64,000 nucleotides of DNA from Ophelia neglecta (lineage: Eukaryota). This document shows, piece after piece, positions 1 to 64,000 of the stretch. The stretch covers positions 27,156,001-27,220,000 of the forward strand of contig OZ260661.1 in assembly GCA_965285935.1 (NCBI GenBank), read 5' to 3'. The notes under the pieces are model-generated. The model had not been told where the DNA came from and searched no databases. It saw nothing but the letters and a program-made list of their open reading frames with translations. Each line of letters opens with the position of its first letter. Position 1 is the stretch's first letter. A program made the translations under genes and the position numbers.

Positions 1-423
1 CAGTCATGAAAGGACCACCCAGAGAACAGAGCTCACTGCCCAAGAACAGGGAACAAATAATTGTACGGAGTTCAAAATTTGCACAAAGCTATGAAATTAA
101 ATGTAAAAACATTGCTAACATGCTGTACGCAAATCTATGATCACATATACTAATATGTTATACTACTGAGCACACAAATATTGCAGTTTGCATCTATTAT
201 CAATAGCTGGGATACAATAAGCTACTAAATTTTACAAGCTGACCAGGAAAGTAATTAATAATACTTGGAATGGATATTTGTTGCAGAAAGGGAGTCAGGT
301 GCAACCTGGGCGTATTTGTGTAATTGAAAAAGCATAACTTTAAAAACTAATGTTTTCAATTTTGAAAACTGGGACTTTTTCATTCCTTGTTTCATTTTTT
401 TTTATACAGAGCAGCCATCTTAC

Positions 424-588
424 TTCATTTTTAGTCCAGTAATCTTTGATAATCTCTCTTAATTTTTCAATTTCGCCCTCTTTCTGAGCGACCAGACCCT
501 GGTCGTCACCAGAGTGCGCCCCGCCGTTTCCGTTGGTCAGGGTGACAGACTTTTCTGACTGAATCTTCTCGTATTTCTGCTCTAGGTC
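424..588 (-). CDS. RRBP1: Exon 22 (DLEQKYEKIQSEK...QKEGEIEKLREIIKDYWTKNE)
   Basis: gaaccag| ... |GTAAGA, 165 nt, phase 0-0. Confidence 0.78.
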
Positions 589-3500
589 CTGGTTCAAAGC
601 AAGCAAATCAAAATCAGGCACTACTCCCTGCCCGTACACAGGCCACTGCTATGGCATACGAGACCATCAAGTGAAAGATACTTATGTGAAAGAAGTTTGT
701 AATGAATTTTTATTTTCCTCACAGATAATTAGTTTGTATTTTTGAATGAAAATCTGACAACCTATTGAATTTCTTCCAATTTATGAACATGTAATAAACT
801 TCTATACTTTAATGGGAAAAATTCCATTCTGGTTTAAATTCGCTAATTCATGGAAAATACTCAGTCACAAAATCAAAACTTTGTCATGGGGTATTCCCAC
901 GTGTCTGTTGAGCCTAAATACCTCATGGTGCCAAATTAAAAACACATGAATTGTAATAATTCGCAAAATCCCCTGCAAACATTTCTACTGTTACAGTATA
1001 TTGTATAGGGATAAATTCTTTCCCCCCAGGAGAATGTATCATTCCACAGTGTTGTCTCGTATACAAGGCAGCAGCACAATGCACTGAACAGGGTTCACCA
1101 CAAATATGAACAGGCTCTAGGTGAAGCTTACTAGAAATGTGCAATTAAACTTTAACATTATCAGCCAAGTTTATAATCATTGTAATATCAATATTACTAA
1201 TATACTAAATACTCTAAACAATACCAAAAAAATAACTGACAAAACACGGATAAGTAGTACAGAAAATAAATGACAAACAATTTCCAGTAGCTACTGCTAT
1301 GAATAAACAACTAAAAAGGCAGTTAACACCAGCTGTCCTTGTTACATGAACCTTAAATTAAATATATGTTGAGGAAGCTGTGATAATATTAATGTGATGC
1401 AAATAACATCATGCCTTAAGGATCAGTAATATAAATTGAGCCAATGAAAATGTACATGTATTTAAATATATATTCGGGTGTAAATTAATATTTATTGTGG
1501 AACCAGGAAGGCGGCTGGTGACTTATTAAAGATTCATATTATGATCATAGATGCTTGTTCTAATGGTACAATTGCTAGTGCAAAGCAAGGCATAGGCGAT
1601 TAGCATAGGCAGCTTAAAAGACTGGTGTTAGATGAACTGGAAAAAAGTGGTTTAAGAAAAAATCAAAGGAAACGGTTGTCTTCATGAGATAAAACAAGGA
1701 AATAAAATCAGACAAAAATGACTTCAGGGACTACTGAACTGCATCATGGGGATCAATAAAAACCAAAGAATATTCTATTCTGTAATTATCAAAGAAGTAA
1801 TGGTGATAGATAACTCAAAAAGGCCTATTTTCATCCTCAAGAGGGACAAAACACAAAACTGTACTGACTGAAAGCTGGGTCATATAACAACAGAATAACT
1901 GAGCAAACTCAGGTCAGAAATACAAGACTCCATCAGATTAAATCTAATTTGTCAAGTGGACCAACTTGACCTAAAAAACATGATATTACTTGACCCTAAA
2001 CACATAATTAGACTTGACCTATATTGGCATTTCTGTACTTTTTGAAGGTGCTATCTTTCCAATTTGATGAAGGTGCTTAAAGATTAAATTTATTTCCTTA
2101 TTGCATGTGCATTAATCTCATTGTAGCTTGCACCTGGAACAACCAAACTCCAACAGATGAGTGGATCCAGCATGTACAGGGCGCAAATGTTCCAAAAACG
2201 AAGTGCATAAAAGGGAATACAAAATATCATATGCAGTTTCTAGGAAATAGTGATGTGTACTTTTGAAAGTGGTAAAAAAATTGAAGTGTAAAAATCTTAA
2301 AATATCATAAATAGTAAAGAGTTGAGTGAGCTCTAAGTTGATCCTGAGAGTACCGGTAATCAGATTATGTTTAGTTGTAATGTAGTGTGCCTTCTGTATC
2401 CTTGGGACTGCTCCAGGCTGCAGACAACTCGAGGGATAACCAAGTAGTGGTAGGTTCCTGTGTGAGTAGTGAACCCTGCTGATAAAACACTACTAGTACA
2501 CTAGTGCCCCACTTGACCCACCGTAACACTAGTGCCACACTTGACCCACTGTAACACTAGTGCCCCACTTGACCCACTGTAACACTAGTGCCACACTTGA
2601 CCCACTGTTACACTAGTGCCACACTTGACCCACTGTAACACTAGTGCCACACTTGACCCACTGTAACACTAGTGCCACACTTGACCCACTGTAACACTAG
2701 TGCCACACTTGACCCACTGTAACACTAGTGCCACACTTGACCCACTGTAACACTAGTGCCATACTTGACCCACTGTAACACTAGTGCCACACTTGACCCA
2801 CTGTAACACTAGTGCCACACTTGACCCACTGTAACACTAGTGCCACACTTGACCCACTGTAACACTAGTGCCACACTTGACCCACTGTTACACTAGTGCC
2901 ACACTTGACCCACTGTTTCACTAGTGCCACACTTGACCCACTGTAACACTAGTGCCACACTTGACCCACTGTAACACTAGTGCCACACTTGACCCACGGC
3001 AGTGCCGAGCATCAGCAGCACAGTAGATTACAACTTTATGTGTTAAAGCGTGTAGATGTAAGGTGTAAGTGGTTTTGATGTTACGATGTAGATGTTGTTT
3101 TAGTCTTATACTGTACAGCAGTGATGCTTACATGCCGAATGCTTGCATTCCCCCCCCCCCCCCCCCCCCCCTTACTCAGGATACTCCATTACACAGGTGA
3201 TATTGTACATGTACACATGCCCGAGTGGCTTACTTTGAGTTTGAGTTTTTGTGAGCCGAGCTCTTTGGTCAGGCGCTCGTTCATGGTGTCTTTCTTAGAG
3301 AGAATGCCCCGCAGATTACTTGTAGTAGTGCTGTTCTGTTGTAGGGCAGCCTCCGCTTTCTGGGAACAAAATTAAAGGCATGTTAATATCTAGGGATTTT
3401 TAATTACAGTAAAACTCAATAAAACTACTGGCCAAGAATTGTGTATGGCTTACTCCAAAATATAGTGTTTTGAGACTAGAAGATCTAGGATCTTGAGGAA

Positions 3501-6500
3501 TAAAAGGGGGTCTTGTTTAAACTGGAAGACATATCCATGGGAGGAGACACCCTTCCCACAGCTGTAAGACTCTTAGCAATAGCCTGATAGCCATAAGGAA
3601 TTTATTAAAGAATCCCCTAGACTCCCCCCTCCCCCCTTATTGGTCTCCATACCCCCCCCTCCCTCCCCCCAATTGTCTCAATTTTGGTTTATAACTAATA
3701 CAAATTGAATTTTCTTACCATCAACTGACAAATATTTTGACCAGTTTAATCAAAACTAACACTGATAATAAATTAAAAACTTCTGTAACAATAAAACGGT
3801 CAATTCCATTTCCAAATAAAGAACAGAAAGCTGCTAGCAAAGGAATTCGCATTATCTGGGTAAAAATGACACGGAAAGCAACTCTCACAAAAACTGGGCT
3901 ACCGACATGAAAATCTGACAATGAAAAATCAGAAAAATAAACTGCAGACCAAATCAAAGTAACTAGTGATTTATCGCTGAGAGTCTGTCGGAGAAAAGTA
4001 GCTTAGGATCCTAGCAGAGTGAGTCCAACAAAACCACAAACCCAGTTTAATACGGCACAATATTTTATGAAAAGCTGCTGTAACAGAGGAAACAGTCGAA
4101 ATGCTAACATAATAAAGAAAAACATCATACTGGCCCTATAAATATGTCAGTAAGGATCAAGTTACAAATGCCTAATTTGATAAAGGAATATTGAGTAAAA
4201 GTAGCTGATTAGAACTGCAGTTATTTGAGCAGCTTGCAACAAGAGAAAATAATACTTATTGCTCAGAAGCCAACCAGTTAATCCGCCCCTAGGTTTGTAT
4301 AAGTCAAGTGCTCAAAAGTATCCATCAGAAGTGGTTATAGCGACTCAAATTCTGAGCCAAGAGCAAAGAGGATAGTGGTCTGGAGCAGTATTATATTATC
4401 ATGAGCAGTCTCCGTAGAAAATCTTTTTTTTTGCATAGCAATTGATCAATTTAATAAGAAACGACTTTCACTATCTAACTACACTACTATTTTACTCTAC
4501 AACTAACACTAATGGATTTAATGGAGCTTTAATAGTTTCATTAGCAATGCTGATAGTTTCCAAAGCTAATATCAGTTGCACTGCAATGAGAATAAGTTCC
4601 TAAGAACTTTCCTGGTCTCCATGGAAACCACTACCAGTTAGATAAGGTATGTCACAGTGAAGAAAGAGGCCGGATGTATTTTAGCAAAAACAGTCCCAGA
4701 AATCCCGTGCATAAAGCTGGGTCCTACTCTGAGGGCCTCTTCTTTCTGGGCGAGCAGGGTCTGTAGGATGGAGAGCTCAGCGTCCTTGGTGTCCAGATCC
4801 AGAACCAGCTGGGACATGTCCCACTGCGACTTCTCCTGTACCCGCGTGAACACGGTCACCTCCTTACGACTCGGCGAGAGGGGGTCGGCCGAGCTGGGGT
4901 CCGACGGCTGGCGCTCAAAGTCCACGCGAGTGTGGCTCATTTCATCTATAGTCACCTTCAACTCCTGAGATGGGGTTAGGTGGAAAACATCCAATATTAA
5001 ACTGTATTAAATACACTATAAATACTCAACTTGCAGCAGTAATCACTGCATGGTCTACTACCCTATATATATATATATATATATGCACAAGCACAAACCC
5101 ACACAGGCGAAAGACAACTCTGACACTAGCTACAGCAAACTCTAGCAAGACTCAACTCAAAGGCATGAAATTGGAAAGTGCCGTAAATAAAAGGGTTATT
5201 CAGTGTGTACATGTACATGTATATGCAACAGAGAGTTTAAAGATGGATAGTAATGTAGATAGGGCTTTGGAACTACAAGTTCAATATATACAGTATAGTC
5301 TACCTCAGGAAATGTGGTCAAAACCTGTGCATACAAAACTTAACTTGATGTATCTTACAGTGTATTTCTTAACACTTTTCCTCCTGGAATATTTAACTAC
5401 TATGATTTACAAGTGGTTTACTACTATCCTTGAAGTGTGATTTACTACTAGCCTGGTAGTGTTTACTACTAGCCTAGTAGTGTGATTGACCAGTATCCAG
5501 AAGGAAAAAGGTTAAACAATCCCTTCCAAAAGTATACAAAATGTGCTCATGCTTGCATGCATAATTTCTAATAAAGTGACATCAAAATTAAAAATGCCCA
5601 AATTTGTCCAAATTTGTCCAACTTCTAAATAAATCAAGGATTAAGATAAATTAGGAGAGTAGGTGTGCAAGCAAATCACTCCTAATAAACGGCAATCTAA
5701 TATAAATATATACAATTATCAAGTCCTTATACCCTAATTATATATCAACAGGTCAAGCTGGAAATTAATTAGTATTAAATAGGCCCTTAACAGAATCACA
5801 CAGGGCATTTTCTTACTCGAATCTGGGAGTCTTTAGTTTCTATGGTTGACTGTAGGCGGTGTACTTCGGAGGCCTTAGCGTTCAGCTCCTTTTGTACTAG
5901 TGAGATCTCTTCTGCGGAGCGCTCGGCCTGACTGAGAGCGATTGTAGCCTGCTCGCAGCCCAGCCGCAGGTCCTTGGAACATAACAGCTCATTTTTATCA
6001 TGCATCCTCTAAAAAGCCTTTCTCACTGGGAATTTATTAGCTGAAGTATGTATCTTTATCTACTTATTCTACACGCCTCTCAAACTTTCCAGCCCAAAAT
6101 TCATGACCACTAGTTGACATTGTTCATCTTTATATAAAATCGATATTTACATTTCTAGTTCGAAAAATTTCAATAAAAGTAAATTTGAAGACAGTTTAGG
6201 TTTGATAATCACTTAGATCTAACCTGAAGATAAATTAAACTAAACCTTAGCATTCTCAAGAATGGATAATTATTCTCTATCAATAAAATAGAATGAAACA
6301 TACCTATTAATTATATCATGCATGAATATAATGGAAAAAGAAAATGGCTGGGATAATGAAAATTGAAAAACAATTTTTGTCTACACTAAAATGCAAGGAG
6401 ATTAGAATCAAGCTTAATTCTACGGAGACTCAAACAGTTGCTCCTTCTCTATAAGCTTGGCATTAAAGAAGGTCACAAGACATGTTTTGGTCACTTTTCC

Positions 6501-9500
6501 TTCAAAAAGCAGAATGCAATTCAAACCAGGACTATACAGAGGTGAAGAACTCGGGGAAAAATTGAGAAAAACGGCGGACACAACAAATTTGGCAAAATGC
6601 ACAAAGACGTTAGCGCACAACAATCTACATTCATGGTTATCTTACAGAAAAAATTTGAAAAAGTAGTGTTATATTATCGGGTAAAACACACATTTTAAAA
6701 AATAATTTCGCTAAAAAATGGTTGTAACTTGTTATCACGCCTACTATGTCGTTAGGGCTAAACAGTAGGATGAACAGAAGAGAAGAAAAGACAAGTTGAG
6801 AGCTTACAGAGTTTTCTTTCTTAATAACGGAGAGCTCATCTTGAATTCTTTGGAGCTCATTGGCTTTGTTTTTGAGCTCTTCCTCGACCCGAGAAGTGGC
6901 CTCGGAAGATTGTTCGGCCTCTTCCAATTTCTGCCGCAATTCCTGTACATCCTGCATAGAAAATAAATATTGAAGTTTCTCTAAAACAAAAACTGAACTA
7001 AATTAAATATTAAGCCACAAACGAAACAAACACTCATAATTTGACTACTTTCTATGTTTAAGGTATAAATAAAATTGTCACTAGAAGCATCTGATAAAAG
7101 TTAACAATTAATGTATCCTAGAGTATTTCCAATGTATTAGAGTCAGAACTACATAGGTAAGGACTATGACATGATATAAATAGGTGTCTATTTCCCCAAA
7201 AAGGAGTGCATTCAAGCAAAATTCCACACAAAAAAGGTGGTTGCATATTACCCGAGTTAATTCACAGCAAAAATTTTGAAAAACATTGAAATGGTGATTA
7301 GTGATTTGACAGAAAAAAAAACCCCAAAGTAGACCTGTTTGTATTTTTGCAGTATAATAATTTAGGTTGGATGGGTAGATTTTTGTAATGGGACAATAAT
7401 ACATTGGAACCACTGATCACCACACCGCCTAGTCTAGAAAACCAAAAAACACATCAGTTAGAACAGTAGGAAAGATCTAAAACTACCACATGCACACACA
7501 CACAGATATAGCAGAGTTCTTAGTTTGTGCCTTATGTCCAAGCTGGGCATGAATTCTTACATGATTTTCTTGCTTCATGGCTGTTAGCTCCCCTCGGACC
7601 CTGTCTAGATCACCTTGAACCAACCCAAGCTGGCTCTCCTTGGCATTGAGCTCCGAATCTCTTTCCGCTAGCCGCTCTTGGACAGACTGTTGCTCCGAAA
7701 TCTGGTGATTCAACTGAACTTCCTTGGAATGAAGCTGCTCTTGAATCAGGTCAAGTTGCTCCTGTGTGGTTTGGAATTGAGCATCTCTTGTCTCCAATTG
7801 CTCCTGGAGTGATTTCAGTTGAGTATTGCTGGCGTTCAGCTCCATTTCCTTAGCAGAAAGCTGCTGTAGAAGTGCCTGCAGATCAGAATCGCCGGTATTC
7901 AATGCTAACTGTCCGGCGCTCAGCTGCTGTTTGACTAATTCTAGCTCTGCGATCTGACTGTTTAGCACCTGGTCTTTTTCTCCTACCAGTTCTCTGGTCT
8001 GGTTGAGTTCACACCTGACGGTCTCCAGCACAGACTCCTGACTGGTTAGCTGCTCCTTGAGTGAACAGATCACTGTCTCGTGGGCAGCAGCCTCCGTCTC
8101 CTTTGAATGTAGTTGTTCTTCACGGGACTGCAATTCTGAATGGCTGGCAGTAAGTTCACTTTCTTTAGCATTAAGTTTCTCCTGAAAGTTTGCCAGATCA
8201 TTTTGAACTGATTGTAGTAGGGCATCTTGGGAGTTTTGCTCAGATTCCCTAGATCTAAGCTTTTCTTGAGCCTGCTCAAGACTGCTTTTTGCTGTATCAT
8301 ATTCTGAGGTTTTAGAGTGTAGCTGCTCTTGAAGGGAGTGCACTTCAGACATTCTGGTTCCAAGCGCAGTTTCTTTGGCATCAAATTTATCCTGAAGACT
8401 TGCTAAATCCTCTCGAAGCTGGTCTCTTAGGGAGTTCAGCTCTGCGTCCCTGGCATGAAGCTCAGATTGGGTGGAATTAAATTGGTCTCGGAGGCTGGCC
8501 AGATCACCCTCTAAGGCCTGTAACTGTGATTGTTGTGAGTCCTGTTCACTTTCTTTTGATTTAAGGTGGCCCTCGGCTTCCTTCAAATCACCCTTGGCAG
8601 ACTCCAGCTCGGATGTTTTCAACTGGAGTTGCTCTTGGAGAAACTGTAACTGTGTGTGTCGGTCACTGAGCTCAGATTCCTTGCTGTTGAGCTGCTCCAG
8701 TAGTGTCTGTAGCTGGGAGTCTCCAGTGTTCAAGGCAGATTCTCTGGCACTCAGCTGTTCTTTAACCAGCTTCAGTTCACTGTCTTTGGCACTAAGCTCC
8801 GTTTCTCTCGAGTTCAGCTGTTCCCTGACTAAATCCAAATCATTTTGGACAGATTTGAGCCCGGTGTCTCTGCTGCTCAGCTGATTTTCTTTATCCTGAA
8901 GCTGCTCCTTGAATGACTGTAGCTCTGTAACATGAGCTTTTAGCTCAGCGTCTTTACTGGCCAGCTCTTCTCTGAGGGCTGCAAGTTCCTCTAAGGACTT
9001 GGTGTCTGTACTACTGGCACTTGGGTGTTCTTCTGAGGGTTTGGAACTTGTACTACTAGGGTCTGCTGCCATCTCTTGGCGTTTCTGTAACTCCTACGAA
9101 GGTAAGCAACATGGGTGAAGAAATCATGAAAGGCAATGATGGCGACTCTGTGCTGAAATCAAATATCTAGCTGAATATTCTAACTAGATCGCACGGTCTA
9201 CATCTAAATATGCTTGTGACATGTGTACACATGCTTGTGATGTGTACACATGCATGTGACATGTGTACACATTCTTGTGACATGTATCCTAGGCATGCCC
9301 CCAACCCACATAACTGCACATCCTATCTGTACAACCAGAAAATAGATCATTATGACTTTTTGTACCACAAAAACTGTACCATATAAGTTAAACACCATTA
9401 CCAAGTTATATGTACAATAAAAAATACCTAAAATACTTCAAAAGCACTGCAAACCACACTGGCAATGACCTCACAGTGTTTAACCTATATATATGACCAT

Positions 9501-12500
9501 CTTGTCTCTACTAGTCTGCCTAGCTATTCATGGTTTATAAATCATCAAGTGTGGACCATGCACTGTTTTATCATCAAGCTAAATGCACAAATCCACACAC
9601 TTTCTCAACAGTAGAGCCAGCTTACTTCACATGTCTTTTTGGCAGTGTCCAGTTCTTGGGAGAGGGAGTCGACTTGGCTAGTTTTATCCGCAATCTCCGT
9701 TTGTAGACGAGCAACTGCCTCGTTGGTATCGTCCGATTTAGACGTCTCCTCCGCAGAGAGTTGGGTGATCTGCTCATTGAGGGCCTTCACCAGAGATAGG
9801 AAAGGAAAGAAATACAAATAAAAATAAAATAGACACATTAAATGCTGGCGGATTTAGGAAAGAGCATACAGGTTTACTCGTCCTCTTAAGACATGGGGAT
9901 GGGACTCCTGTTCTCACCAGAAATTGCCCCTTGGAGGGCCTTGAGCCTGTGGGGTGCGTGTGCCCTCCCAGAGGGCCTCTGGGGGCTTGGCCCTCAGACC
10001 TCCTCTGGGGGATTCCTGAGGGGATGGGGTGGGCCCATACCCCCTCTGGGAGGGCACAAAGGGTGTGGGGTGGGTGTCCTTTTCCAGAGGGGTCATTGGG
10101 GCCTAACCCCCTAGAGACCCCTCTGGGGGATTGCCAAGGGGTGGGCCCATGACCCCTCTGGGAGGGCACAAAGGGTGTGGGGTGGGTGTCCCTTCTCAGA
10201 GTGGTCATTGGGGCCTAACCCCCTAGAGACCCCTCTGGGGGATTGCCAAGGGGTGGGCCCATGACCCCTCTGGGAGGTACGTACCCTGTAAAGCTGACAC
10301 AAAGCTTTTAATAAATCCTAGATCCGCCAACATTACAATGGAGTATCAACTACACTACCTAGTAGTAAAGACATTTAAAACTCAACGTCGTAACCCAGCT
10401 CACAGTCCCAGCTATAGCTGATTGGCCATCAAACCGGGTTACTGTGTCAACCCGTGTCACCATCACGGCTAGGTCATATGGGCAGGTAACCCGGGCAACA
10501 GTGGTGACCCAGGTCACAGTCACCGCCATAGCAGATGAGCTGGTTACTCAAGTTACAACATTTAGTTAAAACAAAGGTAAAGAACTAGAGAAAAATGAAT
10601 CTATGAAACATAAAATAAACTATACAAGTATTATAGGAGAAAAAAATTCTAAGCTAATGACTAAATCTACCACTGGATTATACATATATATATATATTTA
10701 ACTAATGCTCATTTCACATATTGCAGAGAATACTGTGCAAACAACTGGAGGTTATTTATTGGGAGTTTTCTGCCTCCTTTCTCTGTTCTAATGAGATGTG
10801 TACGAGTTCTTACAGAGTTATTTTTCTGTAGGAGCTCCACCTGTGTCTGGAGTGACTGCAGCTCGCTGAGTTTGGCGTCGAGCTCAGACTTGACCTTGTT
10901 GAGTTCCTCCCCCATTTGAGTCTGCTCCTCTTGGCTCTTAGCCAAGTCAACATGTGACTGCTGGAGATCCTGATCACCGAGAAAAAAAACCAGCCATCAC
11001 CAAAGGAAATAAACAAATACTGTTCAGAAAGAAAAAATAAAATCAATTAAAACATCAACGAAAACATCTAAGACATCTATAAAAAAAATGTATGTATAAA
11101 TTCCAATATCTTAAGAATGTTTATAAACAGCTTTCAGCTGAGGAAATCAATTTTAAACTATTTTTTATAAATTTCATTTTAAGAAGATAGAGCACCTGCT
11201 TCACAATGTGTTTTTGACATCAATATCACATGATGTGTATCACATGATTGATTGAGTGACACCTGGTGGGATCATCTAGTACTTATTTTTCCTGCCAAGT
11301 GGATTTTCTCAGAAAACCTTCTGGTTCTTACTAGTATAAAGGGTATGGTGAAAATGGCAACCTTAAATGCTGTATTTTATTAACATTAAGTCAAGAGAAG
11401 TATGGGGTCATGAAACAGGGTGAAAATATCCTTATATGTACTACTTAAAAAGTTGGACATATTCAGGTAAATCCTAGATCTGGTCAGCTCATTTGAACCC
11501 GTTAAGGTAGATAAATATAACTAAATGAGGGAATTATTTTTGTATATGTAGGTTGTGAATCAACCTATTACATGTCCAGCTGGACTGTCTACAATATTAA
11601 GACTTGACTAGAATTACCTAACCTCCCCTCCCCCCTCCCCCCACCCCCTATCTATACCTATGTGGTAGACCCATTATGTATAAGCTGATTCACTATGCTA
11701 ATTACTATGATAGTGACTTGATACAAAATAATAGAATAAGGGTTTTTTGGAAGACAAACAGTCCAATAAACATGAAAAATACAAACATACACATAGGTTA
11801 GAGTTTTATATTAGCATTGTTATGTACAAAGCTGATTAACTAAACAGATGCATGTTTAATTTCATAGATTTCAGAGTTTCCTAACAACAGATCTAATGCC
11901 TACAATTAATGTCAGCTCTGAGAGATGAGAAAAGTTAATAGATTATAACTCCCAGCAGAATAAGAGTTAATTATTCAAAGAGACAGGTCACAGTAATATA
12001 TCCATGCTTCTTCTCCATCACAACTTACTACTTCATTGGGTTGACCAATTTTGACATATTTCGATGAAGTTCGAGGCTCTAATCACACTACATTTTTATG
12101 TACAAGGGTTTGGCAGATATCTTCACACTAAACCTTCTCTATACTACTATGATAAAAACTTTACTACTATGTAAAGTCAAGACTAGGCTGCACCTAACAC
12201 TACTATGTACATTTATAATCAGAACTAGGCTGGACCAAACGACTGACTACATGGGATTCTAAGGCCAGCAGACGACTACTTCTAAAGTGTTGCCCTTGAC
12301 AACTGTTGTCATGGCAACCGTCTCCATGGGACCCAGAGCACACAATAATAAAGCGAGATTGCTCACGTAGCGGAGGCCGAAGGTCTCCTCTCGCAGCTGT
12401 ACCATGGCAGCTGTCTTGTTGGCCAGCCCAGCCTGCAGCTGTGACAGCTGATCGGCAGCTGCACAGTCGTTCCTTCGTTCGGCACGGAGATCCTGGCCAC

Positions 12501-15500
12501 ACAAATAATAGCAGAGACAACGGGTAACCATGGTAACAGATAGAACCTATACAACTACAAAATGTTTAATTTCTAAAAGCATGAGAAATTCTAGTGTGCA
12601 AGGTTTATAAACAATCTTCATGTTTGACCCTCAAATTAACACAGTCAACATCAAAAGTTTTGCATTTTAATAAAAATACACAGAATAACATTCTGTTCAA
12701 AAAGCTTTGAAGAAGTCATGCTCGCCAAAGAGAGTTAAAATATCATTAATATGACGCAACACATTTCGAATGCAATTTGTCGGCATTATTGCATAGTGAT
12801 TAATAAATCATATATGTCCTTAATATGCAATATATAAAATGAAGAAGCCAGATTGGCGGGGGAACTCATTCAACAGAAAGCATGTATAGTATGACACTGG
12901 AGGGGAGACACAATCTGACCAACCTCACTGCTTGAATAGCCAAAATAAAGGTATATTCAAATTGCAAATGCATCCAAATTTGAATATGTATCACCAAAAA
13001 ATTTCATGTCAATGGAAACATTGGAATACCAACAACATGCCATGGCATATTTCACGGGCCGCAGGCAAACAACACTGAAGTAGTACCATCAGGCACTAAA
13101 TATCAACTCTGGATTATTCAATAATTTGACTACACACGTAGCAAGACAAGGGATAAATCCGACAATTAAGGAACGGAATTCATTGAAACTATGAATGGGG
13201 GAAAATTGATCACATTCAAACAGAAAACAACCACTAACATGCCTAGATAAGCTGGCACTTTGGTGGGAAATTCTCTAGTCTTAACAGCTGAATCAATCAA
13301 ATAAACATCCATTTAGACATAAAAGGGTCAAAAAGTAAAAAATAATTAAACTAAACAGGAAAAAGTAAGTCTTAATAGCAGCCCACTAAAGGAAAGGAAC
13401 ACCAAGACATTTTAAAAACAGATAGGTTAGCTTGGTTTCTTTTTTCTGTGAAGTGTTAGTCAAATGGTCATGTCATGAAGTAGTATGTACAAGTATAGCC
13501 TGAGAGAAGAGAACATTTATGGGAAGCTCAAGCTTCAGCGACCTCACTGATGTCATTGTGGTGTTAGTAGTATACCGAGGTAACGAGGCTTACAGAGTTT
13601 TCTTTTTGTGCTTTTTCCAGAGCAGCACCGAGCTCGGCGAGTCTAGCCTCCTTCTCCTGTACCTGAGCCTCAAGGTCGGCCGAGTGCGAATGAGATGCGT
13701 CTGCTGAGCCCAGCTTCTCTGACAAGGACTGAAAAACATAGCAGACGACACCTAGTGGCAGAAATGGCCAAAAGTCACAGCACTGCTAGTTAGTAGTTTA
13801 CTGGCTGTTTCAAACTCAAATGAAGCAGCTATGACTTCAGAATTACCTCGCTGGCTATATTTCTATCCAAGTATTGGATTTTAAGGAATTTCCTTTCACT
13901 TTTAAATTAAGATGCCTGCCGTATTTTTGATTGTTACCCGGTGTTTTGTTTTATTTTAAAGTTATATTAGTACAAATTTAAAAATATAAGCAGACACCAG
14001 ATGTGAAATTAAAACTGCTGCAAGTTCATTTGATAACTGTTACTTATCATTCTAATTCAACCCTAATCAATATATCCTGGCCTATAGATGGCAACTTAAA
14101 GAATGGTCCATCTGTGCTGTTTAATTACTACAAGTACTAGCTAATAATTAAGTCAGGCTTAATCAATTAAAAACACTATAAATAAATGTGCAGATAAAAT
14201 GAGTGCTGTAGTAATGTGTTAGTTCTCAGCTGTTACATGGGAACTGAGAGGAGTATATACAAACAATCAATAAATTGTATTTTTGTCTCAGAGGGAGCAG
14301 AAGGGGTGCGGACATTAGAGACCTTGAGATTTTCTGACGTGTCTGTTCGGAAACCATAGGGCCCTGCCCACCAGGTATAATTAGAGCCTACAAGGTGCAT
14401 ACCTAATCCTCTGGCAGAATTTAATCAGACTTTATTACCCGGTTAGCTGGGCCCCATGCGGACGGACACTCAGTAAAGTCTTAAACTCTCTATTAAAAGG
14501 TAACAGCTGAAACTGTTAGCCAAACACTTGGGCGGTTTTTCACCATGTGTTTCATATTCAATATTCTTCAGAGCTAATCAATATTCCATTCACTGCACAC
14601 TTGTATACAAGCAGACAGTTTGGCATCCGCTCATTGGTGCACGAAAAATCAAGTGTTAGGGTTAAGCAAAGAATTATGGGTGTGAAATACATGCTCTATA
14701 TGTACTTGTGTGGCTCTACCAAGTGGACCAATCGATTCAAATCCAGCTAACTGCTAAAAACTGCTGGAACTTTGCATATGTCAATGTATCTAAGTCTAAG
14801 TTAACATTAATTAAGGGTTATATTCTCTGAACTGACTATTTGTTAGAACTTCAAATTATAAGCCCTGCTAGTTAATAATTCATGAACAAGACTCAGTAAA
14901 GGAGGCACTCCCTCCTGTGGAGGTTTTTATACCATAAAAAATCTTAGAAACCACACATGTCTTCCAGGATGGTAGTGAGTCATGTCAACTTGTCATGTCA
15001 TTGATACCATTTATATAGCAGCAAAAACAGAAGCATGAAGTGGTTTTAAATGGGAGTTAGTGAATCACCCGTCTGGTGTCGTGAGCAGTGAGCACGTTGG
15101 TACCAAGACACATGACAACGTATGGTCCTAAGGTCGGCCACCTAAGGAAGCTTTTCTATAGTATTTCTAATAAATAACACCGATATTGACAGATTGTATG
15201 ATCTACCCAGGTGTGCTGAGAGAGATCTGACATCTGATAAAAAGGTCTGTCTGTCAGTTGGCAGCCGTCTCCCACTTAAGGCGCCTAGTCTGCCTATCCC
15301 AAGGAACTGTGCCCCATGAATTTCAATAATAATCACAAATCAAAAAATAATACTTAGATATGCCCACCAATTAACTTCATTTTTATGATTTTATTTGGTG
15401 GCAGCTGCCAAAAAGCAGTATATATACATACAGCATATATCATATATTGTTACCATGATTTAGTCCGGACTCTGACATAGGAAGCTAAGAAATCTCAAAG

Positions 15501-18500
15501 GTATAAATGAGGCTTTAATCTTAGCCAAATGACAAGATGGCTGACAAGATGGCAAGATGGCTGACAAGATGGCTGACAGGATGGCTGACAGGATGGCTGA
15601 CTGACAGGATGGCAGCCAGGTTGGTATACTAAACAGCAGCCTTGTAGATACATATATAACTTTGACATTTGTACGCACATAAAGAGCCATATAATTTGAT
15701 AATACGGATGTTGGTGGGGCTGGGCAGTTAGTATGCCTGGGTATGGGCCTAGCATGCCAGGTTAGGGTACCTATGTGTAGTGTGCCAGCATAGCAGGGTA
15801 GGGTACTTAGTGTGCCATGGTAGGGTACCTACACTGTACATGTCATGTAGTGTGCCAGTGCAACAGGGTAGGGTACCTAGTATGCAATGGTAGGGTATCT
15901 GCATGTAGTGTGCAACAGATTAGGGTACCTAGTGTGCCATAGGAGGGTACCTATGTGTAGTGTGCCAGGGTAGGGCAGCCAGTGTACCAAGTGTACTATT
16001 TAAGTGTTAGGACCCTTTCTATTCCTAAAACTACACTAGAGGAGGGTCTGATCACTAAGCCAATGAATGCAGACCGACACCCCCCCCCCCCTCCCCCCAC
16101 CCTTCTTCTGAACAAAAGATTAGCAAAAGAAAGTACATGAAAGCAAACAGGCGCTAATTTAACCAAGTTGCATTATCATGATTATCAATGATACAGTTAT
16201 TAATCTCCTAACTAACTAATTAATTAAATGTACAATGTCTGTAAGATGCACAATATATTCAAATGGTGTCTTTATGATGCATTCATTAGTATGTGCTTGA
16301 TGATGGAATTAAATGATTATTCTATCACAGCCAATTGATAAACTCATTAAACTCATCAAACACAAAGGGAATGATCTGCTAGATATCATTGTTAGATGTT
16401 AAGTGTTTAAAATCAAAGAAATCCTTTGGTGCCCCCTTGTCAAGTTCACAAGCTTTCAGTGATTTGCTGTATTTTATGTAGGGAATGGGTGTGTTATTGG
16501 AAAAGGGGTTAGTGCAATGTGATTGGTCAGTGGTTGTTAGGGAGTAAGCATAGAAACCAATCAGAATGGAGCTTACATTTTTCTCCTCTTTGAGAGCTGA
16601 AAGCTCATTGGCCAATGCTTGTAGATCGGCTGTTTTTGTAGTTAGCTCCGCCTCTACCTTTTGCGAGTGCTCGGCAGATTCTGCTAGTTTGGCTTCTAAA
16701 GATAATTTGTGCTCTTCCTCAAGTTGCTGAAAATTAAAATGCCCCAGACCACTCTCAGAAATGAAATGCAACATAAGGATCCTTAACAATTTATATTCTT
16801 TATCCTGTCCTGAAAGAACATAACCAAGACTTATCTATCTTAAGATTTGTCCTAAAGGAACATCATAATGGGTATCAAAACAAATTAATTTCATATAAAC
16901 ACACTAGATGGTTGTAAATTTCATAGATCTGCTTGTTAATATTGTATATTGTTTATATTAATAAACTGCAAATGTTTAAAGTGTTATCCCCACCTAGAGC
17001 ACACAACCACCAACACACATGACAAATGAGGTCAAACCTAGCCAATACATGTATCACATGAGGTCAAACCTAGCCAATACATGTATCACATGAGGTCAAA
17101 CCTAGCCAATACATGAATCACATGAGGTCAAACCTAGCCAATACATGTATCACATGAGGTCAAACCTAGCCGATACATGTATCAAATGAGGTCAAACCTA
17201 GCCAATACATGTATCAAATGAGGTCAAACCTAGCCAATACATGTATCACATGAGGTCAAACCTAGCCAATACATGTATCACATGAGGTCAAACCTAGCCA
17301 ATACATGTATCACATGAGGTCAAACCTAGCCAATACATGTATCACATGAGGTCAAACCTAGCCAATACATGTATCACATGAGGTCAAACCCAGCCAATAC
17401 ATGTATCAGATGAGGTCAAACCTAGTCAATACATGTATCAGATAAGATAAAGAAAAAAATGTCTGAGCTACATATAAAGGCATTTTGACACACTTCACAC
17501 AAGTCTAGCGGTAGTAAATCTATCGGCCTTATAACTCGTATAATTCAAGATTTCAGAGTGATTCTAGTTAGCATTTCATTCAGATGATAACTGGCACATT
17601 TTCTGTACGTATGTAAAAGGAAGCAAATTAAAAATGATCAACAAGAAAATACCAGCTAATCACAGCACAAAATGGAGAAGAATGATGTAAAAATAAAAAT
17701 AAAATGATCTATAGACTGTTAAAAGCATTCCAAACAATTTCAGAGCGTTTTAGATGAGTGTAGCACAGCAGAGAGGTGACATGTGGTGCTAGCTGCCATA
17801 CAGTTCGTGCAGGCCCGCCAAGTAGAGTGCAGGCTACAGTCGCCGAATCCCTAGCCGGGCAGCACCTGGTCCAACGGTCAGAACTTACTGATGTAAATTA
17901 ATACACAACAAATGAAAATAGGTTATACACAACTAACATTGGTAAATACAGAGGTCCCTTACATATTTTTTGTGCTTTGCACGTTCACTTTTCAAATCGT
18001 CCTTTAGCTTGGCGATTAGTGAGTCTTTGCTATCGAGATCAGACTTGTGTTTCATAGCGCTTTCCGCCATTTTTTCCATCTGGGATAGAGCGTCCATTGC
18101 TTTCCAATTTTTCTGCCGTAAGTCCTGTGAGGGGGAGGGTGGAATTTCAATTTAGAATTCAGAAATAGGGATATTTAAATTTGCTACAATCATGCAATTT
18201 TCCCCTTTCATGCTTAAACAAGCTCTCTCCCTCCGATGAGCCTGGATATCATATTTTTCCTATTTTTCTAATTCTAACTCTGGACACTATTTCAGTGTTA
18301 ACTGGTTGCCTTTTTCTCACTTTGTTTGTGAACTATTAACAAAATGCATAGCACCATAATGTAGTTTTTCCTTTGAGATATCTAGGTCTATTGTGCAACA
18401 GTTTCAAACAGGAATAAAACATTGGAAAATAACCATAAATGTGTTTCATTTCTGATGATATTGTTTGTCAGGCATATTTCACAGATCTTGTGTCAAAGTG

Positions 18501-21500
18501 AAAGTGTAAATGTTGGTTTCATTTCATTGATTGATGAAGGAACTTCAGGCAAAAAATACAGCATAATAATCGGTTGAAATTGATACTCCTCTACCCCTTC
18601 AAGTTTGAAATGGAACAGTCCAAAATGAACAATGCCAACTGTTTCAATATTTAACAGTTTACTGGTTGGAAATGAAACACATTGATCAGTTGGCTGGGAA
18701 TCAGCAAAGCGTTTCAAACACACAAACAGTACATCTGATACGGTGCTCTCACCAAGTCAATGGAAAATGGCGCACAAGGACTTGGCAAATCTAGCTCCTT
18801 GTATTAATGTCTTAAATTATTATTAAAGAAAGTACTCGACTTTCTTTGTCTTTTTTTATTGCTAACAGAGAGGACTTGTACCTGCGGTTAAAGGCATTGT
18901 TTTTCATTGTAAATTGAATGTTTCCAGTGTACTAAAGTTGTGCCGAAATTACCACTGGGCCTATAAACATGTATGCATTGTAAAACGTGGAATCAGTGCA
19001 CATCCTTAATTTTATGAACTCCAGGAGCCACAAAACTTGAAGTGTGCAATGATTTCAAGCCCCACTGGCCTCAGAGGTTGGAGAGCCACATGCCGATAAA
19101 TGTTATGCCCTCAATACCGCAAACAATAGACACTGTGCGAACTTCATGCTTTGTTGTATATATACAAGGGTGGAAATCAAGTCCAGTTTGTCATTTTCCA
19201 AGTTAACTTTTGACAAAATCACCACCTCAGATGTAAACAAGCGAGTTCCTGTTCTCTGACAAAGCATACTACTCACATTATTTTTCTTCCTCTGGGCTTC
19301 CAGGTCTTGGTTCACCCGAGACAGCTCGGCCAGCTTGGCCTTCAGCTCATCCTGGAGATTACACACTTCAGAGTCCTTCTCGCCCAGGCTAAAATAAACC
19401 AAGAAAAAACCATCAAATAAAGAAGCAAGAACAGGGCGGCCGGGGCAATCCGGAGCAACATAATGTCTGACTAGTAGTATGAGCACTACTAACATTATCT
19501 TGTATGTTATATAGTACTAATCACAGAACATCTGATCTAAAGCCTTGACTATGAAACAGCAAGGTGCCAACAGTTTTACATACAATAAATTTTAACATCA
19601 ATACCATATTGACTCTAATAATAAACACCCTGTTATAATTCACACCCTTGTTAATTATTTTTTACCTGCTATAATTAGAGACTATGCAAACCTGAATAAT
19701 AATAATATCTGTTTTGTCCATAATAATTAACACAGCCATAAATATTACCAATTTTAGGTGGGCATTTTATTAGAGAAATTGCAGTAATTACCAATCTGGT
19801 GGCTTAGAAAACCCATATGCAACAAAAATAATATGATAAAACTTATGTGAGTAGTACACTAAAGGGACAAGGGTTAAAGGTTATAACCTACATTTTCTCA
19901 TGCATGGAGATGTCGATAGTGGCTGTATTCACTGTTTCCCCGATAACGTGTTTCTTAGAGTCTCCATCGCCACTTGGGGGAGCCTCCTGTCCCTCCCCGG
20001 CCGTTCGCTCCTTGACAGTTTGTAACTGAGTCAGCAGGGAGTGGTTCTCCTGGCGTAGAGTCTGTTTATAGGAGAAGAATCAAATCAATAGAAAAAATAG
20101 TCTTTATTAACCCTTTCATGCCCATTACAGTGTCCAATCTGATTAAATTATAGATATTCTGGTCTAAAAGAGTTAAAGTGAACTTTAAAGGAGTATTTAT
20201 CCAGAAAAGAAGTGCTGTAAGAATTTACTGATTTCCCATCATAATTCTATTGGTATCCTACAAGCAAGGATAGTTCAAATAGTTCTTTAATGAATAGGGA
20301 AGTAATTTAAATTCAGAAGCAATTAAACACACAATATTAGTTTAATGTAAAGAGATATTGTTATAGAGGAAAATATAATTCAGTGCATCATTGAAGTATT
20401 TTTTGGAAGAATAGGGGAACTAATAGGAGTTCATTTGTTGAAAATTTAAAACTTTTTTTTAATAAACACCTACTTCACATCATTTGAATGCTCTGATTTA
20501 GCTGAATTTAATTGGTTACTGTCAACAAACAACAACAAAATATCAATGAATTAGATTCTAAGTTACATAGGGTTAGGTACCACAATCAAAATTAATTACT
20601 GAAAACATTTGGTTAAAGTTAATTGCCCTTTTAAAAGAACCTTACGAGCTATCACAGACCTGTATGTCTCTATCCTTCTCAACATTGGTCTTCTCCATGT
20701 CCCCGATCCTGGCCTCACACTGCTGACGAACGCCCTCGATCTCCTTCATTTTGGCCTCCAGGTGGCGTACATGATCCACACCTTGTGACTGCGAGCTTTC
20801 CATCATGGTAATACGTTCTCTCAGTTTAGCCATCTCCTGGTAAGTGATTTTAATATAGTCATCAAAGTATGGAGCCGCAGCGATTACAAACCCTCTCCCC
20901 ATTGGCTCTTGCAGGTTACCATGGCAACTCCCTCATAACATTAAGTATAGGAGAATGGACAAGTTTCTATGGATTAGTGCATTCCCATGTACCGAGGTGC
21001 TATCAAGCCGAGGAGACGCATTATGCACAAAACTTTTGATATAAATATCTGAAATAACATGCACTTAGTGCACTTTCCATATAAAACAAATTATAGAAAT
21101 GCACTTTTCTGAATATAGATTTCAACAAATTGGTTTATGAATTGTAGTGCCTGTTTGATTAAATTATATATCAGCCACTTCTGAAATAACCCCTCATAAT
21201 GTATTCCAAAAAAATAAATATAAATATGAAGTCATAATTTATCCTATTAAATAGTAATGTGGAGATAATTAACTGAAGTAACGAGCAATGCTAAACAGGA
21301 TATTGTTAATGGTCTTTGCAGAGCAGATTCACTGTGACCTAATTAGCCCTTTAACCTAATGGTGTGACCTACCTTATCAGCCTGATGTCCAGCGTTGTTC
21401 GACTTTTCCAGGTCACGTCCCAGGCCAGTGTTTCGGGACTCGGCCCTGCGTAGTTGTTCCTCGGTCTCCTTCAGTTTACGGGACAGTACATTCTCAGCGT

Positions 21501-24500
21501 CTTTCTATTAACGGAAATGGGTGAAGGTTTATTATAGAACAACTCAATGTGATTATTGTCAAAAAATACACCCATATAAAATACAGGTTATTGTATAGCA
21601 TCGAGACTGGAAGAACATTGTTTTTAAACCTCACAGCTATATTATTCAAACCAGGCTTTTTATCAACTATCTACTCCCCAATTAAAAGGTCAATATTTAT
21701 TCCACAACTTGAAGTTTTCTTCATGGATTTTTCAACTTTTTTAATAGGTGTTAAATGAGGTATTCAGATACAAAGCTTGAATCAGGTTTAACAGTAGTGT
21801 CATGTAGCGCCAAATTGGAACTTCAATCCTTATCATGATCATAGTAATTTCTTTGCACATGTTACAACGAACTCCATGGGCCCTATATTTCATTGTAATA
21901 TGTACCAGAAAATACTAAAAACCAAGGAAATTAAGGGAATCTGAACAAATGAACATAAAAGTGTCCACTTTAGAAAATGTGGACCATGCAAACTTGAAAC
22001 ACACGCAATCGTCAACTAGTACTACTAACTTTTAGATTACACATGTTATGAAACAAATGACAATGTCTTCTTAATTACGCCTACCAGAGATTTGTACTTT
22101 TGGTCAGACCAAGCTAACCCAAACTCCTAACAACAAAAGGAAGAAAATTATAATGTCTATTGGGTTTTTAAAAATCTCAAGGAAATTTCGCAACAACAAA
22201 ACAAAAAAAAATCTACCCAATTCTAGACTTTTCTGGATAATATATCATTAGTTTTGAAATCAAAAAATGTACCTCTACCTGAAAACAATTCCTTTTTATT
22301 TTTTGTTTTGAAGTTCCACAATTATAGAGAGAGACACCTGTAGACAAACGGCCGAAAAGTGGCAAATATTCCAAAATTTTCAAAATGGTTTAAAACATAT
22401 TTGCATTATTTCCACGCTGAATAACAGGCCTCTCTCATTAATGATCCCACATGTGATAATTTTTTTAATAAACCTAATAGTTAGATGTGTATTTTCGACA
22501 GTTTTGCTTTGGTGTAAAAGATATTTGTGCCCTCACTTTTCCTGCCTCCAGTTGTCTTATGGTCTCCTCTTGTTGACGACACTTGTTCTCGATAGCCTTC
22601 TTGGCTCCGTCGGTCTGGGACAGGAGCCGGGCGTTCTTGGACATCTCATCCTGCATGATCTTCAGCTGGGACTGCATGTTACCCATCTCCATGGTGCTGT
22701 TACGTAGGTGACTGCAGGAAACAAGGTTAATGCTATGAAAAGAGTTGTTATCGAGTCCAGCCCATCTTAACTTCCAAGGGGGAGGCCTAGGAGGTGATGG
22801 CAGGGAAGGAGAGCCAAACATGTTCCTTTTTGCCTCTTCACATCGTCGGTTTCTATCCATTCATACACTTAATTAGTAGTTTTATCCAGTCTTTTCTTCT
22901 AGCCTATGCTAAGTGAATTCATTAAATTAAACTAGTGTTTTTAATTGTTGATATATACAGTCCATGTATTTTTGTTTTGTTTTATTCAATCTAATTTTTT
23001 GGCAGGGCCCACATAATCCCTCTTTTAAATAATATATTGTATCCTTGTAGCCCAATACTTGCCTTTTGTACACAATTTCTACTAGTTAAGTTCCTGAATT
23101 ATACTTCTTTGCAGGCCCGCCATTTTGACTTTTACTTCCTTCATGGACTTTGCACCTCCCGCCCTTTTTTTAGTTTCTTTTATTGTTTAGTTCAGCAGTC
23201 ATATTACAATTAATTGTTTTAGTTGGAGGCCTTATAAGCTGTCCCGGCTTCTCCCATACCCTATTGTCACCCTATATTTAGTTAATGTGTGTAAAAACTT
23301 CTAACAAGTGTATTAAAGACACCTACACATCCACTGCCTACTTTAATTTTTGTCTTATTCATCTTCATGAATCCAAAGGTTTCAAGAACCTTTATATCTT
23401 ATCATTATTATTAGTGGTATTATCATAATTTTTAATTGTAGCAATACAATATTAAAATAAGACAAAACACAGGGTATCTATCGAATTTTGAGCAGGCAAG
23501 CATTTAAAAAATGGTTTTAAAAATAAAGTCCTGATTTTATTTTTTTATTATTATAATAATATTTTTTATTATTACTAATATATGGACTTACGCGGCCTCA
23601 GCCTGTAGACGCTGGTTGTCCTCCTGTAGCTGTCTAATCATCTCGGCCTGCTGCGGGTCGGGACCGCCACGGCTCTTCTCCATCTGACGGTGTATTTCTA
23701 TCCTGTGCTGCTCAGCGGTGTGGGTCATACGGTCCTGGAATCATACAATACCATCTTGGAATGATATAAAACTCAGCCAAATAGTCTATATCTATCATGT
23801 GCCCTTCTACCATAATACTTCTTATATCTGTCACCCTGAATCAATTCACCTGCGTCACTTTAATATAAATAAAAAAAATTTTAACTAAAAATATTCAAAA
23901 AAATAAAACTAAAATAATGTTTTAAGCTCCATGATAATATATCGACGCTATATAGGATTAAATCAGTCATTCTGAGCATGTGGTCGTTCTTCACATTTGT
24001 GTGTATGTATATGATAGGATCTAATCAAATCGTCCAGCATGGGACACCATTTATTGCTTGAACGCTATGAAGCTAGCCTTAAAATAGTCTCCATTTATGT
24101 TTATGAATGCATATGAAATAAAATAGCTAAGCTATGAAAGCTGCTCAGTAGTGGTCATTTTTCGGTAGTCTCAAGTCCCCAACTAGGAGAGGGTGGAAGG
24201 GGGCAGAATTGCCAAGTTCTAGGTATAATGAAAATGTGGAGATTTGTCATTTTTGGCTTAATTAAGAGCGTCAAAAAGATACGAGTAGCATGTGGATATT
24301 CAGAGGCAAATGGTAAGGCCTCCGCTGGATATAGCTGGCATACTTAAACCTTCTAGGTACCCTGCCTAATGGAACGGCAGACCTCCTCATCCCAGACTTT
24401 AACCTTGATAAAGCACTGCCTCCCCTCCACCCATCCCCCTTACATATTCTTAGGCCTGCCTCTGGTACATACACGTATAGGCTTCCCCAAGTCAGTACAT

Positions 24501-27500
24501 ACTAACAGACTGTAGTTTAGCACCAGACAAAGCAGGTCTGTTTTTTAACTTTTTTGTTAGAAAGCCAAGTAAAACATGTTGCTTCTGCTCAAATGGAGGT
24601 GGAGTTAAATATTCTTTGAACTCTGAGCATACTCGGATTGTACAGTACGTGGCACATAAAGGGGAGGATCTTAGGCTTCCGACAGCTGCCACGTATTAAA
24701 GAACCAGATCTCAACTACCGGGGTATATCATTTCTAGATGTAAATCTACACCCACATATATAAGATAGCATAAAAATGGCACTCATTCATTTATATTAAA
24801 AGAGGCATATATAAAGCCCCACCCATGTAGCATGATAAAATACATTATCATGAATAAACTGTTGTTAACATTAACAAATATAATTGGCACATAGGAATCC
24901 TTCATAGATATAGAAGACTGAAAAAATTACCCATAAATACAGTCATTTCTGGAATACCAAATAATGTAAGGAGCAAGTAGCAGCTAGTCTCTAAATACAG
25001 CAAAACCTGCTTAAAAGACCACTTCTATAATCAGACCACCTGTTTATTCAGACCACTAATTTGAGGACCATGCTGTATACTTGAAAATATACTTAAAATA
25101 ACCTGTAAAAATAGACTGCCTCTGAAATCAGACCAGTATTTTCCAGTCCCTTTGGTGGTCTTAATTCACAGGTTTCACTATATATATATAAAAGCAAGCT
25201 AGCTGCTCCATCCTCTGGCGAAGTGACATTAATATGTACATGTATTATACACAGCTAAACAGGCAAGGGGTATTAATTGTTAGATAAGATCCCTGTGGTG
25301 CATACATATTAAAATGCTACACCTCGTAATTACCAAGACCCCACCGGGTTTCACATCACGAACAGTCCATTTACAAGCTATATCAAATAGGGCGATTATA
25401 AATGTGTATAATTAGATAAGAGAAGGATATTACCTGTAGGGCCTTGATCTCGGCGGCCTGTCTGGAGATCTTTTCCTCCGCCTGTTTCTGGAGTAACACC
25501 AGTTTCTGTTTCTCCTGGTGGACCTGTTCCTTCAACTCCTTAACCTTAGTGCTGGCAGCGTGCCCCTGGCTTTGTTCTAAAAAACACCCAAATTAATATC
25601 ACCAATTAATACCCTTGATTATAACCTATTTAATTTAGAAGCAGCACTACCATGAAACTTCAGTTAGTGTAATGAACTTGTAGTGCACATATAAAAACAG
25701 CTCACTTCACTTTGAAATACCGACAGTGAATTACCAACAAGGCAAACATCAAAAATCACTGATAAAAAATCCTTTCAATAATTGTATTCAGAAGCATTTA
25801 ATAAGTAGATCAATGTACATTAATTTGCGGTAAAATATATTTGAATAATTGAGGCATACTGTTAACCTATGTATTAGGTTACAATCATAAAATGCCATGT
25901 CAGGTGTATAAAAAGTAGCCATTGAGCCACCTGAATGAAATCCAGTTGCGATATGAGACTGCATAATTATATACACATTCTATATGGATCTTTGTTTTTT
26001 AATTGTTCAAACACCTTATTTACATTGAACAATCAAACATCAAGGGCAATCTTTTAGCTGCATTGGAAGGTTACATTCATGGGAATGTGAAAAGCTAATA
26101 TTACAGCATCTTTTTTTTTATGACAGTTTACCTGAGCGAATAGCATTGTTCTCTTCTGTAACTAAACAATAAAACAAAACTCTGTTATATAATCTCACAA
26201 CAAGCTAGGTGGATTTGAGTAGCAACAAAAGTGACAGTTCTCCCCGGTAAAAAAGACAATTTAGTTGGATATAAACTACCGTGTTCTTCTGAATAACAAC
26301 TCGGTGCCACAAGGATATTACTCTAGTACAGACTGCCAACTGTTTTTGTTTGCTTGTTTGTGACATGTGTCTACCTGTGTTTAATGTGAAAATTCAGCAC
26401 CACAATTAATTTCATATCAGGATGGTTGCTTCATGTCAGCATTATAAAAGACATATTAGCATGCTTAACAATGCTGACAAAAGTATATAGGCATTTAATA
26501 ACAATGAAAATCTTCCTTAATATAAGGTGCACCACTTTTATTTTTCAACATTTTCTTTGGAGATGGTTTAAGTTGTCCACAAGGACTTTTTTATTATGAT
26601 ATAAGACACTTCAGTGAAGAGCTGACACATCTTAATTTGTATTTTATTATGAAATCATACTACTTATTTTGTATTTTATTATGAAGTCATACTACTCAGA
26701 AACCGTACCATTCTGAGGAAGGCTCTTCGCTAGTTAATTCGCAATAATTCCACAGTTATTATTTGTGGATAAGCCCTGTACGGACTGACTTTAACTTTAT
26801 TTAATTACTCTGAAGCACATGAACAAGCCCTGAATGGATTGATTTTATCTTTATTCAATGGTTTTAATTGGCCTTTAAGATTGTGTCTATATACACACAG
26901 TGGTTGTCACATGTCTGTGTCAGTTGGTACCATGTGGTGAAAGGAATGAAATAGGCTTTTAAAAGTAAAACAGTTTTTGAGGTAGAGAACGGGGGGGGGG
27001 GGGGGGGGGGAGAGGTGGAGGAGGGTGTTTGGGGGAGGGGATAGGAGAGAGGGGGTGGGGAAAATCGTTTAATGCCTCAATTTGGGGGGGGGAGGGGGGG
27101 GGGTTAGAAATCAGAATCTGGAGTTGGCTTCAAAATGCCTAAATAACACTAATTTGGGATATAATGGAGTTAAAATTAGGGTGGGCATGTTGACAAAAAT
27201 TGTATATATAGATAACATCACAGAACACTTAATTGTGACTCCAGGATGTTAATAAAAACACAATTATACTGTCAATTCTATCAAGGTTTAGTATAACACC
27301 CTTAATCATCACAGAATACAAGAAATTGTTGGACAGAGGGAGGGGTTGGGGTGGGGTGGGGGTGTTTTCCCACCACATACATGGCCTTAATTTGATTTTA
27401 ATTTGTAAATTCCTGCAGTAGGTATACATTTTAAAAATCACAACTGAACAATCGGGATGAAGGCAGACAGTGACTGGACTGGCTCTCATGTAACCTTTAA

Positions 27501-30500
27501 CTGGAATAGCCCGAGGCATCTGGCAGACTTATGTGAGATAACTCCAGACCTGGCTTACCAGGTACGTGTTGTGTATATCACAGTACAATAGACCAGTATG
27601 GGTGGATAATGGAGGTACCCTAGCTGGTATATCTCTACCATCAAAGCTAATGGAGCAGGAGGTATGTATCTGAATACAAATCAAAGTGCTCTCTCAGACA
27701 GAGTTCAAGGCTAGGGAAGGCTCAGGAATGTGTGGGTGGGTGGGTGGGGGTCAAGTGGGTCAGCAATCATACAGACGGTCAAGAGGAGGTGACCACTACA
27801 GTGACAGAGGGTACCCGCAGAACATTTCAATAGCTCCAGACTCATCTCTATAAAGAGTAATAATAGGGCAAAAATATAGCATTTGCATAATTATTCTCAA
27901 TATTTTCAGTCTGTCATATATTTTATTTTGGTTTTAACAGTCTTTCTGACCAGTAATGTGACCAAATTCATTGTTATACATATCAGATGGGACTTTTGGT
28001 GATTTCATTGGGCAAACCCTGTGACTTTTCTGAATGATTGTTAAATATGAAAAATATCTACAATATACATGTACATATATGTTGGAAAAAATACATGAAA
28101 TATATGGTGGTTAAATTAATTAATCTAGATGAAAAATCACTCAAGCTGACTTTTTATGATTTGGTTTTGAAAGGTTCATTTGAGATTAATACAAAAATAT
28201 ATAAAAATACAAATATGCAGTTAATAGACAATTAATGTTTCACCGAGACCTAAGAACATGATCTTGATTGGATCGGATTATGAAGATACTGTAAAACTAG
28301 AACATTCCAGACAGCCAGTACAAGTCAGGACAGACTAGAGATATAAGTAACAAGTCTTGACTTTGTTATTCTGTAGAAATGCCAAGAAAACAACCAAGCA
28401 ACATCAGTGTTATAAAAGTGGGCAAATACGCAAGAAATCACTTCTCAATCAATGGATCTATTGGTTGAGAGATTTATAGTCTTAAGACTTAATGCATTCC
28501 AAATATTGCATGAACCGCACAGAAACATCAACCACCTGTGTAATATGTTTATTATTCAGCTCCAATGGCCGCCTGTTGGTCTAGTTATTGACCTTAGGTC
28601 GGCCCTGGTCAGATAGACAGCCTCTTAAACACAGGGCCACACTGGGAAAACTACAACAGATAACAGTCCATGTACCATGATGTACTGGGGCCTGGCTGGG
28701 GCCTGGTGGTCGGGGAAAGGCGCCCAGAGAACTCAGAACATCTCTCTACAACCGACTGCTAGGGCAAAATAATATCTCCCTCTTACTACATTAAAATCAT
28801 TGAATTTTCTGGATAAAACATATCGGTGAAACTGCAACCTCCAAGGAAACTAGGAACTAGTATATCTTGGTAATAAATCTCTTTTTTGTCATATGCGATG
28901 TCCAAAAGATTATTATCTGAAATAGTAGTTAATAATCAGAAACCCAACCCTCAAAAACACTGTTTCATGGGATAGAAACGGAGCAGCACCTCCCCTGAAA
29001 CACGAAATGACCCACATGGTGTCTATGTGTCATAAGCCCCAAAAATCCAAAACCCTAAGGCAGTATTTTGTATAACCCTCCCCCCTCCCCCCTCTCCGTT
29101 AACCTGAATAAGACCAAGAGCCAGTGTTCACTAGGTTAGAGTAGATGGTATAGATCTACTAACAGAACTCTCCAGAAAAACAAACAGTCAATGCTGCTCA
29201 GTCCCGGCTCAATTGATCTAAATAAAAAGACTCTCCCCAAAATCAATAACCAGGCCACCTCGGAGCCTGCTACTGTGTGCAGTAATCTGGCTTCCAATAA
29301 TTATACAATGACAAGACTCCAATCACACTTCACCAGGCACTCCTCTTATGAGCATTTACATTAACAATGAATAGCCATTTCAAGTTAATCTAGAGGAGAA
29401 TAAGATGCCCTCATTTATATAGATATATATAGAAATATAATTATACAGTGGAACCTGTGAATTGAGACTACCCAAGGGACTGTAAAATATTGGTCTGGTT
29501 ATGGAGGTGGTCTGATTAGACAGGTTATTAACATTGACAATGCATACTAGAGTCTTCATATTGGCGGTCTGTATTGACAGGTGGTCAGAATACGGAGGTG
29601 GTCTGTAAGGCAGGTTTCACTGTATATATGCTAGCTTTTCTGATCTATAAAGCAAAAGGCCATATAAATGTAAATAGAAATTTTCATTATCTCCAGAATT
29701 GGAAGCCTAACTGCATGTGACATCTACTAGGCTAGGGCTCGTAAAACAAACTCTGTTTTGTACGTCTGGATTTACTCATCTAGCCAATCTCTCCTTTTTA
29801 ATAAATGAAGTGACCTAGTTATCATGGTAGGAGTCAGACTAAACATACCACCAAGATGAGAGGGGCAGGGGGAGGTGGATGGAAGAGGTTAGGGACCTAC
29901 AGAGTGGTTACACAGCCAGGTGAAGATGGGTACAAGCACCCTCCTCTTGGCTTCTCCTGCCATTGATGTTTCTAGGGACTGGAAGACGTCACAGGCTTTA
30001 CACAGCCATTTATTAACTTCACAACTAATATTATGTACCCCGGGTAGCCCAGGCCGTTTTAAAGTCTTATCACTAAGGCTCAGCAAACCTGATTAGTTCA
30101 AAGGCGTAGATGCTCTGGATCCGTTCTGGGTGGATACTTTGAATTCATGGAACAGTTCCCAATTTAATTTTTGGAAACCATGGCAATAATTTTGCTAGTC
30201 ACTGTTTTGTCTCCTAATCCAATCTCAATCAGACCCAAAGAGCCAAGGTGAAATGGGTTTGGTTCTAAAACATCTCTGCTCCTTGCAGGTGGCATGCTCT
30301 CAGGGGGAGTAGGTGAGCAATGCATCACTTTTTTCACCGATGAACCAGGTCACATGTTTGAGAGGGAAAAACACACTCAAAAATGGCTTGTGCGTTGGGC
30401 TGGGAATCTCCAGTGCTCTCTATCATGTATGTGATAGCCTCTCTATCTAGTTCTGCTTCTCTGAGGTTGTTACCTGTCAACAACGGCTGCCATTGGCACT

Positions 30501-33500
30501 CTGTATACAATACTTAGCCCTGAACCATTGCTTTCTAGGTCTATTGGGAGTTTTCTTGGTCTACATATAAACAACAATTATATGAAAACATTTCATTATA
30601 AAATTGTCCACCCTAATTCCTGTAATGATTGAAGACTATGAAATCTATCAACCAAATAATGGTATTTCTATTTTGTCTTTCATAATCATCACATACACCT
30701 GTAAATTTAATAATTTAGGCGAGTGAATTATTAGCAGCATGGTACAACCATATAATATTCATTGTGCACAGATCAAACACACCATCTCTCTTTAGCCAAT
30801 GGCAAACGTAAAATCTAGTCTGTTTTCTAAACCATCTTTACCTATTCTGTTCTTGCATTATCACACATACTTTTCTTTGGTGAAGCAAGTTGTGAAGAGC
30901 AAAAATGTTGAATGCACTAATGGATTAATTGTATGTCTGTAATTCTCCTGAGCCATGTGATAGCATTTTTTACCTTTTTCACTTGTGTTAGGCATAAAAC
31001 GTCCACGAAGAATGGCTGGAAATACCCATTGGCACTCTGTTTATTCTCTCTGCTTCTCAAGTCATTATTTTCAAAACCTATTAGTGATATATTGGTATAT
31101 CTGCCAAACTTATCTGCTGACCATGTTTTATATGAGGCTGGTTAGAAGGCTGATACCTTTACCTAGTTTTTTGAAAGGCCCCCTGAAGGCTTGTTTATCA
31201 CATTATACATTTATCACCTTGTCCAGAGACAGCTAGGCCATTCATTTTCAGCTCTGTTTTACCAGGTATTTCAGTTATCCATGAACTATTGATGCCTGGG
31301 TTGCCATTAAGAAGAGATGGATTCTTGAATACAATGTATTAAAACAACTCAACAACAACTGTGAGTACGTAAACACGTGTATTTAAGGTGCCAAACTAGT
31401 GTCACACAAGGCCAAGCGGCTTAATGAAAATTGTTAACACAGGGTTAACAATGACAACATTCAGGTGGTAAAAACAGTAAAAAAATTAAAATATGAAACT
31501 GATAAACAATCTGTACTATACAATATACAAATTGGATATGGAGACTTATTTTGTCTATGTATACAGGTTGAACCTATTATCCAGACTTATTTAGTAAACC
31601 TGATATCTATGCAACATGCAGGGTACATCCATATTCATCATATTTTTCATTTTTTTACTTTCAATGTGCTTTTTCCAAAAAAACAAAATGCGGTCTATCT
31701 AGTTAAACAACCAATTAAACCATGCAGCCTAATTTGCAAATTAAATAAGATCAAAGGAAGTTTCTAGACTAGAACTGTCTGCTAAAATATATGGTGAGAA
31801 CAAAAACCAAGAAGGAGTTAATTATCAGTTAACTTTTGTTGGAAGTGCACAAAATTTATGACTAATAAAAGTTGTTTTCAACAGCCGTTGGAAGTTTTTA
31901 GCAACATAAAAGCACAATTAAGATTTAGATTTAGGTATTTTTGTCTTCTTTTTGTCGTTACATTGTTCAGCAGTTGTTCACTTAAGTTACAAACAAACTT
32001 ATGTGGCAGTTTAAATATCAAAAAATAATTCAATATTTAAGACATGGCATACCCAAATGGCATTTTTCCCACCCAAATTGTTTAAAAGCTTGGACAGTAC
32101 CATGTCTAACCTTTATATGAGAAGTTCAAGAAGTGTTGTTTGAAATTGACATTCAACACTTCCTAACTGGAGGCAATTTACTCCGCATTCAAGAGCAAAT
32201 TTATTTGCTTCTGCTTTCATCATAAAGATAACATTTCTTTTTCACTTCCACACTCTTAAAAACATCATTAAACCTCAACAGATATTAATTCACCAGTAAT
32301 GCTAATGGTGAATGAACCTAATAAAACATAGAACTTTAAATTAAGAAAGCTAAGAAAGGTGTTATAAAATGATTGGGTTACCTTCTTGTAGCGCCCGTTC
32401 TTTCTCCTCCAGCTGTTTCTTGAGAGCGAAGGTAGGATCTCCCTTCTGGGGTTTCTAGGAGTACAACAGGAACCAGATTAGTTTATACTGCCAGGATTTG
32501 ATACCTGAGAACTGTCGGCCGAGAGCAATATCACTGATATCACTCGCAGCATCATATGACGTGTAAATCACTTGGCAGGCTCTCAGCCCTTGTAAAAGGT
32601 CTCTGATTAGGGGGGGGGGGGGGGGGGGGCTGATAGGGAAGGGGGGTAAATCACTTGGCAGGCTCTCAGCCCTTGTAAAAGGTCTCTGATGGGGGGGGGG
32701 GGGAGGGAGGGAGGGGGGGGGGCTGATAGGGAAGGGGGGTAAATCACTTGGCAGGCTCTCAGCCCTTGTAAAAGGTCTCTGATTAGGGGGGGGCTGATAG
32801 GGAAGGGGGGTAAATCACTTGGCAGGCTCTCAGCCCTTGTAAAAGGTCTCTGATTGGGGAGGAGGGCGGAGGCTTGATAGGGAAGGGGGGAGGGGGGGAA
32901 ATCACTTGGCAGGCTCTCAGCCCTTCTAAAAGGTCTCTGATTGGGGGGGGGGGGCTGATAGGGAAGGGGGAGGGGGGAGAAATCACTTGGCAGGCTCTCA
33001 GCCCTTGTAAAAGGTCTCTAATTGGGGGGGGGGGAGAGGCCTGATAGGGAAGGGGAGGGTAAATCACTTGGAAGATCTCTGATTGGGGGGGAGGGGCAAT
33101 AGGAAAGGGGGTAAATCACTTGGCAGGCTCTGGGAAGGGAGGAGGGGGGGAGTACTCAAGACCAGGCTCTTATGGCTTTGGTTAGGGGTGGATCCAGGCA
33201 CAAAATCCCCAGGGCTTTGATTTGAAGAGACGAGTATCAGGCCAGGCTCCAAGACAACAGATTGAGCTGTTATGTTAGGGCTCTGAACCACTCTAACCAG
33301 GTCCCTAGCAAGGCTCAGGCTATAAATGTAAAATTGAGAGGCTTAATTATCTGAAAATGTGCAGTCTCTCCAACAGCTCTCTGAGAGCTGATCCATATTG
33401 TTTTTAAACAAGGCAGGCTTATTAACTGTCTTGCTTAAAATGAAGAACATCAACAATTGATTGATTTAAATATTATTGATTGGACCCCTTCACCCCCTTC

Positions 33501-36156
33501 ATCCTAAACATGACCTCCCTGACCTTAAATCTCACCAAATCCCAGCATTCCAGGATCATTTAGAGTGAGACATCTTTTATGCCTAGTGTTTTGGGGGATA
33601 ATATACTGCCAGCTCAGACAATCACAGCAGGAATCAGACTGGTTCTGGTTAGAGACTTGGGTTCAGTCCAATTCATACCAACGCCAAATGAATGAGGGGA
33701 GGGCAGTATTTATTTAGCAAAGGTATCAAACTTAACTATTCAGCATTCAAGCAGAAAGAGGGAGTGAATGAAGGACATGGGGCATTGTGTGTGGAGGGGA
33801 GAGGGAGGGGTGGGGGCAGATAAATAGGGGAATCATCTCAGTATGACATACCAGAGGGAGGTAAGGGGCGACAGGGCTCTAGGAATCAGACATTTCTCTG
33901 CAGTCAGCCAGAAGGGAGAGGATAAATGGCAAGCAGGTAGGGAAGGCAGAGAGGGGCTTCATAGGAAGGGAAAGGGGGAAAACTCAACTTAGCAGGAAGG
34001 GAAAGGGGGAAACTCAACAAAGGTAGTTCAGGAGGGCGTCAAAGGACTGAATGTTTTCTTCTTCTGTTAGAACATTATTTTATGAGTGCCACAGTTTCTG
34101 AGAATTCTGAGGAAATGCCACAGAAAAGAGGTGTCTGCATGTTGTTTGATTGGTTGATAGTATTTCCTGGGATGCTGTGTCATTATATACTTTAATTCCA
34201 TCATATAATCGGCGCCTCAAATCACTTATTCCAGCCCTACCTTTGTTGTAGCTTTACCAACCCTACCTCTGTTCTAGATAAGCCTCCCTTTCTTCTATCC
34301 CTCCCTTCCTTTCAACTCTTCCCTTTCTCCTAAAACCCTTCCATTGTTAATCAATCCTAGTGTTGACTACAGATAATTTGATCCCATTTTTTGATGTTGC
34401 CACCAGAGGGCATCACCCTTTCTTTCTATCAATATACCCCCCTGCTGTGAGTCTGAAGGCGCGGTGTAGACTGACACATGATATATCTGTTACTGGTATA
34501 TCTAGGAATGCCAGTTTATTGTTCCATGTGTACTGGTACAAGAATGTCAAGTGATAAGTTGATGAATATATAATATTTCAAAAAAGCCAACGCATGCAAA
34601 TGTAGAAATAAATAAAGAATGCTTAACCGATCTGTCAAAAGTCCGCAGACATGACTTGTGCATTTATTTCTTTCAGACATTCTGATGAGATTATTACTAA
34701 ATATGCATACTGCATATATAAACAAACAAAATGCCAGTTTTTTAAATACATGTACATGTATTAAGGAATTCATATTCCTCCTTTTATACAAAGAGATGCA
34801 TACAGTACATTGTACATTCTCTTTAAGGGGGTAGAGAACATTCATTATGCCTATTCAAATTAATTGTGACACAGCTACTGAGTGTATTCTCTTTCTTTTT
34901 TTATATTAACCACATATTTTGCAACAAGAATAAAAAAGCCATTCAATACATAAATAATGTTTGTATTATTCTATGTTATAAATGAGCTTGTATGGCCAGG
35001 AATGTTTTATACTGCATCATATATCAAAACTTTGGCACATTGGAAGCTTAGGAAGAAAACTGAGGAAAGAATAAATGTATCTATAAGTGTGTTGAGATGA
35101 ACTAACAGTCCCTCAGCTATATGAAGAGCGGAGACATGTAGGCATCTGCTCAGTTATTGTGACTGGCTTTTTTGTAATATATAGGGTACAGTGGTGACCA
35201 GAACAGGGGGGGGGGGGGGAGATTAGAGCTACAGATGCTCACAGTACAGGAGTATCTTCTGGCCTGGCAAAAAGCCATATCAAGCCAAAGTACATTGTTA
35301 GCAATATCTGGTCAAATAACCTGTACAGCAGGCCCTGCAATGTAGGGCCATCCACAAATCCCAGGAATAGTGGACCCACATTGCAGCTGACCCTTCATCA
35401 GAGGTTATTTAACATGGAAAAGATAGGACATGGGAATTCAAAAACTGTCCTGCCATCGCAGGTGGCCCTTCATTGGAGGGGTGTTACATTGCAGGGACCA
35501 CTAGGGCTAGTGCACACATTGCAGTACTGATTACTTAAGGTTATTTTCCAGACAGTGTACGCCCCCATACTGTGGGTACCCAGGACTCATCAAGGACAGA
35601 CTTCTCCATAACTGACAGGAATTAAAGATTTAAAGGCTCATTATTTCAGAATAAACTCTGTCAGACTCAAGGCTACCCATGGCCGAGGTTCAGGGAGCAA
35701 GGCATGTAAACAGTCATCTCTTTAACTAGCAATATATAGCTGGAGGTAAGGAACAGAAGCACAGACAGGAGCTAGAGGCCAAGAATCATACATCTTCTGA
35801 ACTCATTGTCTGAACAAGGCCTAGTTCATGTCTCGAGGTAGACAGGTCTAGATTCAGGTAATGAACATGTACAGTATGTTGTTTACTATAGTCTGCTAAT
35901 CCAAATGGCAAGACCTATAAAAACTTATTATGGTCTAGATCAATATTTTCTGAAAAATTAGCTTAGACACGTGGATAAACGATAATCTATTGGTAATTTG
36001 GGGCGACAATGGATATTGCAGATTGTTTCCGATGCACACCACTAGTAGTCACGTCGATGTTTGAGCCTGGCATACCTTTTAGATACACTGTTGTATGCCC
36101 TGAAGTCCAAGGGCATACTTCTCACTATATGGGTGGACAAACCCGAATCTTAAGGG

Positions 36157-36198
<42 letters not shown>

Positions 36199-39100
36199 GG
36201 GTTTTACGTGGCTTCCAACACTTATCGGTCATATCGCCACTGAACCTACTTGTGACAGTGGGCTCAATGCCCTCTTTAGAGTGCTGCCTCACTGGAGTAC
36301 CTGCCGTAGACACCAGACAGGGAACCCCACCCAGTCACATTATACTGACACCGGGTTGACCAGTCCTGATACTACCCCTGGAAATACCGGGCGCCTGGCA
36401 GGGGAGCTATCAGTACCTATTTTTACGTCTTAGGTTTGGCGCGATCAAGGTTTGAACCCCGATCTCCCACTTGCGAGGTGGACGCCCTAACCACTCGGCA
36501 ACGCTTTGGTGGTCGTATCTTAAGGGATCAAACCTGGTTTTACAATTTTACAATAAACCCAGCTCAAAACTAACATGTTTTTTTCATTACCATGTAAAGT
36601 CATCTTCCGTGACTCTGCTAATTATTTCGTTCCTCTATTGGCAGGAAGCATAACTAATGCCATGCAGGGGGCATGGTGGCAATCATCAAGAGATGTTTTT
36701 AGTCCACTTAACCCGTGACCCACCTGACACTCACCAGGTGGCTCTGACAGGTCATGTGAGGTGGAGGAGACAGATCATGTGAGGTGGAGGAGACAGATCA
36801 TGTGAGGTGGAGGAGACAGATCAGGTGAGATGGAGGGGAGACAGATCATGTGAGTTGGAGGAGACAGATCATGTGAGGTGGGGGAGACAGATCATGTGAG
36901 GTGGAGGAGACAGATCATGTGAGGTGGAGGGGAGACAGATCATGTGAGATGGAGGAGACAGATCATGTGAGGTGGAGGAGACAGATCATGTGAGGTGGAG
37001 GAGACAGATCAGGTGAGGTGGAGGAGACAGATCATGTGAGGTGGAGGAGACAGATCATGTGAGGTGTAGGAGACAGATCATGTGAGGTGGAGGAGACAGA
37101 TCATGTGAGGTGGAGGAGACGTTGACACACCGGGATCAATCACCACTAGTTTTATTATTCCAGGAAAGGTTAATTTTTTAAAAGTCCTGGTTGACAAATA
37201 TTTAACAATTACTTCGCTAGATGACTTTTTCCGGGTGTCATGGCCGACAGTGGCTAGAAATAATTAATTAGCAATGTCTGTAAAAAAAAAGCTTATGACA
37301 CAGGAGAGTCTGGGGTCATGTACAGGGTAAAGTTTTCTTTCTCTTTCATAATGGCAAGTTATATAAATTCATTGAGTATGTTTATAATGTCCCCATCCTT
37401 GCTCCTGATAACTCTTTGTTACGGTGATAGTTCAGTGAGATAGGCTGTTGACTGTTGTCTCTAGCCTACTACAACCAGTTAAAAGTCCACTCAACAATAC
37501 AGTAATCCCTCTCAGCCCTGATCTTTAATCCTGCTGATTGAATGCTCTGTGGTGCCCTTTACACTTCATTGTATTTCTTCATTGGCTCATTTAAGGTAAT
37601 ACTCCTGTAAGCCAGTATAATTTGCATGCTGGACATGTTTGCAAATTTCACAATTGGAAAAATGTCCATATTGCATTGACAATCAGCAATAATGACTGAA
37701 TTTACGAAATATTGCGATCCATAAAGAGCTTCGATGATCAATAACAACAAGCTGTGTGCAATTATGTTTCTAGATGAAAAATAAATTATACTGGACTACG
37801 CATTGTTTGTTTTGGTTGGAATAGCACATTTGAGAAATTAAAATTGGGAAATTGCTAATGTAAGATGCATTTGGCTGTAAATAGTGAAAGTCTAATTGTA
37901 AATACTTCTTCTGTCCCAGTTATGAACCAACTTAAAGGTACATTTTGTCTCATAAGCCTAATGAACATCAGTTGTCTATACAGTGAAACCTGTGAATTAA
38001 GACCACCCAAGGGACTGGAAAATACTGGTCTGATTATATAGGTGGTCTGTTTAGACAGGCTATTTAACATTGAAAACATGCAGTGTGGTCTTCAAATAAA
38101 TTGTCTGAATTGCCAGGTGGTCTGAATTTAGAGGTGGTCTTTAAGGCAGGTTTCACTGTACTTTATAATTAACTTCGTTAATTCATGTTTTTAAATCTGT
38201 TCAAACCGAAATTTTGAAGAATGCTTCCAAAGAAAAAACATCAGGATACATAGTGACAAATTCCCGTTTGGCTGATTGATAGAGGAGTGAGTTGGACTTA
38301 CCTGGGTCCACTCGTCGGTGGCGGTGATAGTGCCGGTCTGTTTGGAGAGTAGCACGTCAATCAGATGCTGGATGTCTGCGTCGCTGAGGGGAGCCATCCG
38401 GATGGCTTCCACCATCTTACTGCTGTCGGAAACTCCATCTGCAAGCAAGAAAAAACCTGGAAATAAATATCTGGGGATATCTACAGAAACCCTCGAGGAT
38501 CTGCAGATAAAAAAAAGGATATGAACATTTTTCAAGGGTCCCTAATGGGTAAAATGAAGTATTTGTCTGGGAAAGCAAAGATTTGAAATGTACAAGCTGA
38601 GAGTACATCTGGGAGGAATCAAGTTTTTTTCTTGTCAGAATAATTTGTTTGTACAATATGCATGTTGTGGATGGATTCTGCCATATACAGCTCTGAAAAA
38701 ATTACTATTTCTTTTCTTGCCATCAGCTCTGCTCTAAAGAATATTTGCACTCAATTATAACCTTGGTGGAAGCAGATTTGCTCCACCGGTTAACTTAACA
38801 GCACAATTTATGTACTTATGCAAGTTGATATGTTTGGAAAAGATTTGGAACTACTGGTGCATTTTTGCCTAAGACTACCCAGATCAAGTTCTATGAAATG
38901 ATAGGTACTTGTCAGTCCTTCTGACTTAATAAGTCATATTTATGATTGGGGAGAGCCAGTCTGTCAGAAAATGAAATTCACCTTGTCCAAGTGTTGACAG
39001 CTTGGTCAGTGAAAATACCAATGGCCCCGGGGAAAATTAACTACTGACATTCTGATTGAACCAGAGAAGATATAACCATGAGATTTAAAACAAACAGAGA

Positions 39101-42100
39101 TTATACTGACATTTGTTCAGAACAGAAGCATGTTCCTTGGAGGCGCTGGTCCCCATATCCCAAATCTGTGAAAATAAATCCACTAAACAACTCGTAAAAG
39201 GTGAGAGTTCATACACAGCCAACTTCACCAAAAATGTGAGAAATTTTCTCGTAAATTGTGAGCGTCATCCATACACAGCGACTTCACCAAAACACAAGAA
39301 TTATTGAAACCATCAGATCTGAAGTCAATGGAATTGCACAGCCACAGAGTGATAAATGAGGGGTCTGTGGCACACAGAGGCCTGTGGCAGACAGTTGTCT
39401 GTAGATGCTTGTGCCAAACGGAGATCATAAGAAGATGGGAGATCATTTCTGACAGGCCCACTACTGTGAGACTGACCAAGAGTGGGCAGAGATCAGCGGG
39501 ATCGGGAGAATGCCACCTATTGTGTGGACAACCTGAGAAAATGTGTGTGGAAGTGTGGAGAAATGTGAGATAATCTGACACCGTATCTGTGGGGATTGTT
39601 CCTTTTGGAGCCACACCTGAGGTAACGCCTGGAAACCTGGGAAACGACTACAACCACAGGAGAGTGCTCCAGGCCAGAGGGCAGGTAGGGGAGGGGGGTA
39701 CTGGAAGGAGGAGGGCCAGAGGAGAGGGGATATGAACATTAGACAAACAAGATGAACAGTGCTCCAGGCCAGAGGCAGATGTCAGGAGGGGAGCAGAGAG
39801 GGGCAGGAAGGGGGGAACTAGTGTCTGGGGGGAGGGGGGGGGGAAGGGAGGAAGCCTGATACTGGGAGAGATGGAGGCTGGAGGGATACTTTGGTAGGTT
39901 GCGATGGCTTTGGGCAAGGGAATCACTTGCCGACTATTGAATGTATCTGATTAATACGAGGAGGGAGTGGAAATGTAAAAAAAGTCACACTGAAATAGCT
40001 TACAACATTACAAATGATAATTTTAAAGGCCATAGGAGCACTTTGAAATGAATTCTACCATCATAAACAACATTTAGAATATTAAGATATGTTATACTTG
40101 TATATGGGGTAAAAAATAGCAACTAGCATAGTTAAAAATGCATAAATGTATATAACAGGACTGTTGTTTCTCAAAATATTTCCTACTGGACAGGATTGGG
40201 GATGCTTTGTTTTTACTACTACAACCCCCTGGCATGACACCTGGTGGCTAGATCAGGTTCCACAAAATATTGTGTTCACCATCCTCCCCAGTAGCATGAC
40301 CTTTGAAACATTCAAAGAATGCTATCCATGGAAACAAGCTGACCAATCAGTAATAGTCATAATATTCAATATACAGTATTAATATAGTGAAACCTGGAAT
40401 AAAGACCAGCCAAGGGACTGGCAAATACTGGTCTGATTGTGGAGGTGGTCTGTTTAGACAGGTTATTTTTACATTAAAAGTATGCAGTATGGTCTTCAAG
40501 CAAGTGGTATGTATATAGAGGTGGTCTTTAAGGCAGGTATTACTGTATATATGACAATAAGTTAGTGGCTCCTGTTATTAATTTAATTGGATGGCCAATG
40601 ATGTAGAAGAGCCATACAACTGTGCATCAATTTCTGTTCTGAATTATCCAATCAGAACAGATGAAGGGTGCATGCCCAAATGTCTTCAACAAATTCTAAA
40701 CATTCAAAGGTCTGCTGTCAGAACCTGATGCCACTACAGAACTCTATCAGGTGAGGAGTTCCTCACGAACTATAACATCAGAGGCTCTTTTATTCCTCGG
40801 CACTACGTCCAACCTACACTGGCTCCTTCTGTGTTTACAAACACAACTTTGTATTGTCAGAAGGGCCACATGTCCTCACACCTTTAATCTCTACCAGGCC
40901 AGGCCCCAGACTGGGGGGGGGGGGGGGAGAGAGGGGGAGGGGGGATGTTTACTAGCCAGGACAGGTAGCCCCACCGGTAGGTAGTAATCTTGGCCGGCTC
41001 TTTATTGGCTGGTGTGAAAACACTAGGCTCTGGAGGTATACACAAAGGGAGTAAGAGAATACATGACAGATATCCTACGAAGGTTTCTGATATCCTGATG
41101 ATATAAATCTGATATAGCCTGTTTCTCTAGTCTTGTAAATAGAACTGCTCTAGGGGCTGCTGCCCACTGTCCCTGATGTGATCAGATGAAAAGACCTCAT
41201 TTATTACAATTTGACTTAAGCCACTGTAAGTGGGTCCTCCTTTGTATTGGTTCCCCCTTTTGGCACTGGTCAAAGATAGCAACCTATGGAAAGAGGGTCC
41301 ACTTCAAGGGGCTCAGAGTGAGGTTATGCTCTGCCAGATACTTCACTAGCTAGTGGAATGATTAGTAAGAAATCAAAGTAGCTAATATTACTATTTAATT
41401 TTCCCCAAATTTAATTACATTAATTCTTGAATGTACATGCACATGTGAAAACTTGTTAAAAATTGCTAAAACTTCTTTGGGAGTAAATTTCTGCTTCTAT
41501 ATCTTGGCGCTTACATCCTTAGTAATGTATTAATTCTGAGGATGATAAATCCAAACATCAACAGCTTGAATTATACTGAGTATCATTCACTACCTGAAAT
41601 ATTGCCATTTGCAAAAGAGAATATTTTGGAAGTATTGTTTTTTGTTTCATACTTCCTGTACTGTCCTTAAGCCTATTATGCAATTTAGTCTGGAAGTTTT
41701 CACCAGCATAAAATGTCAGGACTGTTCTACCTCCTTTCACAAGAAGATTCTCCCATGACGGGCTCGAAATAAAGGCAAGCAAACTAGAAAAATGGCAGTA
41801 GGCTTGACAGATATGCTACTGAAATATAAAGTAACCAGCAGACATTTGTTAGTAGGAAATCTATATATACAAGTTGTTAGTGGTGGCTCATTTTATGCCT
41901 GATTGTGCTGTAGAGAGCTTAAAAACTAGGCCTGCACATACCATTGTGTCCAGTCCTAAAACTGTGTTACTAAATTAACTACTGCAAGATTTAGTACACA
42001 TCATTTTGATGGTGACATGCATGGGCGCTTTATTTGATTGTCCAAGTCATTAATTTGCTAGTGCAAAAAGCATAGCTAGCAATATTTTGCTAGTGGTTAA

Positions 42101-45100
42101 AAAGTTAATTTCTAGGCCTGGTACACTTTGTGTTTTTCATGAGTTGACAATTTACACTGATTACAGTGATTACAATGACTACAGTGATTACAGCTTTAAC
42201 AGTGATTACAGTGATTACAATGATGTACTTGATGATCACTCATCAATTTTTCTGCCAACTTAATAACCATCAAGGTCCTCGCAGGCAAGGATTCATTTGA
42301 ATAAGAAAACAAAACAAATTACTGTAGGCATGGTAATTCTCAAAAGGCACTCATTTCTGCAACTGGTACATGTATTTTATATCCCAAACTAATGAAAAGT
42401 CATCTAGGGGCATTTTTTCCATGTCTGGCAAAAGCCTATGGAACATGATGGAGTGGGTCCTTTGTGCAATTGGGTTAGCGTTTTTCAAGGGAATTTCCTG
42501 GAATTCAGCCAGATTAGGATCAGACAGATTGGGGAGTGAAGCTTTCTACAATCAAATGATCTACGCTCCGGCTGACGTCTCCTCGCACAAAACAAGATGT
42601 GCAATCTACGTCGTCGTCAACAAAGATACAAAGCACTTCGGAGAAAATGACATAATCACCTCCCAGATTTCCAGTTTGGGAATGAAAATCACTTAAAAAC
42701 AATAACAGCCTTGTTCTTCTCAATGGATAAAAACAAGAGGAACAACAGTGACAGTTTGCCAAATGTGTCAATGGAAATACTTGCGAGTTAAATTTCTAGA
42801 TCAATTGGTCAAAAATAGGAATGGCAAGAATAATATGTAACAAAAATTATAATAGAACAAATATATCAATTGTGAGGTATTAATATTAAATGTTAACTAT
42901 AAAGTTTTCTATTCCAAGATATTTGCAAAAACTATGTAAAACAGTAAAACCATGTAGAGCCATGTAATCTTATGCAGCGATTGCCACACTCAAAGATAAG
43001 GCGAAAAAGACTGCATTGTTTGTATCAGCAATTTGGTACTACCGTATATGTAATGTACTAGCGAGTGACAGAGCTGGGGATAAGGGTTATAATGGTGATA
43101 TACATGTAGGTATAACCCAAAAACTCATAGACACACTTATCATCATTCTATTTATTCGTTAATATATAGGGGCTGCTTTTGATAAACAATGCCACCATTC
43201 TTCTACCTGTTGAAGACTCTGTATTTGGCATTTTTGCCATGTACCACATAGGCTGTCGTTATCTGGTACGGTCCCTGTGTACTACCAATAAGCTCGCTTA
43301 TTGGTAGTACACAGGGACCGTACCAGATAACGACAGCCTATGATTTACCAGTTCACATCTGCATCTCAGTGCCTTTTGTTTCATGACTTTTCTGAAATAG
43401 GCCTTATCAGAATATTAAATGGCTGCCCAATTTAGATGTCTCATTTAAAAAGTGTACATGTACTTGGCATGGAAAAGTTATTAAGAAATTATGGATTAAA
43501 ATATGCTCAGTTTCAAAGTAATAAAAGCTTACAGTCCTTGATAATATATGTGTTTACAGTAATCTCTGCCAGATAGTCTACATTTATAGTGACTTATGTT
43601 TCACTGCTGTAACAATGTACCAGGTATCACAATAATGAGATAGTCTGCTCCTATAAAGCTTTGTATTTTTGCTTTGGGTCATACCCTGTGCACCAATATA
43701 CACAGGGGATTCTCTTATTCACAGTGGAGTAGTATTCTTATTCACAGTGGAGTAATATTGACACTTACCCCTGTGCCCATAGACCAAAATTTTTTTTGCT
43801 TTGGGTCTTTCCATTTGATTTCCAAAGGTTGGGATTGAACCTTAAAGTATGTTACCAAAATAAAAAGGTTTTTACTGTTTATGAATCATGCCTTTCTTTG
43901 TCAAAAAATGAAACAGAATGACCATAGCATGGAAACCCCCTCCCCCCCCCCCCCAAAGAATCCAAATAAACTAATCCATAAAGCAAAATTGGCAAACTAC
44001 CATCAAAGCCAAGAATGATCTCTATATATGGTCATTGATCATTAATTTATGTATTTATATAAACACATATCTTACAATGTCTAGGTGTTTTCCTGCATGT
44101 TGATATTACAAGTACACAGCTCTGATTGGACTAAAATTGTCCTATTTATAGACAAATGGAGGTGGTGGCAACCGACACCACAGTCTATTGCACCATACAC
44201 GCCTGGGGAGCAAAGGCTGGCGTAAGTTATCAGCTATCACACTCATTGTATCAGACATGTGTGTACTGTGTACTTGTAAGGTTTATAGGAGAACAGCTGA
44301 TGGGAGTATGGCTGATTTGTTACAGGAACAGCTGTGAGAGAGAAGATACAGGATGGTATGGATCAATAAAGTGGCCTAATACCACAAAAAGATGGCATCA
44401 TTTGAGCAAAGATAAAACAGCACCCTATATCAAAGGATGCACAAATCTATTAGGCCATCCTTTTTAATGTGTAGGTTTAAGAAAGTTTTTGACAAATCAT
44501 CAAAAAGGGGGAAGGAAATAATAAAACATAAAACGAAATAAATTTACACTTTGGAAAAAAAAAAAAAAACATTTACATATTCCAATTTCCAATCTAATTC
44601 ACTATTGCAGTCTTGTAAACCAACATATCTAAGATGATATCCATATTAAAAGTATTCAAACTTGCATGATATGTGACTGATGTGCGACTGCATCACTGAG
44701 TGAAGTTTTGAAATACTGAAGCCATGTTTTTTGAATTTCAAAAGGCAGGAAATCATGTTCCTGTTGCAGATTTTACACTTAAAGGCAAACCACTGTTATT
44801 TCCTGTCTTTGGCCCAAAAGTTGACAACATTCACGGCACATTTTCTGTCCAGTCCTAAGTTTAGGGATTAGATTATCCTATTGCCAATTAGCTAAGACCA
44901 TGCTAACCAGTGTTTCCCATTGACCAAGATTAAGTTTTAAGACCAAAACAGGCGTCTACACTAACTTTTCTCAGCACATGCCCTGAGGGCAAGTAGCACC
45001 AGGAAACTACTTGCCTGCACCATAGGCTTACTGTCCCCAAAATATTTGTACATATAAAATATACAAGATATCCAACAATCAGCGATTTGGGGAATTTTTA

Positions 45101-48100
45101 GCAGGTTGCCCGGCGGGAAGTTAGTAACTAAAACCTTGTTGCCCGCAAGCAGAATTGAGGTGCCCCGGGATGATGGGCAATAGTTAGTGTAGACCCCGGC
45201 AAAATGACTACAGTAGGTCTCTGAGCACTTGTATCCTGATATTAATTAAAGGTTTGAGTTAACACTGCTTCCAGAAACCAGGCCCACAACTCCAGCCAAG
45301 TTTTCTGTATTACAAATGGTGATAGGGAAGGCGGCAAAACCATGATGGATACTTGATTGACATCAAGCTACAAATTGATCGTTTCTAGCTAGCAGATAAC
45401 TTGATTATATAGAAGCATTCTCGGTTGTGCTCCCCATTTCATTGCTCTCATTTGTCACTGGTCAGAGGGCAGCCAATTTGGAAGAGTGTCCTCTAAATGG
45501 ACTGATCAAAGCATTGACAGTGGGCAGGACCATTGAGAACGGTTCTATGTCCTACAGCTATCACACCTTAAAGTCCCATGAATACATCAAGTGACATTTT
45601 ACACGTCTGCTTCAGGCAGTCACCAGACCACTAGCTCTATCCAAATTGATCTTCCAGCCTCCCAACACCACTGGTGGTATATTGTAAAGAAAAACAATAT
45701 TCAATAATGAACTTGCTCATACCGCCTCATACAAACCATTCATGCAATTCAACTGCCAATTGGAAGCAAACATATTATAGCAAAAGAGGTTTTAATTTGG
45801 TTGTATTTGAGCAGACAAGGCCAGCTTTAGCGGAACACACACCCGCTGCATAAAAAAACGCCAAACCAGACTGAGCCTTGAACAGTGGGTTGGTTGACAA
45901 TCAGGCACGTGATTCATGTAGATGAAGGCTGTGAGATCGTTTAGGGAGAGCTCTCCTGGCGTACATCATGGTAGCTCACATCATGGCCATGTGATCAGAG
46001 GCAATATACTACTAATTTAAAAAACTGATCTTTACAGGTCTGGCTAGACATTATTATGGACTCCACAACTTTTTCTCCCATGTGGCATAAAGGATCAACT
46101 TTTCTTCTCCACAATAACAACAAAAGCAGTGGATATTAAAAAAGGGTAAAACCTGTGATAGGCAGATTCATTAATTATCTGAAGGATCTATAAAAGGACA
46201 AAAGCCCATTGATTGTAAAATCAAAGCATGTTTAGTCATGCCCAGAATATTTCCAATCACACTCTGAGATAAGCTCAAGTAGATGACAAAAGCAGCCCTC
46301 TTACATAGTTTGCCGGTGCTGTCAGGAATAATTACAGGCTTTAATTATACAGCCCATCTTTAATTGACCAACCAATTCCCATGTTTATTAGTGTGAGGCA
46401 AGGAATGCCCTCACCATGATAACAAATGAGCCCAGGTGTTCCTTAAAGTGACACTTGACTGAGACCCTTGGTGGACAGCAATACCAAAAATAGCATCTTT
46501 AATTTTCTTTCTGGCCAATCTATTAGAATTATACTGCTTAACAATACCCCTAGCTTTGAATGGTCTTAAAAGCAGCCAATCATGTTTTCAGCCATGCTTA
46601 TGCCTCCAGGGCCAATAGATGACATGGATAAAATAACAGGGGAGGGGTACCCTTGGAGCAGTAAAGTTTCATGCCTACACAGTTTTTTATTTTATTGCTT
46701 TACGGATGGTTTTTTGCTTGTCTAAGAAAAAGTCACTGATAATGAACAGGGTCATCAATTTTTGGATGGGGCGGCTTCACTGAGAGGCTTGTATTTACCA
46801 AATATACCATTTAGTTCTCACAGCGGATCACATGAAGCTGTGGCCCAAGGCGCTGTGACCTTGAAATCCCAGTCATTACAATATCACCGTTGGCAATTAG
46901 TTCAATCATACATTCAACTCCAGATCCTGGCACTGAAACGGCGAGATTGATCAACAAAGTAAACGCTGATCGGGCTGCTTACAGAACTTCTGGCTCAAAT
47001 GCATTGCCATAAATCGTCTGACTGAAGAGACAACCATTTTTTGCAGGCCACAGTAGTAAAAGATGCCTTTGGCAATCCATGTTGGCCGGTTGCACCCGCC
47101 AGGCAGACTGCACCCATTACAGCTAAGATGTATGAAGATGCCAACCTGGTCCACTAATTTCACAGGCGGCTGAACTATTAGCTTCAGAGAAAATTGGATG
47201 CAAAAAAGCAGCTTTACAAGATAATAAAAATAAATTCAAGCAGCCCAAGGTCTAGGCTAAAAGGCCTGCACTAAGTTCCCTATTTCAGGACCAGTATGGT
47301 TTTTTATCCCACATTACTACGCCTATATACACCAGACTAAAGCGAGCTATATCAACATTTGGCTTGATGTATTCTCCCATTAGCAGCATGTTCACACATT
47401 TTCCATTGACAGTTTATCAGATCAATTGAACGCCTTCATTCCTAGGCCAACGCTTCATGCTGTTGTTCCTGAGACTACTTACCAAGTCCCCTTGGTAATA
47501 TGTAGATAACCTCTTTTTGCGACACGGTATTTACCATTTCAACAACCATTTTTGTTGCCTTGATTACAGAAACCCCTTTCTAGGACAGCCTTTGTCATTT
47601 GTCATGCCATAGCCTTTGCATTGTTTAATGGAATATTCACCAGCAGCGAATAATAGTGCCTCGGTTTGATGGGTTTTTATGATGGAGACGAGTAAAGACG
47701 ACAACACTAAATCTGTGATGGTCTCCGCAAGGATCAAAAAAGCTTTAAATGATCGGTAGGAGGGGAAAAACTGCATTCCAAATACTACAGCTCCACAATA
47801 AGAGCTGGCTGATCAGACTAAGCCGACCTAAAACATGCCCTGGCAAGCTCATAGTAGCTCTATTCTAAAAACTCTGATTATGAATGGTATAGTTCTTCAT
47901 ATGGCTTGCTGGTTTGGAGGGCTGGGTGGTGCTGCAAGCAGTCAATTCTTTTTATTAATACATATAATTATGCATTTCAACTCATTTTGCTTTCTTCTGA
48001 ACAGGTGTTTCAATTACTGCTAGTGTCAGCCACTTGTCTATTGTTTTTTAAGCCTGGCATATTGGAATAATACAATCTATTGTGTTGGCTTTTGAAACAT

Positions 48101-51100
48101 AAGGGCTGATGGAAGCTTTGATGGAAGCTTGAAGAGGCTATTGAATTCATTGTGACATATTTCTTGAAGTAATGGTTGATTAATTCAATAAAATGCATAG
48201 AACATATGCAAATGGCAATAATAATTAGCTCATTTGTACCAAACTATCTCTTGTTAACTACATTATAATTGGTTGATCATTATGATAAATCAACTGTTGA
48301 CACTGGTATTGGTTTTCTGTCATTAACCTAAAGTTTCTTAGTCAGGAATTTTATAACAAATTTCATGAGCAAGCAAACATCTGAACATAGAAATAGTAAA
48401 TGGTAATCGTCCCTTTACCTGAAAACTCAAACAGGGGTCTACACTAACTATTGCCCGACGTCCCGGGGCACCTCAAATCTGCTTGCAAACACAAAGGTTT
48501 TAGATACTAACTTCCCGCCGGGCAACCTGCTACAATTCCCCAAATTGCCGATTGTTGGATATTATGTATATTTTATATGAACAAATTCTTTTGGGACAGT
48601 AAGCCTATGGTGCGGGCAAGTAGTTTCCTGGTGCTACTTGCCCTCAGGGCAAGTGCTGAGAAAAGTTAGTGTAGACCCCTGTCAAATGTGGCTCAAACCA
48701 CACCAGACAATAAAATGACATGCAAATAAGTAGTCACAGTACACGTGCACCTTATACACATGTACATGCCAGTACATGTACACTACACGAATAGCTATTT
48801 ATACAGCTCCAAAGTAGAAATGACATGTACATAATTACATGTATACATATATTAAAACCCCATCAGAAGCAGTACCATCTAGATCACACCAACATGTTAA
48901 CCTGTAAATCACTCTGACTACATGTGTGACATGTGTCCAGGTACCGACAGGCCTCTGCTCTCACTCCCTTCCTCCAATCACTTGACCAGTTCTTTAATTG
49001 GGTGCCAAACATTTATGCAAATTTGATGTCTGCAAAATATCGTAATAATTAACATTTTTTCTAAAGGTTCATGTGTTTGACTGACTACGGACAGTTTTTT
49101 GACAACTAAATATTTCCAAAACTATTTTTTTCTAAAGGGGCAGAGTTCAGCAGCCTTAGAGAAATCAATATCGTGAAAAGAAACAGTCTAAGTAGAAATC
49201 AATACTACTTAGAAAAAGTTGCTAGGTTTTTAAAGGTCACAGTAAAACATCGCCTTGTCTGGGTCATTGATACCCACCCATTCCTCTCTAATCAATCACT
49301 CCTCTCAAGTTTTTCTGAGTACAAATGAAGTGGGACATAAAAAGTTCTCCAGGAAGGCTACAGATAACTATATTAAACATATGGGAACATAACATACTCT
49401 ACCAATTTTATCTTTGACACTACTATTAAACATAAATTTAATTTTTGCTTTAATTTAATAAGGTCTTAAATGCATACAATGTTGAAAGGTTCATGTTACT
49501 TTAATGCTCTAGGTGGGAGCCATTTCTAAGGGCCATGCATCGCTTCCAAGGCCTTTAGCTCGGACCTTTGGCAAACAATTACTTCTTTTAGACTCCCAGC
49601 TCCATTCATACACCTACTTCTTGTAATAAAATCTTTCTAAATTCAAGTCTTACTTTAAATGTAACCCTCCTCCTTAATATAGTTTGCACAGGATATTTTG
49701 GGTGTAGTCAATGTTTGAATTTTAATATCATTCCCGAACAGTTGAATATAACAGACAGACTTAATCGCACTTCTTACAATCAATTTATGTCAACATTTAC
49801 AATATTTTTTTCTTAAAAGAATTACAAAACAGTCGCCCACTCCATTGATTTACATAAACTCTGATCGTGACTGACTGATGTAAGTGTAAGTGGTGACAAG
49901 GCATTGATCATTGCATGTTCAAACACAGCACTCCCAAATATCAAGTATTTTTATTGAATTTCTCTTGAGATGTTTTTTATCTGCCACAAAGGTGGTTGAC
50001 TATCTTTTTATTTAATCAATACACGGACAATTCTAGGAGGGGGAGGGTGGCAGGGACCTAACTTCACACCCTCCCTGGGGGGCTGGGGTGGGGAAAGGGG
50101 AGGGGAGGGTAGTACTACCTCTTTCTTTGGGGAGAGGCAGGGCAGGTCCATAACCTTCTGGGGACGGGGGGAGGGGGGGGGGGAGGAGGAGGAGGACATA
50201 GTTCCTCACCCTTCTCCATCCTGGGACTTGGGAGGAGGTGGGAGGAGGGATGGCACCACACCCTCCTGTGAGAAGGAAAGGAAGGACAGTGGGTAGGGTG
50301 ACAACAGGATAGGCCCACATCATCCTGGTAGGGGGGGGGGGGGAGGGAGGGGGAGGAAGCATGATTAGTATTGATTACCACCATGCCCTGTCTGTCCCCC
50401 CCCCCCCCCTTAGTTATCCTGACATTGTTCTGATCATTTCACCTGCACAGGCATGACAGGGAATGTACCTCTGTAGTCACTGTCACTAAGAGGCTCCAAT
50501 CTCATTGATTCCACTCAAATTCATTTTCAGCCATATCAATGCAAACAAAGTTTACCACAACATGTCAGAGTTTGCAAGCACACTCTGCGAAAATCTGTGC
50601 CCTTATTCATTGAAGGCAAATGTAAATAAATAAATCAGGACATTGGCATAGATCTGTTTTTTATGGTCATGCAATTTTTCCCCATTGCCTATTGTAAATA
50701 CTTTAAGGAGCAAAGTTGCATTACTTTTTCACCAGGACAAAGGTGGCCTTGCCATGGGGGCCAATATAGGACCACTGCACTGTAACAGCCCTGGTGTCAT
50801 CAGTCGATACTGTCATAGGGAAAATGTTAGTTTGAATATATATATACAGAGAAAACTGCCTTAAAGTCCACCTCTCTACTCAGACCAACTGTCAATTCAG
50901 ACAAGTATTTTCCAGTCCCTTTGGTGGTCTTAATTCACAGGTTTCACTGTACTGTATAGTAATATCTTTTATACATCATCCAGCATGCAGCACAGCACAT
51001 TTCACATGGACCTTCTGAACTGAAGTCGCACCAAAATATTATGTTGCAAATATATTGCGGTTTAAAATCTGTGCAATTCTCTTTCTTTTGAAAGTTCCAT

Positions 51101-54100
51101 GGTTTTGCAGTATTAATTTTTGTAGATAGGAACCTTTTTTTGTGGAAACCTGTAACACCAGTTTAACCAAGATCAGGGATACCCTTTTAAATGACATCTT
51201 TATGTCTGTTACTGTATTCAAGTAAGCTGAATTCCTAACCTTTAGACAGCAACTAACGTTCTTGAGAATTTCACAAGTAAATCTACATATATAAATATTT
51301 TGCAAATGTACATTCCTAGTGTGCCAATAGATGTACTGTAGTATTCACTGCATGACTGACTAGCTGCTATTTACTGAGAATAATTGACACAGGCAAATGA
51401 ACGTACCAAGGACAGTGGAACCTGCTTTAAAGACCACCTTAATAATTCAGACCACCTGTCAATTCAGACCACTAATATGAAGACACTGTGCACCTTCAAT
51501 GGAAAATAACCTGTCTTAACAGATCATCTCCATAATCAGACCAACATTTTACAGTCTTTTGGGCAGTCTCAATTCACAGGTTTCACTGTGTTTCATGAGA
51601 ATATTGTTGGCATATATTCAGATCAATATATACTACAGTTTATACAGGGATACATCCACGATGCCCATGAAGGCAGACATACTGTGAAAGTTGAAATATT
51701 GGCAGGTCATATTGATGGCATTTTTAGCCTCAAACCATAGTTGCAGCAATTTATTTTGCAGACCCAGGAATTGCAATGTAACTAAATTTTGTGCATATTT
51801 TGTTTATGTTGACAATCTATGTTAAATTATGATTTAAATTATGTGATTTGTATACACCATATCACATTGGCGGAGAATACTTACTGCTACACCTCTGACA
51901 TGTATAATCTGGTTTTTTGTCGACAAAGCTTGGTGCAGTAGAAACTGCTTTTAATATTGTGTACAATAGTCAGATATGTATAAAATATCACATATTAATT
52001 TTCTATCAGCACGAGTATCAGCCCCAGAATGTCCATATCAGCTAGCACAAGTCTGCAGAACGAGAGCTGATATAGCCAATTGGGTGCTGTACAAGTCCTG
52101 ATATGAAATTACCATGTGATATTTTGTTTATTACATTACTGAAGTAGAATTATTCCTGTACTAGATTTATTATGGATTGTAGGCTAGCTACTATCTCTAA
52201 ACCACAGAGACATTTTGTGTCCAAAATAAACCTAAACTATAAGTCAATGACAGAACACGTCTCTGATTATACTGTATGATGTCATTGTTTCCGGGAAGTT
52301 GCCTGGCTTTCCATTGTTGGCTAATCGCCGCCTTTTAAATATTTCATAGCAAATGACAAAGAATCATCCATGATAATAAATATAGGCATGGTAAAATCAA
52401 TATCAGCACACAAAACCATCCTTATAACCCCCCTCCCCCCCCCCCCCCCCTGTTGTGCGATAATCTCGATATGACCAGCTGAGGTTCTGTACTACTAATA
52501 ATTTGCCAATTAACTTGTTTTTAGTTTTTCAATAAAAATTAGCGCCACTTTTTTTTTTAGTGACGAGAATAATTGGCAAGGTTATTTGATAATTTGCCAG
52601 GAATCAATTATGCCGATGGAGTTGCCCTCGCAAATTTGGCATAATATAATGCAAGCAGTTTCCAATTCTACAGTAGCCCTGATTACGGCTTCCAGGCGGT
52701 CAAGGGGAAAGGCAGTTTATGTATTTAGGCCACTACAACCTTGTACTAGTATCTGATCAATGAGCACACAAGCTCAATTAAGACCCACTCATCCTGGCAC
52801 TGTGGAGAGGGCACTAGTGGGTACATGCTCATAATGTTCTTTCCTGTCATAAGCGCATGCCTTATAACACCTAATGATCAAGGCAGTGTCTAGATGGAAG
52901 GTTTCAGCTGAATGTCAGGCCTTTTTTCTGTAATATTAAGGGGCTTGTGCCTTATAAAGATTGGCTTAATGAAGACCTATTATTCAAGGCAGAGTCAGGG
53001 CTATCTTAGCTATCTTAATTAAGTACCTTACATTTCACTAAATACTAAAATAAAATCAATTCCATAATAAAACAGTTTTGTTGGTGAAATAGCCCCCCTC
53101 CCCCCCGAACTGACAAACACTCCCCCACCCCATCCCCCACACAACCATGCACACTGGCCACCTGGGGCTCATAGCCTTCATCCACAGGTACCATTACTTT
53201 ACTACAACCCATTTCAATAAAAAAAGTTTGTCCCAGACTATAAAACAACGTGACATTTGTGTCTAGGTTGGAAATAATCCCATACTGCTCTCTGCACTCT
53301 GGTCTAGACAACTTAAAATCATCTAACCTTACCAGATAAAACTACAACCTGGTGAGATGACCCCAGTGAAAGATGATAAACATAATCTTACCAGGTTGAT
53401 GACAACATCCAGCGGACACAAATAATGAGGGAATTATATGGTAAAAATACTAACAGGGAATTTCTAAAATAAAAGCAATTACGTGTACATGTACTGGTAA
53501 ATGAGGGTAATACTCTTCAAGACTTGACTTCGTGATAAATAAGCCATCTGAGATAAATGTGCAGTGGTCCCTGTGATGAAGGTACCCTCTGATGAAGGAA
53601 TTCCCTCTGACCACAGGACATTTTTCAATGCCCATGTCCTATCTTTCCTCACTGATGAAGGGACACCTGCTATGGAGGGACCCTTTTGCTTGGATGTAGA
53701 GGGATTTTACATGGCTTTCAACACTTGGATGCAGAGGTGTCCCTCCATCGCAGGGACCACTGTATATTTGTGCAGTTAAAGTTTATATTTATGTGTTCAT
53801 TGCCAATAGTCATTTTGCAACAACAACAGCAAAAATCTACGTTTGAATGGAATTTTTTTTAAATATTTCAATTTCTTGTTATTACAGCAAGTTTTTGCAA
53901 GCCAAAGACACAAGATCATTATTAAGCAGAGGTTATATTATAGTCTTGGGGTCATGTAGATGTACAGACCCTCAGCCACAACCAGCCAGGAGGAAGCAGT
54001 GTATGTAGTGTCTCGGGGCTGCCTCTTGACAGCTCAAGGCAGACGCAACTTGGAGGACATTCAAAGAGGCGGTTCCACACAGAGTGGGTTCGGGTAGCAA

Positions 54101-57100
54101 TGTCCCTAATCTCAAGTCTACTGTATTAAACAAATCAAATCATAATCTATGGAACAAATTTAAACCAGTTCTGTTGAGCAATTTTCACGCCCGATCCCAG
54201 TACATGTCTGTTGCACAGTACAAGCACAGTACAAGGAGACAATGTCAGAATTGTGGATGTCCGAATCACACTGTTGTCGCCTCCAAGATAATTATCAGAC
54301 ATACATTCAGTCATTTGACCATTGCATGCAGTACAGATTCCTGATTGTAAATTGCTCTTGAGCGTCAGGTACTAGTACTGATTTAACCCCGATAGCCCCT
54401 TACTAAGACCTTGTGGATCCCGCCCATTTCTCCTGATTGATTTTAGCATACATGTACATGTAGGTGTTGATTGCTGGGTGAGACAGGGTGCTCCATTGAT
54501 CCTACCGCAAATTTAAACCTCACATAAAGATGGCTAAAAGACCTTGAAGGCATTGCACAGAATCAGAGTCAGAATAGAGAGCCTTGAAACTAACATGCAA
54601 GAGCAATTACTTGGTGTTATTAATACTATGTACTTGTCTCTTCACATGTGCAATATAATTTTGCCATAATTTGATGTTCAAAAACCAGAAAAGAGGATTA
54701 AAATGTCAAAACCCAACTGAATTGGTAAAAAAATGAAAAGACGCAATTGTTAAAAAATATTCTGGTGGACAAAAAAGAATTTCAGAATATTTACAGAGCA
54801 CAGACAAGTTTATTTACTGAAGTTTCTCTGCAACACACTTTCTGTACATATTCTGTCAATGCTAGTAAACTATATGAATTGACAGGCAGTTTTTTTTGGT
54901 AGTCAAATTTGCACACGTTGGACAAGATGCTGGCCAGTCATCTGAGAACAGCTAAAATGGTAAATAGTATTTACCACAGACTCTTCTCATTTTAAATAGT
55001 ATTTACCACAGACTCTTCTCATTTCAATGAAGTCAAGCTGAAGCCAATGTCGCCCATAAAGATACCACTGCATCATCTGATTGCATACACATGCAGGTAG
55101 GTACTCAATTACAGTGATGGGATTGAGATAAAAATGGTGTTAGGCTGCTAGGGTTGAAGCCCCTGGAAATATTAGCCCAGAGGTAAAGCCATTAGCCCAG
55201 TTAATGCAACCATCGAGGCCTTATGTTACAGAACCACCCTTTTAAATATACAGTAATATAGTACCTGGCTAACTGTTTAATTTTGCTTACAGTGACAAGT
55301 ATTTTGTTTCACCTGGGCTAATGTTTCTATGAGGTTGCACTATGTGACCTACAGATATCCAAACTCCAAAATCATTAGCCATTGTTGATTGGTGATAGAG
55401 TGATAGCCAAGGTTCATCACAGTCTAATCAATAGGTATATAGTACATCATGGCACTGTACATTCTTATCAGACAAGAATGGTCATCACCACTATAACTGG
55501 CTCAATTGTTTAGTTGGATATTTTCATAGTACAGTGAAACATGTATATTAAGACCACCAAAGGCACTGGAGAATACTGGTCTGATTTTTGAGGTGTTCTG
55601 TTTAGACAGGTTATTTACCAATTGGAAGTATACAGCAACATCATATTCAATGGTGGTCTGCATTGACAGGTGGTCTGATTATAGGGGTGTTTAAGACAGG
55701 TTTCACTGTATATCCATAAATACAGGAGGTCAGAAAGTATTGCAACAATTAGTTAATGGGCACTATAAATGACTGGTTGGTTAAGTCAAATTCAAATGCA
55801 CTTTGGGCCATTAAATTTTGCCACTATGCACTCACAAATATATCGGCAGGAACTGCCTGAAGTTTTGAGAAGCCATAATATTAAGAAAAAAATGAAACTG
55901 AGTTCATGTAATGCTATTCTGGAGTTGTCTTTTTTTTTTACCAGGGGTGAGTATGGTATTGAATTATAAACTCAAACTACATACATGTATATAGCATGGT
56001 AATTAATGTAATAAAACCTGAACATGAAGATACAATCAAGGTAAATGACAGTTCAGGTAACACCACAGGGTTTACAGTGGCCTACTTAGTACACATAATA
56101 ATTTGGCATTTATTTTAAACGGGTATACTCAAAATGTGCCACAAGGTTGTCATTTTCAGTGTTTTTAGTTATCTATCTATGTTCTGGCCTAAAGAGGGCC
56201 ATTAGCTTGCCAGATTTAAATAAAATCCAAAAATAAGCTATGATTTTGAGAATTTCCCATTGTGCTTTTTATGAATGACCTAGACCCAACTTTTTTTTCT
56301 AGATCAATAATAATACAGCTACTCTATTTAATATATTAATCAAAGTATCAAAGTATAAGTATTCAAATATATTTATCTACCATCTAGCTGATAAGCAGTA
56401 TCAATATGGATTCACCTTCCTTCGCCAAACATGAATTTTATTTCTTTGTACTGGAAACTGGTAGTATTTGCATGACACGGCTCGGGTAAATCAAGGCCTA
56501 TGGTTGGTAAGATTTTGGTAGACTCATGAATCAATCGTGGAAACTAAGCACGATATCCCGAGACCTGCAGTGAGTAAATATCACTCAAGCTGCTAGCCAA
56601 ATATATTCCAACCTTGGTAAACAACAATCTTTGCGATGTAAATATCTATCAAGAAGCTAGCCTACAGTGGAACAACTCCCCGAGAATTCAGACAGGCTGT
56701 CTTTGCTATAGGACTAAAGGCAACAGAGCACTTTTTAGGAGTTTATTAAATATTATTCAATTGACTTTTGAACTATAGGTCCTAAATGCAATTATAATAT
56801 CCTAAAGATAGAGTACTGTGGTTTAATAACTAGTAAATTGTGTAGTATCATAATACTACATATACATATGTGTACATGTGCTACACATACATGTACATGT
56901 ACATGTGAATGTGACATGATTTTACCAGGCCACAGGCATGTCCTGTAACATATATTGCCTATGATTCAAATGATTTATACATGAGACACCTATAAACATG
57001 AATATCCGCTGTACATGGCCAGAGATAATTTAAATGTACTAGTTAGCGATGGTGTGAGTGAGAGATAATCCCGATGTATTATTTGTTCCTGGCTGTTGAT

Positions 57101-60100
57101 CACGACCAAACAGAGTATCAAACACAAAACACCCTCATTTTAAACTGAATATACATGTACATAATTATTTGCAATGCAATCATAAAACCATCAAGTTTTA
57201 GCACTGCATATCCACTGTAATGGCCAAACTGTCTGCAGGAATTTTTTCATGAATTTTGGGAAGAAGATAAAAACCAGAAAAGAAATTCTAAGGTAGTCCA
57301 TAATAATAAAAACATATCACGATCAGAAATGCCTTGAGCATATTTCTAATAAATATTAATTTCAATATTGAACAAAAATTTGCAAACAATAACTCCAACA
57401 TACATTTGCCCGGTTGCGCAATTTCCTGGACAAAAATATGTTTACCATGATATCATTTGATATGCAATTGGAATGACACCATAAAGCAAGATTCCAACTG
57501 TTAAATTGTAATCATGAACAGACTTGAACATGTACAGCTGTCAAACTTTGATAAAGATCATTATCAGTTATAATCATCAACCAATAAATATACATAGTGT
57601 ATACCTTTATATATAAATATTGATTTAACAGGTAGGCCTCTAAGCTAGCACATATTACAGGAAAACAAAGGTAAACATAATGAAAAGTTAAATAATGGCA
57701 CAGTGCTCAAGGGTTGGACTTTCAATATGACACTTCTCATTCCATTACTGGCACATTATTGATAATTAGGCCACAGCATGGCATTTTGCTAATGAGCTTG
57801 ACCATGTGGACACTTACCAAGTGCAGGACAATAAATAGCCGATAAAAAGGCATGATATATTTATCAGCTGCTGAAGTCATTAAAGACAGTGTCTGCATAA
57901 TGGGATTAGATATTAAAAGGGACATTCCATATGTTACCTCCATGAATTGAAAATTATTAATTGGCAATATTGATTTCAGACAAGATGGTCATAGTAAATT
58001 CACACTGTACATATATATTCTATACTATAAAATGACAAGTGTTCATTATTATACTTAATTGTATTGTTTTCCAATGATTAACCATTTTGCTAGGATTAAA
58101 ATTGGCAGATTAGAACCATATTAATATGAGCCTAATTAATGGGGGGGGGGGGGGAGACTGTAACTTTAAATTAGAATTTGGGGAGTGATACTGTTTACTA
58201 ATTATACTGCTGGGAAATATTTGTCATTTCACAGTAATTACAGGTAGTTGACCCATTTTGGGAAGACTTCATAACTCAATCCTTATAAGACCTATACTTA
58301 ATCTAAATTTTGATGAAGAAAGGGAAGTGACAAATCAGCTGGCTTCATCACTCATAGATTGCACATTTGTAAAGATGCTTTATTATTCTATTAAAAATGC
58401 CAATAATATTCTATTACTCAAATAGCAATGCTATGAATTAACACATTGGGGCTAGACCAGCTACACTTCTGTTCAACAAAACACAACTCTGTAGCTACAA
58501 GTTGTCCAGGACCCTCATTTGTCACATTCAGTTTTTAGGTGTTAATAGCAGACTGGTTTATGAACCAGGAGACAGGTTACAAGAACCACTCTCAGTGGTA
58601 CTGCCCATTCACTGCTGTAATCTATCAGTTGAAAAGCACCCACCCATCATAATTTGACCATGAACACCTTGAAGTTGACCACCCTTTTCACATACACGTG
58701 TGATTACTAGATCTTTGATGAGTGGGTGATCAATGGAGGGGGGGGGGGGGGGGAGGGGAGGGAGGGGGAGCAGACTTAAAGCAGCTAGGGCCTCAGAATC
58801 AGCTGATGATTAAAATTGCAATTGAATATAGTGAGGTGGGCAGTACCACATGCATGGGGTTTTACCAATGGCGGGCACCACCACTGGCAAGGGTTCTACA
58901 TTTAGTCCACCAGCAAGGGCAGAAAATTACAGACCATCAGCTCTTTCTGATTTGAGATCTATAAGGAATATGCTACAGTTATGGAAGTATCCTGAGGAGA
59001 ATAACAGGTTAATAACAAAAGGCACTTAGATTTACATTCAAAACATCTGATCATGTGCCAACCAGAAGCTAGTCAGCTCCCTGTCATGCATACAGCATGT
59101 GAATGTAGTCCAAAGATGCAACTTTGCCAAGATAAACGGTAGTATATTGACCGCCAATTGTTTTGTATAATTGGTTAAATCAGACTTGGTGTTTAGGAAT
59201 CTGGTCCTGAACTGTCACTGGTAGAAGGCCACTCCAAGATCAACAAGTTTATCTTCCAATTTGGTGGAATCAATAAGAGGTAATCATCTGTGATTTGAGA
59301 ATCAAAAGCACAGAAGCTGGGGAAATTAGTTCAATATCTGAGGTTTTTCCTTGCCAATTTTGCAGGGCTCTGTAGTTCTGTCTACCATGTGTCATGTTTG
59401 GCAGTGATTAGATTCATAGTGGGTGAATAAATCTTTAGATCAATTGACAATGGGAGATATTGGTGATTGAAGAAAACGACAAGCATAGGCGTGTAGTAAC
59501 TTACTCTTTATGCTTCTAAAAAAAAATACAGCTTGCAAAAAGTGCTTATGCCTATAAATAATGTATACATGCATGTGCATGCTTAAGGTAATGACTTAAC
59601 CACTAGCTTTTAAGCTGAGTGGAAAACAGCCTTGGCCATGTAGAAGACAGTTGGCCATGCAGAAACCTAACTCCTAACTATGCACTGAATTACTTCACTG
59701 ATTTTTCTGTAGTCACGATTTGTAATAAATCTACACCTAGGGGGTTCTTTTTAAATGGAGCTGGTGGGACTTCTAGTAAAATAGGTGGAGAAGAAGGCAA
59801 GTGTCACAGCCGTTTAGTCTAAGCAGGATGTAGGAGTTGCCAGCGATTAGTACTGTTATAGGTGTTTAAAATTGCAGGTCTTTGGCGGAAAAGTCACACC
59901 CTGTACATTTACAAATTGTACAGAGCAATGAACCCAATTAAGTGAATTAACATTGATGTAATGGAAAAATGTGCTTTCCTAATCTTTGCCTTATCCCACT
60001 TATGTGTTGAGTGAGTGCACATACATCATGTACATGCATTGGATCACATATCAGGAAAAAATACAAATTTCAAGCCCTGGAAACAAACACTTGTTCTTGA

Positions 60101-61483
60101 TACTTCTTCATCATGCCTTTAAGATATGAAAGTTCAACATGTTTATCTAATGCAGGAATCATGATGTTCATTCAAATTGTGTCCAAATATAGGACAAAGT
60201 CTAGTTATGACACAGCTCTTTGGTCATGTACCCATGAATGTCAAGGTGCCATTAAAGATTCAGTGCATTATCAGATAGGCTTCGCTGGTAATGGCATGGG
60301 GTGCATTGTGTAAAAATGATTAGTAGTCTAGCACTCTACATGTATGTGGCCTTCAAATATTCCAGTTGTGAGTGAGAGCTTCCCTCTATTAAAGTGCAGT
60401 GTTGTATATGTAATGTTCACTAAAATGCCAAGACATTTCAGCATTCAAATGGTTTATTTTATCTCAAGTACTGATGTTCACATACAACATTATCACATAC
60501 ATGTATATGTTGACACCAGATGTTATTCGGAAAAATATATACTTAAGTGCAGATTACATATGGAAGAGAATTAGCCTGAATTATTAATTAGGGGTAAATG
60601 CCATTAGACTCCCATTCTTGAATTGGGTTTGGGGTGGGCATATGGGACCCCAGCAGTGTCAATTTCCACGTATAAACTTACCCCCCCCCCCCCCCAAATC
60701 AAAATTGTTGTTGCTCTTTCCCTGCAATCCCCAGAGTTATTTATTAAAAGGAGTTACATTACCTGAAGTGTCAGGACTTCTCCTTTTCTTTTCCTTCCTG
60801 CCTTCGGGTTTGGTAAAAGTCGGGGCAGCCTGTGTCTCGACAGCATGAGTAATCCTAATTTCCTCTGTGACAACTACTTCTGCAGCTTCTTCTTGTTTTT
60901 TTGCCTCTCTTTCTTTTTTCTTCTTCTCTTTCTTGTCAGGAACTGGGTCAACCATCGCAGCTGAGGGTAGTGCATCCTTGGCCAAGTGTTCAGCTCCGGA
61001 TAAACGTCTTTCACGCTCATGCTTCAGTTCAACATCATCCTTGGGAGGCTTGACAGGGTGGAAAACGTCGGCAGCAACCGTCGTCTTGGAAACTAGGCTC
61101 TTCTCAGCTTTGTTCACCAGAATGGATTTACCAGCTTTCCTTTTTCTTGGAGTAGTATGGGCTGGTTCTGCAGTTGGCTCGATGATTTCAGGATCAGGTT
61201 CAATTTCCACCATCTTGTGCTCAAAATGATCAGTGAACTGTGAGCTTTTATCCTCTGTCTTGTCAATGACAGGCTTTTCTTTTTCTTTACCTTTCTTGTG
61301 AGCCTTCTTCTTCTTTTTGTCTTTCGTCTGGGCTGGCTTTCCAAGCAGTTCTTCATGCTGCTTGCGCTGTTCTTCTAGAACTTCCTCATAGGTCTTCTCG
61401 CGCATACAAAATGTTGTGATTAGCAAAATCAGTGTGATGCAAATAAATGCTGCAATTCCAATGAATACGGTTTGCAAATCCAT
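424..61483 (-). CDS. RRBP1: Kinectin / ribosome-binding protein 1 (KTN1/RRBP1, p180) family ER membrane coiled-coil protein; 22 coding exons in window, 3'-partial (continues left of position 424)
   Basis: Manually spliced GT-AG exons with matching phases (5232 nt, ~1744 aa). N-terminal TM followed by MREKTYEEVLEEQRK and a KKKK tract; family motifs KGDPTFALKKQLEEKE and EAQRKKNNDLRQKNWKAMDAL. Probably a single invertebrate co-orthologue of vertebrate KTN1 and RRBP1, so the symbol is approximate. Confidence 0.88.
2498..2997. repeat. 28-bp minisatellite, ~18 copies (ACACTAGTGCCACACTTGACCCACTGTA)
   Basis: Near-perfect head-to-tail units, no spacers. Confidence 0.97.
3234..3359 (-). CDS. RRBP1: Exon 21 (KAEAALQQNSTTTSNLRGILSKKDTMNERLTKELGSQKLKLK)
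   Basis: tttgttcccag| ... |GTAAGC, 126 nt, phase 0-0; not in the ORF track. Confidence 0.75.
4728..4964 (-). CDS. RRBP1: Exon 20 (ELKVTIDEMSHTRVDFERQPSDPSS...LAQKEEALR)
   Basis: ccatctcag| ... |GTAGGA, 237 nt, phase 0-0. Confidence 0.78.
5817..5972 (-). CDS. RRBP1: Exon 19, coiled-coil module (DLRLGCEQ...ELNAKASEVHRLQSTIETKDSQIR)
   Basis: ttccaag| ... |GTAAGA, 156 nt; an alternative in-frame acceptor gives an exon start at 6008. Confidence 0.72.
6808..6951 (-). CDS. RRBP1: Exon 18, coiled-coil module (DVQELRQKLEEAEQ...VIKKENS)
   Basis: tctatgcag| ... |GTAAGC, 144 nt, phase 0-0. Confidence 0.83.
7561..9093 (-). CDS. RRBP1: Exon 17, giant 511-codon repetitive coiled-coil exon
   Basis: ccttcgtag|GAG TTA CAG ... 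AAT CAT|GTAAGA; 1533 nt open, phase 0-0; matches ORF 7483..9072. Confidence 0.88.
9209..9290. repeat. Short ~21-bp tandem repeat built of ACATGT/TGTACA palindromes
   Basis: tgcttgtgacatgtgtacaca x ~4. Confidence 0.75.
9626..9784 (-). CDS. RRBP1: Exon 16, coiled-coil module (ALNEQITQLSAEE...TAKKTCE)
   Basis: long polypyrimidine tract then gtgaag| ... |GTAAGC, 159 nt, phase 0-0. Confidence 0.78.
9841..10334. mobile_element. Non-autonomous DNA transposon with 19-bp TIRs and an internal GC-rich 112-bp tandem repeat
   Basis: AATGCTGGCGGATTTAGGA at 9841 and TCCTAGATCCGCCAACATT ending 10334; repeat units start 10026, 10138, 10250. Confidence 0.7.
10814..10969 (-). CDS. RRBP1: Exon 15, coiled-coil module (DLQQSHVDLAKSQEEQ...LLQKNNS)
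   Basis: tttttttctcggtgatcag| ... |GTAAGA, 156 nt, phase 0-0. Confidence 0.82.
12367..12492 (-). CDS. RRBP1: Exon 14, divergent module, probable cassette (DLRAERRNDCAAADQLSQLQAGLANKTAAMVQLREETFGLRY)
   Basis: ggccag| ... |GTGAGC, 126 nt, phase 0-0, GC-rich. Confidence 0.62.
13594..13728 (-). CDS. RRBP1: Exon 13, coiled-coil module (SLSEKLGSADASHSHSADLEAQVQEKEARL...QKENS)
   Basis: tttttcag| ... |GTAAGC, 135 nt, phase 0-0; not in the ORF track. Confidence 0.8.
15530..15617. repeat. 12-bp tandem repeat (GACAAGATGGCT), ~7 copies
   Basis: Direct reading. Confidence 0.85.
15750..15980. repeat. Degenerate tandem repeat (TAGGGTACCTAGTGTGCCA-like)
   Basis: ~7 diverged copies of agggtacc / tagtgtgcca. 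Confidence 0.7.
16577..16726 (-). CDS. RRBP1: Exon 12, coiled-coil module (QLEEEHKLSLEAKL...SALKEEKN)
   Basis: ttttcag| ... |GTAAGC, 150 nt, phase 0-0. Confidence 0.82.
17026..17441. repeat. 32-bp minisatellite, 13 copies (ATGAGGTCAAACCTAGCCAATACATGTATCAC)
   Basis: Near-perfect tandem units. Confidence 0.97.
17963..18124 (-). CDS. RRBP1: Coding exon 11 (DLRQKNWKAMDALSQMEK...AKHKKY)
   Basis: tcacag| acceptor, TAT|GTAAGG donor, phase 0 to 0; hallmark DLR.KNW.AM.AL motif of KTN1/RRBP1. Confidence 0.92.
19277..19388 (-). CDS. RRBP1: Coding exon 10 (LGEKDSEVCNLQDELKAKLAEL...EAQRKKNN)
   Basis: ttattttag| acceptor, AAT|GTGAGT donor, phase 2 to 0; conserved QRKKNN. Confidence 0.9.
19892..20061 (-). 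CDS. RRBP1: Coding exon 9 (TLRQENHSLLTQLQTVKERTAGEG...SMHEK)
   Basis: aaacag| acceptor, AT|GTAGGT donor, phase 0 to 2. Confidence 0.85.
20660..20836 (-). CDS. RRBP1: Coding exon 8 (EMAKLRERITMMESS...EKDRDIQ)
   Basis: ttaccag| acceptor, CAG|GTCTGT donor (weak, but needed for phase 0 of the next exon). Confidence 0.83.
21373..21504 (-). CDS. RRBP1: Coding exon 7 (KDAENVLSRKLKETEEQLRRAESRN...QADK)
   Basis: taatag| acceptor, AAG|GTAGGT donor, phase 0 to 0. Confidence 0.87.
22537..22711 (-). CDS. RRBP1: Coding exon 6 (HLRNSTMEMGNMQSQLKIMQDE...QLEAGK)
   Basis: ttcctgcag| acceptor, AAA|GTGAGG donor, phase 2 to 0. Confidence 0.87.
23592..23734 (-). CDS. RRBP1: Coding exon 5 (DRMTHTAEQHRIE...RQLQEDNQRLQAEA)
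   Basis: ttccag| acceptor, GC|GTAAGT donor, phase 0 to 2; GC-rich coding island. Confidence 0.88.
24998..25180. mobile_element. MITE family A copy (Tc1/mariner-pogo type; TIR CAGTGAAACCTG, TA TSD)
   Basis: TIRs, flanking TA, internal AGACCAC repeats; 7 copies in window. Confidence 0.85.
25434..25576 (-). CDS. RRBP1: Coding exon 4 (EQSQGHAASTKVKELKEQVHQEK...EIKALQ)
   Basis: ttttttag| acceptor, CAG|GTAATA donor, phase 1 to 0. Confidence 0.9.
29446..29622. mobile_element. MITE family A copy
   Basis: TA|CAGTGGAACCTG...CAGGTTTCACTG|TA. Confidence 0.88.
32382..32454 (-). CDS. RRBP1: Coding exon 3 (KPQKGDPTFALKKQLEEKERALQE)
   Basis: tcctag| acceptor, G|GTAACC donor, phase 0 to 1; conserved KGDP..LK.QLEEKE motif. 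Confidence 0.92.
32563..33140. repeat. Compound tandem repeat: conserved ~45-bp core separated by variable poly-G linkers (6 full + 2 partial units)
   Basis: AAATCACTTGGCAGGCTCTCAGCCCTTGTAAAAGGTCTCTGAT + G-runs + CTGATAGGGAAGGGG. Confidence 0.92.
35326..35503. mobile_element. MITE family B copy (TIR CAGTGGTCCCTGC), diverged
   Basis: TA|CAGCAGGCCCTGCAATG ... CATTGCAGGGACCACT; similar ends to 53562-53762. Confidence 0.65.
36157..36516 (-). mobile_element. tRNA-derived SINE (Meta/MESC-like core) with (CAA)n tail and 10-bp TSD
   Basis: Minus strand: A box TGCCGAGTGG, B box GGTTCAAACC, central GGACTGG...GTCAGTATAATGTGAC, (CAA)n tail; TSD ATCTTAAGGG at 36147-36156 and 36517-36526. Confidence 0.9.
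36752..37120. repeat. 23-bp minisatellite, ~16 copies (TCATGTGAGGTGGAGGAGACAGA)
   Basis: Direct reading. Confidence 0.96.
37981..38158. mobile_element. MITE family A copy
   Basis: TA|CAGTGAAACCTG...CAGGTTTCACTG|TA, perfect TIRs. Confidence 0.9.
38302..38438 (-). CDS. RRBP1: Coding exon 2 (DGVSDSSKMVEAIRMAPLSDADIQHLIDVLLSKQ...EWTQ)
   Basis: tcttgcttgcag| acceptor, CAG|GTAAGT donor, phase 1 to 0; LS..EIQ.LI..L-type motif of the family. Confidence 0.9.
40385..40545. mobile_element. MITE family A copy
   Basis: Diverged TIRs, same internal sequence. Confidence 0.82.
43247..43342. repeat. Perfect inverted repeat, 47-bp arms with 2-nt spacer
   Basis: CATAGGCTGTCG...CCAATAAGC tc GCTTATTGG...CGACAGCCTATG. 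Confidence 0.97.
44949..45199. mobile_element. MITE family C copy (TIR CAGGGGTCTACACTAACT, 5-bp TSD CAAAA)
   Basis: 18-bp TIRs; reverse-complement homologue of 48432-48681. Confidence 0.88.
48432..48681. mobile_element. MITE family C copy (5-bp TSD TCAAA)
   Basis: Perfect 18-bp TIRs; TCAAA at 48427-48431 and 48682-48686. Confidence 0.9.
50847..50949. mobile_element. MITE family A copy, internally deleted
   Basis: Both ends retained, ~103 bp. Confidence 0.8.
51413..51588. mobile_element. MITE family A copy
   Basis: CAGTGGAACCTG...CAGGTTTCACTG. Confidence 0.85.
51982..52125. repeat. Imperfect long hairpin (~60-bp arms), probable palindromic MITE relic
   Basis: AAAATATCACAT...ATATCAGCT / AGCTGATAT...ATGTGATATTTT. 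Confidence 0.75.
53562..53762. mobile_element. MITE family B copy
   Basis: CAGTGGTCCCTGTGATG ... CATCGCAGGGACCACTG|TA; internal GATGAAGG repeats. Confidence 0.78.
55532..55708. mobile_element. MITE family A copy
   Basis: TA|CAGTGAAACATG...CAGGTTTCACTG|TA. Confidence 0.85.
60763..61483 (-). CDS. RRBP1: Coding exon 1: signal-anchor TM helix, Lys-rich ribosome-receptor-type region
   Basis: ORF MDLQTVFIGIAAFICITLILLITTFCMREKTYEEVLEEQRK...; Kozak-like caaaaacATGG; donor TCAG|GTAATG, phase 1. Confidence 0.93.
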
Positions 61484-61719
61484 GTTTTTGCCGGATATGA
61501 TGCCAAACTGGTGGAATCTTATTTATCGGTCAATGATTCAACTAGCAGACAGTAGACAGACTATATGACATTGAAATGGGACAGGCCTGGGGCTTTTTTT
61601 TAAACAAACTATAGGTCTTAAGACCATATGGCACATCCTTCAGTTCTTTATCAACCAAACACTTACTATACTACAAACCAAATTCTGTTCTAAAACTTCA
61701 GTACTCCTTTGTGTGTCGT

Positions 61720-62110
61720 GCAAATCCGATGTTATTCCGTAGATAGAGATGTAAGTCACTGTCAAATCAACGTGGGATGTCACGTTGTCTCGCTAGAAGA
61801 CTACCAGAACCGGTTCGTCTGAGTTTGACAGGGCAGCACTTCTGAGCCAGACGACTGGACAAGCGGCTTGTCAGTTGGCCGTCTCGGGGATGGAGGGCTG
61901 AGAATACTTGCTGGAGGTAAATATCAGGTATACGGGGACTGGTGAGTTTTCGCCCGGGCAAATTTCACAGCTGCGAGCTCGTCTTACAACGTGGAGTGGT
62001 TTGTGTCCAATCAATATCTTGTAAGTCTACGTGTCCGACATTATTATGTACATCGAACCGGAACACGCCTACCGCTGCTTGCAACAAGGTCTTTGATTGG
62101 CCTACAATTT
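61720..62110 (-). promoter_or_regulatory. Putative promoter / 5' UTR region of the KTN1/RRBP1-like gene
   Basis: Locally CpG-rich stretch just upstream of the ATG in an otherwise CpG-poor window; GGCCAATCA (CCAAT box) on the minus strand near 62095-62102. Confidence 0.5.
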
Positions 62111-64000
62111 TAATGAGTCTTCCAAAAACAAATCACACCCCCATTTCATGAACATGTCTAGGTCAAAGTTTTTCATCTTTCAGGGAGTATGCCTCCTAAA
62201 GTCAAAAACCTTAATATGAAGTTTTAAATGTGTGAACGTATTTTGCTAAGGTTTATGGATGTTTTCATTTAAAATCACACAGGAAAAGAAAAAAGCTGAT
62301 ACCTGTGATAACTAGTATCAATGTGGCAGCACGGCCAATCAAAGCGGCCCACATATAGTGTCACCGCGCCGTCTGGAGAGCACATCGTAAAATAATTTAC
62401 TATTCCGGAAACAATCACTAAAATAAGAAATTGTGCAGGGAGGAATAAGATTACTACTTTTTTCAACAAAAAAAGAAAGTTGCACACTCATCGATGGGGA
62501 GGTTTGGTGAATGTGTGGGGGTGGAGGGGGGGGGGGGGGGGGCAAAAAAGTTTAAGCAGTCTTAATCCTCTGACGACCTTAAATTTTACTATTTCAAGTA
62601 GAAAACATTTCTAAATATATAGCCCTATGTGTGCATTTATATTTCAGGTCCAAGCAGGGTGGAAAAGAGTCAAACATTTCTAAAACTGTCTTTGTAATTG
62701 CTTTGATTTTGGATGTTACATTAGGTCTTAATTTTGGGTGATTAAGCATTTGCCATTTGTCCACTATTCTGGGTCAAGGAATTCATCTACTGTGACTCGG
62801 AATGTTCTGTGGATCAACTTTTTCAATTTATAGGGATGTGTGAAATAGACTAGCTTCGTTCCCTTAATGATTTGAAATGTCCAGTGTTTAAGATCTGTAT
62901 TTTTTTTTAAACTGGGAATGGGGAGGGGACCCTCCAATATATATATATATATATTAGCCTTTGGTTATTTTTACCAGGTAATATTTGGGTGCCAGCTTGT
63001 TATAAACTATAGTTGGACTTCAGATTTACTGCATACTTACTGGGCATACTGGTAATATCATGTGAATGCAGCTGTTGTTACAAAAAGTACTCCAACCTTT
63101 AAGTGGGGCTGATATTGCTAAAAAAATCGCATAATATTATGTTGCAATACCACCCATTGCCACCAAAAAATATGAAAAAAAAACAGGGGTGTGATACAAA
63201 TATATGAAAGACATTGACTGGCCCAGCTTATTTGCATCAAATTGATGTCATAAATCATAACCTGCAGAAATATTAATATATGTATAAGCTGAAAGTCCAG
63301 CCATCATTTTTTGTTCAATTGAACAAATAAACATTAATAATTATTGGCCTTAAATGTATGAGCGGAGTGAAAAGCTGCTCATGCTCTTGAATATTTCCTC
63401 TAACTCTATTATTATTATAACTATCTTGGTGCAAGTCTATCTATTGGTTTTAGTGTCCAAAGTATTTTTCATTGAGGTTCTGGTGATGTTTGTGTATATT
63501 AGGGGCTGAGAGAGGGGGGGGGGGGTTGCATGGAGAGTACATGATCACCATGGCAGTTCACTGGCATTTACTATAGTATTAAAATGCCCTTTTTGTGTTC
63601 ACCTGAAGTAAAAATGATTTATTCATGCTCAGATGCATGAAGGATCTCCAGTGATTACAATTCAAGGGATTTGAATCTTAAAAATGATTGTTTCATGAAT
63701 CACTGTAAATAAAATTTCCATTTCAAAGTTGACTTCACAAGGATTATTTGTGCCAATCCCAGGTTACACAGTTATATACCCATGCAATTACACATTATGT
63801 ATCCTCTGCAATAAGCTCCCGGGCTCTTATTTATATTGATGTGACCAAAGAATGCTTAAAAACCTAGCGAAAGACACCTAAAAAGTAAAGATTTTATCCA
63901 AGAAATGGAATGAAAGTACTTAGTAACATGGACACTTAAGTAAAGAATATGGTAGGCAGTTTTAATAACCAAGGCGAACCCAGGTTGTGAATTAAAGATT

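Follow-up and report, generated by a model that had tools for sequence, protein, structure and literature searches.

The shaping of ER sheets and the anchoring of translation factors and motors are tasks of kinectin and RRBP1, whose cytosolic reach depends on the rod. RRBP1 (p180, the ribosome receptor) contains an internal tandem repeat of variable copy number, a basic decapeptide near the N-terminus that lies within one exon. Vertebrate KTN1, which in humans is 1,357 amino acids (aa) long, has tissue-specific in-frame cassette exons, V1-V5, in its C-terminal rod (PMC12768868). Our literature search turned up no work on the rods of invertebrate kinectins. Here we describe a locus on a 64,000-nucleotide stretch of Ophelia neglecta DNA (contig OZ260661.1, positions 27,156,001 to 27,220,000; hereafter the window), the exons of which are listed in Table 1.

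Table 1. Exons read on the minus strand, in window coordinates (a slash marks a splice junction)
Exon	Position	Strand	Length	Description
1	60764..61483	-		start codon, transmembrane anchor (IGIAAFICITLILLITTFCM), lysine-rich region
10	19277..19388	-		acceptor phase 2, donor phase 0; end ...LEAQRKKNN/gtgagt
11	18124-17963	-	162 nt, 54 aa	start DLRQKNWKAMDAL; conserved head of the module family
12	16726-16577	-	150 nt, 50 aa	module, end LKEEKN
13	13728-13594	-	135 nt, 45 aa	module, end AQKENS
14	12492-12367	-	126 nt, 42 aa	start DLRAERR, donor TAC/gtgagc; divergent module
15	10969-10814	-	156 nt, 52 aa	DLQQ...LQKNNS; core module
16	9784-9626	-	159 nt, 53 aa	unusual AAG acceptor
17	9093-7561	-	1533 nt, 511 aa	end MKQENH
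18	6951-6808	-	144 nt, 48 aa	DVQELRQK...IKKENS; core module
19	5972-5817	-	156 nt, 52 aa	start DLRLGCE; copy of exon 11 type
20	4964-4728	-	237 nt, 79 aa	proline-rich non-coil linker, then short coil; no clear module
21	3359-3234	-	126 nt, 42 aa	not a module
22	588-424	-	165 nt, 55 aa	DLEQKYE...YWTKNE; internal glycine-rich linker; divergent module

Several features along the gene bear on its family. A hydrophobic anchor and a lysine-rich stretch are visible in exon 1, and a long coiled-coil rod lies C-terminal to the anchor, as indicated by the Pfam matches and periodicity of exon 17 and by the heptad-like small exons. Both an RKKNN-DLR(E/Q)KNW motif and a C-terminal EGIL..LQ.SVE.EE.KW motif are present; we liken these to the RKKNN-DLREKNW and EGILQKLQ motifs of vertebrate KTN1. 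One exon downstream of the window reads EGILNQLQNSVESEEQKW, a kinectin C-terminal motif. When compared with Pfam family PF05104 (Rib_recp_KP_reg), exon 1 gave an E value of 0.013 and 17 bits, below the cut-off of 25, and only 1 of 16 exon 1 relatives matched this family at E 0.0014. A profile search from exon 1 reached one PF05104-bearing distant relative (5.8e-5), and the best ESM Atlas cluster for this exon was annotated "Isoform RRp1.8 of Ribosome-binding protein 1" (0.92), with PF05104 in 73% of its members. PDB searches with exon 11 and with the C-terminal exon gave chance matches only. The 762-Mb genome contains a single copy each of exon 11, exon 17, and the downstream C-terminal exon. 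We read the locus as the 3' rod of a single-copy invertebrate gene, putatively of the kinectin/RRBP1 kind, a family membership that these searches test weakly.

Direct reading of the borders showed that all 12 exons from 11 to 22 (window 18124-424, minus strand; 3,249 nt in total) are flanked by AG and GT, have phase 0-0, and have a length divisible by 3, which bears out the symmetric array described in an earlier, sequence-only reading of this DNA. Its estimate of ~1029 aa for exons 12-22 agrees exactly with our sum (3,087 nt; 1,029 aa), and the mixed phases that it noted upstream were seen in intron 1 (phase 1) and in the intron before exon 10 (phase 2). The phase-0 layout is, however, not peculiar to the inserted exons: the run goes on past exon 22 through seven or more further exons downstream of the window, and the entire 3' portion (half) of the gene is laid out in phase 0 throughout. 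The window itself, which has no runs of N, contains 13 phase-0 introns in succession, for which a hand estimate (not computed with a tool) gives a chance of ~1e-4 if phase 0 accounts for half of introns.

The small exons had also been described as resembling each other, and the terminal motifs named after RKKNN (KEEKN, QKENS, QKNNS, KQENH, KKENS, and WTKNE) are all present. Thirteen exons could be aligned over ~52 columns nearly free of gaps, and module pairs retained z scores of 4.8-5.7 after shuffles that preserved the heptads (exon 15 versus exon 18: score 79, z 5.7). A profile was built from exons 12, 13, 15, and 18 and scored against a background of 150 unrelated coiled-coil proteins. The five top-scoring sequences were the held-out exons 19 and 10 and the small exons rI, r11, and rJ of a distant relative from an ENA assembly, all in register at 17.7-20.7 bits, whereas the best background stretch reached 16.2 bits. 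Exon 19 scored 19.8 bits, and the final 28-31 residues of exon 10 matched the module tail, right-justified, at 17.7-20.9 bits with the module profiles. We note that the RKKNN/DLRQKNW junction, previously picked out as conserved, is the archetype of the module boundary. Exon 20 scored 9.3 bits only and, like exon 21, lies outside the module pattern, to which the end of exon 17 shows a faint likeness. Judged by the held-out profile test and the heptad-preserving shuffles, the likeness goes beyond shared composition and the modules are homologous: a genuine family of ~50-residue modules is made up of ten exons, among them the conserved exon 11 and, by its tail, exon 10. The likeness is modest (20 bits versus 16 bits for the background, over short sequences).

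It could be argued that this likeness is convergent, having arisen from coiled-coil composition and splice-site sequence preferences without any exon duplication. The pairwise scores are modest and drop when the heptads are preserved, as for exons 15 and 19, which align as had been claimed (both 156 nt; Smith-Waterman 67) with a z score of 7.7 against plain shuffles and 3.5 against heptad-preserving shuffles. Further, at the DNA level the modules are alike only in stretches of 18-27 nt located at exon ends and donor sites (exons 13 and 18 share 18 identical nt spanning the exon end and the donor), and the module profile gives up to 16 bits to unrelated coiled coils. However, all five of the best held-out sequences belong to the small kinectin exon set and their alignments keep register with the exon boundaries at either end, and exon 19 matches exon 11 of the relative (score 91, z 7.3) better than most pairs within the species match each other. 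The modules also share their starts (DL(R/Q)), lengths (42-55 aa), and ends (K.EN.). We regard convergence as rather unlikely and favor duplication of exon-modules; because the DNA similarity is limited to those 18-27 nt, the duplications would be old.

The distant relative has the same QRKKNN/DLRQKNW phase-0 junction followed by small module exons, and its counterpart of exon 10 has the same phase-2 acceptor and ends in QRKKNN/gtaagt. Exon 11 is 57% identical over 46 aa to its counterpart there by tblastn (Smith-Waterman 128, z 11.7). For exon 16, the small exons of the relative gave a weak top match, rC tied with rI (score 68, z 4.5), and an AAG acceptor precedes both rC and exon 16; exon 12 possibly has a counterpart as well, by position and a short word match only. 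In the relative, the small modules are followed by four phase-0 exons of giant size (830, 545, ~1,843, and 893 aa), and its rod downstream of the junction exceeds 4,400 aa compared with about 1,080 aa here. With the same junction, a weakly supported counterpart of exon 16, and an even larger expansion in a distant relative, the earlier view of the array as lineage-specific finds no support in that form. The shared layout points instead to this stretch of the rod as an old expansion hot spot and not as the private cassette of a single species. About 28 relatives of exon 1 were found in ENA, JGI, and Logan. In a closer one (ena:ERZ25069296:ctg22286_3x_l), exon 1 is 53% identical, and the locus could be followed for 13 kb; the gene calls on this contig read through TGA.

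Exon 17 differs in its build from the modules around it. A 33-residue linker rich in serine and proline is followed by ~478 residues of unbroken heptads, which make up ~22 repeats of 21 residues; autocorrelation peaks at a lag of 21 (z 16.5) and is high at all multiples of 7. This exon matches many coiled-coil Pfam families, and no orthologue was found among 1.84 billion representative proteins, where nothing scored below 1e-30. The best match (3.9e-22) is an unrelated repeat protein, and the top matches align with no other exon of the gene. The sole match in a word search sits among bacterial genes and is irrelevant, and a metagenome scan with exon 17 gave no match. Three public runs from one sample that match exon 17 are DNA, as their contigs span the introns and contain no splice joints (4900-10899), and they are neutral with regard to splicing. 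None of the nine indel variants listed falls inside an exon. The listed single-nucleotide variants show equal density in exons and introns; 10 of the changes are non-synonymous and 5 synonymous, which indicates weak constraint on the residues.

These observations bear on whether the gene model is partly wrong, such that some of the frames go unused as exons or a second transcript, starting inside the locus, carries the array. The exons were called from sequence alone, with homology searches run one exon at a time, and the weak amino-acid constraint and the failure to recognize an exon 17 orthologue in protein libraries would fit such an error. Conversely, an open frame of 1,533 nt in DNA of 38-45% GC is no chance event, the array is flanked by conserved exons that share its strand and reading frame, and the parts follow one another in the same order in the relative. 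Indel variants, as noted above, avoid the exons, and no cryptic extra modules were found in the introns. We consider such an error highly improbable and infer that exons 11-22 lie within one transcript.

We propose that the gene encodes a protein anchored in the membrane at its N-terminus, with a lysine-rich region and a cytosolic coiled coil of great length, the rod of which would have grown downstream of ...QRKKNN/DLRQKNW... in two ways. The first would be old serial duplication of an exon-module of ~50 residues, built as D-L-(R/Q), a loose 20-residue stretch, EL..K..EL..L...L, and a K(K/E)(E/N)N end, with the introns always between modules and in phase 0. The second would be the expansion of a repeat of 21 residues, or three heptads, within the large exon 17. 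As the duplicate of a phase-0 exon is itself a phase-0 exon, the uniform phase would be an inherited by-product of rod growth. Overall, we think it probable that old module duplication and exon 17 repeat expansion in a kinectin/RRBP1-like gene together account for the locus.

A further possibility is that the array serves as a combinatorial cassette, in which an ER-anchored tether is given its length by tissue-specific exon skipping and the rod acts as a molecular ruler. Any array exon could be skipped without a break in the frame, as is the case for KTN1 V1-V5, and this extends from exon 11 to at least seven exons beyond exon 22. Vertebrate KTN1 does use these tissue-specific cassettes in its C-terminal coil (PMC12768868). 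The several-fold difference in rod length between the two species implies that length is evidently free to vary. However, the donors of exons 11-22 are GTAAG in 10 of 12 cases and GTGAG in one, and a good pyrimidine tract is present at most acceptors, which is the pattern expected of default exons; we infer that most array exons are included by default. For most exons the number of residues is not divisible by 7, and the hinges rich in proline, glycine, and serine in exons 17, 20, and 22 imply that the rod is no rigid ruler. Moreover, the known vertebrate cassettes alter binding partners and not length. A combinatorial cassette is, in our judgment, unlikely, and the broader proposal that kinectin of this invertebrate clade is a freely variable-length ER tether, its reach set per tissue by skipping of phase-0 modules, would be more unlikely still. 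If true, length-tuning by exon skipping would be a mechanism undescribed for ER-shaping proteins; the locus by itself does not show a new regulatory mechanism. On the duplication account that we prefer, the stretch just past the conserved junction would be an evolutionary hot spot, in which whole-exon duplication and within-exon repeat expansion have produced rods of very different sizes in two invertebrates. The locus would also provide a clean natural example of uniform intron phase arising from exon duplication, and it singles out species suited to studying how tether length affects ER organization.

In comparison with known systems, the putative protein resembles KTN1 in its N-terminal ER membrane anchor, its long cytosolic coiled coil, and the in-frame exons of its C-terminal rod. 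It departs from KTN1 in that ~1,200 residues lie between the two motifs, compared with roughly 100 in human KTN1, the extra residues being ~50-residue module exons and the 511-residue repeat exon. With RRBP1, toward which the best Atlas cluster and the weak PF05104 match lean, it would share the anchor, the lysine-rich region, and the long coiled coil; instead of the repeat of RRBP1, its C-terminal rod has acidic or polar coiled-coil units of 21 residues and exon-modules of ~50 residues. Alternative exon use is known for KTN1 in vertebrates, and differential splicing is documented for titin and nebulin, where it sets filament length, whereas the arrangement described here is known from genomic DNA only. 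Titin and nebulin also have unrelated folds and act in another cell compartment. What the locus has in common with them is homologous tandem exons of the same phase: whole exons have been serially duplicated in one phase, any subset of them is in frame, and length varies between species.

The exons were located by placing the start and end peptides of the sequence-only reading in the window, which has no N runs and comes from a 762-Mb invertebrate genome, and then reading the flanking bases (see table). Read in this way from the sequence (18124-424, on the minus strand, where the gene lies), all 12 exons that had been called symmetric have AG/GT borders, phase 0 at both ends and lengths divisible by 3 (162, 150, 135, 126, 156, 159, 1533, 144, 156, 237, 126, and 165 nt for exons 11-22 in order), with GTAAG donors in 10 of the 12 and GTGAG in one more. 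Together, exons 12-22 encode exactly 1,029 aa, as had been estimated (~1029), and the end motifs and the pair of 156-nt exons (15 and 19) that had been described are present. The mixed phases reported upstream of the array were likewise recovered: intron 1 is phase 1, and the one preceding exon 10 is phase 2 (donor GAAAAT/gtaggt, acceptor ttttag/C). Further, the phase 0 donor of exon 2 does not match the phase 1 acceptor of exon 3, indicating that at least one small exon in the 12.6-kb intron between them (38302-25576) was missed by the ORF-based model. We note that relatives carry a small exon, K(P/S)QKGDP(T/M)FI(L/M)KK(Q/R)LEEKE..., between exons 2 and 3 (at about 9505 in L006, from a closer relative, and about 13785 in L011). 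The G-rich tandem repeat reads on the minus strand as long proline-rich pseudo-frames; neither it nor the 23-bp minisatellite looks coding.

Features of the kinectin/RRBP1-like gene, its introns and the distant relative
Feature	Location	Description
Exon 1	61483-60764, minus	start codon, hydrophobic anchor, lysine-rich stretch
Minisatellite	2498-2997	28-bp unit x17.9; array intron
Minisatellite	10026-10277	112-bp unit x2.2; array intron
Minisatellite	17026-17440	32-bp unit x13; array intron
G-rich tandem repeat and minisatellite	32612-33071 and 36746-37120	about 71-93 bp, and 23-bp x16; in the 22-kb first intron
Downstream exons	L003 (below window)	153, 75, 138/144, 132, 93, 168 nt; phase 0-0
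Downstream exon	L004 (below window)	78 nt; phase 0-0
Giant phase-0 exons of distant relative	L016:1598-20231	830, 545, about 1,843, 893 aa; small exons interleaved

The claim that the modules resemble each other holds beyond coiled-coil composition. Several exon pairs reached z 7-8 under plain shuffles, and the best pairs (15/18, 12/18, 16/18, and 13/18) reached z 4.8-5.7 under heptad-preserving shuffles. Ten exons or exon ends of the window, together with three exons from the distant relative, form a nearly gapless alignment of about 52 columns; they have in common a D-L-(R/Q) start, a lysine that hardly varies, leucines at spaced positions and a K(K/E)(E/N)N end. As a stricter control, a profile built from exons 12, 13, 15, and 18 only was run against all other exons and 150 unrelated coiled-coil proteins, the latter being matches from the exon 17 search. 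The top five matches (17.7-20.7 bits) were all held-out kinectin exons, namely the window's exons 19 and 10 and the relative's rI, r11, and rJ, and their alignments were in register with the starts and ends of the exons; unrelated stretches reached 16.2 bits at most. The module family is thus real, by a modest margin, and the proposed origin of the rod by exon duplication is supported. Exon 19 is nearest to exon 11 (compared with that of the relative, it scores 91, z 7.3), indicating that exon 11, though conserved, also belongs to the module family and that the RKKNN/DLRQKNW junction represents the archetype of a module boundary. Exons 20 and 21 do not match this pattern, and a module profile search of the introns found no cryptic modules. 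Because DNA-level likeness between modules is confined to 18-27 nt at exon ends, the duplications are old.

The gene continues into the 30 kb below the window, where at least seven more phase 0-0 exons follow exon 22. One encodes EGILNQLQNSVESEEQKW, which we take to be a kinectin/RRBP1 C-terminal motif, as we take RKKNN-DLR(E/Q)KNW to be a motif of the same proteins. This indicates that uniform phase is a trait of the gene's whole 3' half and is not peculiar to the inserted exons. Exon 11, exon 17, and the C-terminal exon are all single-copy in the genome; with such flanks, on the same strand and in frame, the array sits inside one gene between unique exons.

Assemblies from ENA, JGI, and Logan contain relatives of exon 1. 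One such relative, P0179 (42% identical), lies on a 467-kb ENA contig, which we traced through its gene calls and which bears counterparts of the upstream exons. Its exon 10 counterpart has a phase-2 acceptor, as in the window, and ends QRKKNN/gtaagt; its exon 11 counterpart, DLRQKNWKAMEAL..., is 57% identical. The contig also has small module exons with phase-0 borders (53, 38, and 52 aa), the last of which (rC) has an odd AAG acceptor, as does exon 16, whose best match it is (score 68, tied with rI). The four giant exons (contig ena:ERZ25069853:ctg32970l; see table) have GTAAGC donors throughout, and the last contains short tandem units of KLKSESQLKDSDIE type; the predicted exons imply that this kinectin-like protein is far longer than 5,000 aa. 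The layout, in which a coiled-coil expansion with phase-0 exons throughout comes after a conserved junction, is thus shared over a wide distance. The array had been called lineage-specific, which applies to its details, since content differs greatly (about 1,080 aa in Ophelia neglecta versus >4,400 aa in the relative), but not to the array as such. In the closer relative (L006:1-13056), exons 1, 2, and 3 are 53%, 71%, and 64% identical, and introns are much shorter than in the window, so that the whole gene is probably on its 62.8-kb contig, ena:ERZ25069296:ctg22286_3x_l; database gene calls there run through TGA, a gene-caller artefact on eukaryotic DNA.

Exon 17 had been grouped with the other exons, and it does share their phase 0-0 borders, but it differs internally: a 33-residue Ser/Pro-rich linker precedes about 478 residues of unbroken heptads with a dominant period of 21 residues (z 16.5), or roughly 22 three-heptad repeats. 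No recognisable orthologue was found by word search, exhaustive search of 1.84 billion representatives or metagenome scan; the searches returned unrelated repeat proteins only. DNA contigs from three runs of one sample (X1-X3), compared with the window over 4900-10899, showed 87 SNVs and 9 indels in 6 kb, suggesting either that heterozygosity is high or that the DNA came from another individual. None of the 9 indels listed falls inside an exon, and 15 of the 40 SNVs listed (87 in total) are exonic, 10 being non-synonymous and 5 synonymous. The reading frame is kept and residues are weakly constrained.

Overall, we conclude that the sequence-only reading gave a correct, rather neat picture of a rod built from modular, duplicated exons in a kinectin-like gene. 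It had further proposed that tissue-wise skipping of symmetric exons could set the length of an ER tether. Because exons 17, 20, and 22, like the first downstream exon, contain flexible linkers, the rod is unlikely to act as a rigid ruler. The strong form of this candidate splice/ruler function seems unlikely. In vertebrates, KTN1 has tissue-specific cassette exons, V1-V5, that alter binding partners (PMC12768868); a splice-tunable kinectin is thus already a known idea.
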